Origin: Thermoanaerobaculia bacterium | Lineage (GTDB): Bacteria; Acidobacteriota; Thermoanaerobaculia; UBA5066 | Assembly: GCA_041495865.1 (NCBI GenBank) | Contig: JBGQDL010000003.1 | Location: forward strand, 1 to 56,316 | Length of the DNA: 56,316 bases | Direction of reading: 5' to 3' | In this document: in pieces, positions 1-56,316 of the stretch | How the letters are laid out: the number at the start of each line of letters is the position of its first letter | How positions within the stretch are numbered: the first letter of the stretch is position 1 | Program-made: the position numbers and the translations under genes | The notes under the pieces: model-generated | What the model saw: the letters and a program-made list of their open reading frames with translations, nothing else | What the model was told of the DNA's origin: nothing | The model's database searches: none

Positions 1-1
1 C

Positions 2-181
2 TGGCAGGTGCCTGACCGCGCGACGTCCGAGCTGATGAGGCACTTCTACGAAGGAGTCCTCAAGCAGGGCCTTCGGCCGGCAGCGGCCCTCCGGGCGGCC
101 CAGATCGCGATTCGGCGCGAGAAGCGATGGGCGTCGCCGTACTACTGGGCCGCGTTCACGCTGCAGGGGGACTGGAACTGA
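2..181 (+). CDS. CHAT-domain protein, 3' end only (truncated by window edge)
   Basis: Frame 2 reads WQVPDRATSELMRHFYEGVLKQGLRPAAALRAAQIAIRREKRWASPYYWAAFTLQGDWN*, the typical CHAT C-terminus, clearly paralogous to the end of the next gene. Confidence 0.9.
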   Translation, partial: WQVPDRATSELMRHFYEGVLKQGLRPAAALRAAQIAIRREKRWASPYYWAAFTLQGDWN

Positions 182-186
182 CGCCG

Positions 187-3100
187 ATGAATCAAACTGC
201 CTGTCCTTCGGATGGTCTTGTGCTCAATACTCACCTGGTTCCGCGTTCGCCACGGCCTCATCGTGTCGCTGCGCTCGCGCTGCTGAGCCTCCTGGGCTCG
301 CACTTCGTGCGGGCGGACATTCCGCTCCCCGAAGGCTCTCTTCTTCCTGGGGCAAAACAGTCGTTTCCCGTCGCGGTCCAGGGCGGGCAGTTTCTGCGTG
401 TGGAGCTCGAAGTCAACGGCCGCGACTTCGAATTGTCCATCCTCGGGATCGCTGGCGAGAAGCTCGCCTCGGCGCGAAACATGGTTCGCGAACCGAGACC
501 TCTGGCCGTCTCTTTGATTGGCGTAACCGCGGGCGAATACCGGGTGGAACTCAGCCTGCCCGAGAAAGGCGCCACCACGCCGGCGAGCTACCGGTGCCGC
601 GTGACCGGCCCGCGTGCCACCGCGCCCGGCGATGAAAAGCGCGTGGCGGCGGACAGCGCTTACGCCGCGGCTGATGACATCCGCGCCGACGGCTCCAAGG
701 CCTCTCGGCTGAAGGCGATCGAGATGTATCAGCAGGCGTTGGGCCTGTGGCAGGCGATCGGCGATCGGAGCGGCGAGGCCGCGGCGCACGCCTCCCTGGG
801 CTACTCGTTCTTCCAGTTGGGCAACCTCGAGCCGGCTCAGGAGCACTTCGAGCAGGCCCTCCGCGGCTGGCAATCGCTGAACGACCCGGCGCGCCAAGTC
901 GAGTGCCTGACGGTCCGCGGCATGGCTTACATCAATGCCGGCGATTTGCGGGAGGCAGAGGCTTCCATGCAGGCGGCCTTGCGGCTCGTCGGTCCACTCG
1001 GAGACCCTTACCGCGAGGCCCTCGTGTACCACGGCCTCGGCGGGGTGCGCGCCGATTCCGGCGATCTCACCGAGGCACAGGAATTGTATCGCCGGGGGGC
1101 GGCGCTCGCCGAAAAAGTTGGTAACCGGCACCGGCAAACGATGTTGCTGGGCGGCTATGCCCGGGTCCTGCGAGTTCAGGGAGACCAAGTGGAGTCTCTC
1201 GAGATCCTGAGCGGCATCTTACCCTTCTATCGCGAAGCGGGCGACCGCCGCGGGGAGATGTATTCACTCAACGGAATCGGCGTGGCGCATCAGTGGCTGG
1301 GCCACACCCAGCAGGCTCTCGAAGCCTACCGCCAGGCTTTGGAACTGAGCCGGTCTGTGGGCGACACGGTGATGGAAAACGCAGCGCTTTCGAACGTGTG
1401 CCAGATGTACGTGGAGACGGACGATCCGGAACGAGCGCTCGAGTGCTTCAACCAGTGCATCACCCAAAGCCGGGCGAATCATCAGCCCGCGGAGGAAGCC
1501 AGGAACTTGAAGGAGGCCAGCAAAGTCTACAACAGGCTGGGGTCGCCCACAAAAGCCCTGGAATACTGCACTCGTGCGTTGAGCCTCCTCCAGAACCTCG
1601 ACAATCCAATCGCGGAAGGTGATATCAGGACGACCATCGGCGACGCTTATGTCCGGCTCGGCCAACCGCGCAAAGCCCTGGAGTTCTATGGTGCGACCAT
1701 CGACATGTATCGCGCCGATGGACGGCCGTTTTGGGAGGTGGAAGCGCTGGCGTCGCAGGGCGAAACCCTCGTGTCGCTGGGCGAAACCGCCGGAGCCTCG
1801 GAAGCGCTCGGGCGGGCGCTTGCCCAGCTTCGCGGCCTGAACCCGGACAACCTGGAAGCGGATGTTCTCATCGATCTCGCTCAAATTGCCGCGTCCGAGA
1901 ACCGGGTCACAGAAGCAAAGGCCCGGATTGACGCGGCGCTGGCGGCGACCGAGTCGTTCCGCGGCGGGATCGCCGGGGCAGACCAGCGCTCTTCGTTTCT
2001 GGCGAAGCACTTTTCGGTGTACGAGGCCGCCATCGACGTATTGATGGAACTCCACCGCCGGGAGCCCACCCAGGGCTTCGCGGCGCAGGCGTTCGAGATC
2101 AGCGAGCGCGCGCGGGCACGCAGCCTTCGCGATCTCCTCGGCGAGTCCCGCGCCGGCATTCGGTCGGGCGTCGCGCCCGAGCTCCTCAAGGAGGAGGGGT
2201 CTGTGGGCGACCGGCTGGCCGCGAAGGCCCGCTATCGCCTGGAGGTCCAGGGCGGACCTCACACCGAAGCCCAGACGGCCACGCTCGATCGGGAGCTGCG
2301 CACCCTGGCCGATGCCTACGCCGGCGTCCAGGCTCGCATACGGGCGAGCAGTCCCGCTTACGCGGGTCTCACACAGCCTCGAACGCTCTCGCTGTCACGC
2401 GTTCAACAGGAGCTTCTCGACGAGGACACGATGCTGCTCGAGTATTCGCTGGGCGGTCAGCGCAGTGTGCTCTGGGCGGTGACGAAGACCTCCTTCGCCG
2501 TGTACGAACTGCCCGGCCGGAGGCAGATCGAAGAGCTGGCGCGGCGGGCGTATCAGCAGATGATCAGAAAGGTTCCACAGGAAAAGGCCGACGCTGCGCA
2601 GGCTCTGAGCCGTGTCTTGTTGGGTCCCGTCGCGCGGCAGTTGGGCAGTCGCCGACTGGTGGTGGTGGCCGATGGAATCCTGCAGTACATTCCCTTCGCG
2701 GCGCTGACGGGCCGAGGGGGCGCGCCGCTGAGCGCTGGCCACACCGTCGCCTACCTGCCCTCGGCTTCCACGTTGGCGCTTCTTCGAGAGGGGATTGAGG
2801 GACGCAAGCCTGCGCCGAAGCTCGTCGCGGTGCTGGCCGACCCCGTTTACACGCGCGACGATCCGCGCGTCCATGGCGCGACGCCCGCCGCGGCGCCGGT
2901 TCACACGTCCGAAAGCCTGGAGAGGTCGGCCAAGGACACGGGTCTCCTCGAGTTCGGCCGCCTCTATTCCACGCGCAACGAGGCCAAAGCCATCCTCGGC
3001 CTGGCGGAGCCGAGCGAGCGACTTTCGGCCCTCGACTTTCAGGCCAGCCGCGAAACCGCCACCAGCGCGTCCCTGAGCCAGTACCGCATCGTGCACTTCG

Positions 3101-3531
3101 CCACCCATGGTCTGCTCAATTCCCGGCAGCCCGCACTCTCGGGTCTGGTCCTGTCGCTGGTCACGGCGAAGGGCGCGCCCGCCAACGGCTTTCTGCAGGC
3201 GTACGAGATCTACAATCTGAAACTCGGGGCGGACCTGGTGGTTCTGAGCGCCTGCCAGACGGCGCTGGGCAAGGAGGTGCGCGGAGAAGGGCTGCTCGGC
3301 CTGACGCGCGCGTTCATGTACGCCGGCGCTCCACGCGTCGTCGCGACACTGTGGCCGGTGCCCGATGTCGCCACCGCGGAGCTGATGAAGCGCTTCTACC
3401 GCGCCATGCTCGTGGACCACGTGGCTCCGGCGGCGGCCTTGCGGCTGGCACAGGAGTCGCTGCGCCATGAAGCCCGTTGGTCGGCTCCGTATTACTGGGC
3501 CGGGTTCACGCTGCAGGGGGACTGGAACTGA
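187..3531 (+). CDS. TPR-repeat CHAT (caspase-like, clan CD) protease, probably exported
   Basis: Hydrophobic N-terminal segment (VAALALLSLLG), small beta domain, long TPR array, CHAT domain with intact HFATHG and VLSACQT motifs; start taken at ATG 187 after the upstream stop. Confidence 0.92.
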   Translation: MNQTACPSDGLVLNTHLVPRSPRPHRVAALALLSLLGSHFVRADIPLPEGSLLPGAKQSFPVAVQGGQFLRVELEVNGRDFELSILGIAGEKLASARNMVREPRPLAVSLIGVTAGEYRVELSLPEKGATTPASYRCRVTGPRATAPGDEKRVAADSAYAAADDIRADGSKASRLKAIEMYQQALGLWQAIGDRSGEAAAHASLGYSFFQLGNLEPAQEHFEQALRGWQSLNDPARQVECLTVRGMAYINAGDLREAEASMQAALRLVGPLGDPYREALVYHGLGGVRADSGDLTEAQELYRRGAALAEKVGNRHRQTMLLGGYARVLRVQGDQVESLEILSGILPFYREAGDRRGEMYSLNGIGVAHQWLGHTQQALEAYRQALELSRSVGDTVMENAALSNVCQMYVETDDPERALECFNQCITQSRANHQPAEEARNLKEASKVYNRLGSPTKALEYCTRALSLLQNLDNPIAEGDIRTTIGDAYVRLGQPRKALEFYGATIDMYRADGRPFWEVEALASQGETLVSLGETAGASEALGRALAQLRGLNPDNLEADVLIDLAQIAASENRVTEAKARIDAALAATESFRGGIAGADQRSSFLAKHFSVYEAAIDVLMELHRREPTQGFAAQAFEISERARARSLRDLLGESRAGIRSGVAPELLKEEGSVGDRLAAKARYRLEVQGGPHTEAQTATLDRELRTLADAYAGVQARIRASSPAYAGLTQPRTLSLSRVQQELLDEDTMLLEYSLGGQRSVLWAVTKTSFAVYELPGRRQIEELARRAYQQMIRKVPQEKADAAQALSRVLLGPVARQLGSRRLVVVADGILQYIPFAALTGRGGAPLSAGHTVAYLPSASTLALLREGIEGRKPAPKLVAVLADPVYTRDDPRVHGATPAAAPVHTSESLERSAKDTGLLEFGRLYSTRNEAKAILGLAEPSERLSALDFQASRETATSASLSQYRIVHFATHGLLNSRQPALSGLVLSLVTAKGAPANGFLQAYEIYNLKLGADLVVLSACQTALGKEVRGEGLLGLTRAFMYAGAPRVVATLWPVPDVATAELMKRFYRAMLVDHVAPAAALRLAQESLRHEARWSAPYYWAGFTLQGDWN

Positions 3532-3536
3532 CACCG

Positions 3537-4130
3537 ATGAGCCGCGACGACGCGTCCCCGGGGACCCCGGCGGAGCTTGTCCGGAGAATCCGCGCGGGAG
3601 ACGCCGCCGCGGAGAGCGAGCTCGTCTCGAGGTACGGACGCGGTGTGGCCATCCTCATCCATCGCGCGAGCAGCGACGCCTCGGCCGTCGACGACCTTTG
3701 CCAGCAGACGTTTCAGATCGCCCTCGAGAAAATCCGCGGGGGAGACGTTCGCGAGCCGGAGAAGCTCTCCGGGTTCATCTGCGCTCTGGCGCGGAACCTC
3801 GTCATCGACCATTTCCGGAGGGCGGCGGCGCATCGATTCCCGGGCTCCGTCGAGGGAAGCCTGGCAGCCGATCCGGCCCCCGGCCCGCTCGAGAGCCTGC
3901 TCAGGGTCGAGAAGGCGTCGATCGTGAGGCGCGTGCTCGCGGAGCTTCCGTCGGAACGCGATCGTGAGATCCTGTTTCGCTTCTACATCGCCGAAGACGA
4001 AAAGGACTCGATCTGCCGCGACCTTGGGCTGACGAGCCTCCACTTCAACCGAGTCCTCTTCCGGGCTCGCGAGCGATACCGGGAACTGTACGAAGAGACG
4101 ACGAGAAAGAACGTGAAGGAGCCGGGATAA
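3537..4130 (+). CDS. ECF-type sigma-70 factor
   Basis: ELVRRIRAGDAAAESELVSRY, DDLCQQTF, ARNLVIDHFRR (region 2); LAELPSERDREIL...FNRVLFRARERY (region 4). Confidence 0.9.
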   Translation: MSRDDASPGTPAELVRRIRAGDAAAESELVSRYGRGVAILIHRASSDASAVDDLCQQTFQIALEKIRGGDVREPEKLSGFICALARNLVIDHFRRAAAHRFPGSVEGSLAADPAPGPLESLLRVEKASIVRRVLAELPSERDREILFRFYIAEDEKDSICRDLGLTSLHFNRVLFRARERYRELYEETTRKNVKEPG

Positions 4131-4159
4131 TGGGCGCGCGAAACCCACCTTCAGGTGAG

Positions 4160-4939
4160 ATGGATCACGAGTTCGTCCAAGGGAATCAGATTCCAGACCG
4201 CTATCGGATGGGAAAGCTTTCGGTCGAGGAGAGACTCCAGTTCGAGGAGCATTTCCTCGATTGCCCGATCTGTCTCGAGCACCTCGAATCGCTCGAAGGG
4301 CTGAGGGTCGGCCTGAAAGAGCTGTCACGAGAGAGGACGGCCGCGGCCGGGCCGGGGCGTTTCCCTCGCGTCCGCCCCCGACGTGGATATCGCTTGATCG
4401 GCCTTCTCGCGGCGGCGTGTCTCGCCGTGGCGGTCCTTCTGCCCGCCCTCTTCTTCGGCGAGCTCCGCCGAACGAGGGGCGAGCTGGAAAGTGTTCGAAG
4501 ATCTTTCGACGAAGCGCAGCGAGACAAGATCGAGCTGACCCGGGTACTGGAGCGTGAACGAGCGGCGGGAGCGAGCGCCGCCGGCGCCGTCGCGCCCCTC
4601 GCGGCCTCCGTATTTACCCTGAACCTGACGAGAGGAGCCGCCACTGAAGTACCTGACGACCGGATCGTCCTTCGGGATCCCAAGGAGTGGGTCATCCTCC
4701 TTCTCGACCGGCCCGATCGGTCGAGCTTCGAGAGCTACCGGGCGAGGATCTCGACGGCCGATCGGCGCCCGATCGGAGACGCGCTCACGGCGAGCGCGGC
4801 CTCGGGCGACATGCTCGCCGTGGGCCTCCCCCCCGGGCTTCTCCCGGCGGGCGACTACGTCCTGACCCTCGAAGGACTCGGAGCCGGGTCCGTCAAGGAC
4901 CTCGCGACGTATCGCTTCCGCGCGGTCCTCCGGAAGTAG
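4160..4939 (+). CDS. zf-HC2 (ZAS) membrane anti-sigma factor
   Basis: FEEHFLDCPIC = HxxxCxxC; one TM helix (LIGLLAAACLAVAVLLPALFFG); coiled coil; C-terminal extracytoplasmic beta domain; directly follows the sigma gene. Start could be 4130 or 4160. Confidence 0.85.
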   Translation: MDHEFVQGNQIPDRYRMGKLSVEERLQFEEHFLDCPICLEHLESLEGLRVGLKELSRERTAAAGPGRFPRVRPRRGYRLIGLLAAACLAVAVLLPALFFGELRRTRGELESVRRSFDEAQRDKIELTRVLERERAAGASAAGAVAPLAASVFTLNLTRGAATEVPDDRIVLRDPKEWVILLLDRPDRSSFESYRARISTADRRPIGDALTASAASGDMLAVGLPPGLLPAGDYVLTLEGLGAGSVKDLATYRFRAVLRK

Positions 4940-5020
4940 CCGGCTGAGATAGTTCCGACCGGTCCTCCACTCTGAAGACAACTGAGTCTCAGTAAGGGAG
5001 GACCAGATGATGTCCGGACG
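4940..5020 (+). repeat. Copy 1 of duplicated promoter/palindrome/RBS/start cassette
   Basis: ccggctgagatagttccgaccggtcctccactctgaagacaactgagtctcagtaagggaggaccagatgatgtcc is nearly identical to 6405-6490. Confidence 0.92.
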
Positions 5021-6389
5021 CACCCTGACTCGGGTCGCAGTCGGTCTTGGCTTCGCACTGCTCGGGCTCGGAAGTCGCGCCGCGCAGGCCCAAGTCGTCA
5101 CCGAGTTCAGCGCCGGCATTACCCCCGGCGCGAACCCCGAGGGCATCACGGTCGGCCCCGATGGCAACCTGTGGTTCGCGGAGGGTATCGGCAACCGGAT
5201 CGCGAGGATTACCCCGCTCGGAGTGGTCACCGAGTTCAGCGTCGGCATCACCGCCGGTGCGCACCCCCGAGACATCACGGCCGGCCCCGATGGCAACCTA
5301 TGGTTCACGGAGGGTCTCGACCGGATCGGGCGCATTACTCCGCTCGGAGTCATCACCGAGTTCAGCGCCGGCATCACGGCCGGCGCGAGCCCTAAGGACA
5401 TCACGGCTGGCCCCGATGGCAATCTGTGGTTCACGGAAGATCTCCGAAAGGCGATCGGGCGCATCACGCCGCTCGGAGCCGTCACCGAATTCACAGCCGG
5501 CTTTACCGCCGGCGCGGTCCCCCCCAGGAGCATCACGGTCGGCTCCGATGGCAACCTGTGGTTCACGGAAGCCAACAGCGGACGGGTCGGGCGGATTACT
5601 CCGCTCGGAATCATCACCGAGTTCAGCGGCGGCATCACCCTCGGCGCGAGCCCCGGGGACATCACGGCCGGCCCCGATGGCAATCTGTGGTTCACGGAAA
5701 TTACAGGCGACCGGATCGGACGGATTACTCCGCTCGGAGTGGTCACCGAGTTCAGCGCCGGAATCACGAACGGTGCGACCCCCGTGGGCATCATGGCCGG
5801 CCCCGACGGCAACCTATGGTTCACGGAAAACAATGGCAACCAGATCGGGCGGATTACTCCGCTCGGAGTCGTCACCGAGTTCAGCGCCGGCATCTCTGCC
5901 GGTGCGTTCCCGTTCGAAATCGCGGCCGGCCCCGATGGCAGCCTGTGGTTCACGGAAACCATTGGCAACCGGATCGGGAGAATCACAACGGGTGTCGTCG
6001 CCGGGACAAGCAGCTTTTTCTCCCTTCCTCCGTGCAGGGTGCTGGACACGAGGAACCCGACGAGCCCGCTCGGTGGGCCGCCTCTCCAGCCGGCCGGGTC
6101 GCCGGACAGGGCCTTCGTCGTGACCTCTACGTGTGGGATCCCGGCAGATGCCGCCGCCATCTCCGTGAACATGACCGTGACCAACGTCGCAGGAGACGGC
6201 TTTCTCTCGGTCTATCGCGGAGACGGCATTCGCACCGGCACCTATTCAATCTCCTTCGGGAAGGGCCAGACGCGGGCAAACAACGCCATCCTGCAACTGG
6301 CACTCGACGGGTCGGGCTCGTTCAAGGTTCAAAACTCCGCGGCCGGGACCCTCGACTTCATCCTGGATGTGAACGGCTTTTTCAGGTGA
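5007..6389 (+). CDS. Secreted Vgb-like (streptogramin lyase fold) beta-propeller protein with C-terminal PCRxxDTR domain
   Basis: Signal peptide ending AQA-Q; seven ~42-aa repeats P..IT.GPDGNLWFTE...RIGRITP.G..TEF; C-terminal PPCRVLDTR...CGIP...ILDVNGFFR. Confidence 0.88.
   Translation: MMSGRTLTRVAVGLGFALLGLGSRAAQAQVVTEFSAGITPGANPEGITVGPDGNLWFAEGIGNRIARITPLGVVTEFSVGITAGAHPRDITAGPDGNLWFTEGLDRIGRITPLGVITEFSAGITAGASPKDITAGPDGNLWFTEDLRKAIGRITPLGAVTEFTAGFTAGAVPPRSITVGSDGNLWFTEANSGRVGRITPLGIITEFSGGITLGASPGDITAGPDGNLWFTEITGDRIGRITPLGVVTEFSAGITNGATPVGIMAGPDGNLWFTENNGNQIGRITPLGVVTEFSAGISAGAFPFEIAAGPDGSLWFTETIGNRIGRITTGVVAGTSSFFSLPPCRVLDTRNPTSPLGGPPLQPAGSPDRAFVVTSTCGIPADAAAISVNMTVTNVAGDGFLSVYRGDGIRTGTYSISFGKGQTRANNAILQLALDGSGSFKVQNSAAGTLDFILDVNGFFR
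5095..5990 (+). repeat. Seven intragenic tandem repeats of about 126 bp (propeller blades)
   Basis: Recurrent ggccccgatggcaacctgtggttcacgga and cggattactccgctcggagt. Confidence 0.9.
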
Positions 6390-6404
6390 GCTGGGGAATC
6401 ATCG

Positions 6405-6490
6405 CCGGCTGAGATAGTTCCGCCCGGTCCTCCACTCTGAAGACGAAGGAACTGAGTCTCAGTAAAGGAGGACCAAATGATGTCCGAACG
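6405..6490 (+). repeat. Copy 2 of duplicated promoter/palindrome/RBS/start cassette
   Basis: ccggctgagatagttccgcccggtcctccactctgaagacgaaggaactgagtctcagtaaaggaggaccaaatgatgtcc. Confidence 0.92.
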
Positions 6491-6824
6491 CATCTCGACG
6501 AGAGCGGCCGCCCGCGCTGCAGGTCCATGGCTGCTCGCTGCACTTCTCTTCGCTGCGCCGGCAGCAGTCGCCGCGCTCGGGGACGGAACCGATCCCGATT
6601 GCGGCGCGGCCGAGCCCTGCGCGGTGATGTCCCCGTCGCCGCATTCCAGTTCCTCGGCAGGCGCTCGAGGATCGGCGCGCGACCGCGAGTCGTCTGTCCG
6701 GGCTGGGAACCGGAGAGCAGCGCGGAAAGCGAAGGCGGCGAAAAAGGCCACTCCGTCGAGTCCGACCCTCGTCGCGACGGATGCGTCGACCACAGCAAAT
6801 CTCGGTAAAGGGAGGACCAAATGA
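6477..6824 (+). CDS. Small exported low-complexity protein (signal peptide, Cys pair, basic tail)
   Basis: Strong SD aaaggagg; signal peptide paralogous to that of the next gene; ATGA overlap with the next gene. Confidence 0.55.
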   Translation: MMSERISTRAAARAAGPWLLAALLFAAPAAVAALGDGTDPDCGAAEPCAVMSPSPHSSSSAGARGSARDRESSVRAGNRRAARKAKAAKKATPSSPTLVATDASTTANLGKGRTK

Positions 6825-8245
6825 AGACAGAACGCGTCTCGACGAGAGTGGCCGGCCACGCCGCCGGTTCCTGGCTGAACGCGACGCTCCTCTTCGCAGC
6901 GCTGACAATCGCGTGGATCGCCTCCGGCGAGAGTAGGCACGACTTCCTCGAGCCGTTCGTGAACCCGACCGGCGCTGCCCGGACCTTCTCGACCGCGGGC
7001 CGCATCGACACGGACAACCCCTTCTTCCTGGACCTGGGCACGAACGGGCGCACGTGCTTCACGTGCCATCGCCCCGACACCGGGTGGTCCATCACGCCGG
7101 GGGGCGTGCGGGAGCGCTTCGAGGCCACCGCCGGGCTCGACCCGATTTTCCGCACGAACGACGGCTCCAACTCGCCGAATGCCGACGTGGTGACCGTCGA
7201 GGCACGTCGAAGCGCCTATAGCATGCTCCTGAGCAAGGGCCTCATCCGGGTCGGCATCGGCATTCCGGCCGACGCCGAGTTCACGCTCGAGGCGGTAGAC
7301 GATCCTTACGGGTTCGCGAGCAGCCACGAGCTCTCTCTCTTCCGGCGTCCCCTCCCGTCCACGAATCTGGCTTTCCTCAGCACAGTCATGTTCGACGGCC
7401 GCGAGACGTTCCCGGGGCAGACGATCGCGTTCGACCTCGCGGACCAGGCGAATGGCGCCACGTTGGGACACGCCCAGGCGAGCGTCCCGCTCTCGACCGA
7501 GCAGCGCGAGCAGATCGTGGACTTCGAGACGGGGCTGTTCACGGCCCAGGTCTACGACGTCGCCGCCGGAGATCTCGGCAGTCAGGGGGCGAAGGGCGGA
7601 CCGAAGGCTCTCTCGAAGCAGGATTTCTTCCTCGGGATCAACGACCCGCTGGGGCTGAATCCCAAGGGAATCCCGTTCAGCCCGATCGTCTTCACCGACT
7701 TCGCAGCCTGGGCCAGGCTCAAGAGCAGCCACGGGGATGACGCCGACGAGGAGCACGAGGGACGTTCCGCGGCGCGGCTGGCCGTGGCGCGGGGCGAGGA
7801 GCTGTTCAACGGCAAGCGGATCAACATCACGGGAGTGAAGGGCCTCAACGACGACCTGGGCGTCGTGAGCATCCCGGGCACGTGCGGCACGTGTCACGAC
7901 TCGCCGAACGTCGGCAATCACTCGGTAGCGGCGCCGCTCGACATCGGCCTCGCCGACGCCTCGCGCCGGACGCCTGACATGCCCCTCTATACCCTGAAGA
8001 ACAAGGCCACGGGACAGACCGTTCGGACGACCGATCCCGGGCGAGCCCTCATCACCGGCAAGTGGAAACACATCGGCCGGTTCAAGGGACCGATCCTGCG
8101 CGGCCTCGCGGCCCGGGCGCCCTACTTCCACAACGGCTCGGCTGCCGCGCTCACCGACGCGGTCCGGTTCTACGACGAGCGCTTCGGGATCGGGCTGACG
8201 GAAGGAGAGATCTCGGACCTCGCCGCGTTCCTGCGGGTCCAGTGA
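6821..8245 (+). CDS. Di-heme cytochrome c peroxidase-like (bCcP/MauG family) protein
   Basis: Two heme motifs CFTCH and CGTCH; MFDGRE, DPGRALITG, FKGPILRGLAARAPYFHNGSA, DLAAFL. Confidence 0.88.
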   Translation: MKTERVSTRVAGHAAGSWLNATLLFAALTIAWIASGESRHDFLEPFVNPTGAARTFSTAGRIDTDNPFFLDLGTNGRTCFTCHRPDTGWSITPGGVRERFEATAGLDPIFRTNDGSNSPNADVVTVEARRSAYSMLLSKGLIRVGIGIPADAEFTLEAVDDPYGFASSHELSLFRRPLPSTNLAFLSTVMFDGRETFPGQTIAFDLADQANGATLGHAQASVPLSTEQREQIVDFETGLFTAQVYDVAAGDLGSQGAKGGPKALSKQDFFLGINDPLGLNPKGIPFSPIVFTDFAAWARLKSSHGDDADEEHEGRSAARLAVARGEELFNGKRINITGVKGLNDDLGVVSIPGTCGTCHDSPNVGNHSVAAPLDIGLADASRRTPDMPLYTLKNKATGQTVRTTDPGRALITGKWKHIGRFKGPILRGLAARAPYFHNGSAAALTDAVRFYDERFGIGLTEGEISDLAAFLRVQ

Positions 8246-8248
8246 CGT

Positions 8249-9757
8249 CTACTTCCGGATGCCGGGCCGCTGGCGAATCTGAAGGTCGATCTCCACGGAG
8301 AGCTCGTCGGGGCGGGGTTCCAGGTAGCCCGAGTGGGCTTCCGGCTCCCGGGGCCCTGCCTCGACGATGTCGATTCCACGCCGCTCCACGGCGACGGAGT
8401 CGCACCGGAATTCCGGGGTCCGGCCGCGGCGTCCCGCAAGGTAGATCGGAAAAGCGTCACACTTGAGGACGCACGGTCCGCCCCGAAACTCCAGCGGAAG
8501 ATTCCGGACGAAGACGTTCGGCCCCGCCGGCAGCCGCTCGACCTGGCCCACGGCGGAGCGAGCGAGCGCGAAAGCGTCGTTCCAATACCGCTGGAGAGAA
8601 AGCCCGCTCAGGCACGCCCCGGCGAAGAAGGCGGCGAAAAGGAGAGTCCCCGCCAGGGGAAGCGTGCCCCGATCCCGGGCTCCGCGGGCTTCCCGGAGCG
8701 CGGCAGCCGCCGAGTCGGTCCCGACGCCGAAAAGAAAAGCCATCGGCAAAGCCGCCGCATACACGAGCCGCCCGCCGACGGCCGCTTCCGGCACGGTCCA
8801 TGTCCAGAGCACGGGCGCGAGAAAGCCGGCTGAGGCGGCGCACGACGCCGCTCCCGCGCGCGCGCCCGCCGCGCGGAGCCCGAGGAGGACGCCCACGAAG
8901 GCGAGAAGTCCGGCGCCGTGCGCGAAGACAGCCGCTCCGTGCGACGCTCCGAAGTAGGGATACGAGAACATCGCCACCGCGTATCTCCGCAGATGGAGCA
9001 GCAGAGGCGCCTCCCGGAAGAGTCGGAGCGGGGCGCCGTAATGCGATGCGTTAAGGGGCATCGCCCCCATGCGAAGCGCGACGAACGCGCCCGCCGGAAT
9101 CGCCAACAGGGCCGCGCTCGCCAGGACGCGGCGAAACGGAGCCGTCGCGGGCCGGCCCCGGCGACCCGACGCGAGCGCGATCAGAAGAAGAGGCGCCGCG
9201 AGCGCCACTTCCTTCGCCAGCAGCGCCAGCAACAGGATGCCTGCCGCCGGAACGGCGAGCAGAAGAGCCCGTCGCGCCGTGATGCCGGCCCGGACCGCGG
9301 CCGCGCAGAGGAGAAGAGAGACGAGGACGCCCGTGACGCAGAGAAGATCGAACTCACAGGAAATCCAGACGTGCGTCTCGTTTGCGGGAGGAAACACCAG
9401 GAAGAACGCCGCGGCGAGCCAGCGAACGGCCTCGTTCTCGCCGAAGGCCCGGAGGACGAAAGCGAGAAGGACGGCATTGAGCAGGTTCAGAAACGCGACC
9501 ACGGCGACATAGCCCGCCGGCGTGGTCCAGCCGAACAGGGCGAACTGCCCTTTCAAGGCCGCGTAGCCCACCGGGCGGAACACGCCCGCGAGCACCGGCA
9601 CGCTGAACAGCTCCGCCAGGCGGAACGAGCGGGCGACGTCGAGGTTCGCGTAGTCATCGGAGACGAAGAACGCACCTGTCACGGCCGGCACGAAAAGGAG
9701 CGCGCACTCGACGGCGGCGATGGCGACGAAGAAGAGAACGGGAAGCCGCCGGCTCAT
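8249..9757 (-). CDS. Polytopic membrane protein, GT-C-like glycosyltransferase
   Basis: Start MSRRLPVLFF coupled (TGATG) to the upstream GT2; first-loop SDDY, FRP motif, LALLAKE helix, many TM segments. Confidence 0.7.
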   Translation of the reverse strand: MSRRLPVLFFVAIAAVECALLFVPAVTGAFFVSDDYANLDVARSFRLAELFSVPVLAGVFRPVGYAALKGQFALFGWTTPAGYVAVVAFLNLLNAVLLAFVLRAFGENEAVRWLAAAFFLVFPPANETHVWISCEFDLLCVTGVLVSLLLCAAAVRAGITARRALLLAVPAAGILLLALLAKEVALAAPLLLIALASGRRGRPATAPFRRVLASAALLAIPAGAFVALRMGAMPLNASHYGAPLRLFREAPLLLHLRRYAVAMFSYPYFGASHGAAVFAHGAGLLAFVGVLLGLRAAGARAGAASCAASAGFLAPVLWTWTVPEAAVGGRLVYAAALPMAFLFGVGTDSAAAALREARGARDRGTLPLAGTLLFAAFFAGACLSGLSLQRYWNDAFALARSAVGQVERLPAGPNVFVRNLPLEFRGGPCVLKCDAFPIYLAGRRGRTPEFRCDSVAVERRGIDIVEAGPREPEAHSGYLEPRPDELSVEIDLQIRQRPGIRK

Positions 9758-10545
9758 CAACCCCCCGGCTTCGTCCGGAAGCGCCGCCGGATGCGGAACA
9801 GCTCGAGGTAGGCCTGGGCGCCGCCGAAAAGGGTCACGCGCGAATCGGGGGAGTTGAACCACAGGACGGGCACCTCGGCGATCGGATACCCGAGCTGGCG
9901 CGCCAGGACGAGGGCCTCCACATCGAAGGCGAAGCGGTCGACCTGGGCGCGGCCGAAGATCTCCCGCGCGGCCTCCCGCGTGAAGAGCTTGAAACCGCAC
10001 TGCGTGTCGCGGATGCCGGGCAAGAGCAGCAGGCGCACGATCCGGTTGAAAAGCTTGCCCAGAGCCCTTCGATAGAGGGGCTGCCCCTCCTTCACCAGCG
10101 ACTCGTCCAGGGCGCGGGAGCCGATTGCGACCGGCGCCTTCGCGGCCGCGAGCTTCTCCCACTCGTAGATGGGCGTCGAAAAATCCGCGTCCGAGACGAG
10201 GACGAGGCGGCCCGCGGCTTCGAGGCAGCCGATGCGCACCGCGTGGCCCTTGCCGCGGTTGGTCGGAAGGCGCAGGACGCGCAGGTCGAGCCCGTAGCGG
10301 CGCCCCGCCTCTTCTGTGCGTTCGGCCGTCGAATCGGAGCAGCCGTCGTCCACGACGAGCACCTCGACGCGGGGCGCGGACGGGCGGGCGGCGAGATAGG
10401 CCGAGATCGCCGCCAGAGAGGCGGCGATCCGCTCCTCCTCGTTGAAAGCGGGGATGACGATCGACAGGTCGATCTCCCGTGCCGCCTCCCTTCGGGCGGG
10501 GGCGGGCTGCGTTCCGAACGCGGGGATGCCGGGCGTCACCGTCAC
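9757..10545 (-). CDS. GT2 polyprenol-phosphate glycosyltransferase (Dol-P-Glc synthase-like)
   Basis: LSIVIPAFNEEERI, VVDDG, NRGKGHAVR, SDADFSTP, DTQCGFKLF, FAFDVE; GTGA overlap start. Confidence 0.9.
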   Translation of the reverse strand: MTVTPGIPAFGTQPAPARREAAREIDLSIVIPAFNEEERIAASLAAISAYLAARPSAPRVEVLVVDDGCSDSTAERTEEAGRRYGLDLRVLRLPTNRGKGHAVRIGCLEAAGRLVLVSDADFSTPIYEWEKLAAAKAPVAIGSRALDESLVKEGQPLYRRALGKLFNRIVRLLLLPGIRDTQCGFKLFTREAAREIFGRAQVDRFAFDVEALVLARQLGYPIAEVPVLWFNSPDSRVTLFGGAQAYLELFRIRRRFRTKPGG

Positions 10546-11243
10546 GCCGGCCGTGCCTCGTAGACGAACTGGTAGCCGAAGAGCGTGGGCCAGAGGCGTG
10601 CGGCAGCGAGGGAAGCGCCGCGCGCGAGCCCCGCGAGCGGGCGCCGGCCAAGCGCGGGAAGGGCGAGCTCGAGCGGCATCGCGGTCGCCTCGATCGACAG
10701 GACGCGATATCCGCTTTCCTCGAGGAGAGCGCGTCCGGTGGCCCGCGTGAAAAAGCGCAGATGCGTCCGATCGAGAATGCCGCGGTGCACGTAGGTGAAA
10801 CGGCCGAAGAGGAGGCCGAGCCGCACGGTGACGTTCGCGACGTTCGGGAGCGAGAGCAGGAGGACTCCGTCCGGCTTCAAGAGGGGCCCCAGAGCGCTCA
10901 GCAGGACTTCGGGACGCGGCAGATGCTCCAGGACGTCGCCGGCCACGATCACGTCGAAGCTCTCCTTCCACGGCCCGGAGATTCCTTCGAGGAGGTCGCC
11001 GGTCACGGGCTGGTCGAAGAACGGAGCGCCCTCCTTCGCCGCCTCGGGGTCGAGCTCGACTCCGGCCAGGTACCGGCACACCGGACGGACGCGCCGCGCG
11101 AGGAGCCCGGCGCCGAACCCGAGGTCGAGAACCGCGAGGTCCTTTCCGCGCGCGAGGACTTTCTCGAGGAGCAGCACGTGCGAAGAGCCCGGGATCTCCT
11201 TCCAGGGATAGCGCTGCGCCTCGAGGGATGCGGTGTATTTCAG
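10542..11243 (-). CDS. Class I SAM-dependent methyltransferase
   Basis: VLDLGFGAG, FDVIVAGDVLEHL, SLPNVAN, GILDRTHLRFFT; probable CTG start overlapping the nadE stop. Confidence 0.85.
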   Translation of the reverse strand: MKYTASLEAQRYPWKEIPGSSHVLLLEKVLARGKDLAVLDLGFGAGLLARRVRPVCRYLAGVELDPEAAKEGAPFFDQPVTGDLLEGISGPWKESFDVIVAGDVLEHLPRPEVLLSALGPLLKPDGVLLLSLPNVANVTVRLGLLFGRFTYVHRGILDRTHLRFFTRATGRALLEESGYRVLSIEATAMPLELALPALGRRPLAGLARGASLAAARLWPTLFGYQFVYEARPA

Positions 11244-12934
11244 AGCGGCGACCTCTGTGCGATCGGGATCCGGCGGCCGCTTCCGAACGCCTTCGAGGAC
11301 ACCTTGAGGCCGGGCGCCGCCTGGTTGCGTTTGTACTCGGCGCGGTCCACCTGACTCGCGATCTTCTCCACGAGGGCGAGCGGGGCTCCCGTTCGTCGCG
11401 CGGCCGACTCGACGGAGAGATTCCGCTCCACGAGGCTCTCGAGAATCGCGTCGAGGAGCGGGTACGGCGGAAGGGAATCCTGGTCGGTTTGCCCCGGCCT
11501 GAGCTCGGCCGAGGGCGCCTTCGTGAGGGACGCCTCCGGGATGAGCGGGCGGCCCGCGCGCGCGTTGAGGTGGCGCGCGAGCGCGTAGACGCGCATCTTC
11601 GGAAGATCCGAGATCGGGGCGAGGCCGCCGCACATGTCGCCGTACAGCGTGCAATATCCCACCGCGAGCTCGCTCTTGTTGCCGGTCGTGAGGACGAGAG
11701 GCCCTTTCTTGTTCGAGACCGCCATGACGAGAAGGCCGCGGAGGCGCGACTGCACGTTCTCCTCGGTCACGTCCTCCGGCAGGCCCTGGAAGAGCGGCGC
11801 GAGCGTCCGCCGCGCGTCCTCGAAGAGCGGACCGATCGGCAGCACGTCGAGGCGGATGTCGAGGTTCCGAGCCAGCGCGCGCGCGTCCGCGACCGAGCCC
11901 TCGGAGGAATAGGGCGACGGCATCGCGAGGCCCGTCACATTTCGTTTCCCCAGAGCCTCGACCGCGAGGGCCGCCACGAGCGCGGAGTCGATTCCTCCCG
12001 AGAGGCCCAGGACCGCCGTCTTGAACCCGCATTTCGAGGCGTAGTCGCGGATGCCGAGGACGAGCGCGCGCCGAAGCGACTCGAGGGGGTCGCCGTCGGC
12101 ATCGTCGGCAAGGTCGCGCGCCTGATCTCCCGGGACCGGGACGACGCGCGCGACTCCCCGCCCGTCGCGCACGATGTCGGCGACCACGAAATCCTCCTCG
12201 AAGAGCGCCGCGCGCGCGGCGACGCGCCCCCGGCCGTCGAGCACCATCGAGCCGCCGTCGAAGACGAGCTCGTCGTTGCCTCCCACGAGATTCAGATGCG
12301 CCACGGGTACCCGGCCGTCGCGCGCGTAACGGGCGAGCATCCGGCGTCTGAGGTGCGGCTTGCCCTCCGAGAAGGGGGATGCGGAGATCGCGACGACGAG
12401 CGTTGCCCCGCGCCGGAGCAGCGCTTCGCCCGGGTCGTCGCGATACAGGCGCCTCTCCCGCCAGAAGTCCTTGTCGTTCCAGAGGTCCTCGCACACGGGC
12501 AGCCCCAGCCGCTCTCCGCGGAACGGCAGCACGACGCAGCCGTCGCCGGGCTCGAACCAGCGGCCTTCGTCGAAAACGTCGTACGTGGGCAGCAGCGTCT
12601 TTTTCGCGAGAACGCGCACACGGCCGCCCTCGAGGAGAGCCGAGACGTTGTGGACGGGTTTGCCCACGCGGCTCCGGTTCGGCGCGATCGTCCCCACGAG
12701 GAGCGCCGTCCGCCGCGCGCGGCGCGCGAGGGATGCGAGCGAGCGCGCCGCCTCCCGCGCGAACGACGGGCGCTCGAGGAGATCCCGCGGCGGGTAGCCG
12801 CAGATCGCGAGCTCGGGAAACACGGCGAGGTCCGCGTCCGCCTTTTCGGCCCTCGACAGGCCGTCGAGGATCCGCACGGCGTTGCCCGCGAAGTCGCCGA
12901 CGGTCGTGTCGATCTGGCAGAGCGCGAGGCGCAC
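11240..12934 (-). CDS. nadE: Glutamine-dependent NAD+ synthetase
   Basis: Nitrilase domain (FPELAICGYPPRDLL, K.LLPTYDVFDE, VCEDLW) plus synthetase domain (LGLSGGIDS, TTGNKSE, PSAELRPGQTDQDSLPPY). Confidence 0.96.
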   Translation of the reverse strand: MRLALCQIDTTVGDFAGNAVRILDGLSRAEKADADLAVFPELAICGYPPRDLLERPSFAREAARSLASLARRARRTALLVGTIAPNRSRVGKPVHNVSALLEGGRVRVLAKKTLLPTYDVFDEGRWFEPGDGCVVLPFRGERLGLPVCEDLWNDKDFWRERRLYRDDPGEALLRRGATLVVAISASPFSEGKPHLRRRMLARYARDGRVPVAHLNLVGGNDELVFDGGSMVLDGRGRVAARAALFEEDFVVADIVRDGRGVARVVPVPGDQARDLADDADGDPLESLRRALVLGIRDYASKCGFKTAVLGLSGGIDSALVAALAVEALGKRNVTGLAMPSPYSSEGSVADARALARNLDIRLDVLPIGPLFEDARRTLAPLFQGLPEDVTEENVQSRLRGLLVMAVSNKKGPLVLTTGNKSELAVGYCTLYGDMCGGLAPISDLPKMRVYALARHLNARAGRPLIPEASLTKAPSAELRPGQTDQDSLPPYPLLDAILESLVERNLSVESAARRTGAPLALVEKIASQVDRAEYKRNQAAPGLKVSSKAFGSGRRIPIAQRSPL

Positions 12935-12942
12935 GGCGCTCC

Positions 12943-13647
12943 CTACGCGAGGCCGGAGAACTCGGAGGCCTCCACGGGCTCGACCGTGGTGCGCGACATG
13001 AGATCCGCGAGCGTCCGGCCGCGGCGATCGAAGGCGGCGACGAGAAGCGGCACGCCGGCGAGCGCGCCGGTCAGGAGGAAGCCGGTGAAGCGCAGGAATG
13101 CGGCGGCCAGCGTCGGCGAGCCGCCGTCCTCGGCGCGAATCCTCAGGTCGGCGAGAGCCATGCCCGGCGTCGTGCCCCAGACGAACGGGGCGAGGACGAG
13201 GAGCACGAGCGCGGCGAGCAAGAGGAAGGCCGCGAGCGGAAGGAACGCCGGAGGCGGGAAGCGCAGGTCGAGGAGGAGCGCGCCTGAGGCGAGCTCCACG
13301 GCGCCGACGAGCGCGAGGATGAGGATATCGGCGAGGCCCGCCGCCACGCGCCTCGCGAACGCCACCGCCCGCGGCCCTTCGGTCTCCTCTCCGACGATCT
13401 CGGGCTCGTGGAACACTGGTGGGGCGGGCCCGGGCCGTTCGTGACGGGTGTCCTCCGGCGCCGCCGCGGCCGAAGGCGGCTCTTGTGCCTCGGTGCGCAC
13501 GGCCGCGCGGCCCTCTTCCGGGGGGCCGAAGGACGTCTCCGAGACGCTCGGAAAGAGCTCGAGCGTCGCGCGCGGCCCGGAGCGCCGCCGGGTCGGATCG
13601 GGAGCGAGGGGGTGTTCGGCGAGCGGGTCGCGCGGGGGCTCGGACAT
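12943..13647 (-). CDS. RDD family membrane protein
   Basis: RRVAAGLAD, GTTPGMALADLRI, RTLADLMSRT; Pro-rich N-terminus. Confidence 0.82.
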   Translation of the reverse strand: MSEPPRDPLAEHPLAPDPTRRRSGPRATLELFPSVSETSFGPPEEGRAAVRTEAQEPPSAAAAPEDTRHERPGPAPPVFHEPEIVGEETEGPRAVAFARRVAAGLADILILALVGAVELASGALLLDLRFPPPAFLPLAAFLLLAALVLLVLAPFVWGTTPGMALADLRIRAEDGGSPTLAAAFLRFTGFLLTGALAGVPLLVAAFDRRGRTLADLMSRTTVEPVEASEFSGLA

Positions 13648-13660
13648 CGCGCGTCCGCCC

Positions 13661-15652
13661 TCAGGGCCTGACGGAGAGGTGCTTGATGAGGATGCGGGAA
13701 AGCAGGTCGGTCGCGCCACGCGGGTATTTGCGGGCGAAGCGCAGGAGACGTTGCGCCTCGGCGTCGCCCGGCCGGAGGTCCGTGGCCTCCTTCACGGCGG
13801 TCATTGCCTTCGGGATGTTGCCCGCCTGGAAGCTCTGCACGGCGGCGTTGTAGTACGCGTTGACGAGGTACTCCTCGACGTCCTGATTCCTCGGGTCGCC
13901 TTTTCGAAGCTCCCAGAGGAGTTTGATCGCGCTGTCGTAGTCGGCCTCGTTGTAGGACTTCGAGGCGTTCCTGAGCGCCTCGACCTGCTCGTGCGCGCGC
14001 TGCGCGGCAGCCGCCACCTCCGCGTCCTGGGGACGGGCCTTCACGACGGGATCCAGGTTCTTCAGCGCGTCGATGTAGCGGCTCGAGGACATCGCGGCGA
14101 GGCCGGCGACGCGCATCTCGTCGAGGATCGCGGCGCTCGGTGCGGGGGGGCCCGGCGTCGGCGCCGCCGAGGACTTCATCTTCTCGATGCGCACGAGGGC
14201 TTCGGTGTGGCGCGGATCCGACTCGGGAAGCTTCGCGAGGACGAAGATCGCCTCGTCGACCTTTCCGGCGTCGAAGAGGGCCTGGGCCTTCTGGAACGCG
14301 TCCTCCCCGGGCGCGCGGGGCGTCTTGGGTGCGCCTGGTCCGCCTCCCTTCGACGGGGGAGCGCCCGCGTTCTCCGGCCGCGAGGCCGGCCGGACGCGGA
14401 GGAACCAGTAGGTGCCGCCGGCGACGGCCGCGAGCAGGAGGACCGCCGCGCCGAGGAGGACGCGCACGTCGATCCGGCCCCTCCCTCTCCGCGGCGAGGC
14501 CGCCTTCTCGGACCCTTCCATCGCGAGCTCGAGGTCTCCCGCCGTCTCCGGGGACCTGCGCCGCACGCCCGAGTCCAGAGAGAAGGAAGGGGGGCCCGGG
14601 GCCTCGATCTCGTGTTGCATGAACTCGGAATCGCCAGCGCCGATGCCGGCGCCGGCGGGCGGAGGCCCGGAACGCTCTCCCGGCGGCGCGAGGGCCGCCT
14701 CGATCTGGTTGAGGTAGCCGCGTGCCGTGGCGTCGTTCTCGGAGACCGCGAGGACGTCGAGAAACTTGTTGCGCGCGCCCGCGAGGTCGCCGGCCTCGTA
14801 CTGCGCGACACCCTCGGAAAGCAAGAGGTCGATCTTGCGCGCGGCCTCGGCCTGCGCCTCGCGCGCCGCGTCGATGCGGTGGCTCGCCTCCTCGTTCGAA
14901 AGGTCGATGAGGAAGACGCGGCTCCAGAGGTCGATCGCCTCCTGCGTCGAGCCGCGCGAAAGGGCTTCGTCCCCCTGCCTGAGGAACTGCGCGATGCGCG
15001 GGTCGACCTGGATGCTGGCCGCGGCCCGGAGCGGAGCCGTCGGGGGCGCGGGCGGGGGCATTTGCGGTGGCGGCCCCGCGGCCGCGGAGGTGAGCGGGGG
15101 AGCCGTGGCGGGAGCCGGAATTGCGCCCATTGCGCCAGCGCCGTCGGCGGGCAGGCTCAGGCGAAGGTCGTCGAGACCGCCGCCGAACGGGTCGTCGATC
15201 GGCAGGGATGGAGGCGCGGGATCGAAGGTGGCCTCGGAGGGGGGCGCCTCCGGAAGGCCGCTGCCGGCTGCGTCTGCGGCGTCGTCGCCGAACACGAGGT
15301 CGTCGAGCCCGGCCGGGGGCGCGGCGGGACGCGGCGGGTCGGCAGGGGTGCCGGGAAAAGCGTCCGGCAGCTTGCGCCCCGGGTCGGGAAGCGCCTCGCC
15401 CGCGCTCTCGATTGCGAGGTAGTCGCTGAACTCCTCGACGTTGATCGGCTTGTCCGGCGGGGCACCGCGCAAGAGCTCGAGAAGGCTGCGCGCCGGCGCG
15501 AACCGCGGGTCCATCTTGAGCAGGAAGTCACAGCCGAGGAGGGCCTCTTCGTGCTTGCCCTCCTGCGCGAGCTCCAGCGTGTGCCGAAACGTCTGCAGGA
15601 CCTTTCCCCGCGCTTCGGCGGCGAGCGCGGGGCTCCCCGCGTACGAGTTCAT
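13661..15652 (-). CDS. Bitopic TPR protein with Pro/Asp-rich linker
   Basis: TPR-like helices on both sides of a single TM (VLLGAAVLLLAAVAGGTYWFL); TAGCAT 7 nt upstream of ATG 15652. Confidence 0.75.
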   Translation of the reverse strand: MNSYAGSPALAAEARGKVLQTFRHTLELAQEGKHEEALLGCDFLLKMDPRFAPARSLLELLRGAPPDKPINVEEFSDYLAIESAGEALPDPGRKLPDAFPGTPADPPRPAAPPAGLDDLVFGDDAADAAGSGLPEAPPSEATFDPAPPSLPIDDPFGGGLDDLRLSLPADGAGAMGAIPAPATAPPLTSAAAGPPPQMPPPAPPTAPLRAAASIQVDPRIAQFLRQGDEALSRGSTQEAIDLWSRVFLIDLSNEEASHRIDAAREAQAEAARKIDLLLSEGVAQYEAGDLAGARNKFLDVLAVSENDATARGYLNQIEAALAPPGERSGPPPAGAGIGAGDSEFMQHEIEAPGPPSFSLDSGVRRRSPETAGDLELAMEGSEKAASPRRGRGRIDVRVLLGAAVLLLAAVAGGTYWFLRVRPASRPENAGAPPSKGGGPGAPKTPRAPGEDAFQKAQALFDAGKVDEAIFVLAKLPESDPRHTEALVRIEKMKSSAAPTPGPPAPSAAILDEMRVAGLAAMSSSRYIDALKNLDPVVKARPQDAEVAAAAQRAHEQVEALRNASKSYNEADYDSAIKLLWELRKGDPRNQDVEEYLVNAYYNAAVQSFQAGNIPKAMTAVKEATDLRPGDAEAQRLLRFARKYPRGATDLLSRILIKHLSVRP

Positions 15653-15720
15653 CGTGCCGATGCTAGCAAGAACGGCCCGGGACGGCCCACGGTCGGATAC
15701 CATTCTGCGCCGGAGGCGCA

Positions 15721-16629
15721 ATGGCCGCTCTGATCGAGTGCATCCCCAACGTGAGCGAGGGGCGCCGTGGGGACGTCGTCGCGGCCCTCGCCCAGGCGGC
15801 GGTGAAGGCGGGTCCGGGAGTCGTCCTTCTCGACCGCACGTCGGACGCCGACCACAACCGCTCTGTCCTGACGTTCCTCGGGGAGGGCGAGTCGCTCGTC
15901 GCCGCGATGACCGCGCTCGTGGGCGCGGCGCTCGAGTCCATCGACCTCAGGACGCACACGGGCGCCCACCCCCGCATCGGGGCCGTGGACGTGATCCCGT
16001 TCGTGCCCGTGCAGGGCGCCACGGCGGCCGACTGCGTGACCCTCGCGAGGGCGCTGGGGAAGACGCTCGCAGAGCGCTACGGACTGCCCGTCTACCTCTA
16101 CGAGGACGCGGCGTCCGCGCCGGAACGCCAGAACCTCGCGAACATCCGCAAGGGAGAGTTCGAGGGCCTCGCGGCGAAGATGGCGGACCCGGCGTGGGCT
16201 CCGGATTTCGGCCCCCGCGCCCCGCACCCGACCGGCGGCGCGACGGTCGTCGGCGCGCGCGCCCCGCTCGTCGCGTACAACATCAATCTCGGCACGGCGG
16301 ACCTCGCGATCGCCGACCGCATCGCAAAGGCGATCCGCCATCTCTCGGGCGGTTATCGCTTCGTGAAGGCGATGGGGGTGAAGCTCGACGCGCGCGGCCA
16401 GGTGCAGGTTTCGATCAACATGACGAACTTCGAGAAGACCCCGCTCCATCGCGTCTTCGAGACCGTGAAGGCCGAGGCCGAGCGCCACGGCGTCGCGGTC
16501 GTCGGGTCCGAGATCGTGGGCCTCGTTCCCCAGGCTGCGCTCCTCGCGGCGGCCAGCCACTACCTGAGGCTCGAGGCCGACCCCGGTCCCCAGGTGCTCG
16601 AGAACAAGCTCCTCGAAAGGCTCTCGTGA
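15721..16629 (+). CDS. ftcD: Glutamate formiminotransferase
   Basis: IECIPNVSEGR, DADHNRSVLT, HPRIGAVDVIPF, QVSINMTNF, GSEIVGLVP; SD ggagg. Confidence 0.93.
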   Translation: MAALIECIPNVSEGRRGDVVAALAQAAVKAGPGVVLLDRTSDADHNRSVLTFLGEGESLVAAMTALVGAALESIDLRTHTGAHPRIGAVDVIPFVPVQGATAADCVTLARALGKTLAERYGLPVYLYEDAASAPERQNLANIRKGEFEGLAAKMADPAWAPDFGPRAPHPTGGATVVGARAPLVAYNINLGTADLAIADRIAKAIRHLSGGYRFVKAMGVKLDARGQVQVSINMTNFEKTPLHRVFETVKAEAERHGVAVVGSEIVGLVPQAALLAAASHYLRLEADPGPQVLENKLLERLS

Positions 16630-18050
16630 AGAGCCCGCGTCTCGCCCTCGTGCCGGCGCTTCTCGGCGCCGCGGCGCTCGCTCTTTCGGCGGCGCGTTCC
16701 GAGCCTTCGGCCGATTTCCGCGCGGCGCTCGAGGGTCTCGTCCGCGCGGCCCGCGAGACGAACGGCGCTTACGACACGATCCGCGGCCTCACGGACACCG
16801 TCGGTTCGCGGCTCTCGGGGTCGGCGGGCGATGCGCGCGCGGTCGCGTGGGCCGAGGCCGCGCTGAAGGCGCGGGGCTTCACGAACGTGCGCGCCGAGGC
16901 CGTGACCGTGCCTCACTGGGAGCGCGGCGAGGAGAGCGGCGAGATCATCTCACCGGCGCCCTTCCGCCTGTCCCTCTGCGCGCTCGGCGGCAGCGTGGCG
17001 ACGCCCGCGGGCGGGACCGAGGCGGAGGTCGTCGAGGCGCAGTCGCTCGAGGCCGTCGACGCGCTCGGAGACAAGGCGAAGGGTCGGATCGTGCTCGTCT
17101 GGAAGGTCATGGAACGCCGCCCTGACGGCTCGGGATACGGGGCGACGGTTCCGATCCGCGGGGGCGCGGCCTCGCGGGCGGCGAAAATCGGCGCCGTGGG
17201 CGTCCTCATCCGCTCGGTGGGCACGTCGAACGCCCGGCTCCCTCACACCGGCGCGCTGCGCTACGACGAGGGGGCTCCGAAGATCCCCGCCGCCGCGCTC
17301 GCGAACCCGGACGCCGATCTCCTTCACCGGCTCCTCGAAGGCGGGAAGAGCGTCCGGGTCCGGTTCTCGCTCGGTGCCCGGACGCTTCCCGACGCCACCT
17401 CGTCGAATGTCCTCGGCGAGATCCCCGGCCGCGAGAGGCCGGAGGAGATCGTCGTCCTCGGCGGCCACCTCGACTCGTGGGACCTCGGGCAGGGCGCGGT
17501 CGACGACGCGGCGGGCCTCGGCATCGTGATCGAGGCGGCGCGCCTCGTCGGGCAGCTCCCGAGGCGGCCGCGCCGGACGCTCCGCGTCGTCGCATTCGCG
17601 AACGAGGAGAACGGCCTCGCCGGCGCGCGTGCGTACGCCGTGGCGCACGCCTCCGAGCTTCCGCGCCACGCCGCCGCGATCGAGTCCGACAGCGGCGCCG
17701 GGCGCGTGTCCGGATTCGGGTGGACGGCGGGCCCTTCGGCGGAGCGGTACCTCGCGAGCGTCGCGGCGATCCTGAAGCCGTTCGGCCTCGGGGACGTGAA
17801 GAAGGGCGGCGGGGGCGCGGACGTGGGCGCCCTGCGCGCCGCCGGCGTGCCGCTCTTCTCGCCAATCCAGGACGTGTCGCGGTATTTCGACCTCCACCAC
17901 TCCGCCGACGACACGTTCGACAAGATCGACCGCGAGGAGCTGAACACCGGGGTCGCCGAGGTGGCGGCGCTCGCCTACGCGCTCGCCGAGTCCGAGGCGC
18001 CGCTGGAGCGCATCCCGGAGGCCGAGCGCGCCGTGCGCCGCGAGCGCTGA
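16626..18050 (+). CDS. Secreted M28 family peptidase (carboxypeptidase Q-like, PA domain)
   Basis: Signal peptide; GGHLDSWDLGQGAVDDAAG, FANEENG, ESDSG, YFDLHHSADDTFDK; GTGA overlap. Confidence 0.92.
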   Translation: MKSPRLALVPALLGAAALALSAARSEPSADFRAALEGLVRAARETNGAYDTIRGLTDTVGSRLSGSAGDARAVAWAEAALKARGFTNVRAEAVTVPHWERGEESGEIISPAPFRLSLCALGGSVATPAGGTEAEVVEAQSLEAVDALGDKAKGRIVLVWKVMERRPDGSGYGATVPIRGGAASRAAKIGAVGVLIRSVGTSNARLPHTGALRYDEGAPKIPAAALANPDADLLHRLLEGGKSVRVRFSLGARTLPDATSSNVLGEIPGRERPEEIVVLGGHLDSWDLGQGAVDDAAGLGIVIEAARLVGQLPRRPRRTLRVVAFANEENGLAGARAYAVAHASELPRHAAAIESDSGAGRVSGFGWTAGPSAERYLASVAAILKPFGLGDVKKGGGGADVGALRAAGVPLFSPIQDVSRYFDLHHSADDTFDKIDREELNTGVAEVAALAYALAESEAPLERIPEAERAVRRER

Positions 18051-18180
18051 GGGTTCGCCAACCGTCGTTTGGGCCGGATGCCGTTCGGCTCAGCGGGATT
18101 GATGATCGAACTGGGAAATTTTCCGCCGCTTTAGGCCGCTGAGAACAAAGAGTCAGGACTGTCGGGGCAGGCCGAACCCG

Positions 18181-18903
18181 TCACGTACCCATCGCACGTT
18201 CTTCCCACTTCGGGACGTTCACGCCCTTCACGAGGAGCCACAAACAGAATGACAATTCGCCGATAAATGCAGGGATCAGTATGGCGGGGAACATCGCATG
18301 CGCGACTGTGGGAGCGAGGAGCAGCGCGAAGCTATTCGTTAGGTAGCACACGCCGGCAATTTGCATCAGGACTCCGATTGCCCTTGGCAGATAGCCCGAT
18401 CTCCGAATCAAATACCCGAACACGAGGATCGCGCAGCCGAAGAAGATGAGACCAATGCCGAAGCCGTATCCATCCGCCTTGATGAACAGGTACATGAGCG
18501 CGTGGAGCTGACGTGGATCAAATGCCTTAAGGTAGTCCGCGCTCCCCAAGAGAAACAACGCCGCCAGAAGATTCACCTTGAAGGCTACCAACGCAGCGGT
18601 CTGTACCAGGTTGAACAGCACCCCAAGCAACGCAAGCGTCTCTTGGACCGGCCTGAGCAAGATGTAGAAGATCAGCATCAGAGGGACGTCGCACACGTGC
18701 ATGATCAAGTCGCCCGCAACGCCCATGCGCCACAGCAACTGAGACGGCATGATATTCGCGGCGGTGCCTGTCGCGTCGCCCGACACGACGAGCTTGTCTC
18801 TGACGAACATCTCACCGAAAAGTCCCGTAACGATGATCATCAGATACAGCAACCCGCCGATCCGTGCGAGCGTCTGTGGCGATACTTCGGTCTGCTTTGC
18901 CAT
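18181..18903 (-). CDS. DUF4386-type membrane protein
   Basis: LARIGGLLYL, DATGTAANI, SGYLPRAIG, GELSFCLWLLVKGV; SD ggag; visibly lower GC than flanks. Confidence 0.8.
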   Translation of the reverse strand: MAKQTEVSPQTLARIGGLLYLMIIVTGLFGEMFVRDKLVVSGDATGTAANIMPSQLLWRMGVAGDLIMHVCDVPLMLIFYILLRPVQETLALLGVLFNLVQTAALVAFKVNLLAALFLLGSADYLKAFDPRQLHALMYLFIKADGYGFGIGLIFFGCAILVFGYLIRRSGYLPRAIGVLMQIAGVCYLTNSFALLLAPTVAHAMFPAILIPAFIGELSFCLWLLVKGVNVPKWEERAMGT

Positions 18904-19345
18904 CTCTGCTCCCTTCTCCCCGTGACATCTTAGGACCAGCTCGGCTTCACTTCGCGTAGCCCGTCGCCCTCCCACGTCAGCAGCCGGGCCACCTCGACGT
19001 CCGAGCTCTAGCCCAGGCTTGAACCATCGGCTCGATTCCCCGAGTGGATGGCTCAAAGCGGTGGTTCGGGACTACCGGGCGCTGGAGACCGGACGGCGCC
19101 GGGCGAACCGTCTCGGGCTAACTGTCGCGGGTGAGGACTCTACGGCTCCGTCCGGAGCGGCTGCTTTCGGTGCTGGTTCGACGAACAACCTGAAGAGCCG
19201 TCACGAAGGTAAGCCAACCGATCAGGGGGGTCGCGGCGTGTGCTCTGAGCCAGCGAACGATGACGTAACCGGTGCTCTGCGCGTCAACGGGCATCGCAAT
19301 TCCCATTGCGGCCCTACAGATTCGGCTATCGCGGGTCGAGTTTCC

Positions 19346-20752
19346 CTACTCCCCGTCCAGCCCGAGCGCTTTCATCTTGCGGTGGAGGGTGGTGCGGTCG
19401 AGGCCCAGGCGCTCGGCCGCGCGCGAGACGTTGCCCTTCGTGTCCGCGAGGACACGCGAGAGGTAGCGTTTCTCGAACGCCTCGCGCGCCTCGGCGAGCG
19501 TCGCGAACGCCGAAGCCTCGTCCGAAACCGTGTGGGACGGGGCGCGCGCCGCGGCCGGGGCGTCCTCCGGCGGGAGATCGGCTGCGCGCACGACGGGGCC
19601 GGGCGTCATCAGGAGAACGCGTTCGACGAGGTTCTGCAACTCGCGCACGTTGCCGGGCCAGCGCCTCTTCGCGAGGACCTCGAGCGCCTCCTTCTCGAGC
19701 GACTTGGGGCGCCGCCCGCGCCGGCGCGCGAGGCTCTCGGCGAAGTGGGCGACGAGGAGGGGCACGTCCTCCGGCCGTTCGGACAGGGGTGGCACGTGCA
19801 GCGGGACGACGGCGAGTCGGAAGTAGAGATCCTCGCGAAATGTTCCGGCGCGGATCATCGCGGGCAGGTCGCGGTTCGTGGCGGCGACGATGCGCACGTC
19901 GGTCGCGAACGCCTTGGCGCCGCCGACGCGCGTGATGCGCCCGTCCTGAATGGCGCGCAGGATCTTGGACTGCGTGCGCGGCGACATGTCGCCGATCTCG
20001 TCGAGGAACAGCGTGCCCGAGTCGGCCTGTTCCCACTTGCCCTTGCGGTCCTCGACGGCGCCCGTGAACGAGCCCTTCATGTGCCCAAAGAGCTCGCTCT
20101 CGATGAGCTCTTCCGGAATCGCCGCCCCGTTGACCTCGACGAACGGCCCCTGAGAGCGCGGCGAGGCGCGGTGCAGCGCGCGCGCGACCAGCTCCTTGCC
20201 CACGCCGCTTTCGCCCGTGATGAGGACGCGCGCCTCCGAGGCTCCGGCGCGCCGGATCTCGTCGAGAAGGCGCGTCATCGCCGGGCCGGTGCCAAGGAGG
20301 GTCTCTCGCGCCGCGTCCTCGCCCGTGCGGCTCATGAGCTCGCGCCTCAGGTCGTCGCGCTCGCGCGCGAGGCGGCGCCGCTCGAGCGCCTTGTCGAGCG
20401 TCAGGAGAACGCGCTCGAGCGACAGGGGCTTCTCGAGGAAGTCGTCCGCACCGCGCTTGACGGCCTGGACCGCCGTCTCAACGGTGCCGTGCCCCGAGAT
20501 CATGACGACGGGCGTCTCCAGGCCCGCGGCGCGCAGCCGGTCGAGCACCAGGAGGCCGTCGAGGTCCGGCAGCCAGACGTCGAGAAAGATCGCCTCGGGC
20601 CGCTGCCCCTCCTCGTCGAGGGCGCGCGCGAGCGCCTCCTGGCCGAGGCCGACGGCGTCGACGGTGTAACCCTCGTCACCGAGGATCTGCGAGAGCGTCT
20701 TGCGAATGCCCGGCTCGTCGTCGCAGATGAGGACGCGCGGCCCGTCGGTCAT
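19346..20752 (-). CDS. ntrX: Sigma-54-dependent response regulator, NtrX-like (REC-AAA+-HTH)
   Basis: LICDDE, LDVWLP, GESGVGKELVA, ESELFGH.KGSFTGA, LFLDEIGDM, WPGNVREL, Fis-type HTH. Confidence 0.85.
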   Translation of the reverse strand: MTDGPRVLICDDEPGIRKTLSQILGDEGYTVDAVGLGQEALARALDEEGQRPEAIFLDVWLPDLDGLLVLDRLRAAGLETPVVMISGHGTVETAVQAVKRGADDFLEKPLSLERVLLTLDKALERRRLARERDDLRRELMSRTGEDAARETLLGTGPAMTRLLDEIRRAGASEARVLITGESGVGKELVARALHRASPRSQGPFVEVNGAAIPEELIESELFGHMKGSFTGAVEDRKGKWEQADSGTLFLDEIGDMSPRTQSKILRAIQDGRITRVGGAKAFATDVRIVAATNRDLPAMIRAGTFREDLYFRLAVVPLHVPPLSERPEDVPLLVAHFAESLARRRGRRPKSLEKEALEVLAKRRWPGNVRELQNLVERVLLMTPGPVVRAADLPPEDAPAAARAPSHTVSDEASAFATLAEAREAFEKRYLSRVLADTKGNVSRAAERLGLDRTTLHRKMKALGLDGE

Positions 20753-20776
20753 GCGGCTCTCATGCACATGCGGCGC

Positions 20777-22927
20777 TCATGCGGCCGGCCATTCGAGGAG
20801 GAAGCGGCATCCGTGCGGGACATTGTCCTCCACCCGCACGCGCCCCGCGTGCTCGGCGGCGATGCGCGCGACGATCGCGAGGCCGAGACCCGAGCCCCGC
20901 GCCTTCGTCGAGTAGGCGGGGTCGAACACGCGCTCGCGTTCCGCCTCGGGAATGCCCGGTCCGTCGTCCTCGACGGCGATCCTCGCGCGCCCGTCCGCCA
21001 CGTGCGCCGCGATCCGCACGCGGCCGCCGCCGGGAGTCGCCGCGACGGCGTTGTCCACGAGATTGATGAGGGCCCTCTTCACCTGCTCGGCGTCCGCGTT
21101 GACGAGCGGAAGGGCCTCGGGAACCTCGGCTGACACCGTCACGCCGCGCTTCACGTCCGCATACAGCTTCGTCACCTGCTGGACGACCGCGCCGAGGTCC
21201 GTCGGGACGAGGTCCGCGGCCGGCAGGCGGGCGAAGCGCCCGAACGTGTCGACGAGCGAGGCGAGCGTCGTGACCTCCTCGATGATCGTGGAGGAGCCCT
21301 CGCGCACGACCTCGGCGAGACTGCCGGGATCGGCGTCTTTGCCCAGGGCGCGCCGCCGCATGCGCTCGGCCGCGAGGCGGATCGGCGTGAGCGGGTTCTT
21401 GATCTCGTGCGCCATGCGGCGCGCCGCTTCCTCCCATGCCGTGGCGCGCTCGGCCGCGACGAGGGCGGTCGTGTCCTCGAGCGTCACGACCCAGGCTCCC
21501 ACGTCCGCTGGGCCGGCGGGGATCCGCGTCACGCGGGCCTCGAGCACGCGGAGGCCGATCTTCAGCGTCGCCTCGCGCGGGGCGGCCGGTGTACGCGCGC
21601 GGGCGAGGAACTCGGCCAGCGGCGCGAGGGCCGGAGGCGCGAGGAGGTCCTGCGCGCAAGGGAAGTGCGCGTCTCCCTCGCGCCCGAGCAGGCGGCGCGC
21701 CGTCTCGTTGAGGAAGAGCAGCGTGTCGTCGTCGCCGAACGCGACGACGCCCGCGTCGAGCCGCGCGAGGATCGTGCGCACGCGGCGGCGCTCCTCGTCG
21801 ACGCGCTGGTTCGTGGCGGCCATTTCGGCGTTCGCCTCGACGAGCTCGGCCCGGCTCTTGCGCAGCTCGGACGTCATGGCGTTGAACGCGCGCGAAAGCG
21901 CCGCGATCTCGTCGCCGCCCTCGACCTCGACCAGCGCGTCGAAGTCGCCCGCCCCGACGCGCCGCGCCGAGGAGGCGAGCGCCGCGATGGGGCGCGTCAC
22001 GCGCCGCGCGAAAAGGAGCCCGACCCACACGGCCGCCAGGAGGACGAGCAGGGCGAGAAGGAGGAAGAAGAGCACCTGCACGGCTTCGAGCTGGGCGCGC
22101 TCGGCCTTCAGCATCGCGTAGGCCGACGTTGCGAGGGAGAGCTGGCGCAGCGGCTCGGCCTCGGCGGGCGGGTCGAACGTGCCGACGACGAGAAAGCCGG
22201 CGGGGGTGGAGACGACCGTGCGGCCGGCCTGCCCGCCGTCGCGCGTGGGCACGAGACGCCGCGAAAGGCCGCGCGCCTTCGCGTCCTCCAGCCATTCGGC
22301 GCCGGGCTCGTTCACGTCGCGCAGCGGCCATCGCGCGGCGCTGACCGCCACGGGGGGCAGGAGAGGGCGTCTCCACTCGATGAGGTCCACTCCCGATTCC
22401 TCGCGCGCCGCCGACAGGAGGGGAAGGAGGCCGCTGTCGAGGGCCGCGGCGAGCCGGGGGCCGAGGCGCTCGGCGGTGCGGCGCTCGAGCGCCGCGGCAC
22501 GCGAGCGGACGAGGTCCGCGACCTCCCGCCCGGCGCGCACGGTCTCCTCGACGGGCGGCGCGAACCAGCGTTCGACGCTCTTCTGCAGGAGGCCGGTCGT
22601 GGGGAGAACCAGGAGCGTGATCGGGAGAAGGGCGAGGCCCACGTACGACGCGACGACGCGGACGCGGAAGCGGGAGCCGAAGACGCCGCGGCGCGCCTCG
22701 AGGACGAGCTTCGCCGTGCTCCTGACGAGCACGAAGACGAGCGCGAGGATGAGGACGACGACGATGTAGAACAGGACGAACAGAAGAACGCGGTTCGTCG
22801 CGGCGACGGGCGTGAGGTCTCGCGTGCGCAGGACGAGCGCGTAGCCGCCCGCGAGCGCCGCGCCGAGGGCGAGAGCGATCGCGACGAGAATCCGGTTGTC
22901 CCGCGCCCAGCGGCGTCCCGGCGCCAC
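20777..22927 (-). CDS. ntrY: Membrane sensor histidine kinase, NtrY-like (HAMP-PAS-HisKA-HATPase)
   Basis: GSRFRVRVV, SVERWF, WEEAARRMAHEIKNPLTPIRL, NLVDNA, DDGPGI, GSGLGL; start GTG 22927 or CTG 22948. Confidence 0.85.
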   Translation of the reverse strand: MAPGRRWARDNRILVAIALALGAALAGGYALVLRTRDLTPVAATNRVLLFVLFYIVVVLILALVFVLVRSTAKLVLEARRGVFGSRFRVRVVASYVGLALLPITLLVLPTTGLLQKSVERWFAPPVEETVRAGREVADLVRSRAAALERRTAERLGPRLAAALDSGLLPLLSAAREESGVDLIEWRRPLLPPVAVSAARWPLRDVNEPGAEWLEDAKARGLSRRLVPTRDGGQAGRTVVSTPAGFLVVGTFDPPAEAEPLRQLSLATSAYAMLKAERAQLEAVQVLFFLLLALLVLLAAVWVGLLFARRVTRPIAALASSARRVGAGDFDALVEVEGGDEIAALSRAFNAMTSELRKSRAELVEANAEMAATNQRVDEERRRVRTILARLDAGVVAFGDDDTLLFLNETARRLLGREGDAHFPCAQDLLAPPALAPLAEFLARARTPAAPREATLKIGLRVLEARVTRIPAGPADVGAWVVTLEDTTALVAAERATAWEEAARRMAHEIKNPLTPIRLAAERMRRRALGKDADPGSLAEVVREGSSTIIEEVTTLASLVDTFGRFARLPAADLVPTDLGAVVQQVTKLYADVKRGVTVSAEVPEALPLVNADAEQVKRALINLVDNAVAATPGGGRVRIAAHVADGRARIAVEDDGPGIPEAERERVFDPAYSTKARGSGLGLAIVARIAAEHAGRVRVEDNVPHGCRFLLEWPAA

Positions 22928-22944
22928 GGGCGGAGACGAGTCGT

Positions 22945-23514
22945 TCAGCGCGCGCCGCTCGCCGTCCACTCGAAGATCCCCGACCGCACCCAGGCGGTCT
23001 CGGCGCTCGTCGGGACCACCCCGAGGGCCACGCCGCTTCCGTAGAGGCAGCGCACGCGGACCAGGAGCCTCTTGCCGATCAAGTGGTCCCCCATGGTGAA
23101 CGACGGCAGTGCCGGCACCTGCGCGAGTGCGGCGGCGGCCTCGTCGCGCGTCGGCACGACCTTCGTGTCGAGCAGGCGCGCGTCGAGGCGGCGCTCGACC
23201 GCGTAGTCGGACGTCACGGGCCGGTAGGTGGCGGTCACCGCGTAGCGCCTTTCGTCCTTGAGGCCGTCGAACCAGAGATTGCGGAACACGAAGAGGCGCA
23301 GCTCCCACGCGACGGTCGTGGGAAGCCCCGAGGCGAGGCGCTGCAGGACGTCTTCGGGCAGGGCGGGCGACAGGCGCGTCTTGACGCAAAGGTCGCGCCC
23401 GGCGACCCAGGTCGACACGCCCCGAATTTCCGGTCCGTCGCTTTCGACGAAGCCTCGGGCCGCGGTCGCTCCGGCGAGAAGGACGGCCGCGAGGAGGAGG
23501 ACGTGCTTGAGCAC
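22945..23514 (-). CDS. DUF4390-like exported protein
   Basis: Signal peptide, LASGLPTT, RNLWFD, ATYRPVTSDY; the usual position upstream of ntrY-like kinases. Confidence 0.72.
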   Translation of the reverse strand: MLKHVLLLAAVLLAGATAARGFVESDGPEIRGVSTWVAGRDLCVKTRLSPALPEDVLQRLASGLPTTVAWELRLFVFRNLWFDGLKDERRYAVTATYRPVTSDYAVERRLDARLLDTKVVPTRDEAAAALAQVPALPSFTMGDHLIGKRLLVRVRCLYGSGVALGVVPTSAETAWVRSGIFEWTASGAR

Positions 23515-23539
23515 CCCCCGACTTTAGCGGGTTGGCGGA
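23511..23539. repeat. 29-bp direct repeat, copy A (contains -10 hexamer and GTG start on the minus strand)
   Basis: gcaccccccgactttagcgggttggcgga matches 25221-25249 at 27 of 29 positions. Confidence 0.85.
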
Positions 23540-25224
23540 AGGAGCTCCACGAGGCGGCGGTGAATCTCCGAGGCCTCGAGCCGATGGCCCTCCGCGTTCG
23601 GATGAACGGAGTCCTGGAAAAGCGCGCCTCTGGCGTCGCGAAACGGGCCGCTCTCGTGCAGGTCGAGAAAGGGGATCCCGCGCTTTTCGAGGAAGATCCG
23701 CGCCGCGCGCACGAGATTTCCGTAAAGCGCGGGATCCGCCCGCACACCGATTTTCCGGAAGGCTTCGAGGGCCTGCCGCTCCGCCTCGGGGGGCGTCGCG
23801 CGGCTCTCCACCCACGGCTGGAAAACGACGAGAAACCGCGCGCTCCGGGATGCGGCCGCGCGCGAGAGGCGTTCGAGGTTCTCCGCGTACGCCGACGTGA
23901 TCCGCTTCACGAGCTCGTCGAAGGGAACGTCGTTTCCTCCCGTTCGGCTCTCGGGAACGCCGGCGAGGGTGTAGAGGCGCAGCCGTTCCTCCACGAGGTG
24001 GAAGACGTCCCAGTTGTGGCCGAACGAGAGACCCGCCACCGGGAATCGCGTCGCGGCGAGGAGGGGGACGTAGAGGTCGTTCCAACCGTCGAGGGCGACC
24101 ACGGCGGCCGGCGCCACGGTGTCGCCCCGGTGAACGAATTCCGCCAGCTCCTGGCCCGAGAGATATCCCACGACGGCCGCATTGACGACCTGCCATCGGG
24201 GCTCGAGCGCGGCCAGACGTGCCGTGAAAACGTCGGCGTCGGAGGCGAGTCCGAAGCCGAAGGCCGCCGAACCTCCGACGCAGAGCACGCGCGGCCGCGG
24301 ATCCGTCTCGTCGAAGCCCCCGCGGAACCCGTGTCGGTCGATGCGGAAACGCCTCGTCTCCTGGCCCGGGGCGTTCCGGTAGAGAGAATAGGGGTCGAGG
24401 GCGAGCCGGAGGCTTCCGTCCTTTTCCGAGAGCCTGTGCCCGAGATGATCCACGAAGACGAGCGAGTACTCGCCGCTGTCCGTGAACACGGGATCGGCGT
24501 GCCGCTTCAGGATCGCGCGGCCCGCGAGCCAGGCGAGAACGGCGCACAGGGCCGTCGTCCCCCCGAGGAGAAGCCACGCCCCGCGGGGGGAGCGCGCGGA
24601 CGCAGCGGCGGCCGCCGGGCCTTCCTTCGCCGCCCCCGGGCCGCGGCGCAGCACGAACACGGCTGCCGCGTGAAGGAGGCCCGCGAGGAATCCTCCGGCG
24701 AGGGCCGCGAGCAGGTGGACGCGTCGCCTCTCGTCGCTTCGCAGCGGCCGGATGTCGTCGACCTGAAAGCCGCCTGACGCCGCGGCGACGTGGAAACGCA
24801 GCGCGTCCGGGTCGCGCCGAAACCCGTCGAGGCCCTCCGCGGCGTGCCATCCGCCGAACCCGTGCGTCGCATCCCACGTGTGAAGCGTTGCGACGCCCGT
24901 CTCGAGCGCGATCGTTCGGACGGCGACGTTCATGCCGGCGGCGTCGGACGGCCGGATCTGAAGCGAGTCCACCTCGACGGGGATCTCCACGAGAACGGTA
25001 TTCCGCCCGGGTGCGACGCGGAAGCCGACCGAGTCGCCGGGGTGGAACGACCGGATCCCGGCAGTCCACCAGATCTCCCCGGTCTCTGTCCGGGCCAGGT
25101 CCGACTCGAGGTCGAGACGCAGGATGAGAACGCCGCGTTGCTGAAGGACGAGGTAGAAGAGCGCCGTGCAGAGCGCCCCCGCCCAGAGGAAGACGGCGAA
25201 AGCGAAGAGCGGGGTGCGGCGCAC
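23524..25224 (-). CDS. Membrane-anchored SGNH/GDSL hydrolase-family protein
   Basis: GFRG, CVGGSAAFG (block I), VVNAAVVGY, DGWND, DSVHPN (block V); three N-terminal TM segments. Confidence 0.8.
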   Translation of the reverse strand: MRRTPLFAFAVFLWAGALCTALFYLVLQQRGVLILRLDLESDLARTETGEIWWTAGIRSFHPGDSVGFRVAPGRNTVLVEIPVEVDSLQIRPSDAAGMNVAVRTIALETGVATLHTWDATHGFGGWHAAEGLDGFRRDPDALRFHVAAASGGFQVDDIRPLRSDERRRVHLLAALAGGFLAGLLHAAAVFVLRRGPGAAKEGPAAAAASARSPRGAWLLLGGTTALCAVLAWLAGRAILKRHADPVFTDSGEYSLVFVDHLGHRLSEKDGSLRLALDPYSLYRNAPGQETRRFRIDRHGFRGGFDETDPRPRVLCVGGSAAFGFGLASDADVFTARLAALEPRWQVVNAAVVGYLSGQELAEFVHRGDTVAPAAVVALDGWNDLYVPLLAATRFPVAGLSFGHNWDVFHLVEERLRLYTLAGVPESRTGGNDVPFDELVKRITSAYAENLERLSRAAASRSARFLVVFQPWVESRATPPEAERQALEAFRKIGVRADPALYGNLVRAARIFLEKRGIPFLDLHESGPFRDARGALFQDSVHPNAEGHRLEASEIHRRLVELLPPTR

Positions 25225-25249
25225 CCCCCGACTCTAGCGGTTTGGCGGA
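25221..25249. repeat. 29-bp direct repeat, copy B
   Basis: gcaccccccgactctagcggtttggcgga. Confidence 0.85.
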
Positions 25250-25256
25250 CTTGCGG

Positions 25257-26156
25257 TCAGGCCCTGGCGCCCGAGACGGCGGGGCGCGCCCCCGGCGCGA
25301 GCCAAGGCGAGTCGCAAGGCGCGAACGCGGCGAGGCTCTCCTCGCGCAGGAGTCGCGCGAGAGCCGCGTGCATCGCGTGGCCGGCCTTGTGGGCGACGAC
25401 GTGACCGAGCACGGGCCGTCCGACGAGGGCGAGGTCGCCGAGGAGGTCGAGCGCCTTGTGGCGCACGAACTCGTCCGCGAAGCGCAGGTCGCCGTTCTCG
25501 ACGCGGTCGTCGCCCACGACGATGCAGTTGTCCTCCCGGGCGCCGCGGGCGAGGCCGTGGGCCTTGAGCGTCTCGTACTCGGCGAGGAACCCGAACGTGC
25601 GGGCCGGCGCGAGGTGCGCGGCATACGACTCGGGCGTGAGCACCACGGTGATCGACTGCCGTCCGACAGCGGGGTTCGGGAAGTCGATCGAGTAGGTCAC
25701 GCGCAGGTCGTGCGCGGGGCGAATCTCCAGCTTCTTGCCATCCGGACCGTGAAGGGCGTGAACGCGCGACGGAGCGAACGGCACGGCGTACGCGCTCTGA
25801 GCGGCGAGGCCCGCGGTTTCGAAGGCGTCGAGCCAGGGCAGAGCGCTGCCGTCCAGGATGGGCACTTCGGGACCGTCGAGCTCCACGAGGACGTTGTCGA
25901 GGCCCGCGCCCACGGCCGCGGACAGGAGATGCTCCACTGTGCTCACGTCGCGGCCGCGCTCGCCGAGCGAGGTCGCGTGATCGAAGCGCCCGGCCTCCTC
26001 GGCGACGGCCGGGACGAACGCGTCGACGTCGGACCTGTAGAAGACGATCCCCTGGCCCGCGCCAAACGGGTGCAGGGCCACGCGGACGTGGCGGCCCGTG
26101 TGCAGCCCGATACCGGACAGCCCGACGCGACGGGCTACTGTGTTCTGCGCGCGCAT
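25257..26156 (-). CDS. lpxC: UDP-3-O-acyl-N-acetylglucosamine deacetylase
   Basis: GIGLHTG, STVEHLLSA, EVPILDGSA, APARTFGF, EFVRHKALDLLGDL, KAGHAMH. Confidence 0.96.
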   Translation of the reverse strand: MRAQNTVARRVGLSGIGLHTGRHVRVALHPFGAGQGIVFYRSDVDAFVPAVAEEAGRFDHATSLGERGRDVSTVEHLLSAAVGAGLDNVLVELDGPEVPILDGSALPWLDAFETAGLAAQSAYAVPFAPSRVHALHGPDGKKLEIRPAHDLRVTYSIDFPNPAVGRQSITVVLTPESYAAHLAPARTFGFLAEYETLKAHGLARGAREDNCIVVGDDRVENGDLRFADEFVRHKALDLLGDLALVGRPVLGHVVAHKAGHAMHAALARLLREESLAAFAPCDSPWLAPGARPAVSGARA

Positions 26157-26170
26157 TCGACCGGCGAAGT

Positions 26171-26185
26171 GCACGCTGGATGCCA
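26171..26185 (-). promoter_or_regulatory. Candidate sigma-54 -24/-12 promoter of lpxC
   Basis: Minus strand TGGCATCCAGCGTGC (GG-N10-GC), 14 nt upstream of the ATG. Confidence 0.45.
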
Positions 26186-26247
26186 CGGCGCAAGCCCCCT
26201 TTTCCCTGCGTTTTAGCGGAATTCTGCCCTCGGGTGGAGATCCTGCG

Positions 26248-26285
26248 TGTGGCAAACGCCCCACACCTGCGGCTTTTCGGCCACA
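26248..26285. promoter_or_regulatory. Tandem palindromic operator/enhancer pair TGYGG-N8-CCACA
   Basis: tgtggcaaacgccccaca (26248-26265) and tgcggcttttcggccaca (26268-26285), 20-bp period. Confidence 0.55.
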
Positions 26286-26351
26286 CAACCCCGTCCTGCC
26301 CCGTTTCGTCCGGAATCGCGGCTGCTATCCTCTTCCAACCCGGAGGCTGTC

Positions 26352-28085
26352 GTGCTCGCCCCTGCCGAGGAGAAGTACTATCGGGACTTTCTCGCCGTGC
26401 TCAGCCAGAGGTGGCAGCCGGCGAAGGCGGCGTTCTACGCGCTGGATTCGGCGAGTTCCACGTTCCGCCTGAAGGCGCAGTTCGGCTTCAGCCGCACCGA
26501 CCACCTCACGGAATGGCTCGGTCGAAACGACGCCCTCGTCAATCACCTCTACGAGCACCGCGAGCCGACCTATTTCAACAGCGTGGCCCACGCGGGGAAG
26601 CTGGCGGACCTGATGATGCAGGCGACGTCGACGCGCATGCTCCTCGCTCCGCTCTACCTCGAGGGGCGGGCCATGGGAATCGTCGACGCGCGCGACAAGG
26701 CCGATCGCCGGGCCTTTACTCAAGAGGACGTCCTCGAGATCACCGACCTCCTTCGCCGCTTCGTGATCGAGCTGCGCCGCATCGCGGACCTGCGGGGCGG
26801 AGAAGGCGGGACGCTCCCCAGACCGGCGGTGCAGGTCGAACGTCCGCTCGACTGGCTGGCGGGCACGGCGGCGCCTCCTCCTCCTCTCCAGCGCCCGTCG
26901 GGCTCCCCGGGGGCGAAGCTCGGCACGTCGGGCGTTTTCCGAAGGCCGGCCGCGCCGCCTCCCGAGTCCGAACCCGATCCCTCTGCGAGCAACGTGGCGC
27001 GGACGATCCGTCTCGTCGAGGAGACGCTCACGCGCGGCCCCGCTCCGAAGGTCGCCGTGCCGGCGGGCGGGGGTCTCTCGCCGCGCGAAGCGGAGTTCAT
27101 CGTCCTTTACCTTCCCACGTGCCTCAGCTATCAGGAAGTCGAGGTGGCCGCCGTGTCCTCCTTCGTGCCCGGTGGAGGCACGGTCACGATCGCGGCGCGG
27201 CGCCCGCTCGATCCCGACATCGAACCCGCGCTCCTCGAGAACCTCGAGAAGATCTTCGCGAAAACGGCCGTCGCGTTCCCGTTCACGTCCGATCCCTCCT
27301 GGCGCAGTCTCGGCGCGCCGGGCGCCGAGGCGTCCGCGGTGCGGCGGTCCGAGATCGGCTCCATCCAGTCGAGCGTGCTCGACAGCTCGGCGGAGGGTGT
27401 CGTCCTTTTCTCTCTCCTGTTCCGCCACGGCCTGACCGCCGACGTCCGCGAGGCGCTCCGCTCGGCGCACGTGTTCCTGAGGAACGTCCTCGCCGGCACC
27501 CGCAGCGAGGCGCGCTACAGCGAGGCGTACCGAGGTCTCATCAACAAGCTTCTCGAGCCGGGCCTCCAGAAACGAGCCGCCCTGAAGGCGCACTCCTTCA
27601 ACGTGGGCCGGATGGCCCGCAAGCTCGCCGCAAGGCTCGGCGTCACGCCGGCGGAGGTCGAGCAGGTCACGGTCGCCGGCCTCCTGCACGACGTCGGCAT
27701 GCGCGAGCTCAACTACGACGCTCTCTACGTCAAGCGCAGCCTGACCGACGAGGAGATGGCCCTCGTGCGCCAGCATCCCCGCGTGGGCGCGTTTCTCGTC
27801 GAGGACATCGCCTGGCCGTACCCCGTCGCGCCGCTCATCCGACATCACCACGAAAGGTGGGACGGCGGCGGCTATCCCGACGGCCTCAAGGGCGACGAGA
27901 TTCCATTCGGGTCGCGCATCATCCACCTGTGCGAGGCGTTCGACGCGCTGACGTCTCCGACCTCGTACCGCGCGGTCCTCTCGGACTATCAGGCCATCGA
28001 GATCCTGCACTCGAAGGCGGGAACGCAATTCGACCCCGTGATCACGCCGGAGCTCAAGCGGATGATCGACGACGAGGCGGGCTGA
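26352..28085 (+). CDS. GAF-like plus HD-GYP domain protein
   Basis: N-terminal GAF-like region (MLLAPLYLEGRAMGIV); LLHDVG, HHERWDGGGYPDGLKG, GTQFDP; SD ggagg before GTG 26352. Confidence 0.85.
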   Translation: MLAPAEEKYYRDFLAVLSQRWQPAKAAFYALDSASSTFRLKAQFGFSRTDHLTEWLGRNDALVNHLYEHREPTYFNSVAHAGKLADLMMQATSTRMLLAPLYLEGRAMGIVDARDKADRRAFTQEDVLEITDLLRRFVIELRRIADLRGGEGGTLPRPAVQVERPLDWLAGTAAPPPPLQRPSGSPGAKLGTSGVFRRPAAPPPESEPDPSASNVARTIRLVEETLTRGPAPKVAVPAGGGLSPREAEFIVLYLPTCLSYQEVEVAAVSSFVPGGGTVTIAARRPLDPDIEPALLENLEKIFAKTAVAFPFTSDPSWRSLGAPGAEASAVRRSEIGSIQSSVLDSSAEGVVLFSLLFRHGLTADVREALRSAHVFLRNVLAGTRSEARYSEAYRGLINKLLEPGLQKRAALKAHSFNVGRMARKLAARLGVTPAEVEQVTVAGLLHDVGMRELNYDALYVKRSLTDEEMALVRQHPRVGAFLVEDIAWPYPVAPLIRHHHERWDGGGYPDGLKGDEIPFGSRIIHLCEAFDALTSPTSYRAVLSDYQAIEILHSKAGTQFDPVITPELKRMIDDEAG

Positions 28086-28098
28086 GCCGGGACGCCGT

Positions 28099-28617
28099 GT
28101 GAAATCCCGCATCGAGAGACAGGACGAGAAGGCGGCGGCGCGCGCGGCCCGAAAGAACGCCGGCGACCGTCCCATCGCGTCGAACCGGCGCGCGTTCCAC
28201 GAGTACAACATCGAGGAGAAGCTCGAGGCCGGGGTCTCGCTGACGGGGCCCGAGGTGAAATCCCTGCGCGAGGGCCAGGCCAGCCTCCAGGACGGCTACG
28301 TGGCGGTGACCGGCGGCGAGGCCTGGCTGTGGAACGTCCACATTCCGCCCTACGGGGCGGCCAGCACGAACAACGTCGACGCGAAACGCAGCCGCAGGCT
28401 CCTCCTCCACAAACGCGAGATCGTGCGCCTCGCGTCGAAGATACAGCGGTCGGGCGCCACGTGCGTGCCCCTCACGCTCTACTTCAAGGGCCCGCGCGTC
28501 AAGGTCGAGATCGCGCTCGTGACCGGCAAGAAGCTGCGCGACAAGCGCGAGACGATCCGCCGGCGCGAGGCTGACCGCGAGGCCCGAGCCGAGATGAAGT
28601 CCGCGCGGCGGCGCTGA
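28099..28617 (+). CDS. smpB: SsrA-binding protein
   Basis: NRRAFHEY, EAGVSLTGPEVKSLR, HIPPY, RRLLLHKREI, GKKLRDKRETI. Confidence 0.97.
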   Translation: MKSRIERQDEKAAARAARKNAGDRPIASNRRAFHEYNIEEKLEAGVSLTGPEVKSLREGQASLQDGYVAVTGGEAWLWNVHIPPYGAASTNNVDAKRSRRLLLHKREIVRLASKIQRSGATCVPLTLYFKGPRVKVEIALVTGKKLRDKRETIRRREADREARAEMKSARRR

Positions 28618-28627
28618 GGGAGCCCTG

Positions 28628-29629
28628 CTACGGCCAGTAATGTCTCTTGTTCTCGCGGTAGTACGCGAGCGTGCGCGCCAGGCCCTCCGGGAGCGGCGTC
28701 TTCGGCCGCCACCCTAGAAGCCGCCTGATCTTCGTGATGTCCGAGACGAAGTCCCCCGGCTCCTGTGCCTTGCGCTCGGGCGAGAAGGGCGCGAATTCCC
28801 ACGGCGCGCCCGTCAGCCGGGTGAGCTCCTCGGCCAGCTCGCGGAAGTTCGTGACGCGGTCGCTCCCCACGTTCAGGATCTCGCCGCGCGCCGCGTCGCT
28901 CACGGCGCTCGTGAGGATCGCCTCGATGCAGTCGTCGACGTAGAGAAAATCGCGCTTGATCGTGCCGTCGCCGAAGACCTTCATCGGCCCGCCGTCGAGC
29001 GCCATGCGCACGAACCAGTTCACGACGCCGTGGCGCGAGTGGCGCATCTGCGCGCGGGGCCCGTAGACGTTCGTTATGCGCAGCAGGGCGGACGCGATGC
29101 CGTGGACCTCGTCGTACACCTCGATGATCTTCTCGGCCGTGAGATTCGAGATCTCGTAGATGCCCTTCGGATGGGTGGGCGCCGTCTCGCTGACCGGCAG
29201 CGAGCCCGCGGGGCCGTACTCGCCGCGCGTCCCGGAGTGCACGACGCGCGCGCGCGGGTTGTGATGCTTCAGGGCCTCCATGAGGACGGCCGTTCCCTTG
29301 ATGTTGATGTCGATGTCGGGAAACGGGTCGGTCAGGCTCAGGATGTGGTCCACCTGGCCGGCGAGGTGGAAGACGAAGTCCTGTCCGTCCACGACGTACT
29401 TCATCGCGTTCGGGTCGCGGATGTCGCATACGTTCAAGCGCACGCGGCCGCGCACGGGCTCGATGTTGAAGAGGTTTCCGCCGAAGCCCGGAAGAAGCGC
29501 ATCGACGATCGTCACCTCGGCGCCCCTCTCGACGAGCGCGATCGCAAGGTTGCTTCCGATGAAGCCCAGGCCGCCGGTGACGAGGGCGCGGGCGCCGGCG
29601 AAGCCTGTGCGGTCGGGTGCGGGCGGCAC
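28628..29629 (-). CDS. NAD-dependent nucleotide-sugar epimerase/dehydratase
   Basis: VTGGLGFIGSNL, VFHLAGQ, TNVYGPR, RDFLYVDD. Confidence 0.92.
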   Translation of the reverse strand: MPPAPDRTGFAGARALVTGGLGFIGSNLAIALVERGAEVTIVDALLPGFGGNLFNIEPVRGRVRLNVCDIRDPNAMKYVVDGQDFVFHLAGQVDHILSLTDPFPDIDINIKGTAVLMEALKHHNPRARVVHSGTRGEYGPAGSLPVSETAPTHPKGIYEISNLTAEKIIEVYDEVHGIASALLRITNVYGPRAQMRHSRHGVVNWFVRMALDGGPMKVFGDGTIKRDFLYVDDCIEAILTSAVSDAARGEILNVGSDRVTNFRELAEELTRLTGAPWEFAPFSPERKAQEPGDFVSDITKIRRLLGWRPKTPLPEGLARTLAYYRENKRHYWP

Positions 29630-29671
29630 GCCGGGGATATTACCGGGCGGCCCTGCCCGCCCCGCGCGCCC

Positions 29672-30817
29672 TCACCAGCGGCGGCCGGCGAGACCCCGCA
29701 AGGTCTGCAGGAGCTTCCAACCGCGCGAGCCGCGCACGGCCGCGAGCTCTTTCGTCAGCTTCTCGATCTCCCGCGCGGCCGCGCCGGCGCCCGGCGGAGA
29801 CGAGAGGGCGAGCGGGCGCAGGCGGGAAGGCCGCGCGATCCTTCCCGCGGGCACTTCGCGCGCGGCGTCGAGCGGCCGCGCGGCGATCGCGGTGAAGTCG
29901 CTCGCGAGGACCCCGGAGTCGATGAGGAGCGCCTCGGCCGCGGCGAGGACCCTAACGAGCGCGGCGTCCTTCTCGTCGTGCGGATCGAAATTGTGGATGA
30001 TGTGCTCGAGGAGAAGGTTGAGAATCGTCCCGCCGTAGTCGGCGCGCACGACGATCTCGAAGAGGCGCTCGACCTCGGGGAGGATGAGATCCGATCGGAT
30101 CGCCTCGGACGGGTCGGCGACGTTCCAGTGCTCGACCGGCATCCGCACGTACTCCGTCTTCGGGAAACCCGTCGTCGCGTCTTTCCGGTAAGGCTCCGGG
30201 AGCGCCGCCAGAAGCGTGCGCACGGCTTCGAGCTGCGTCTCGGGGAACTGGAACTGCCGCGCCCCCACGAATTCATTGAGGAGCAGGAAGCCGCCGGGCC
30301 TTAGCGCGCGTCTCACGGCCTCGAGCGCCGCCCGGATCTCCCGCACGTGGTGGAGCGCCATGTTCATCATCACGACGTCGAACGCTCGGGCGTCGAGCGA
30401 GAAGCGGTCGACATCGATCGTGTCGAACGAGAGGTTCGTGACGCCGGCCTCCGCGGCGGCGCGCCGCGCGAGATCGAGCGAGGCCCGCGACGCGTCGAAC
30501 GCGGCGAGCGAGCCGCACAGGCCGAGCTTCGCGGCCTTGATCTCCTCGCCGGCGGCCCCGCAGCCGAGGCTCGCCCAGCGGCCGCCTTTCGGGATGCCGG
30601 CCCGCGCCATCATGCCCTCGATCCAGTTCGTGTGCGGCGCGCCGGTGACGCGCGCCTGGAAGATCTCCCCGAACACGAATGGCGAATCGAGCCAGCCTTG
30701 CCGGTGGTCGATCGCACGGGCCGTCGCCGTCTCGTTCCACCGCGCCACGACGCGGGCATCCGCAACGGACGTGGACGGACGCGCGCCGCCGCCTCTTGCC
30801 GGTTCGGGATCGCTCAC
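29672..30817 (-). CDS. Class I SAM methyltransferase with C-terminal coil and amphipathic tail
   Basis: SLGCGAA, ALHHV, ALRPGGFLLLNEFVG, DPSEAIRS; ends SRGWKLLQTLRGLAGRRW. Confidence 0.85.
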   Translation of the reverse strand: MSDPEPARGGGARPSTSVADARVVARWNETATARAIDHRQGWLDSPFVFGEIFQARVTGAPHTNWIEGMMARAGIPKGGRWASLGCGAAGEEIKAAKLGLCGSLAAFDASRASLDLARRAAAEAGVTNLSFDTIDVDRFSLDARAFDVVMMNMALHHVREIRAALEAVRRALRPGGFLLLNEFVGARQFQFPETQLEAVRTLLAALPEPYRKDATTGFPKTEYVRMPVEHWNVADPSEAIRSDLILPEVERLFEIVVRADYGGTILNLLLEHIIHNFDPHDEKDAALVRVLAAAEALLIDSGVLASDFTAIAARPLDAAREVPAGRIARPSRLRPLALSSPPGAGAAAREIEKLTKELAAVRGSRGWKLLQTLRGLAGRRW

Positions 30818-30885
30818 GCAAGAGCGAGTTTAGCCAATGCGCGCCCTTCGGGCGGCTTCGACGCAAACTGACGTAGATTGGCCGG

Positions 30886-32916
30886 ATGCCGGTACCGGGA
30901 GAGTCGGCGCGCCGCCCCGGGGTGCGGGCGGCGCTGGTCTTCGCGGTGGCGTTCCTCGTCTTCAACGCCAACCTCCGCTATGTCGCGAGCTTCGACAGCC
31001 TCGCCTCGAGCCTGCTGCCGTTCCGGATGCTCGGCGGCCACGGACTGACGCTCGAGGAGCCGAAGGGACTCCCGCCCGCGGTCGCGTATTCGATCGTGCG
31101 CTCGCGGACGGGCGCCTGGGTCTCCTTCTACCCCGTCGTGACGCCGCTTCTCGTCACGCCTCTCTACGTACCGGCGGCGGCCTGGGTCGCGCGGGGCGGC
31201 CAGCTCGAAACGGCGCGCATCCTGATGGAGAAGCTCGCCGCCTCCGCCGTGGCGGCGGGCTCGGCCGCCCTTCTCTTCCTCGTGCTCCTGCGGCTGACGC
31301 GGCCTCTCCTCGCGCTCCTTTTGACTTCTGCATACGCCTTCGGGACCTCGACGTGGACGATCTCGAGCCAGGCGCTCTGGCAGCACGGCACGGGGGAGCT
31401 CCTCTTGGCGGCGTGTCTCCTCCTCCTCGCGCGCGGCGTGAGCTCGCCGGGCGGCCTCGCGCTCTTCGGTTTCGCCGGGGGCCTCCTCGCGGCGAACCGC
31501 CCGACCGATGTTCTGTTCTTCCTCCCGCTCGCCTTCCTCGTCCTGCGGCGCCACGGGAGGCGCGCCTGGCCCTTCTTCGCGGTGAGCCTCGCGCTCGGCG
31601 CGCTCGCCATCGGCTGGAACCTCGTGCACTTCGACAGTCTTCTCGGCGGGTACGGCACCTACGTGAGTCCGGACGGAAGGCTCGTCGGGCGCAACCGGAC
31701 GGGCTTTGCCGCGCTGGGCGGTCTCGCCGGGCTCCTCTTCAGCAACCGGGGCCTCTTTTTCTTTTCGCCGTTCGCCCTGCTCGTCGCCCTCCTGCCGTGG
31801 CGCGGCCCCGAACGCCTGCCGGGCACGAGGCTTCTTCTCCTCGGGTATCTCGCGTCCCTCTACGTGCACGGACAGTTGTTCGCTTTCGACTGGGCGGGCG
31901 GTTACTGCTATGGGCCGCGGTACTCGATCCACGGGCTTCCCGTCCTCGTCGCGGCGCTCGCCGTTCCGCTCGAGCGCGCCTCCCGCCGCCTCGCGGGCCG
32001 GCTCTTCGTCTCCCTCGCGATCGCCGTCGCGGTCCTTTTCCAGGTCGCCGGCGCGTTTTTCTATCCGCGCGGAGACAGCGGGAACTGGGGCTACGGGCTC
32101 TTCACGCTGCGGCGCTCCCCGCCGGCGCTCGCTCTCGCAGCGGGGCCGGCTCCGCCCGACTTCCTCGGCCTCCTCGTGCCGCGGCTCGCGACGCGCGAGC
32201 CGCTCGGGGAACGCGCCACGGCCGTGCGCTACGCGTGGGAGGAGGTGCCGCCGGCGCGTTGGGCGCCGGGCGAGAGGCGCCGCCTCGCCGTCCGTGTCAC
32301 GAACGCGGGAAACGACTCGTGGAAGGGGCTCGGCGGCTTCATGAACGCGGGCGGCGTGCGCCTTCTCGTGAGGTGGCGGCGCGGCGGGCTCGACGGGCCG
32401 ATTCTCCTGGAGGAGACCCGCTGGGCCTTCCTGCGCCTGAAGGCCGGTCGCACGGCCCGCCTCGAGATCGAGGCGGGGGCCCCGGCTGACGAAGGACCCG
32501 TCACGCTCGCCGTCGAGCTGACGCAGGTGCAGGTGGGCCCGTTCTCGGAGCGCGGACACCCGCCGCTCGCCGCGAGCGCTACGATCGCACGGCCCGAGGA
32601 CGGCCTCTCGTGGTCGATCGAAGGTCCGCCAACAGTCGCTTCGGGCGGCGCGGCGCGCTTCTCTATCGCGGTTCGGGGAGGGGCGCTGGAGCCAGCGACA
32701 CTTTCCTGGCGATGGCGCCGGCCGGGCGGCCCCGTCGTGACGACGGGCGGGGGCGTGCCCCTCGTGAAAGCGCCGGACGGGGCGCTTCGGGCCTACGTGA
32801 CTGTCGAGGCGCGAGTCGTGGGGGGCGGTTACCTTCTCGAGTTCCGCCTCGACGACCCGTCGCGTCCTAGGGAGGGTTTTCGGGCGGCTGTTCCCCGACC
32901 GATCGCCGTTCGCTGA
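30886..32916 (+). CDS. GT-C-like polytopic membrane protein with C-terminal Ig-like domains
   Basis: SFDS loop, S.YP, SQALWQH, RPTD, GLFFFSP, W.GGYCYGPRY; soluble beta-rich C-terminus. Confidence 0.72.
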   Translation: MPVPGESARRPGVRAALVFAVAFLVFNANLRYVASFDSLASSLLPFRMLGGHGLTLEEPKGLPPAVAYSIVRSRTGAWVSFYPVVTPLLVTPLYVPAAAWVARGGQLETARILMEKLAASAVAAGSAALLFLVLLRLTRPLLALLLTSAYAFGTSTWTISSQALWQHGTGELLLAACLLLLARGVSSPGGLALFGFAGGLLAANRPTDVLFFLPLAFLVLRRHGRRAWPFFAVSLALGALAIGWNLVHFDSLLGGYGTYVSPDGRLVGRNRTGFAALGGLAGLLFSNRGLFFFSPFALLVALLPWRGPERLPGTRLLLLGYLASLYVHGQLFAFDWAGGYCYGPRYSIHGLPVLVAALAVPLERASRRLAGRLFVSLAIAVAVLFQVAGAFFYPRGDSGNWGYGLFTLRRSPPALALAAGPAPPDFLGLLVPRLATREPLGERATAVRYAWEEVPPARWAPGERRRLAVRVTNAGNDSWKGLGGFMNAGGVRLLVRWRRGGLDGPILLEETRWAFLRLKAGRTARLEIEAGAPADEGPVTLAVELTQVQVGPFSERGHPPLAASATIARPEDGLSWSIEGPPTVASGGAARFSIAVRGGALEPATLSWRWRRPGGPVVTTGGGVPLVKAPDGALRAYVTVEARVVGGGYLLEFRLDDPSRPREGFRAAVPRPIAVR

Positions 32917-33132
32917 CGGCACCGGCGAGGATCTGCGCTGTCCGCCAATTGACCACCAAATTTTGACAGCGCGCGGCGGCCCGAGGCAGCATGTTTCGTC
33001 GGGCGTGCGAGTCGCCGGGGAGACACATTCTCAATAACCCGCTGGGAACGTGGGATTTAGGTGTTGCCGATCACTTCCGGGCGAAGAACCCGCTTTCGGT
33101 CGCGCGGCACGGGTGCGGCAAGGATCGTGAAT

Positions 33133-34992
33133 ATGGGCCCGTCTTCTCCCATCCGGCGTACGGCGAAGCGTGTGACTCTCGCGCTGACTTGCGCCCTGGC
33201 GCTCGGCCTCGTGGCGAGCGGCACGATCCCGCTGGGCGCATCGGGCGGCTTGCGGGCGGGCAACCCGGGGCGCATCGTCGACCTGCCCGACGGGCGCGGC
33301 GAAGCCGAGCTTCTCTCGTTCGACTCGAACCTCGTCCCCGCGCTGCTTTCCACCGCTCCTGAGTCGAACGTCGACGTCGCGGACTGGCCCGCCGCGCCGG
33401 GCGTGCGCCGCAGCGTGCACCTCGCGCGCCACGAGATCTACGCGCCCGGGGCCCGAATGCTGCGCGTCGACGCCGAGGGCGAGCACGACGTGCCGCGCTC
33501 GCGCCTCGTCTTTTTCTGGGGCCGGGACGAAGCCGGCGGACGCGTCATGGTTTCCGTGGACCCCGAGACCCACGAGCTCCGCGGCCTCTCGCGCAGCCCG
33601 GACGGCTTCCACGAATTCGCGCCCGACGGCCCGGACGGCCGCGGCCTGCACCGGCTGATGAAATCCGGTCCCCCCGAGGGCGCCCCCGCTCCACAGATCA
33701 CGTGCGGGCAGGAGGACGACGCCGAGACGCGTTACGCGTTCTCGGGACGCGAGCCGCTCGGGCGCGCAGCGATGAACCTCCCCTCTCTCCACACCGCGAC
33801 GGTCGCCTTCGACACGGACAACGAGCTGATGCAGCTCAAGTTCGGCGACAACGTGGCGCTCGCGACGAACTACATCGCAACCCTCGTCGCGTCGATCAAC
33901 GTGATCTACGAGCGCGACCTGAACCTCCGGCTGCTGCAGGGGCAAACGTTCTACCGAGTCTCGTCCGTCGCCGACCCGTATACCGGCGGTACCGGGAGCG
34001 CGGACGTCAACAAGCTGAACGAGTTCGGCGGCTACTGGTCCACGAACAACGGGTCCGTCACGCGTGCGCTGGCCGCGATGCTCTCCGGCAAGCAGTTAGA
34101 CCCGAACTCCGCCTCGGGCATCGCCAGGGTCGCGCCGACGCCGCTGTGCAGCACGACGAACGGCTACAGCTTCAGCCAGATCTTCAAGTCCAACTACCTG
34201 TCGGGCGACACGATGATCGTGGGCCACGAGATCGGGCACAATCTCAGCTCGCCGCACACGCACTGCTATCCCGATCCCGCGCCGGACCGCTGCTGGAACG
34301 GGGAGAGCTGCTACCTCGGGGCGACGAACTGTCCGGCGCCGCAGACCATCAACGGGATTCCGAACGTGACCGGCACGCTCATGAGCTACTGCCACCTCAC
34401 GGGCTGCAGCTCCGTCGCCGGGATGCAAGTCTTCCACCCCACGACGGTCAACAGCTACATCGGGCCGGCGCTGTCCTCGAAGGTCGGCGTCTGCGTGTTC
34501 CCGTTTGGCGGCGGGCCGACGCCGACGCCCACGCCGACGCGCACGCCAACACCTCCCGCCGGAGCCACGCCCACGCCGACTCCCACCTCGACGCCCACGC
34601 CCCCCGCCTCGGCCGCGACGAGGCTCCATCCGCTGGCGCCCTGCCGCCTGCTCGACACGCGCAATCCGGCCGGGCCCCTCGGCGGACCGCCCCTCGGCGG
34701 CGCCGCGCAGAGGACATTCGTCGTCTGGAGCACGTGCGGCGTTCCCGTGGGAGCGGTCGCGATCTCCTCGAACGTGACGGTCGTGAATCCCGCGGTGCAG
34801 GGCAACGTCATCGCCTACCCGGCGGGAGTCGGGACGCCGAACGCCTGGACGATCAGCTTCCGGGCCGGCAAGACGCGGGGGAACAACGCGCAGATCATGC
34901 TTTCTCAGGACGGCACGGGCCGCATCGTCGTCCAGAACAACTCGGCCGGCACGCTCGACCTCGTCGTGGACGTCAATGGCTACTACCAGTGA
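33133..34992 (+). CDS. Secreted M12/reprolysin-like zinc metalloprotease with Pro-Thr linker and PCRxxDTR C-terminal domain
   Basis: HEIGHNLSSPH zinc motif, Met-turn TLMSYCH, cysteine-switch-like TCG in the prodomain; start uncertain (33061-33172). Confidence 0.88.
   Translation: MGPSSPIRRTAKRVTLALTCALALGLVASGTIPLGASGGLRAGNPGRIVDLPDGRGEAELLSFDSNLVPALLSTAPESNVDVADWPAAPGVRRSVHLARHEIYAPGARMLRVDAEGEHDVPRSRLVFFWGRDEAGGRVMVSVDPETHELRGLSRSPDGFHEFAPDGPDGRGLHRLMKSGPPEGAPAPQITCGQEDDAETRYAFSGREPLGRAAMNLPSLHTATVAFDTDNELMQLKFGDNVALATNYIATLVASINVIYERDLNLRLLQGQTFYRVSSVADPYTGGTGSADVNKLNEFGGYWSTNNGSVTRALAAMLSGKQLDPNSASGIARVAPTPLCSTTNGYSFSQIFKSNYLSGDTMIVGHEIGHNLSSPHTHCYPDPAPDRCWNGESCYLGATNCPAPQTINGIPNVTGTLMSYCHLTGCSSVAGMQVFHPTTVNSYIGPALSSKVGVCVFPFGGGPTPTPTPTRTPTPPAGATPTPTPTSTPTPPASAATRLHPLAPCRLLDTRNPAGPLGGPPLGGAAQRTFVVWSTCGVPVGAVAISSNVTVVNPAVQGNVIAYPAGVGTPNAWTISFRAGKTRGNNAQIMLSQDGTGRIVVQNNSAGTLDLVVDVNGYYQ
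34516..34605 (+). repeat. Pro-Thr linker repeat
   Basis: Encodes PTPTPTPTRTPTPPAGATPTPTPTSTPTPP. Confidence 0.9.
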
Positions 34993-35002
34993 GCGCGCGC
35001 CG

Positions 35003-36388
35003 ATGACGGCCGTCCTCGCGGCGCTTTGCCTCGCCGCTCCCGCCGGGGCCCAGCCGGTCCAAGGTGGCCCGCTGCCCGGCCCTCTGCCGCTCTTTCCGGC
35101 CGACAACTGGTGGAACGCCGACGTGAGCGCCGCTCCCGTGGACGCGCAAAGCGCGACGTTCATCGCGTGGATCGGCACGGCGAAGGGCATGCATCCCGAC
35201 TTCGGGGGCGACGCGTCGACGGGCTCGACGGACATCTACGGAATGCCGTACATCGTCGTGCCGGGCACGCAGCCGCTCGAGCCGATGGCCTTCGACTACG
35301 CCACGGAGAGCGACCCGGGCGCGCCCGGACGTCCCGCGGGCTATCCGATTCCGGCCGAGGCGAAGACGCAGCCCCACTGGATCGAGGGCGGCTATCCCGG
35401 CAACTGCGATTCCTCGTATGCCGGCTCCCCATGCCGCGGCGACAAGCACATGCTCGTCGTCGACAGCGGCCACCGCCTCCTCTTCGAGACGTGGAACACG
35501 CGCTGCCTGCCCGCGGGCTCGGCGGCGTGCACGTGGCGCGCCGGCTCGGGCGCGGTCTTCCCGCTCGATGCAAACCTGCGGCGGCCCGACACGTGGACGA
35601 GCGCCGACGCCGCGGGCCTCGCGATCCTGCCGGGCCTCGTGCGCTACGACGAGGCCGCCGGGGCGGGCGCCATCCGCCATGCCTTCCGCGTCACGCTGCG
35701 CGACTCGAACGGGTACGTCTATCCGGCCTCGCACCGCGCGGGGTCGAATCCCAGCGCGCCTCCGCTCGGCACGCGCCTGCGCCTGAAGGCGGGCAGGGAC
35801 CTCTCGACGTTCCCCGCGATCGCTCAAAGAATCTTCCAGGCGATGAAGACGTACGGGCTCATCGTGGCCGACAACGGCTCGGATCTGTATGTACAAGGTA
35901 CGTACGACACGCGCTGGGACAACGGAATCCTCAACCCCGCCTTCGGCGCGCTCAGAGGGAGCGACTTCGATGTCGTGCAGCTCGGCTGGCAGCCCGCGGC
36001 GCCGCCCGCCGCGTTGGCGCTATACCCGCTCGTGCCGTGCCGAGCCGTCGACACGCGCCGCGCGCCGGGTCCGCTGGGCGGGCCCGCGATCGGCGCGAAC
36101 GCCGCGCGCACGTTCGCGCTCGCGGGGGCATGCGGCATCCCCTCCACGGCGAAAGCGGTCTCGGCGAACCTCGCGGCCGTGAACCCATCGGCCCCCGGAG
36201 ACCTCGTCGTCTTCCCGGCGGGGGTCGGCACGCCAAACGCGTCGAGCTTGAGCTTCGCGGCGGGCCGGACGCGCGCCAACAACACCCAGATCCTCCTCTC
36301 CTCGGATGGCACGAGTCGTGCAACAGTTCAGAACAACTCGAGAGGCACGCTCGACCTGCTGATCGACGTGACCGGGTATTACGAATGA
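35003..36388 (+). CDS. Secreted protein of unknown function with PCRxxDTR C-terminal domain
   Basis: Signal peptide AGA-Q; globular domain FPADNWWN...DAAGLAILPGLVRYDE...YGLIVADNG; ends LIDVTGYYE. Confidence 0.85.
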   Translation: MTAVLAALCLAAPAGAQPVQGGPLPGPLPLFPADNWWNADVSAAPVDAQSATFIAWIGTAKGMHPDFGGDASTGSTDIYGMPYIVVPGTQPLEPMAFDYATESDPGAPGRPAGYPIPAEAKTQPHWIEGGYPGNCDSSYAGSPCRGDKHMLVVDSGHRLLFETWNTRCLPAGSAACTWRAGSGAVFPLDANLRRPDTWTSADAAGLAILPGLVRYDEAAGAGAIRHAFRVTLRDSNGYVYPASHRAGSNPSAPPLGTRLRLKAGRDLSTFPAIAQRIFQAMKTYGLIVADNGSDLYVQGTYDTRWDNGILNPAFGALRGSDFDVVQLGWQPAAPPAALALYPLVPCRAVDTRRAPGPLGGPAIGANAARTFALAGACGIPSTAKAVSANLAAVNPSAPGDLVVFPAGVGTPNASSLSFAAGRTRANNTQILLSSDGTSRATVQNNSRGTLDLLIDVTGYYE

Positions 36389-38331
36389 AAATCACGGGAT
36401 TCCTCGCTGCCTCAGGCCTCGCCCTCGCCATTCTCGCGGGGTCGCCCGTGGCGCGCGCAGCGGTCCCTTGCTCGCAACAGACTCCTTGCTTCGCGCCGGG
36501 CTTCGTGAACGGGAAGATCCTTGCGGGCAGCGGGGCGGCGAGCCCGTGGAACGGGCATCCCGTCATCGCGGACCTCGGCCTCGACGGGGGCCGGAAGTCC
36601 GTCGTCTTCGTGACGTTTGCGGGGAAGCTCTGGGTCGTGAATCTCGACGGGTCGGTGCCGACGGGGTTTCCGATCACGCTCCCGGCTCAGGCGTGGGGCG
36701 GGCCCGCGGTAGCCGACCTCGACGGCGACGGCAGGCTCGACATCGTCGTGGCGTGGGGCGCTCCCCCGAACGTTTCCACAGCGCCGGGTGGCTTCGGCGC
36801 ATGGAAGAACCACGGCCCCGGCGTTGCGTTTACGCAGATGTGGACGCGCGCTTCGATGGACAAGATCGGTCCTGCGGGCGGCCCGGACGGCGTACCTGAC
36901 GGCATGGCGGGGACGCCTGCGATCGGCAACGTCTTTGGCGACGGCCACAACCACGTCGTCATCGGCGGCTTCGACGAGCACGTCTACCTCGTGGACGGAG
37001 TCACCGGATTGGACAAGCTCGGCTGGCCCGTCTGGGTCGGAGACACGATCTGGTCCTCGCCGGCGCTCGCCGATCTCGACGGAGACGGCAAGCTGGAGAT
37101 CATCATCGGGGTGGACTCGCACTTTCAAAACGGGGGTCAGCCTGTCGGCGTGATCGTGCCCAATTTGCCGAACGGCGGTTTCCTTCTCGCTCTGAACTCG
37201 AGCGCGGCGATGCTTCCGGGCTTCCCGCGCCACTTCGACCAGGTGATCCAGAGCCCGCCCGTCGTCGGCGACATCAACGGCGACGGCCGCCCCGAGATCG
37301 TCTTCGGAACCGGCACCTTCTACGCGGGCGCGGCGCACAGGGTCTACGCGGTCGAGTGCGACGGCTCGGACGCGCCGGGCTGGCCGGTCGCGATCGACGG
37401 GCAGGTGACGAATGCCCCCGCGCTCGGCGATCTCGACGGGGACGGCAAGGCGGACGTCGTCGTCACGACGGACAATTCCGGTCCGAGCCTCAAGTACCGT
37501 GTCTACGCGATCAGAGGCAACGGGACGACCATGTGGTTCACGGAGCCGAAGGAATTCAACGGCCTCAACGTGCAGCTCGGCGCCCCCGTCATCGCCGACG
37601 TCCTCGGCACCGGCAACTTCGAGGTGCTCTTCGCGGAGAACTCCGAGGTCGTCGTGCTTTCGAACACGGGGGTCGAGCTTACGGATCAGGGCGGGCGCAC
37701 GGGTAACTTTCCGTCCTTCCTGAGCGACGGCACCGTAACGGGCGTCGCCGCCGATGTGGACGGGGCCAACGCTGTGATCGTGTCGTACTCGGGAACGCCG
37801 TTTCCGGCTTTCACGAGCACGAAGCTCTACGCATGGAACCCGAAGGCCGCGCCGGCCGCGCCGCCCTGGGGGATGTTTCACCGCGACCCGGCGTCGCAGG
37901 GCCGCACGCCGAACCCGGGCATCTGCGCGCCGCGCACGCCCGTCGCGACGAGGCTGCACCCGCTGGCCCCCTGCCGCCTCGTCGACACGCGCAATCCCGG
38001 CCCGCTCGGCGTGCTCGCCGGGCCGGCGCTCGTCGCAGGCGTGCGGAGGGATTTTGCAATCGGCGGCGTCTGCGGCGTGCCCGTGACGGCGGTCGCGATC
38101 TCGGCGAACATCACGGTCACGAACGCCGGCGCACCAGGCAGCCTCACCGTGTTCCCCTCGGATGTTTCCCAGCCGAGCACCTGGGCCATCAGCTTCAGGG
38201 CCTCCAGGACCCGGGGGAACAACGCCGTCATCTACCTCTCGGGCACGACCTCGACGTTCTCTGTTTTCGACAATTCCCCAACGTCTGTCGACTTCATCCT
38301 GGACGTTAACGGGTACTTTGCGTTTCCGTGA
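36385..38331 (+). CDS. Secreted FG-GAP/VCBS beta-propeller protein with PCRxxDTR C-terminal domain
   Basis: Repeats P..ADLDGDG..EI, GWPV; ATGA overlap; ends ILDVNGYFAFP. Confidence 0.88.
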   Translation: MKITGFLAASGLALAILAGSPVARAAVPCSQQTPCFAPGFVNGKILAGSGAASPWNGHPVIADLGLDGGRKSVVFVTFAGKLWVVNLDGSVPTGFPITLPAQAWGGPAVADLDGDGRLDIVVAWGAPPNVSTAPGGFGAWKNHGPGVAFTQMWTRASMDKIGPAGGPDGVPDGMAGTPAIGNVFGDGHNHVVIGGFDEHVYLVDGVTGLDKLGWPVWVGDTIWSSPALADLDGDGKLEIIIGVDSHFQNGGQPVGVIVPNLPNGGFLLALNSSAAMLPGFPRHFDQVIQSPPVVGDINGDGRPEIVFGTGTFYAGAAHRVYAVECDGSDAPGWPVAIDGQVTNAPALGDLDGDGKADVVVTTDNSGPSLKYRVYAIRGNGTTMWFTEPKEFNGLNVQLGAPVIADVLGTGNFEVLFAENSEVVVLSNTGVELTDQGGRTGNFPSFLSDGTVTGVAADVDGANAVIVSYSGTPFPAFTSTKLYAWNPKAAPAAPPWGMFHRDPASQGRTPNPGICAPRTPVATRLHPLAPCRLVDTRNPGPLGVLAGPALVAGVRRDFAIGGVCGVPVTAVAISANITVTNAGAPGSLTVFPSDVSQPSTWAISFRASRTRGNNAVIYLSGTTSTFSVFDNSPTSVDFILDVNGYFAFP

Positions 38332-38396
38332 TAACCCCCTACACTTCCGAAGGCTCAGCGAGTAGAATTCCCGTCAGCTAGGTAAGGAGGCCGGTC

Positions 38397-38858
38397 ATGT
38401 CCAAGGCTCGCATCGAACGAGCGCTCGTCTTCGCAGGTGCTCTCGTCGCCCTCGGCGCGTTCGCGCGCCCCGCAGGCGCGCAGGGCCTTCAGTTCTTCGC
38501 GATCACTCCGTGCCGGTCGGTCGACACGCGTACGGGCAACGGGGGAATCATCTCGGCGTCGGTCCTCCGCCAGTTCACGATGAAGAACTCGTGCGGCGTT
38601 CCGGCCACGGCCAAGGCGATCTCGCTGAATTGCACGATCGTATCGCCTTCCGTCGGCGGCTTCTTCAGCCTCTGGCCCGCCGGCGGCGTGTTCCCCGTCG
38701 TGGCGACCATCAACTTCGACGCGGGAGAGCCCGCCCTCGCGAACGGCGCGATCGTCCCGATCGCGGCGGGGTCGCCGGACCTGAGTGTCGCGTACGGCAC
38801 CGGGCCAGGTAACGGCCAGCTTCACGCGGTCCTCGACGTCACCGGCTACTTCCAATAG
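38397..38858 (+). CDS. Small secreted protein consisting only of the PCRxxDTR domain
   Basis: TAGAAT upstream, strong SD taaggagg, signal peptide AGA-Q, then ITPCRSVDTR...CGVP...VLDVTGYFQ. Confidence 0.88.
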   Translation: MSKARIERALVFAGALVALGAFARPAGAQGLQFFAITPCRSVDTRTGNGGIISASVLRQFTMKNSCGVPATAKAISLNCTIVSPSVGGFFSLWPAGGVFPVVATINFDAGEPALANGAIVPIAAGSPDLSVAYGTGPGNGQLHAVLDVTGYFQ

Positions 38859-38914
38859 GGCGGGACCGGCTTTTCGCGGCTGACGCCGGCAGGACGCCGG
38901 GTTAGATTGCCGGA

Positions 38915-40792
38915 GTGCATCGAAACGCACTCCGGGGCGCGTTGCCGTTCGCCTCGCTCGTGGCGGCGGCCTGCGCCCTCACGGCCTGGCTGATCGTCTC
39001 ACGGCGCATTCCGCCCAGCGGGGACCAGGCCATCATCGCTCTCATGGCGCGGTTCATCGCGCGCGGGGGCGGCCATCCCGTCTTCTGCTGGGGCTCGACA
39101 TATGGCGGGACGCTCGAGCCCCATGTCCTCGCTCTCGCATTCGCGCTCTTCGGCGACACGATGCGCGTCTTCCGCGCCGTCATGGCGATCCTCTACTTCG
39201 CTTTCGCGGTCGGTGTCGTCGGCCTGGCGGCGCGCTTCTTCGGTCGTCCGGCGGCGATCGTCGCGGCGGTCTACTTGACCTTTCCTCCGTTTTTTCTCCC
39301 CTACAAGCTGCTGACCTCCGACGGGGCGTACGCCTCGGTGGCGATCCTCGCGCTGGCTACCCTCTGGATCTGCCTGAGCGCCGACGAGGCGCTCTCCCGC
39401 GGGCGTGAGGCCCCGGGCCACATCGCGCGCCTGGGTTTCGTCGCCGGCCTGGGCCTGTGGGTGACGCCTGTGACGCTTCCGGTTGCGGCCGTCGCCGTCC
39501 TGTGGCTCTGGATCCGCCGCTCGGAAACCGGCCGCGGCGCGTCCATTCCGGCATGGGCAGCCGGCCTTGCGGCCGGCAGCGCGCCGTGGTGGATCTGGAA
39601 CGTCCGGCACGGCTGGGCCAGCCTTCGTGCCCGTGAGGTGGCGGCGGCATCGGGCGGGGGCCTCTTCGCGAACCTGGGCGCGTTTCTCTCGGCGTCGCTG
39701 CCCGTGCTCCTGGGCGCGGCCCGACCGAATTTCCGGGACGACCCGCATGCGTCCTTTTTAGGGGCTCTCGTCCTCATGCCGCTTCTCGTCGTTCTCCTGC
39801 TCGTTCCCGCCGCCGCCGTCGCCGGATCCGACAAGCGCACGCGGCTCCTTCTCCTCGCGCTGGGGGCGCAGTCCGCCGCCACGGTTCTCGCGGCGCGTTT
39901 TTCGCCGTCCGAGCCGCGGTTCCTCATCGCTTCTTACGTGTTTCTGCCGATCCTCTTCGGCGTGGCGCTTGAACGACTGCCGCGCGGCCCCTTGAAAACG
40001 CTCTGGCTCGGCGGGTTCGCCGTCCTCATCGCGGGAGACGTCTCGAATGCCCTCCAAGCGCGCCGCCATCTCGAGGATCGGGACGACAGCCAGGTGACGG
40101 GCCCCCTGGAGCCCTTGATCGGCGCGCTCGACGACATTCGCGCGACGCGCGTCTGGGCGAATTACGCGACCGCGTATCGAGTCACGTTCGAGTCCGGAAA
40201 CGACATCATCGCGACCCCGATCTTGCGGGAGGACGGCGTGCGCGACGCGCGGGCGGACGACGCGGTGCGGGGCGCGCCGAATCCCGCCATCGTCCTCCTG
40301 CCACCGCGCGACGAATGCTTCCGGGCGTTCCTCGCGGAGGAGGGGCTCTCCTTCCGCGAGCGGCACGCCGGGTTCTTCACGATTTTCCACGGGCTTCCCG
40401 AGGCGCTGCGGGACCAGGTCCGGAGCGCGGGAACGCTTCCCATGCCGCGGGACGCCTACCGCGTTTCCTGGAGCAGGCCCGACGTGCCCGCGTCGACCGA
40501 GCCTGGGTCGCGCCTCGCGGGCCGGATCCGCGTCACGAACGAGGGCCCCTGCACGTGGATGAACAGCGTCGGGCTCCTCGCCACCTGGTCGGGGCCGGCG
40601 GCGCTGGAGGAACGGGTTCCCGTGCCCGGTCGCCGCGTCGCGCCGGCGGAAAGCGCGGACCTCGTCTTCGCGCTCGTCGCGCCCCGCTCTCCCGGGAGCT
40701 ACGACCTGCGGCTGGACCTCGAGCAGTACGGAACCGCGACGTTCTCGTCCCGGGGCGCTCCGGCTTTCAACCGCGAGATTTCGGTTCGCTAG
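38915..40792 (+). CDS. GT-C-like (ArnT/PMT-type) membrane protein with C-terminal Ig-like domain
   Basis: SGDQAIIALMA..I..G.HPVF.WG..YGGTLE first loop; many TMs; C-terminal VTNEG..W...AP..PG.Y.L.LDL. Confidence 0.75.
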   Translation: MHRNALRGALPFASLVAAACALTAWLIVSRRIPPSGDQAIIALMARFIARGGGHPVFCWGSTYGGTLEPHVLALAFALFGDTMRVFRAVMAILYFAFAVGVVGLAARFFGRPAAIVAAVYLTFPPFFLPYKLLTSDGAYASVAILALATLWICLSADEALSRGREAPGHIARLGFVAGLGLWVTPVTLPVAAVAVLWLWIRRSETGRGASIPAWAAGLAAGSAPWWIWNVRHGWASLRAREVAAASGGGLFANLGAFLSASLPVLLGAARPNFRDDPHASFLGALVLMPLLVVLLLVPAAAVAGSDKRTRLLLLALGAQSAATVLAARFSPSEPRFLIASYVFLPILFGVALERLPRGPLKTLWLGGFAVLIAGDVSNALQARRHLEDRDDSQVTGPLEPLIGALDDIRATRVWANYATAYRVTFESGNDIIATPILREDGVRDARADDAVRGAPNPAIVLLPPRDECFRAFLAEEGLSFRERHAGFFTIFHGLPEALRDQVRSAGTLPMPRDAYRVSWSRPDVPASTEPGSRLAGRIRVTNEGPCTWMNSVGLLATWSGPAALEERVPVPGRRVAPAESADLVFALVAPRSPGSYDLRLDLEQYGTATFSSRGAPAFNREISVR

Positions 40793-40835
40793 ACCCGGGG
40801 ACTCTGCGATGCTACCCGAGAAGGCCTGAGACGAG

Positions 40836-41516
40836 TTGCGCGGCACGCTGCTGAACCTGCTCGAGAACCTGACCCGTGAAGTCGAGTTCCCCGGGCCGAT
40901 TTACGAGTTCGGCGCCTATCGCGTCCCCGGTCAGCGGCACCTCCCTCACGTCAAGAGCTACTTTTCCGGGAAGCGGTTCGTGGGATGCGACCTCCGCTTC
41001 GGGCCCGGCGTCGACGAGGTCCAGGACCTCCACGCGCTCGCCCTCGAGGACGCTTCCGTGGGAACGGCGCTCCTGTTCGACACGATGGAGCACGTGCGGA
41101 ATCCGTGGCGCGCGATGTCGGAGCTGCACCGCGTCCTCAGGCCCGGCGGCCTCCTCGTGATGACGTCCGTTTGGTACTTCCCCATTCACGCGTATCCGGA
41201 CGATTACTGGAGGTTCACGGCGAGCGCCTTTCGCTCGCTGTTCGAGAGGCTGGAAACCGTCTCGGTCGCCATGTGCGGAATCCGGCGCCTGCCTCACACG
41301 GTCATCGGAGTGGCCTCGAAGGGCCCGCTGCCGCCGGCCGTGGCCGGCGCGATCGACCGGACGTTGCAATCCTGGCGCGATCGGGGATCGCGCACGTGGA
41401 AGGAGTCGGTTCTCGACCTGGCGCCCCCGCTGCTTCTCGTCCACGGCTACGACTGGTTCCTGAAGGGGATGGCCCGGATCGACCGGGCTCTGGGAAGAGA
41501 CGAGCCCCGGGCCTGA
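40836..41516 (+). CDS. Methyltransferase type 11-like protein
   Basis: YEFGA, GCDLRFGPGVD, DTMEHV, RVLRPGG, PIHAYPDDYWRFT. Confidence 0.85.
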   Translation: MRGTLLNLLENLTREVEFPGPIYEFGAYRVPGQRHLPHVKSYFSGKRFVGCDLRFGPGVDEVQDLHALALEDASVGTALLFDTMEHVRNPWRAMSELHRVLRPGGLLVMTSVWYFPIHAYPDDYWRFTASAFRSLFERLETVSVAMCGIRRLPHTVIGVASKGPLPPAVAGAIDRTLQSWRDRGSRTWKESVLDLAPPLLLVHGYDWFLKGMARIDRALGRDEPRA

Positions 41517-41552
41517 GGTGGCGGTCAGGCTGCGCGCCGAAGTCGACGTCCG

Positions 41553-43244
41553 TTAACGCCGGTCGAGCGGCCCCTCGGGCAGGAGCTTTCCGAGAAGGCG
41601 GTCGCCCGCGAGGAGGTGCCGGGCAAGCGGGATCGGCGGCCCTTCGGCGATGCGCGCGGCGGGGTCGTACGCCGGCCGGCTGCCGTCGAAGCTCGCCGCC
41701 ACGCGATAGCGCCACTCTCCGGGATCGAAATCGAACAGCAGGAGCTTGTCCCACGGCAGGACGGTGCCCTTCGAGGTGCCGGAGGCCATCGCATCGCGCT
41801 CCTCGCCCGACGCCCAGCACGCGAGGCCCGTGTCCACCGCGCGGCAGCCCGTGCCCTGGTCGGCGAACGAGAGAAACGCGTGGCTCACGACGGCGGGTCC
41901 CCAGAGGAGGTTCGCCCACGACGCGGCGAGATACGGCGCCTTCGTGGCCTGGAACGCCGGGCTGCTGGCGTTCATGAGGAGGACGACGTCCGTGCCCGGC
42001 ACGAGGCGCGGTGTGTCCTCGAGGAGCGAGAGCAGCTCGTGCCGGTGCCGCCGCCACTCGGAGAGATAGAAATCCTGGCGCTCGACGCCGCCCGCGATGC
42101 CGAGGGCCACGAAGACCGCGGGCACGGCGAGCGCGAGCACGGGCCGGCGGAGACGCCGCGCGAGGAGGCTCGTCCCGAGGGCGACCGCGAGCGACGCGGG
42201 GATCCGCGATACGAGGTGCGTCCGAAAGAAGACCTCGGCGAACTGGACGCCCGAGAACGCGGCGTTCGTCACGACGACCATGAGAAGGGCCGCGCCGAGG
42301 ACCGCGATCTCCCGGCGGGAATCGCCGGGCGGCGTCGCGCTGCCGGGCGCCTCGGCGCCGCGGGCCGCGGGCACGAACGCGAACGTGCCGGCGAGCGCGG
42401 CGACGGCGTAGACCCAGGCGGGAATCACGGAGGGCGGCGCGTCGCCCCACACGGGCCGGTCGAACAGCCACTGCCAGGGCAGAAAATTGTTCGCGACGAG
42501 AGCGAACGCGCTCCACGCGCGGTCGAGCGGCGCGAGCGGCACGAACGCCACGCTCGCGTAACTCTTCGGGTCGAGGAGAAACGGGAGGAAGAGCGCGAGG
42601 TAGGGCAGGAGGACGCCCGCCCAGAAGCCGGTCGCGAGGAGGACGCGCCGGTCGATCCGGCCGCGGGCCGCCCAGAAGAGGAGCGGCGCGAGCGCGATCG
42701 CGGGCGCGGCGCCGTCGGTCGTGAAGACGCTCGCGTTCACGAGCAGGCCCGCCAGAAGCAGCGAGAGCGCGCCGCCGCCGTTCACCCAGCGCACGGCGAA
42801 GACGAGCGCGGCCAGAAACGCCAGGGCCGACAGGTTGTAGCCGAGCGCGACGAGGCTGTTCGTCAGGAGATCGCTCGTGGCCGTGAGGACGAGCGCTCCC
42901 GCGAGAAGCGCCAGGCCGCGCCGCGCGGGGAAGAGCGCGCGGACGAGCGCGTCGAGCGCGACGCCGAAGAGCAGCCACGAGATGCCGTAGAGGGCCTGCA
43001 GGACGAGCACTGGCGCTCCGGAGGCGTACGCGAGGATGAACGGGATGCCGAGGAGCCGCCGCGTGGGCGTGGCCGCGGCGGAGAAAACGCCGCGCAGCGG
43101 CTCGTGCGCGTGGTTCTGCGCCCACAGGAGGAGCGCGGCGTCGTCCTGGAAGAGGCCGCGGTCGGCCGCGAAGAGGCCCCAGACCAGAAGCGTGAGGAAG
43201 ACGTAGAGGGGAAGCGCGGAGCGGCCGGTTCGCGGCCGAACCAT
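41553..43244 (-). CDS. GT-C-like polytopic membrane protein (paralog of 44723-46360)
   Basis: YVFLTLLVWGLFAADRGLFQDDA; coupled (TGATG) to the GT2 gene. Confidence 0.72.
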   Translation of the reverse strand: MVRPRTGRSALPLYVFLTLLVWGLFAADRGLFQDDAALLLWAQNHAHEPLRGVFSAAATPTRRLLGIPFILAYASGAPVLVLQALYGISWLLFGVALDALVRALFPARRGLALLAGALVLTATSDLLTNSLVALGYNLSALAFLAALVFAVRWVNGGGALSLLLAGLLVNASVFTTDGAAPAIALAPLLFWAARGRIDRRVLLATGFWAGVLLPYLALFLPFLLDPKSYASVAFVPLAPLDRAWSAFALVANNFLPWQWLFDRPVWGDAPPSVIPAWVYAVAALAGTFAFVPAARGAEAPGSATPPGDSRREIAVLGAALLMVVVTNAAFSGVQFAEVFFRTHLVSRIPASLAVALGTSLLARRLRRPVLALAVPAVFVALGIAGGVERQDFYLSEWRRHRHELLSLLEDTPRLVPGTDVVLLMNASSPAFQATKAPYLAASWANLLWGPAVVSHAFLSFADQGTGCRAVDTGLACWASGEERDAMASGTSKGTVLPWDKLLLFDFDPGEWRYRVAASFDGSRPAYDPAARIAEGPPIPLARHLLAGDRLLGKLLPEGPLDRR

Positions 43245-44182
43245 CAGCCGGGGGTCCTCTCCCCGACGACGTAAGGGGGGCGGTCCATCATCCGGAAGTG
43301 CATCCGCGCGAGGTACTCGCCGAGGATGCCGAGAGCGAAGAGCTGCGCGCCCGAGAAGATCGCGATGATCGACGCGAGAAACGGGAAGCCCGGCACGCTG
43401 GCGCCCTGCAGCGCGTAGCGTCCGAGGACGTACGCGAGAATCGCGAACCCGAGGAGGGTGAACAGGAAGCCCGTGAGGCTCGCGAGGTGGAGCGGCCACG
43501 TGCTGAAGCCCGTCATCATGTTGAGCGCGTGGACGGCGAGCTTGCCCACGGTGTAATTCGAGGCTCCGGCCTCGCGCGGGCGGTGCTCGACGGTGACGGC
43601 GGCGAAGCGCGTCGTGGACCACGTCAGGAGGACGTCGAGCGAAACGTACGGCCCCTGGTACGTCGCGAACCCTTCGCGAAGCGGCGTCCGGAAAGCGCGA
43701 AAGGCGCTGACCGAGCGCGCGGTCCGGGCCCCCATCGCGCCCTTGAGCGCGAGCTTCGTGAGGCGCGAGGCCAGGCCGCGCAGGAAGCCGTGCTGCTCGA
43801 AGGCGGGCGTGCCGTAGACGACGTCGAACCCCTCGTTCAGCTTCGCGAGAAGCTTCGGGATCTCCTCGGGCGGGTGCTGGCCGTCGTCGTCGAGCGTGAC
43901 GGTGATCGCGCCGCGCGCCTCTCGCACGCCGCAGAGAAGCGCGTTGTGCTGTCCGTAGTTGCGGAGAAGGCGCCGTGCGGAGAGCCACGGCCGCGCGGCG
44001 GCGAGAGACGCGAGCACGCTCCAGCTCTCGTCGCGGCTGCCGTCGTCCACGCACACGACCTCGAATCCGCCGCCGGCCGCCCCGAGGACCTTCTCGAGAC
44101 GGGCGATCAGGCCCGGGAGGATCGCCGCGCTGTTGTAGACGGGGAGAACGGCCGAGATGCGGACCGGCGAGGAAGCGGTCAT
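43244..44182 (-). CDS. GT2 undecaprenyl-phosphate glycosyltransferase (ArnC/GtrB-like)
   Basis: ISAVLPVYN, VDDGSRD, RNYGQHNA, LDDDGQHPPEEI, two C-terminal TMs, GILGEYLAR. Confidence 0.9.
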   Translation of the reverse strand: MTASSPVRISAVLPVYNSAAILPGLIARLEKVLGAAGGGFEVVCVDDGSRDESWSVLASLAAARPWLSARRLLRNYGQHNALLCGVREARGAITVTLDDDGQHPPEEIPKLLAKLNEGFDVVYGTPAFEQHGFLRGLASRLTKLALKGAMGARTARSVSAFRAFRTPLREGFATYQGPYVSLDVLLTWSTTRFAAVTVEHRPREAGASNYTVGKLAVHALNMMTGFSTWPLHLASLTGFLFTLLGFAILAYVLGRYALQGASVPGFPFLASIIAIFSGAQLFALGILGEYLARMHFRMMDRPPYVVGERTPG

Positions 44183-44225
44183 GGGATTGAAGAGATCGTA
44201 CGATATCGGCGCGTATCCTTCGCGC

Positions 44226-44699
44226 GTGCGCCTCCCCCGGGGCCTCCTGCTTCTCGCCGTGGCGCTTTTCGCCGGCGCCGCTTCCGCGTGCGTGCGCCCG
44301 CGCCGCCCGTCGTCGGTGCTGGCCGCGGAGGGCTTCTGGGCCGAGATCTCGGCCGCCGGCCTGCCAGCGTCGGTCCGCGCGGGTTCGGTCTTCACGGCGC
44401 GCGTCACCGTCCGCAACGCGAGCCCCGTGGAGTGGCGCGGCGGGCGGGGCGGTCCGAATGCGCTGAACGTCTCGTACCACTGGCTCGCGCCCGGGGGTGC
44501 GACGCTCGTCCTCGACGGACGGCGCACGCCGCTCCTTGGCCGCGTCGCGGCCGGGGAATCGGTGAGCCTCGGGGCGGCGATCGAGGCGCCCGGCAGGACG
44601 GGCGACTACGTCCTCGAGCTGGACCTCGTGCAGGAAGGCATCGCGTGGTTCGGAAGCCGGGGCTCGCGGACGTTTCGCGCGAGCGTGCGCGCGGAATAG
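44226..44699 (+). CDS. Putative lipoprotein, stand-alone Ig-like domain
   Basis: Lipobox-like ASA-C; VRNAS..W, VSYHW, DGRRT.L, APGRTGDYVLELDLVQEGIAWF. Confidence 0.75.
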   Translation: MRLPRGLLLLAVALFAGAASACVRPRRPSSVLAAEGFWAEISAAGLPASVRAGSVFTARVTVRNASPVEWRGGRGGPNALNVSYHWLAPGGATLVLDGRRTPLLGRVAAGESVSLGAAIEAPGRTGDYVLELDLVQEGIAWFGSRGSRTFRASVRAE

Positions 44700-44722
44700 T
44701 CAGGCGATCGCCGGGCTTCGCG

Positions 44723-46360
44723 TCAGCCACCCCCCTCGGGCAGCAGGCGGCCCAGGAGCCGGGGCCCCTCGAGCAGCGCGCGCGCCCGCGCCGGCAGGGG
44801 TGCGGGACGGATGAGAGCGCGCGGCCGGTACGCGCCAGCGGACTCGGGAACCTCCTCGACGAGCCGGTATTGGAACGAAGCCGGGTCGAACCGGAGCACG
44901 ACGAGGCGGTCCCACGTGTGCACGGCCGTGCCCGAACCGCCCGTGCAGGACAGGCCCGCGGCGATGGGCCCGCAATCCGAGCCCCAGCGCGGCAACGCGA
45001 CGACGGTGCGCCCGCCGACCGACGGGTCGTCTCGGAGGAGCGACATCCACGCCGACGCGAGGTACGGGACCCGCGTCGCCTGGAAGCCGCCGGGGTCCGG
45101 CGCGAGGAAGAGGACAAGCGTGGCGCGCGGATCGAGAGCCGGGACGGCCCGGAGAATCGAGGACAGCTCGACGCGTTGCCGGCGCCAAGTGGCGAGGAAG
45201 GTGTCCTGTCGCTCCACGCCTCCCGCGACGCCGAGTCCGACGAACACGGCGGGGAGGGCGAGCGCGAGGCGCGGGGCGCGCAGCCGCGACGCCAAATTGT
45301 GGGCGGCCATCGCGACGAGGATCGAGGCGAGGAGCCGCGTGACGAGGTGCGTGCGGTACCTCACCTCGGCGAGCTGCACGCCCGAGTAGGCGGCGTGCGT
45401 CGCGACGACCATGAGGAAAAGGACGGCCGCGACCCGCCGGCCACGGAGACGCGCCGCCTCGGGGTCCCGGACTCCGGAGACTGTACCGAGCCCCGCAGTC
45501 GCCGCCACGAGGGCGACGGCCCCGGCGAGCGCGGCGAGAACGTAGGCCCAGGCAGGCACGAGCGGCGGCAGGTGCTCGATCCAGGTGGGCCGTCGCCACG
45601 CCCAGCGCCACGGCATGAAGTCGTGTGCAGTGAGCGCGGCGGCGAGGCGCCCCTGCCGGACCGCGTCGAACGGGGCGAGCGCGACGGCGGCGTAGCTCCC
45701 CGGATCGCGCAGGAAGCGCAGGAAGGCGAGCGCCCACGGGACGAGCGCGAGCGACCAGCAGGCGGACGTGGCGGCCCACCGGCGGTCGGGGCGGCCCCGC
45801 GCGGCGAGGAAGAGCAGGGGGGCGAGCGCGGCGGCGGGGGCCGCGCCCTCGGACGCGAGGAGCCCGGCGTTCAGGAGGAGCGCCGCTGCGAGCAGGGAGG
45901 CGGGGCGGTTCTCTTCCTGAAAGCGCAGCGCCGCCGTCAGGGCGGCGGCGAGCGCCAGGCCAGAAAAGCAGTATCCGAGGCCGACGGTGCTGCCCGTGAG
46001 GAGGTCGCTCGTCGCCGTGACGGCGAGGGCGCCGGAAGCGAGAGCGGGCGTCTCTGCTCCGGGGAGGAGCCGCCGCGCGAGCGCGAAGACCGCGAATCCC
46101 GACAGGAGCCAGCAGGCGCCGAGGAGGAGCTGAAGGACCGCGGCAGGAGCCGGCGAGGCCCAGGCGAGGACGTAGGGCGCGCCGAGGAGGAGGCGCGTCG
46201 GGGCGCCCATCGGCTCGAGGAGGCCCCACGGCGGCCGCGAGGCGGCGCGTTGCGCCCAGGTGAGGTTGGAAGCGTCGTCGTGGAAAAGGCCTCGGTCGAA
46301 CGCGAAGAGGCCCCAGACGAGCAGCGTCAGAAGGACGTAAAGCGCCGCGGCGCGCTTCAC
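44723..46360 (-). CDS. GT-C-like polytopic membrane protein
   Basis: YVLLTLLVWGLFAFDRGLFHDDA, TATSDLLT, RTHLV.R, GGVERQD shared with 41553-43244; GTGA overlap. Confidence 0.72.
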   Translation of the reverse strand: MKRAAALYVLLTLLVWGLFAFDRGLFHDDASNLTWAQRAASRPPWGLLEPMGAPTRLLLGAPYVLAWASPAPAAVLQLLLGACWLLSGFAVFALARRLLPGAETPALASGALAVTATSDLLTGSTVGLGYCFSGLALAAALTAALRFQEENRPASLLAAALLLNAGLLASEGAAPAAALAPLLFLAARGRPDRRWAATSACWSLALVPWALAFLRFLRDPGSYAAVALAPFDAVRQGRLAAALTAHDFMPWRWAWRRPTWIEHLPPLVPAWAYVLAALAGAVALVAATAGLGTVSGVRDPEAARLRGRRVAAVLFLMVVATHAAYSGVQLAEVRYRTHLVTRLLASILVAMAAHNLASRLRAPRLALALPAVFVGLGVAGGVERQDTFLATWRRQRVELSSILRAVPALDPRATLVLFLAPDPGGFQATRVPYLASAWMSLLRDDPSVGGRTVVALPRWGSDCGPIAAGLSCTGGSGTAVHTWDRLVVLRFDPASFQYRLVEEVPESAGAYRPRALIRPAPLPARARALLEGPRLLGRLLPEGGG

Positions 46361-48207
46361 CCGATCGCGTCCAGCCGCGCCACGATGCGCTTCGCCGCGT
46401 GGTTCCACGTCCAGTTCGCCGCCATCTCGGCGGCGGCGCGGCGGCCCTTCTCCGCGGCCTCGTCGCGGTGCTCCACGACGTGCCGCATGAGGTACGCGAG
46501 GTGCTCGGGGTCGGGATCGCACCACCGAAAGCCCTTGTAGTACGGCGCGCGGGCATCGGCGGGAAGGAGGCCGCGGCTGCTCAGGGGGTAGGCGATCGCG
46601 TCATGGACGAACTCGGTGTGCGCGCCCCAGTCCGTGGCGATCGCGGGCAGGCCGCACGCCATGGCCTCCATGAGCGGCATGTCCCAGCCCTCGCCGCGAC
46701 CCGCCGACACGTAGCAGTCCGCCGAGCGATACAGCGCGCCGAGCTGGTGATACGGAAACTCCTTGTTGTGGAGGAAGGCGATGCGCCCGCCCGCGGAAGA
46801 CAGGCCGAGCGCCTCGATCTGCCCGCCGACGCGCGTGGGCTTGTTGACGTTGATGATCTTGCACACGAGGACGACCCGATCGCCGCGCCGGAAGGTCTGG
46901 TTGAAGACCTTGAGGATCATGTCGGCGCGCTTCCTCTCGCCCCATTCGAGGCTCGCGAGGAAGACGAAGTCGCCCTGCGGACTCGGGACGCCCTTGATCG
47001 CGGGGTGGAAGTGGTCGATATCGACGCCGAGGGGCATGACGCGCACGGGCGCGGTGAGGCCCGACGCGACGAAGCCGTCACGGTTGAACGCCGACGGCAC
47101 CCAGACCTCGTCCATGGCGTTCGCGTTCTTCACCCACTCCGCGGGAAAGCCGTCCACCTCCAGCATCGTGTAGCCGATGCGCGTGCGGCCCTTGTTGCGG
47201 GAGAAAACGTCCCCCTGGCCGTAGACGACGGAGACGCGCGGCCGCCTTTCGCTCTTCCTCTTCGAGACGACGTTGAGGAGATAGTCGCCGGCGTTCTCCT
47301 CTTCGCGCACGGGGAACGGCGTGCCGGGGCCGTAGACGTACTCGTAGGCCACGCGTACGCCCTCCGCGTCGAGAGCGCGCAGGATCTCGCGGCAGCTCGT
47401 GGCGTAGCCGGTGGGAAAGTTCAGGATGGACTGCCACGAGAGGTCGCGCGCGTAGCGCGCTTGAAGCGTTCGCGCCCACTTCCTCCGGAACGTCGCGCGG
47501 CTTTTCTGGAAGAGGGCATCGAAGAGGCGCGGGGCATCGCTCGTCGAGCCGTGCTCGCGGTGGAGAAGCGTCACGGCACCGCAGCACACCGTGCGAAAGC
47601 CCTTTTCCTTCGCGCGCAGGCAGAAGTCCGTGTCTTCGAAGTACGACACGTAGTCCTGAGAGAGGCCCTCGAGCGCATCGAGCAGCTCGCGTTTCAGGTA
47701 CGCGCACGCGAAGACGATGCCCTCGACGTCCCGCGTCCGCGCGTACTGGTTCACGTCCGTCTCGAGCGCGCCGATCTGCTGCCCCCAGAACGTGTCGGGC
47801 AGAATGAACGTGCCGGCGTGCAGCAGGCGCCCGTCCGGAAGCACGAGCCGGCAGCCCACGATGCCGACGTCCACCGCCGCGTGGGCGGCCTCGCGCAGGC
47901 GGTCCACCCAGCCGGGCTGCAGGATCTCGATGTCGTTGTTGAGGAGGAGAATGTCGCTGCCGGGCGCCGCCGCGCGGATCCCCGCGTTGTTGCCGCGCAC
48001 GAAGCCGAGGTTCGACGGGTTCGTCACGACCCTCACCCACGCGATCTCGCGGAGGCGCGCGGGCGTCTCGTCCGTCGACCCGTTGTCCACGGCGAGGACG
48101 TCGGCCCCGGTCAGGTCCGTATGCGCCTTCAGCGTCTCGAGGCAGCGCTTCGTCAGCTCCCAGCGGTTCCAGCAGAGGATGACGATCGTCACCCGCCGAG
48201 GCGTCAA
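46357..48207 (-). CDS. Bifunctional GT2 plus GT4 glycosyltransferase
   Basis: GT2 part: IVILCWN, VDNGSTD, LLNNDI, FEDTDFC; GT4 part: DEVWVPS, GEGWDMPLMEAMACG; TTG start. Confidence 0.9.
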   Translation of the reverse strand: MTPRRVTIVILCWNRWELTKRCLETLKAHTDLTGADVLAVDNGSTDETPARLREIAWVRVVTNPSNLGFVRGNNAGIRAAAPGSDILLLNNDIEILQPGWVDRLREAAHAAVDVGIVGCRLVLPDGRLLHAGTFILPDTFWGQQIGALETDVNQYARTRDVEGIVFACAYLKRELLDALEGLSQDYVSYFEDTDFCLRAKEKGFRTVCCGAVTLLHREHGSTSDAPRLFDALFQKSRATFRRKWARTLQARYARDLSWQSILNFPTGYATSCREILRALDAEGVRVAYEYVYGPGTPFPVREEENAGDYLLNVVSKRKSERRPRVSVVYGQGDVFSRNKGRTRIGYTMLEVDGFPAEWVKNANAMDEVWVPSAFNRDGFVASGLTAPVRVMPLGVDIDHFHPAIKGVPSPQGDFVFLASLEWGERKRADMILKVFNQTFRRGDRVVLVCKIINVNKPTRVGGQIEALGLSSAGGRIAFLHNKEFPYHQLGALYRSADCYVSAGRGEGWDMPLMEAMACGLPAIATDWGAHTEFVHDAIAYPLSSRGLLPADARAPYYKGFRWCDPDPEHLAYLMRHVVEHRDEAAEKGRRAAAEMAANWTWNHAAKRIVARLDAIG

Positions 48208-48479
48208 GCGCTCTCCCGGGGCGGGAGGCGCTTCCAGAGCAGCTCCATCTCGGCCGCGACGTCCGCGCGCGTCAGCTCGATCGTCTCGCGCCAATCCGTC
48301 AGGCGGAAGGGTCCGTCCGCGCCCGTTTCCTCGCCGCGCGCGAGCGCGAGAGCCGCGTCGAGAGGAAGGACGGCCATGAGAGCCGTGAGCTTCGCCGACA
48401 GCTCGCGCACGAGCGCGCGCAGCTCCTCCGTCTCGCGCCGGAGCTCCGCGGCGTCCGATTCTCCCGCCGCGTCTACCAT
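48204..48479 (-). CDS. Small coiled-coil hypothetical protein
   Basis: ELRRETEELRALVRELSAKL; overlaps both neighbouring genes. Confidence 0.62.
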   Translation of the reverse strand: MVDAAGESDAAELRRETEELRALVRELSAKLTALMAVLPLDAALALARGEETGADGPFRLTDWRETIELTRADVAAEMELLWKRLPPRESA

Positions 48480-48736
48480 CGCCGGCCCACGAGGCCGCGC
48501 AGCGCCTGGACGACGCGCCACGCCAGCGAGGTCTTGACGGCGCCGACGTATGCCTCGGCTTCTTCCGTGCGGTTCTTCAGCGCGACGCGGTCGGTCTCCA
48601 GCTCGGCTACCCTGTACTCGAGGCGGCGAACCTCCTCCTCGAGGCGCTTCACGGCTGCGAGCGCGAGCTCGCGCTCATGGCGGGCCTTCTCGACGCGCGC
48701 CGAAACCCACTCGTCCAGGGGAGCGTGCGCGGACAT
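48473..48736 (-). CDS. Small coiled-coil protein with SxxW..LR..GRRW tail
   Basis: Heptad pattern; ends TSLAWRVVQALRGLVGRRW; TATACT 7 nt before ATG. Confidence 0.72.
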   Translation of the reverse strand: MSAHAPLDEWVSARVEKARHERELALAAVKRLEEEVRRLEYRVAELETDRVALKNRTEEAEAYVGAVKTSLAWRVVQALRGLVGRRW

Positions 48737-48796
48737 CGGGAGAAGTATAGGCAGGAACCGCGTGTTAGCATTCCCGTTCCCTTCTTTCGAAGACGT

Positions 48797-49546
48797 ATGG
48801 CGGTTCCCGTCACAATCCCGGCCGCTGCCGGTCTCTGGCGCCCGGTCGAATGGGACGAGAGCCTGTTTGGTTTGCGCACGGCGCGTATCGTCCCGACGGC
48901 GCTCTCTCGCGAGCAGGCGGCCACGATCCTTCCGGAAGTCCGCGCGTGGGGCGCCGGCGTCGTCCATCTTCTCCTCGAGAGCGACGACGACACGTCCGTA
49001 AAGGTGGCCGAGGAGCACCGGTTTCACCTCGTGGACGTGAGGGTCACGCTGCGGTGGCGGGCGGCGGAGGTTCCGCACTCGGGGTCGGCGGGCGTGAGCG
49101 TCCGCCAGGGCGTTTCGGAAGACTTCGGCGCCCTCGAGGCCACGGCGCGCCAGAGCTACCACAAGTCTCGCTATTACCAGGACCCTCGTTACCCGAGGGA
49201 CCGCTGCGGAGACCTCTACGCGCGCTGGCTCTCGCGAAGCCTCGAGGGGAGCGCCGATCGCGTCCTCGTCGCGGAGAAGGAGGGCGCCGCAGCCGGATAC
49301 GTCACCTGCCACGGCAAGCCCGGGGCGGGCGACGGGTCGATCGGGCTTCTCGGCGTCTCTCTGGCGTTCCGCGGCGCGGGCGTGGCGTCTACCCTCGTCG
49401 GCGCGGCGCAGGCCTGGTTCCGGGGCGTCCCTCTTCCGGGGGCGACCGTGGTCACGCAGGCGAGAAACGTCGAGGCCCAGAAGGTCTATGAACGGGCGGG
49501 GTTCCGCGCGCATCGCGTCCAGCTCTGGTATCACCTGTGGCTGTGA
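48797..49546 (+). CDS. wecD: dTDP-4-amino-4,6-dideoxygalactose acetyltransferase-like GNAT
   Basis: EWDESLFG, SRYYQDP, IGLLGV....RGAG, VVTQARN..AQ..YE..GF; adjacent to wecE. Confidence 0.78.
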   Translation: MAVPVTIPAAAGLWRPVEWDESLFGLRTARIVPTALSREQAATILPEVRAWGAGVVHLLLESDDDTSVKVAEEHRFHLVDVRVTLRWRAAEVPHSGSAGVSVRQGVSEDFGALEATARQSYHKSRYYQDPRYPRDRCGDLYARWLSRSLEGSADRVLVAEKEGAAAGYVTCHGKPGAGDGSIGLLGVSLAFRGAGVASTLVGAAQAWFRGVPLPGATVVTQARNVEAQKVYERAGFRAHRVQLWYHLWL

Positions 49547-50682
49547 GCGCCTCCATTCCGTTCAACCGGCCGTGCCGGACCGGCCGCGAGGAGCGCTACA
49601 TGCGCGAGGCGGTCGAGTCCGGCCACATCTCCGGCGACGGCGCCTTCACGAAAAAGTGCCACGAGCTGCTGCGCGGGGCGCTCGGGAGCGCCGGTGTGCT
49701 CCTGACGACGTCGTGCACGCACGCGCTCGAGATGGCGGCGCTGCTCCTCGACCTTTCGCCCGGCGACGAGGTCGTCATCCCGTCGTTCACGTTCGTCTCC
49801 ACCGCGAACGCGTTCGCGCTCCACGGCGCGAGACCCGTGTTCGTCGACGTGCGGCCCGATACGCTCAACCTCGACGAACGGGTGCTGGAGAAGGCGATCT
49901 CTCCGCGGACGCGCGCCGTCGTGCCCGTCCACTACGCCGGGGTCGGCTGCGCGATGGACGCGATTCTCGAGATCGCGGCCCGCCACGGCGTCCCGGTCAT
50001 CGAGGACAACGCGCACGGGCTCTTCGGCTCTTATCGCGGCCGGCCGCTCGGCTCGTTCGGGCGCCTCTCGACCCTGAGCTTCCACGAGACGAAGAACTTC
50101 AACTGCGGTGAGGGGGGCGCGCTCGTGCTCAACGACGCGTCGCTTGTCGAGCGCGCGGAGATCGTGCGCGAGAAGGGCACGAATCGCAGCCGGTTCTTTC
50201 GCGGCCAGGTCGACAAGTACACCTGGGTCGATCTCGGGTCGAGCTACCTTCCGTCGGACCTGCTCGCCGCATACCTGTTTGCCCAGCTCGAGGCGCGCGA
50301 ATCCGTGATCGCGAAACGCCGCGCGATCTTCGAGCGATACGCGGGCGCGCTCGGAGGCTGGGCCGCGGAGCACGGCGTGCGCCTGCCCGTCGTGCCGCCC
50401 GAATGCGAGCCTTCCTTTCACATGTTCCACCTTCTGCTTCCCTCCCTGCGCGTGAGGCAGGCGCTCATCGAGCACCTGGGGCGCGCGGGCATCCTCGCGG
50501 TGTTCCATTACCAGCCGCTGCATCTTTCGCCCATGGGCGCGAAGTTCGGAGGCCGGAAGGGCGACTGCCCCGTGACCGAGGACGTGAGCGACCGCCTCCT
50601 CAGGCTGCCGTTCTACAACGATCTCTCCGCGAAGGAGCTCGAGCGCGTCCTCTCCGCGGTGACCTCGTTCGCCGGCTGGTGA
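49543..50682 (+). CDS. rffA: dTDP-4-amino-4,6-dideoxygalactose transaminase
   Basis: IPFN.P, SGDGAFTKKC, TTSCTHALEMAA, SFHETKN, FFRGQVDKYTWVDLGSSYLPS. Confidence 0.93.
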   Translation: MSASIPFNRPCRTGREERYMREAVESGHISGDGAFTKKCHELLRGALGSAGVLLTTSCTHALEMAALLLDLSPGDEVVIPSFTFVSTANAFALHGARPVFVDVRPDTLNLDERVLEKAISPRTRAVVPVHYAGVGCAMDAILEIAARHGVPVIEDNAHGLFGSYRGRPLGSFGRLSTLSFHETKNFNCGEGGALVLNDASLVERAEIVREKGTNRSRFFRGQVDKYTWVDLGSSYLPSDLLAAYLFAQLEARESVIAKRRAIFERYAGALGGWAAEHGVRLPVVPPECEPSFHMFHLLLPSLRVRQALIEHLGRAGILAVFHYQPLHLSPMGAKFGGRKGDCPVTEDVSDRLLRLPFYNDLSAKELERVLSAVTSFAGW

Positions 50683-50701
50683 GCGGACCCGCGAGCGGCG
50701 C

Positions 50702-51790
50702 TCAGCGCGCGCCGATTTCCCGCAGGCGCTCGATGACGCGGCCCGCCGCGAGCCCCCACGTCCAGAGCTTCGCAGCCTCGCGCGCGGCCGCCTCGCCGCG
50801 CAGGCGGGCCTCATCGCGGTTCTCGAACACGCGCCGCATGGCCGCGACGAGCGCGTCCAAGTCCGGCTCGGCCCACCGAAAACCGTCATAGTGGGGGCAC
50901 TTGGCGTCGGCGGGCACGAGCCCCTTCACGGCCACGGTGTAGCCCACGCCCTCGTGGAAGAACTCCGACGGCCCGCTCCAGGCCGTCGCGATCACGGGGA
51001 GGCCGCAGGCCATCGCCTCGAGGATGGGCATCCCCCAGCCCTCGCCGCGCGAAGGCAGGACGAAGGCGTCGGCGCTGCGATAGAGGGTGCCGAGCTGCCG
51101 GCTCTTGATGTGGTGGTTGTAGAGGAAGGCGACGGGCGGGCCGTCCTTCGGCAGCTTCAGCTCCTCGATCTGCTCGTGCACCTTCACGTGCCCGTCGTGG
51201 TTGTTCACGCGCAGGAGAAGGAGCACGTCGTCCGCGGCGGAGAACGCCGACGCGTAAGCGCGCAGCAAGGTCTCGGGCGCCTTGCGCTCGCCCCACTCGA
51301 AGACGGACAGGAACGTGAAACGCTCGCTCGCGCGGACCGCGGGCAAGTCCTTTCGGAACCGCAGCGCGTCGTACCCGAGCGGCATGACGCGGATCGGCCT
51401 CGTGACGCCGCACGCCGCGAAGCGCTCCTTTCCCCAGTGGCTCGGCACCCAGATCTCGTCCATGCGGTTGCAGGCCGCGACCCAGCGCTTCGGGATGCCG
51501 TCCACCTCGAGCATCGTCCAGCCGATCTTCCAGCCCGGGTGCGCCGTGTGGAACAGGTCGGCCTGTTCGTAGCTGATCTGCGGCGCGTCTTCGTACGGCG
51601 GCCGCTCGGAGATCGCGTCGAGGACCGGGTTCTCGATGATGCTGTCGCGCGGCCAGGGCGTCTTCCGATACGAGAGGTCCACGCCCTGCGCGAGCAGATG
51701 CAGCGCCATGTCCTCGGAGGTGGTCGAGTACCCGATGGGGAGACCCCACCGCGACTGCCACGTCACGCGCGGGCGCGCCGCGTCGGTCAC
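50702..51790 (-). CDS. GT4 glycosyltransferase (paralog of the C-terminal half of 46357-48207)
   Basis: TMLEVDG.P..WV...N.MDEIWVPS, FEWGERK, SRGEGWGMPILEAMACG. Confidence 0.9.
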   Translation of the reverse strand: MTDAARPRVTWQSRWGLPIGYSTTSEDMALHLLAQGVDLSYRKTPWPRDSIIENPVLDAISERPPYEDAPQISYEQADLFHTAHPGWKIGWTMLEVDGIPKRWVAACNRMDEIWVPSHWGKERFAACGVTRPIRVMPLGYDALRFRKDLPAVRASERFTFLSVFEWGERKAPETLLRAYASAFSAADDVLLLLRVNNHDGHVKVHEQIEELKLPKDGPPVAFLYNHHIKSRQLGTLYRSADAFVLPSRGEGWGMPILEAMACGLPVIATAWSGPSEFFHEGVGYTVAVKGLVPADAKCPHYDGFRWAEPDLDALVAAMRRVFENRDEARLRGEAAAREAAKLWTWGLAAGRVIERLREIGAR

Positions 51791-52176
51791 TCCCCGGGGC
51801 TCCCCGGCCCCTCGAATGCGCGGAGCCGCTCCTCGAGGGCGGCCACGCGCGCGCGCAGCTTCCGCTGCTCGACGAGAAGGACGTCGATCACCTGCGTGGC
51901 GGAGCGCTGGTACTCGGACACCTGTCCCCACTGCGGCAGGCCGTACCACCAGAGCGCCTTCGTGAGCGCGCGCCGGAAGGCGTTGATCGCGGGCGCGAAG
52001 AAGGGGCGTTCCGTCTCGAGGACCGTGCCGTGCGCGATCTCCGTCTGGAAGTGGATCGTGCGGAGGCTCTCGGCGAGCTTCGGGCTTCCGTGGTCGCCGT
52101 CGCGAAGCTGGCGGGAGACCGCCTCGAGCGCGTGCTCGGCGTCGTCGTCGTCGGTGAGGATCCAGTAGACGTTCAC
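51787..52176 (-). CDS. Hypothetical protein with C-terminal coiled coil
   Basis: ALWWY...QVSEYQ...LRARVAALEERL; GTGA-coupled to the GT4 gene. Confidence 0.65.
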   Translation of the reverse strand: MNVYWILTDDDDAEHALEAVSRQLRDGDHGSPKLAESLRTIHFQTEIAHGTVLETERPFFAPAINAFRRALTKALWWYGLPQWGQVSEYQRSATQVIDVLLVEQRKLRARVAALEERLRAFEGPGSPGE

Positions 52177-52247
52177 GGCGGGTCCGAACGGGCAGGATCG
52201 AGCCCGCCGGCCGGGCGTGTCAAGCGACCCCGGCTAGACTCCTCCCG

Positions 52248-53075
52248 ATGCCCGCGGCCGCTCCCCCCGTCTACGACACCGCCCGGCGCGGCTTTCTTTT
52301 CGTCGAGGAGGCGAAGGCCCTCTGGGAGTACCGCCATCTCGTGGGCGAGCTCGTCGTGCGCGACATCAAGGTGCGCTACAAGCGGTCGGTCCTCGGCATC
52401 TTCTGGAGCATGCTCAGCCCCCTCCTCTCGATGGCGGCGCTCACGATCGCGTTCTCGGCGCTCCTCAAGCAGCAGATCGCGAACTACCCCGCCTACTTCC
52501 TCGCGGGCTCGGTCTTCTGGACCTTCTTCGCGCAGGCCACGTCCCACGCCGCGTCGTTGACCTCTGATGCCTCGGAGATCGCGCGCCGCGTCTACGTTCC
52601 GCGCTCGGTGTTCGTGGCGTCGGCCGTGGGTGTCGCGCTCGTGAACCTTCTCTACACGCTCGTCCCGCTCCTCCTGATCATCGCGGCGACGGGCCACCCG
52701 ATCCACGCGACCTGGCTTTTCCTGCCGGTCTCGATCGTCACGGGAATCCTCTTCACCGCGGGCGTCGGTCTGGTGATCTTCACGATGGCCTCGCGCTTCG
52801 TCGACGTGAAGGAGACGTATCTCGTCGTCCTGTCCACGTGGTTCTTCCTCACGCCCATCGTCTACACGCCGGCCGTCCTCGCGCCGAAGTACCGCCTCGT
52901 CATCCGGCTCAACCCGATGACGTATCTCGTCGAGATGTTCCGCGCCCCCATCTACGACGGCTGGCTGCCGGGGGTGAACACACTCGTCTTCTCGCTCCTC
53001 GCGAGCGTCCTCGCGCTCACCTTCGGCTGGCTTTTCTACGCCTGGAAGATCGAGGACTATGGCACCCGCCACTGA
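52248..53075 (+). CDS. wzm: Polysaccharide ABC transporter permease
   Basis: RDIKVRYKRSVLGIFWSMLSPL, FFLTPIVY, LNPM. Confidence 0.92.
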   Translation: MPAAAPPVYDTARRGFLFVEEAKALWEYRHLVGELVVRDIKVRYKRSVLGIFWSMLSPLLSMAALTIAFSALLKQQIANYPAYFLAGSVFWTFFAQATSHAASLTSDASEIARRVYVPRSVFVASAVGVALVNLLYTLVPLLLIIAATGHPIHATWLFLPVSIVTGILFTAGVGLVIFTMASRFVDVKETYLVVLSTWFFLTPIVYTPAVLAPKYRLVIRLNPMTYLVEMFRAPIYDGWLPGVNTLVFSLLASVLALTFGWLFYAWKIEDYGTRH

Positions 53076-53859
53076 CTCCGCCACTGACGCCCCCGCGGTC
53101 GCCGCCGCCCTGGCGACCGGGCCCGCGGTGTTCCTCGACCACGTCACGCTGCGCTACCGGATCCCGCGCGAGGTCATCGTCACGTTCAAGGAATACGCCT
53201 TGCGCAAGCTCCAGGGCCGGATGGAGCACAACACGCTCGTCGCCTTGCGTGACGTCAACATGACGGTCGCCCGGGGCGAGCGCGTGGGGGTCATCGGCGC
53301 GAACGGCGCCGGCAAGAGCAGCCTCTTCCGCCTCATCGCGCGCGTGCGCCGGCCCACGGAAGGCCGCCTCGTCGTGCGCGGGCGCGTCGCGCCGCTCCTC
53401 GAGCTGGGCCTCGGCTTTCACGGCGACCTCACGGGCCGTGAGAACGTCGTCCTGCAGGGCGCGCTCATGGCCTTCTCGCGCGAGCAGATGCTCGGGCGGA
53501 TGGACGCGATCGCGGCCTTTGCCGAGCTGGAGGAATTCCTCGACGCGCCCGTGAGAACCTACTCGACCGGCATGGCGGCGCGCCTCGCCTTCGCCGTCGC
53601 GACCGACGTGGATCCCGATATCCTGCTCGTGGACGAGGCCCTCGCCGTGGGCGACGAGAGGTTCCGCGCGAAATGCCGCGATCGGATGGCGGCGCTGCGC
53701 GAGAGCGGGCGGACGTTTCTCCTCGTCTCCCACTCCCTCGCCGATGTCGTCGAATCGTGCCAGCGGGCCATCTGGATCGCCGAGGGCCGCGTCGTCAAGG
53801 ACGGGCCTGTCTCCGAGGTCTGCGATGCCTACCACGCGTGGGCGCAGGGGGGGACCTGA
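53059..53859 (+). CDS. wzt: Polysaccharide ABC transporter ATPase, no C-terminal carbohydrate-binding domain
   Basis: GANGAGKS, LTGREN, YSTGM.ARLAF, LLVDEALAVGD, VSH. Confidence 0.92.
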   Translation: MAPATDSATDAPAVAAALATGPAVFLDHVTLRYRIPREVIVTFKEYALRKLQGRMEHNTLVALRDVNMTVARGERVGVIGANGAGKSSLFRLIARVRRPTEGRLVVRGRVAPLLELGLGFHGDLTGRENVVLQGALMAFSREQMLGRMDAIAAFAELEEFLDAPVRTYSTGMAARLAFAVATDVDPDILLVDEALAVGDERFRAKCRDRMAALRESGRTFLLVSHSLADVVESCQRAIWIAEGRVVKDGPVSEVCDAYHAWAQGGT

Positions 53860-53894
53860 TCATCGCCCGCCCGCCTGGAGCTTCTGACGGCCGA

Positions 53895-54512
53895 ATGTCG
53901 GAAGCCTTTTCGGGGCTGCGGTCCGCCCTCTCGAATCCTTGGATTTACCGGGGTTTCACTCGCCTCGTCGGCGGCGATCGTGCCTATCGCATATTTGTCT
54001 CGCAATACGCGCACCCCGTGGCCGGCGAACGCGTTCTCGACATCGGATGTGGCCCCGGCCATCTCTTGCCCTATTTTCCGGTTGTCGAGTATGTCGGCTT
54101 TGACGCCGACCCGGCATACATCGAGTCGGCCTGCAAGCACTATGGCAGTCGGGGGAGGTTCTTCTGCGCTGACATCGGAGCTCCCGCGTTTCGGGAGCCC
54201 GGACGTTTCGATCTGGCGGTCGCGTACGGCGTGATCCACCATCTCGACGACGGGCTGGCGTCCCGGCTGTTCCAGGAAGCCCATGGGCTCCTGAGGCCCG
54301 GTGGTCGTCTCGTCACCTGCGACGGCTGCTGGGCCCACGGCCAGTCACCGGTCGCCCGTTGGCTCCTCGCCAGGGACCGGGGGCACTACATTCGAACACT
54401 TCCGGAGCTTGTCGCCCTCGCCGGTCCTTTTTTTCCGAACGTCGAGAGCCAGGTCCGTCAAGATCTTCTCCGAATCCCTTACGCACACTGTCTCCTGACG
54501 TGCCGCGCCTGA
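53895..54512 (+). CDS. Class I SAM methyltransferase
   Basis: VLDIGCGPG, GVIHHLDD, LRPGG, DRGHYIR; visibly lower GC. Confidence 0.85.
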   Translation: MSEAFSGLRSALSNPWIYRGFTRLVGGDRAYRIFVSQYAHPVAGERVLDIGCGPGHLLPYFPVVEYVGFDADPAYIESACKHYGSRGRFFCADIGAPAFREPGRFDLAVAYGVIHHLDDGLASRLFQEAHGLLRPGGRLVTCDGCWAHGQSPVARWLLARDRGHYIRTLPELVALAGPFFPNVESQVRQDLLRIPYAHCLLTCRA

Positions 54513-54584
54513 GGCGTTGGCTCATGGCGGTGGCGTGGCATGAGGTTCGGACGCCGTGAGCGCGCCGGCGTAAGCTGGGGACGC

Positions 54585-54842
54585 ATGGCGGAATTCCGTC
54601 CGGCCGACACGTCCGGGGGCGCGTGGGAGCTCACCCGCGCGGTCCACGCGCGACTCGGGCCGGAAGGCCGTCTTCGGGCGGCCTTCGAGGCCTCGGAGTT
54701 CGTGCGATCCATCGCGCGCGAAGGCCTTCAGGCGCGGCATCCGGGCTATGACGACCTCCAGCTAGACCGCGCTCTCTTCCGGCAGATCTACGGTGAGGCG
54801 CTCTTCCGGAAGGTCTTCCCGGGCGTCGACGAAAGGCCGTGA
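54585..54842 (+). CDS. Small putative antitoxin-like partner of a nucleotidyltransferase
   Basis: DTS..A......RL.PEGRL...R......GLQARHP pattern; GTGA-coupled to the downstream NTase fragment. Confidence 0.6.
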   Translation: MAEFRPADTSGGAWELTRAVHARLGPEGRLRAAFEASEFVRSIAREGLQARHPGYDDLQLDRALFRQIYGEALFRKVFPGVDERP

Positions 54843-55036
54843 GCGCGCCGGCGGCGTTTCTCGAGGTGCTCGCCGAGAAGCTCCGCGAAGCGGGCGTGCC
54901 GTGGATGCTGACCGGCTCGGCGGCGTCGTCCTACTACGGCGAGCCGCGGGCTACGAACGACCTCGACCTCGACTACCTCCGCCGGCAGGCACGCGAGTTG
55001 CGCGTGGACGACCTTCTCGGGCTGCTGATGGGGTGA
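54839..55036 (+). pseudogene. Internally deleted DNA-pol-beta-superfamily nucleotidyltransferase
   Basis: TGSAASSYYGEPRATNDLD (GS...DxD) is joined directly to a C-terminal-type LDYLRRQARELRVDDLL; only 65 aa. Confidence 0.7.
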
Positions 55037-55122
55037 AGCGGAGCGCGCCGGCGTAAGCTAACCTCGGGAGGCCCGTTCCCGACGCTCCGCCCCTTCCCTC
55101 CGGCCGAGTTCGACCGCCTCGA

Positions 55123-55220
55123 ATGTCGAGCTTCCGGCCGCGGGTCGTTCAGGAGGCCGTTCCGCTTTATGAAGCGGCCTGAGGACGAGATCCTCCTCAG
55201 GGATATGGTCGATCACGGCC
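55123..55220 (+). pseudogene. Remnant of an MNT-HEPN (DUF86-like) toxin-antitoxin junction
   Basis: SFRPRVVQEAVPLYEAA* (ends 55182) overlaps MKRPEDEILLRDMVDH (starts 55169). Confidence 0.5.
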
Positions 55221-55234
55221 CATCCTCCGCTGAC

Positions 55235-56316
55235 CTACCGCCACCACCCGTTCACGTCGATCACGAGGTCGACCGTGCCCGCCGCGAGCCCGGACGTGAC
55301 GCTGATGGCTCCCGGGGGCGCGCCGAAGAGGCCGAGGATCGCGTTGTTCGCGCGCGTCGCGCCGTTGCGGAAGGTGAGGACATCGAGCACGGGTGCCGCC
55401 CCGGCCGGCCCGATGCGGAGCGAGCCGGCCGTCGTCGCGCCCGCGACGGTGACGTTCGCGGCCACGGCGACAGCGTCCGGCGGGACGCCGCAGCGGCCCG
55501 CGAACGCGAAATCGCGCGAGGCGCCCGGCTGAAGCGACGGCCCCCCCCAGGGCCCCGCCGGACCGCGCGTGTCGAGGACCCGGCACGGCGTGAGCGGCGT
55601 GAAGGAGGCGGGTTGAGACAGCGCGGGGCCGTCGATCCGCCGCACTTGCCCGCCGGCCCCGTACGTCGTGTAGTAGAGCGACTGGCCGACGGGCGAGGGC
55701 CCGAACGCGAGGTGCACCACGGTGAAGGCGCCGATACCCGTCGCGAAGTCGGTCGCCTTCGCCGGGGCCCCGGCGACGTTCAGCCTGACGATGGCTCCGC
55801 AACTGAAGTCCGAAAAGAGGTACGCGCCGTCGAACGAAGGCCAGAGGCCGGCCGGCACGAAGGCTCCTCCCGTGATCGACCCGCAGCCCGTCGCCGTCGT
55901 GAACGGAATCGAGCCGTGCGCGTAGTCGTACACCGGCTCGACGAGCGAGGGCGGCGTGGGGCTGCACTTTCCCGTCGTCAGGTTCGGGTGCGCGCCCTCG
56001 CGGCAGGGCCAGCCGTAATCGGCGCCGGCCTGGCCGATGTCCACCTCCTCGAACACGTCCTGGCCCACGTCGTTGATGAAAAGCACGCCGGTGCCCGGCT
56101 GGAACGCGAAGCGGAAGGGGTTTCTCAGGCCCCACGCAAACGCCTCCTGGCAGACCGTCCCCGGTGCGGCCGGGCCCGTGTTGCAGCGCGCCGTGCTCGC
56201 GCCCAGGAAGGGGTTATCCGGTGGGATCGAGCCGTCTTTCGCGATCCGTAGAAGTTTCCCGTTCAGGATGTTCCGGTCCCGCGAGGCGTCGTTCGCGCCG
56301 GCGCAGCCGCTGTCCC
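55235..56316 (-). CDS. Glucose/sorbosone (PQQ-dependent sugar) dehydrogenase-family protein with PCRxxDTR C-terminal domain; 5' part outside window
   Basis: GKLLRI..DGSIPPDNPF, GLRNPFRFAF, DVGQ...EEVD, YGWP.REG, SITGG; ends TPCRVLDTR...CGVP...VIDVNGWWR. Confidence 0.88.
   Translation of the reverse strand, partial: DSGCAGANDASRDRNILNGKLLRIAKDGSIPPDNPFLGASTARCNTGPAAPGTVCQEAFAWGLRNPFRFAFQPGTGVLFINDVGQDVFEEVDIGQAGADYGWPCREGAHPNLTTGKCSPTPPSLVEPVYDYAHGSIPFTTATGCGSITGGAFVPAGLWPSFDGAYLFSDFSCGAIVRLNVAGAPAKATDFATGIGAFTVVHLAFGPSPVGQSLYYTTYGAGGQVRRIDGPALSQPASFTPLTPCRVLDTRGPAGPWGGPSLQPGASRDFAFAGRCGVPPDAVAVAANVTVAGATTAGSLRIGPAGAAPVLDVLTFRNGATRANNAILGLFGAPPGAISVTSGLAAGTVDLVIDVNGWWR

Follow-up and report, generated by a model that had tools for sequence, protein, structure and literature searches.

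Regulated intramembrane proteolysis of anti-sigma factors is exemplified by RseA, which is processed with DegS and RseP, and by RsiW, with PrsW and RasP. Caspase-fold proteases have also been linked to sigma-factor control. In Myxococcus xanthus a single polypeptide, DdvA, is a ZAS anti-sigma and also carries a TPR-CHAT in the periplasm (PMC11506125; PDB 8rot, 8rw5). In the DdvA-DdvS model, as far as it is set out in that source, the periplasmic part is removed and RseP-type intramembrane proteolysis follows. Site-1 cleavage by the CHAT domain is a hypothesis even there: the H862A and C907A variants are described as behaving like wild type, and infection with phage Mx4 as causing no autoproteolysis. 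Fusions like DdvA are described in the same account only from Myxococcota and one Comamonas.

Two further systems are relevant. Craspase of type III-E CRISPR combines Cas7-11, the TPR-CHAT protein Csx29, Csx30 and CASP-sigma (PMC10028731). An association between ECF sigma and CHAT genes was noted earlier for the group ECF54, whose genomic context holds CHAT, subtilase and carboxypeptidase genes and for which proteolytic control was suggested; the published descriptions present this group as actinobacterial and without an anti-sigma (PMC8999054, PMC7826278).

Here we analysed a DNA stretch of 56,316 nt from Thermoanaerobaculia bacterium GCA_041495865.1 (contig JBGQDL010000003.1, or C3; positions 1-56,316, forward strand), referred to below as the window. 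The original prediction, made from the letters alone, was that tandem exported TPR-CHAT proteases act on the outer domain of a membrane anti-sigma, independently of CRISPR. That interpretation is partly supported by our results.

Results

A C-terminal CHAT fragment, a complete TPR-CHAT gene, an ECF sigma gene and a ZAS anti-sigma gene are all co-oriented on the + strand. The coordinates confirm the noted gaps of 5 nt after both CHAT genes, the first between the fragment's stop (179-181) and the ATG at 187, the second between the stop of the complete gene, CHAT-2 (3529-3531), and the sigma ATG at 3537. The anti-sigma gene and the sigma stop share 1 nt (4130). The fragment, 'CHAT-B' (2..181, +), is what the contig end leaves of an upstream TPR-CHAT gene, namely its 3' end with 59 codons and a stop; its C-terminus reads ...YYWAAFTLQGDWN-TGA. 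Positions 2-178 match Pfam CHAT at E 5.3e-18 (65.9 bits) over profile positions 231-289, the last 59. A direct repeat of 114 nt covers the two CHAT 3' junctions (77-190 and 3427-3540, 77% identical). The start of the window coincides with a contig end, and there the reverse complement of contig C183 overlaps it by an exact 135 bp; C183 carries two further tandem TPR-CHAT genes, and the contig order C183 to C3 is backed by synteny in a congener. CHAT-B continues in C183. The idea of paralogous sensors feeding one sigma holds in so far as several CHAT genes precede a single sigma gene, while their number is probably three and not two. The entire module is located on an accessory island of ~16 kb, an observation that is new here.

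CHAT-2 (187..3531, +; 1114 aa) was identified by Pfam, an AlphaFold model, Foldseek and its hydrophobic N-terminus. It matches PF12770, the CHAT domain of the clan CD caspase-fold peptidases, at E 3.8e-71 (240.3 bits, cut-off 24) over residues 803-1112, and Pfam places its TPRs at residues 176-590. A signal-peptide-like segment (aa ~1-43) is followed by a beta-sandwich (aa 50-144), a TPR solenoid (aa 147-600), a helical linker and the CHAT domain (aa 746-1114). As judged from the model (pLDDT 81, pTM 0.72), CHAT-2 has a TPR-CHAT fold like that of separase or Csx29. Its best PDB match in Foldseek is DdvA (8rw5, E 3.7e-14), and separase (E 9.0e-14) and Csx29 (8eey_B, E 5.0e-13) come next, all with low TM-scores (0.26-0.32), as expected because the model is flexible and multi-domain.

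The His/Cys dyad of the original prediction is present. The predicted catalytic residues are His974 in ATHG (codon 3106..3108, +) and Cys1023 in SAC (codon 3253..3255, +), both invariant in alignments A2 and A3. All 68 CHAT rows keep the Cys and 66 keep the His, both exceptions being cut ORFs. The hydrophobic N-terminus is likewise there: VAALALLSLLG followed by VRA/D. A strongly hydrophobic N-terminal 12-mer occurs in 50 of 54 full-length linked CHAT ORFs, and an internal window of the same ORFs, taken as control, is positive in 4 of 54. A lipobox-like Cys is found in 17 of the full-length ORFs. It is therefore predicted, in line with the original claim of export, that CHAT-2 and its linked relatives share a compartment with the anti-sigma ectodomain.

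The sigma gene (3537..4130, +; 197 aa) matches Sigma70_r2 (E 6.5e-9) and the TIGR02937 sigma70-ECF model (43.2 bits, cut-off 42.9, residues 25-182). No Pfam region-4 model is listed for it at E <= 0.01. Its best PDB sequence match is SigL (6dv9_F, E 2.3e-5). By its Sigma70_r2 and ECF-model matches it fits the ECF (group 4) class of sigma-70 factors, whose members have regions sigma-2 and sigma-4 only.

The anti-sigma (4130..4939, +; 269 aa) is recognized as a single-pass ZAS protein by motif and model. The HxxxCxxC motif, the single membrane helix and the FTLNLTRG stretch are all where the original prediction had seen them. The motif reads H41-x3-C45-x2-C48, all three residues being kept in 79/79 homologues, and is part of the helical ZAS domain on the cytoplasmic side (aa 13-70). 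The only hydrophobic helix is LIGLLAAACLAVAVLLPAL (residues 89-107); in the model it extends as a long helix (aa 87-148) and passes through a linker (aa 149-158) into an Ig-like beta-sandwich ectodomain (aa 159-267), for which Foldseek gave only generic Ig-like matches. The window protein alone scores 17.9 bits against Pfam zf-HC2, below the cut-off of 22.2, and a precomputed column gives PF13490 for 17 of the 67 clusters listed. The family profile matches the ZAS anti-sigma RslA (3hug_B, E 3.5e-5). The gene directly follows the sigma gene, as in the ZAS class, whose members bind their sigma and zinc.

Linkage of the three genes was surveyed in 80 Acidobacteriota loci found with an anti-sigma profile. 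A same-strand CHAT gene adjoins the sigma/anti-sigma genes in 64 of them, directly upstream of sigma in 30 and downstream of the anti-sigma in 34; in one locus beyond these 64 (L028), an insert of 1.2 kb stands between the CHAT-sigma part and the anti-sigma. The sigma and anti-sigma genes are neighbours in 72/80. By record title the linked loci come from Thermoanaerobaculia, Terriglobia, Blastocatellia and Vicinamibacterales. The linkage on which the original prediction was built is thus conserved across Acidobacteriota, through changed gene order and in several classes. With 8 CHAT matches in the window's own genome (4.16 Mb), about 0.01 CHAT is expected per 5-6 kb neighbourhood, or ~1 in 80 loci. 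The observed 64/80 contradicts a chance association, and all domains were confirmed, so that adjacency by chance or by an annotation artefact can hardly be the explanation.

A weightier alternative is that the CHAT genes are co-transcribed cargo, i.e. that they encode periplasmic or lipoprotein proteases with substrates of their own, active for instance in defence or in the processing of envelope proteins, and make no contact with the anti-sigma. TPR-CHAT paralogues of similar domain make-up are encoded elsewhere in the genome, on contigs C124, C164 and C34, on which no relatives of the window sigma or anti-sigma were detected; such CHATs must therefore have roles outside the module. Cargo would also agree with the variable copy number (1, 2 or probably 3 in tandem), with four loci that have full flanks and no CHAT, and with the weak co-fold support described below. 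However, the linkage survives gene-order rearrangement and spans classes, the predicted compartment is shared, DdvA provides a fusion precedent, and a candidate sigma-dependent element follows the anti-sigma gene rather than preceding the CHAT genes. We regard cargo as unlikely, although it deserves to be kept in mind.

The element in question is bipartite, GAGATAG-N14-CCACTC (copy 1, 4946..4972, +). It begins 7 nt past the anti-sigma stop and ends 34 nt short of the ATG at 5007. Copy 2 of the same motif is at 6411..6437 (+). Across the 4.16 Mb genome, the strict motif occurs in these 2 copies at this locus and nowhere else. Its position is conserved in relatives: it occurs 7-81 nt past the anti-sigma stop in the window, in 9/9 closest loci (L013-L021) and in L023, with a spacer of fixed length and variable sequence. 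Upstream of the CHAT genes of the same loci the motif was not found. GAGATAG-N14-CCACT may be the promoter of this sigma. A perfect palindrome, ACTGAGTCTCAGT (4981..4993, +), lies between copy 1 and the ribosome-binding site, and a second copy of it stands in front of 6477.

Downstream of the two copies are three genes on the + strand. The first (5007..6389; 460 aa) encodes a secreted Vgb-lyase-like beta-propeller (Pfam Vgb_lyase, E 1.9e-94), a candidate sigma target with homologues downstream of the anti-sigma in L018-L021. The second, a small ORF (6477..6824; 115 aa), begins with a signal-like N-terminus and has no Pfam match; a similar N-terminus stands at the matching position in L013, L014 and L017. 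The third (6821..8245; 474 aa), also a candidate target, resembles di-haem MauG/MbnH/RoxA proteins, by family matches that are all weak and below cut-offs. In L013, L014 and L017 its orthologues (80-90% identity) are found past the anti-sigma gene. A bipartite promoter-like motif fronting secreted-protein genes is a new observation.

Contact between the CHAT and the ectodomain was addressed by co-folding CHAT-2 residues 253-1114 with anti-sigma residues 140-269, together with 3 controls. The pair scored 0.39 and the best control 0.00, and the verdict was 'weak support': the mark is reached by 58/80 solved complexes and 2/110 mismatched pairs, and at <= 0.60 by only 7 of the 80 solved complexes and by both passing mismatches. 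At least 76% of contacts are common to the runs, and the partner pLDDT is at least 71; no interface was reported from this co-fold. The predicted meeting of the two proteins is thus weakly supported.

As to where a cut might occur, the 'TRG' segment had been put forward as a guess. It belongs to the motif V161-FTLNLTRG-169 (4610..4636, +), in which R168 is the candidate recognition or cleavage residue. Two features suit the guess: the Arg is kept in 72/79 aligned anti-sigma homologues, and the 'TRG' loop after strand 159-163 has pLDDT < 50 at residues 169-172. Against it, the Arg is conserved also in pairs whose flanks, taken 10 kb to each side, hold no CHAT (L037-L040), and in L036, which has no linked CHAT and a downstream flank of only 313 nt. 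The Arg therefore does not track the CHAT, and it may be structural or serve another protease.

The same observation would fit a role other than cleavage site, if CHAT binds the ectodomain without cutting it. CHAT could then be a co-sensor or protector, in the manner of RseB with RseA. It may instead be the Ig-like ectodomain that acts on CHAT, as a tethered inhibitor or a pseudosubstrate, with the sigma reporting whether the protease engages its real substrate. Linkage, shared compartment and the co-fold result speak for such binding as much as for cleavage. The Foldseek list of the ectodomain includes the Ig-like cysteine-protease inhibitor EhICP2 (rank 14, E 2.6e-4), but this match is unspecific, being one of 43 weak Ig-fold matches at E <= 0.001. 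The strict His/Cys dyad of the linked CHATs argues that catalysis matters, although the substrate could differ. We consider binding without cleavage unlikely.

Discussion

The locus looks like a split DdvA-like module and closer to DdvA than to Csx29/Csx30, because the CHAT-2 model finds its best PDB match in DdvA. For the same reason, and because it offers a ZAS fusion, DdvA as described in PMC11506125 is a better precedent than the Csx29/Csx30 pair invoked originally. Shared with DdvA-DdvS, as far as the source describes it, are an ECF sigma bound (here by prediction) by a ZAS domain (HxxxCxxC) in the cytoplasm, a single TM helix, and a TPR-CHAT, periplasmic or here predicted to be so, whose His/Cys dyad is intact. 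The locus departs from DdvA in several ways: its TPR-CHAT is a protein of its own, carrying a predicted signal peptide and, as an addition, a beta-sandwich near the N-terminus; as many as three CHAT paralogues stand in tandem; the anti-sigma has a small Ig-like ectodomain in place of the TPR-CHAT; the genes downstream encode secreted enzymes and not CBASS or CRISPR; and the host belongs to Acidobacteriota. A DdvA-type single polypeptide (ZAS, TM and TPR-CHAT) was rejected, the genes here being separate; no fused anti-sigma-CHAT homologue was found in this anti-sigma family, which is weak evidence. Control of a CBASS/CRISPR defence island was rejected in view of the downstream Vgb-lyase-like and di-haem genes.

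The sigma and anti-sigma themselves are closer in sequence to SigL/RslA than to DdvS/DdvA. SigL-RslA of Mycobacterium tuberculosis (PDB 3hug, 6dv9) gives the closest sequence matches of solved structure, at low similarity, and both are ZAS-type pairs. The likeness to DdvA is for this reason one of architecture, with common descent not implied. SigL/RslA is not known to have a CHAT partner.

With Craspase the locus has in common that a TPR-CHAT protease controls, or here would control, a sigma-factor inhibitor, and Csx29 is among the top structural matches. Craspase as described in PMC10028731 is cytoplasmic, Cas7-11-bound and RNA-activated, whereas CHAT-2 is predicted to be exported, and the inhibitor here is a membrane ZAS protein rather than Csx30. 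Among the ORFs scanned in positions 1-8245 no Cas or Csx families were found; that, with the signal-peptide-like CHAT N-terminus, led us to reject type III-E membership. In PADLOC no defence model matched CHAT-2, sigma or anti-sigma except a generic TPR model, which agrees with the CRISPR-independence originally proposed. Membership in ECF54, a group judged here by its published description, was also rejected: the relatives are all from Acidobacteriota and a ZAS anti-sigma is present.

On the protein side, domain architecture, predicted export, dyad conservation and structural likeness to DdvA, and at the level of the locus, linkage in two gene orders and a position-conserved motif, form the in silico basis for a three-component trans-envelope module, in which exported TPR-CHATs would act on the anti-sigma ectodomain in a split DdvA architecture. 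We give this explanation a little less than an even chance of being right, the contact, the cleavage and its site, the role of a site-2 protease and the motif as promoter being its inferred parts. As a concept it is not wholly new, but a split version of a hypothesis that is already in the literature. As in RseA and RsiW, a proposed site-1 cut in the ectodomain would be followed by a site-2 M50 protease and sigma release; unlike there, the site-1 candidate is encoded in the same operon and is a Cys protease of caspase fold, not one of the DegS or PrsW type.

If this is true, the cytoplasmic domain of the anti-sigma would hold the ECF sigma until the TPR and/or the N-terminal beta-sandwich of the CHAT protein binds a ligand. 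CHAT would thereby become activated and trim the ectodomain, cutting either in the flexible linker (aa 149-158) or behind Arg168. The remaining stub would be a substrate of an RseP-type site-2 protease, and an RseP-type M50 peptidase is encoded in the genome. The freed sigma would then transcribe from the GAGATAG-N14-CCACT elements directly downstream of the anti-sigma gene, with the secreted-protein genes for the Vgb-lyase-like propeller, the small ORF and the di-haem enzyme as outputs. If the element is indeed the promoter of this sigma, the CHAT genes are not part of the sigma's output.

Organization of the module

The genome studied here comprises 4.16 Mb in 318 contigs; the first 56,316 bases of contig C3 make up the window. 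It opens with four co-oriented genes. CHAT-B is represented in the window by its 3' end (2-181, plus strand), which codes for the final 59 residues of a CHAT domain, with a TGA stop at 179-181. Five nucleotides further, the ATG at 187 starts CHAT-2 (187-3531, plus strand), a complete TPR-CHAT gene of 1114 aa with a Pfam CHAT match at residues 803-1112 (E 3.8e-71) and many TPR matches at 176-590. The CHAT-2 stop codon (3529-3531) is also followed by 5 nt and then by the ATG (3537) of an ECF-type sigma factor (3537-4130, plus strand; 197 aa; Sigma70_r2 E 6.5e-9; TIGR02937 barely over the cut-off), whose closest solved relative is SigL, the partner of RslA. A 114-nt direct repeat with 77% identity spans the 3' ends of CHAT-B and CHAT-2 and the junctions after them. 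The anti-sigma gene (4130-4939, plus strand; 269 aa) overlaps the sigma stop codon by one base. Its product contains H41-x3-C45-x2-C48, one hydrophobic helix and the stretch VFTLNLTRG. The window anti-sigma alone scores under the cut-off of Pfam zf-HC2; a profile built from 23 of its homologues matches the ZAS anti-sigma RslA (3hug_B, E 3.5e-5). Since every gene and feature of the original prediction was found, in the same order and at the expected place, the observation behind it is confirmed.

The reverse complement of contig C183 ends with 135 bases identical to the window start. This contig carries two further co-oriented TPR-CHAT genes, with products of 960 aa and of 1017 aa or more; the second one leaves the contig and its Pfam match ends at profile position 272 of 289. 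The CHAT array probably extends beyond the two genes of the window. In the congener genome G246, at most about 36 nt separate the 3' end of glyA from the counterpart of window position 9776 onward, and the same glyA 3' end flanks the CHAT genes in C183. This synteny supports the order glyA, C183, C3, and the junction in G246 therefore identifies about 16 kb between the glyA 3' end and window 9776 as an accessory insertion. The island (window 1-9775 plus C183) contains a Phd/PIN toxin-antitoxin pair, three TPR-CHAT genes, the sigma and anti-sigma genes, a Vgb-like gene, a small ORF, a di-haem gene and an unassigned gene at 8252-9757. Part of its right end (8273-9757) matches a small separate contig of another congener. 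A short repeat copy of the glyA 3' end lies after the toxin-antitoxin pair in C183. In a single-protein search of 301 genomes with the window anti-sigma as query, no homologue came up in the three genomes of the same genus, and one at E <=1e-8 was found in just 5 of the 300 other genomes sampled from the phylum.

Conservation of the linkage

The anti-sigma has 67 homologous clusters in a large protein collection. An alignment of 23 clusters led to 104 stretches of GTDB species genomes that encode a homologue; the best 80 of these 104 loci were kept, and all of them are labelled Acidobacteriota. All stop-to-stop ORFs of the 80 loci were scanned with the window sigma and with a CHAT profile made from three CHAT domains of the studied genome. 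The order CHAT-sigma-anti-sigma, with a same-strand CHAT ending at most 1.5 kb upstream of the anti-sigma, is present in 30 of the best 80 of 104 loci, and the order sigma-anti-sigma-CHAT, with a same-strand CHAT starting at most 4 kb downstream, in 34; neither order is seen in 16. The sigma gene adjoins the anti-sigma gene in 72 of the best 80 of 104. Among the 16 loci, one has CHAT and sigma with a 1.2 kb insert ahead of the anti-sigma (L028), another has a weak CHAT match 5.5 kb downstream (L026), and in ten the flank is shorter than 2 kb on one or both sides. In four (L037-L040) no CHAT is found in 10 kb on both sides.

The studied genome has 8 CHAT matches per 4.16 Mb, and at this density about one CHAT neighbour would be expected by chance in 80 loci. 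The observed linkage is far over this expectation; therefore the association of CHAT genes with the sigma/anti-sigma pair is real and has been kept through a change in gene order. It is important to note that the relatives are not independent and the 80-locus count overstates the number of independent events; two gene orders and occurrence in several classes imply at least a handful of them. The neighbourhood survey, proposed originally as a check of the linkage, has thus shown it to be conserved in 64 of the best 80 of 104 loci.

Two variants of the neighbourhood were also observed. Distant sigma-anti-sigma-CHAT loci (L060-L092, for example L066:10672-11445 and L080:10723-11547) have an extra conserved gene between anti-sigma and CHAT. 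It encodes about 240-330 aa, has a motif like ..YHAHT.ALAG.. / ..VEGLN.L..VTADRVV.. and lacks an obvious signal peptide; the two copies scanned gave no Pfam match. Three Bryobacterales assemblies (L034/L037, L035/L038, L041/L036) each contain two paralogous sigma/anti-sigma pairs on different contigs, one pair with an upstream CHAT and the other without. The two CHAT-less pairs scanned (L038 and L040) have a divergent 2OG-Fe(II) oxygenase gene upstream and an NHL propeller gene downstream.

Properties of the linked CHAT proteins

The C-terminal 340 residues of the window protein were aligned with 67 CHAT ORFs of the loci. The catalytic Cys is present in all 68 rows and the catalytic His in 66, both exceptions being ORFs truncated at a contig end or by a frame break. 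Conservation of the catalytic dyad in the linked CHATs is solid at the level of aligned sequences. Export of these proteins, as originally proposed, is also predicted: a 12-residue stretch with mean hydropathy of at least 1.9 occurs within the first 150 residues in 50 of the 54 full-length linked CHAT ORFs, as compared to 4 of 54 when the same test is applied to residues 201-350. In 17 of the 54 there is a lipobox-like Cys beside the hydrophobic stretch. The N-terminus of CHAT-2 reads ...RSPRPHRVAALALLSLLGSHFVRA/DIPLP. Following the established topology of such proteins, an anti-sigma needs its ZAS domain in the cytoplasm to hold sigma, and therefore its C-terminal domain should lie outside, in the compartment of CHAT. 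We count this predicted sharing of a compartment among the firm results, beside the linkage and the dyad.

CHAT-B, the C183 gene that runs on into window 2-181, is 80-88% identical to the CHAT located directly before sigma in three loci (L013, L014 and L017), and the sigma-adjacent CHAT of L015 shares 83% identity with CHAT-2. The identity between CHAT-B and CHAT-2 is 38%, and the tandem paralogues are about 38-45% identical. Thus, two old CHAT lineages can each sit before the same sigma, and both are present here, plus a third. The pattern fits several sensors acting on one sigma, and simple gene amplification as well.

Elsewhere in the genome three other CHAT matches exceed the Pfam cut-off (contigs C124, C164 and C34) and a fourth one is under it (C95). 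No relatives of the sigma or anti-sigma were detected on C124, C164 and C34. The CHAT on C124 (8628-12071, minus strand) has the same beta-sandwich-TPR-CHAT layout as CHAT-2, with 37% identity, and a gene for a sigma-54 activator with an FHA domain lies about 2 kb away.

Predicted structures and known systems

The CHAT-2 model (pLDDT 81, pTM 0.72) consists of an N-terminal beta-sandwich (50-144), about eleven TPRs (147-600), a helical linker and the CHAT domain (746-1114). Foldseek against PDB places DdvA first (8rw5, E 3.7e-14; 8rot), followed by human separase and Csx29 of the type III-E Craspase. A long flexible solenoid is expected to give low TM-scores, as it does here, and the first ten E-values are close; the ranking of DdvA as the nearest structural relative is therefore suggestive, not decisive. 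PDB sequence searches with CHAT-2, alone or as a profile, returned TPR proteins only and were uninformative for the CHAT domain.

CHAT proteases have previously been tied to sigma-factor inhibitors in two systems. The Csx29/Csx30 system, where the connection was shown experimentally, is cytoplasmic (PMC10028731), and its citation as a precedent was correct. DdvA is the closer one: it is a ZAS anti-sigma of Myxococcus whose periplasmic part is a TPR-CHAT (PMC11506125). The authors put forward signal-induced autoproteolysis by CHAT as the site-1 step preceding RseP and call it unproven; the H862A and C907A variants were like wild type, and infection with phage Mx4 proceeded without induced autoproteolysis (PMC11506125). 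While protease and anti-sigma are fused in DdvA, they are separate proteins in the module described here. CHAT genes have been noted near ECF54 sigmas, which lack anti-sigmas, in a review (PMC8999054), and the main text of the ECF re-classification paper has no occurrence of 'CHAT' (PMC7826278). In our literature search no account was found of an exported TPR-CHAT encoded by its own gene next to an ECF/ZAS pair; supplementary tables (PMC7826278; S7 of PMC11506125) could list a CHAT-associated acidobacterial ECF group.

In the anti-sigma model (pLDDT 78), helices at 13-70 form the ZAS domain, a long helix at 87-148 covers the transmembrane and juxtamembrane part, and a low-confidence linker follows at 150-156. 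The outer part has a strand (159-163), the loop L164-N-L-T-R168-G and an Ig-like sandwich to residue 267. Searches with this domain gave generic Ig-like folds only (Foldseek, for the sandwich) and unnamed Acidobacteriota clusters only (ESM Atlas). Profile-profile comparison of the ectodomain with the N-terminal beta-sandwich of CHAT was not significant (probability 12%). No longer, fused anti-sigma homologues were found in the search, which is weak evidence.

Co-folding, the check suggested in the original prediction, was performed with CHAT-2 residues 253-1114 (40-row alignment), a construct without the N-terminal beta-sandwich and first TPRs, and anti-sigma residues 140-269 (44-row alignment). 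The mark used is passed by 58 of 80 solved complexes, compared with 2 of 110 mismatched pairs. The pair scored 0.39, against 0.00 for the best of three controls. In the range up to 0.60, where the score of the pair falls, only 7 of those 80 solved complexes reach the mark, plus both passing mismatches. The runs share at least 76% of contacts, with a partner pLDDT of at least 71. This amounts to 'weak support', with no interface given. From these models, no more than a modest increase in the odds of CHAT-ectodomain binding is suggested.

The TRG motif

The segment guessed earlier as the cleavage site was followed in 79 sequences, the window and 78 loci, with two loci left out as their ORFs are cut or broken. 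H41, C45 and C48 are invariant in 79/79. Arg168 is found in 72; the other seven have His (4), Lys (1), Thr (1) or Ala (1). The Thr belongs to L052, where TRG is two positions off, and the Ala to L070, whose C-terminal part is seemingly unrelated. The loop has pLDDT below 50 at residues 169-172. A near-invariant Arg in a flexible exposed loop would look like a recognition or cleavage site, and separases cleave after Arg (PMC11506125). At the same time, L036-L040 keep the motif as YTLSPTRG. No CHAT is present within 10 kb on either side in L037-L040, and L036 has just 313 nt of downstream flank. For L036, L037 and L038 the same assembly also has a CHAT-linked pair elsewhere (L041, L034 and L035, respectively). 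The motif is kept in pairs without linked CHAT; therefore it does not co-vary with linked CHAT. The conservation of the Arg and the flexibility of the loop stand in favour of the proposed site, its failure to track CHAT does not, and TRG as a cleavage site is still a guess. The poorly conserved linker 149-158 is an alternative.

A promoter-like element and the downstream genes

An element GAGATAG-N14-CCACTC is present at 4946-4972, 7 bases past the anti-sigma stop and 34 nt before the ATG of the Vgb-lyase-like secreted protein. Another copy (6411-6437) lies in front of a small ORF with a signal-like N-terminus and of a gene for a di-haem MauG/MbnH-like protein. The strict pattern has two matches in the whole genome, both here (mononucleotide shuffles, mean 1.0). 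A relaxed pattern lies 21-56 nt past the anti-sigma stop in all nine closest loci (L013-L021, of the best 80 of 104) and at +81 in L023; on both strands of the best 80 of 104 loci there are four other matches. The two boxes are conserved, and the 14-nt spacer varies in sequence and is constant in length. The element is kept although the next gene differs, being di-haem in L013, L014 and L017 and Vgb-like in L018-L021. No Rfam match at E <=1 was obtained for window 1-9000, and no sigma-70-like promoter was found in 3400-8400. The simplest reading is that of a candidate ECF-type promoter used by the adjacent sigma. If so, the regulon would be local and consist of secreted enzymes. The element was not found before the CHAT genes in these loci; therefore, if the promoter reading holds, the CHATs are input and not output. 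Upstream of the first CHAT gene (13 relatives plus C183) no shared ECF-like motif was seen, and by eye there are -10-like TAGACT or TATCAT boxes only.

A perfect 13-nt palindrome, ACTGAGTCTCAGT, occurs at 4981-4993 and about 6451-6463, after the element and ahead of the ribosome-binding site. Loci L013-L015 and L017 have it too, and L016 carries a version shorter by one base. The palindrome may be the operator of a second regulator. The Vgb-like gene contains five tandem repeats of 217 nt at 5095-5956 (spacing about 129 nt, 69-85% identical to the reference copy), which correspond to the blades of the propeller. The C-terminal part of its product, about 120 aa (from ..PCRVLDTRN.. to ..LDVNGFF and the stop), recurs at the end of two or more other ORFs located about 30 kb further downstream. 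The repeat is located at 6327-6389, 34930-34992 and 36326-36388, and also at 34598-34667, 35994-36063 and 37928-37997. FG-GAP-like repeats (36703-37641) adjoin the downstream copies. The shared part looks like a sorting or anchoring domain of secreted proteins.

Implications

A CHAT acting in trans as site-1 protease is a plausible hypothesis, with a fused analogue in the literature and weak support from the co-fold. The complete scheme goes further. In it the exported TPR-CHATs are trans-acting caspase-family site-1 proteases, a ligand triggers the TR/G cut after Arg168 and leads to regulated intramembrane proteolysis, the paralogues are alternative sensors for one sigma, and a private GAGATAG-N14-CCACT promoter drives a small secreted-enzyme regulon. 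We regard it as possible but, taken as a whole, rather unlikely. If true, the module would offer the first example of site-1 cleavage of an anti-sigma in trans by a caspase-fold protease. It would also be simpler to handle experimentally than DdvA as a model for the hypothesis that CHAT is the site-1 protease before RseP. Protease and substrate are separate proteins here and therefore cutting of the ectodomain by CHAT can be examined directly by mixing or co-expression, which is impossible with the fused DdvA. A ready reporter is provided by the candidate private promoter together with the short target list (Vgb-lyase-like propeller, di-haem enzyme), and these also hint that the output of the module is a secreted enzymatic response. 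The split architecture is the third in which CHAT proteases are tied to sigma-factor inhibitors, and it is conserved over several Acidobacteriota classes. This suggests that control of an anti-sigma by a caspase-like protease is a recurrent design and not a defence-island curiosity.
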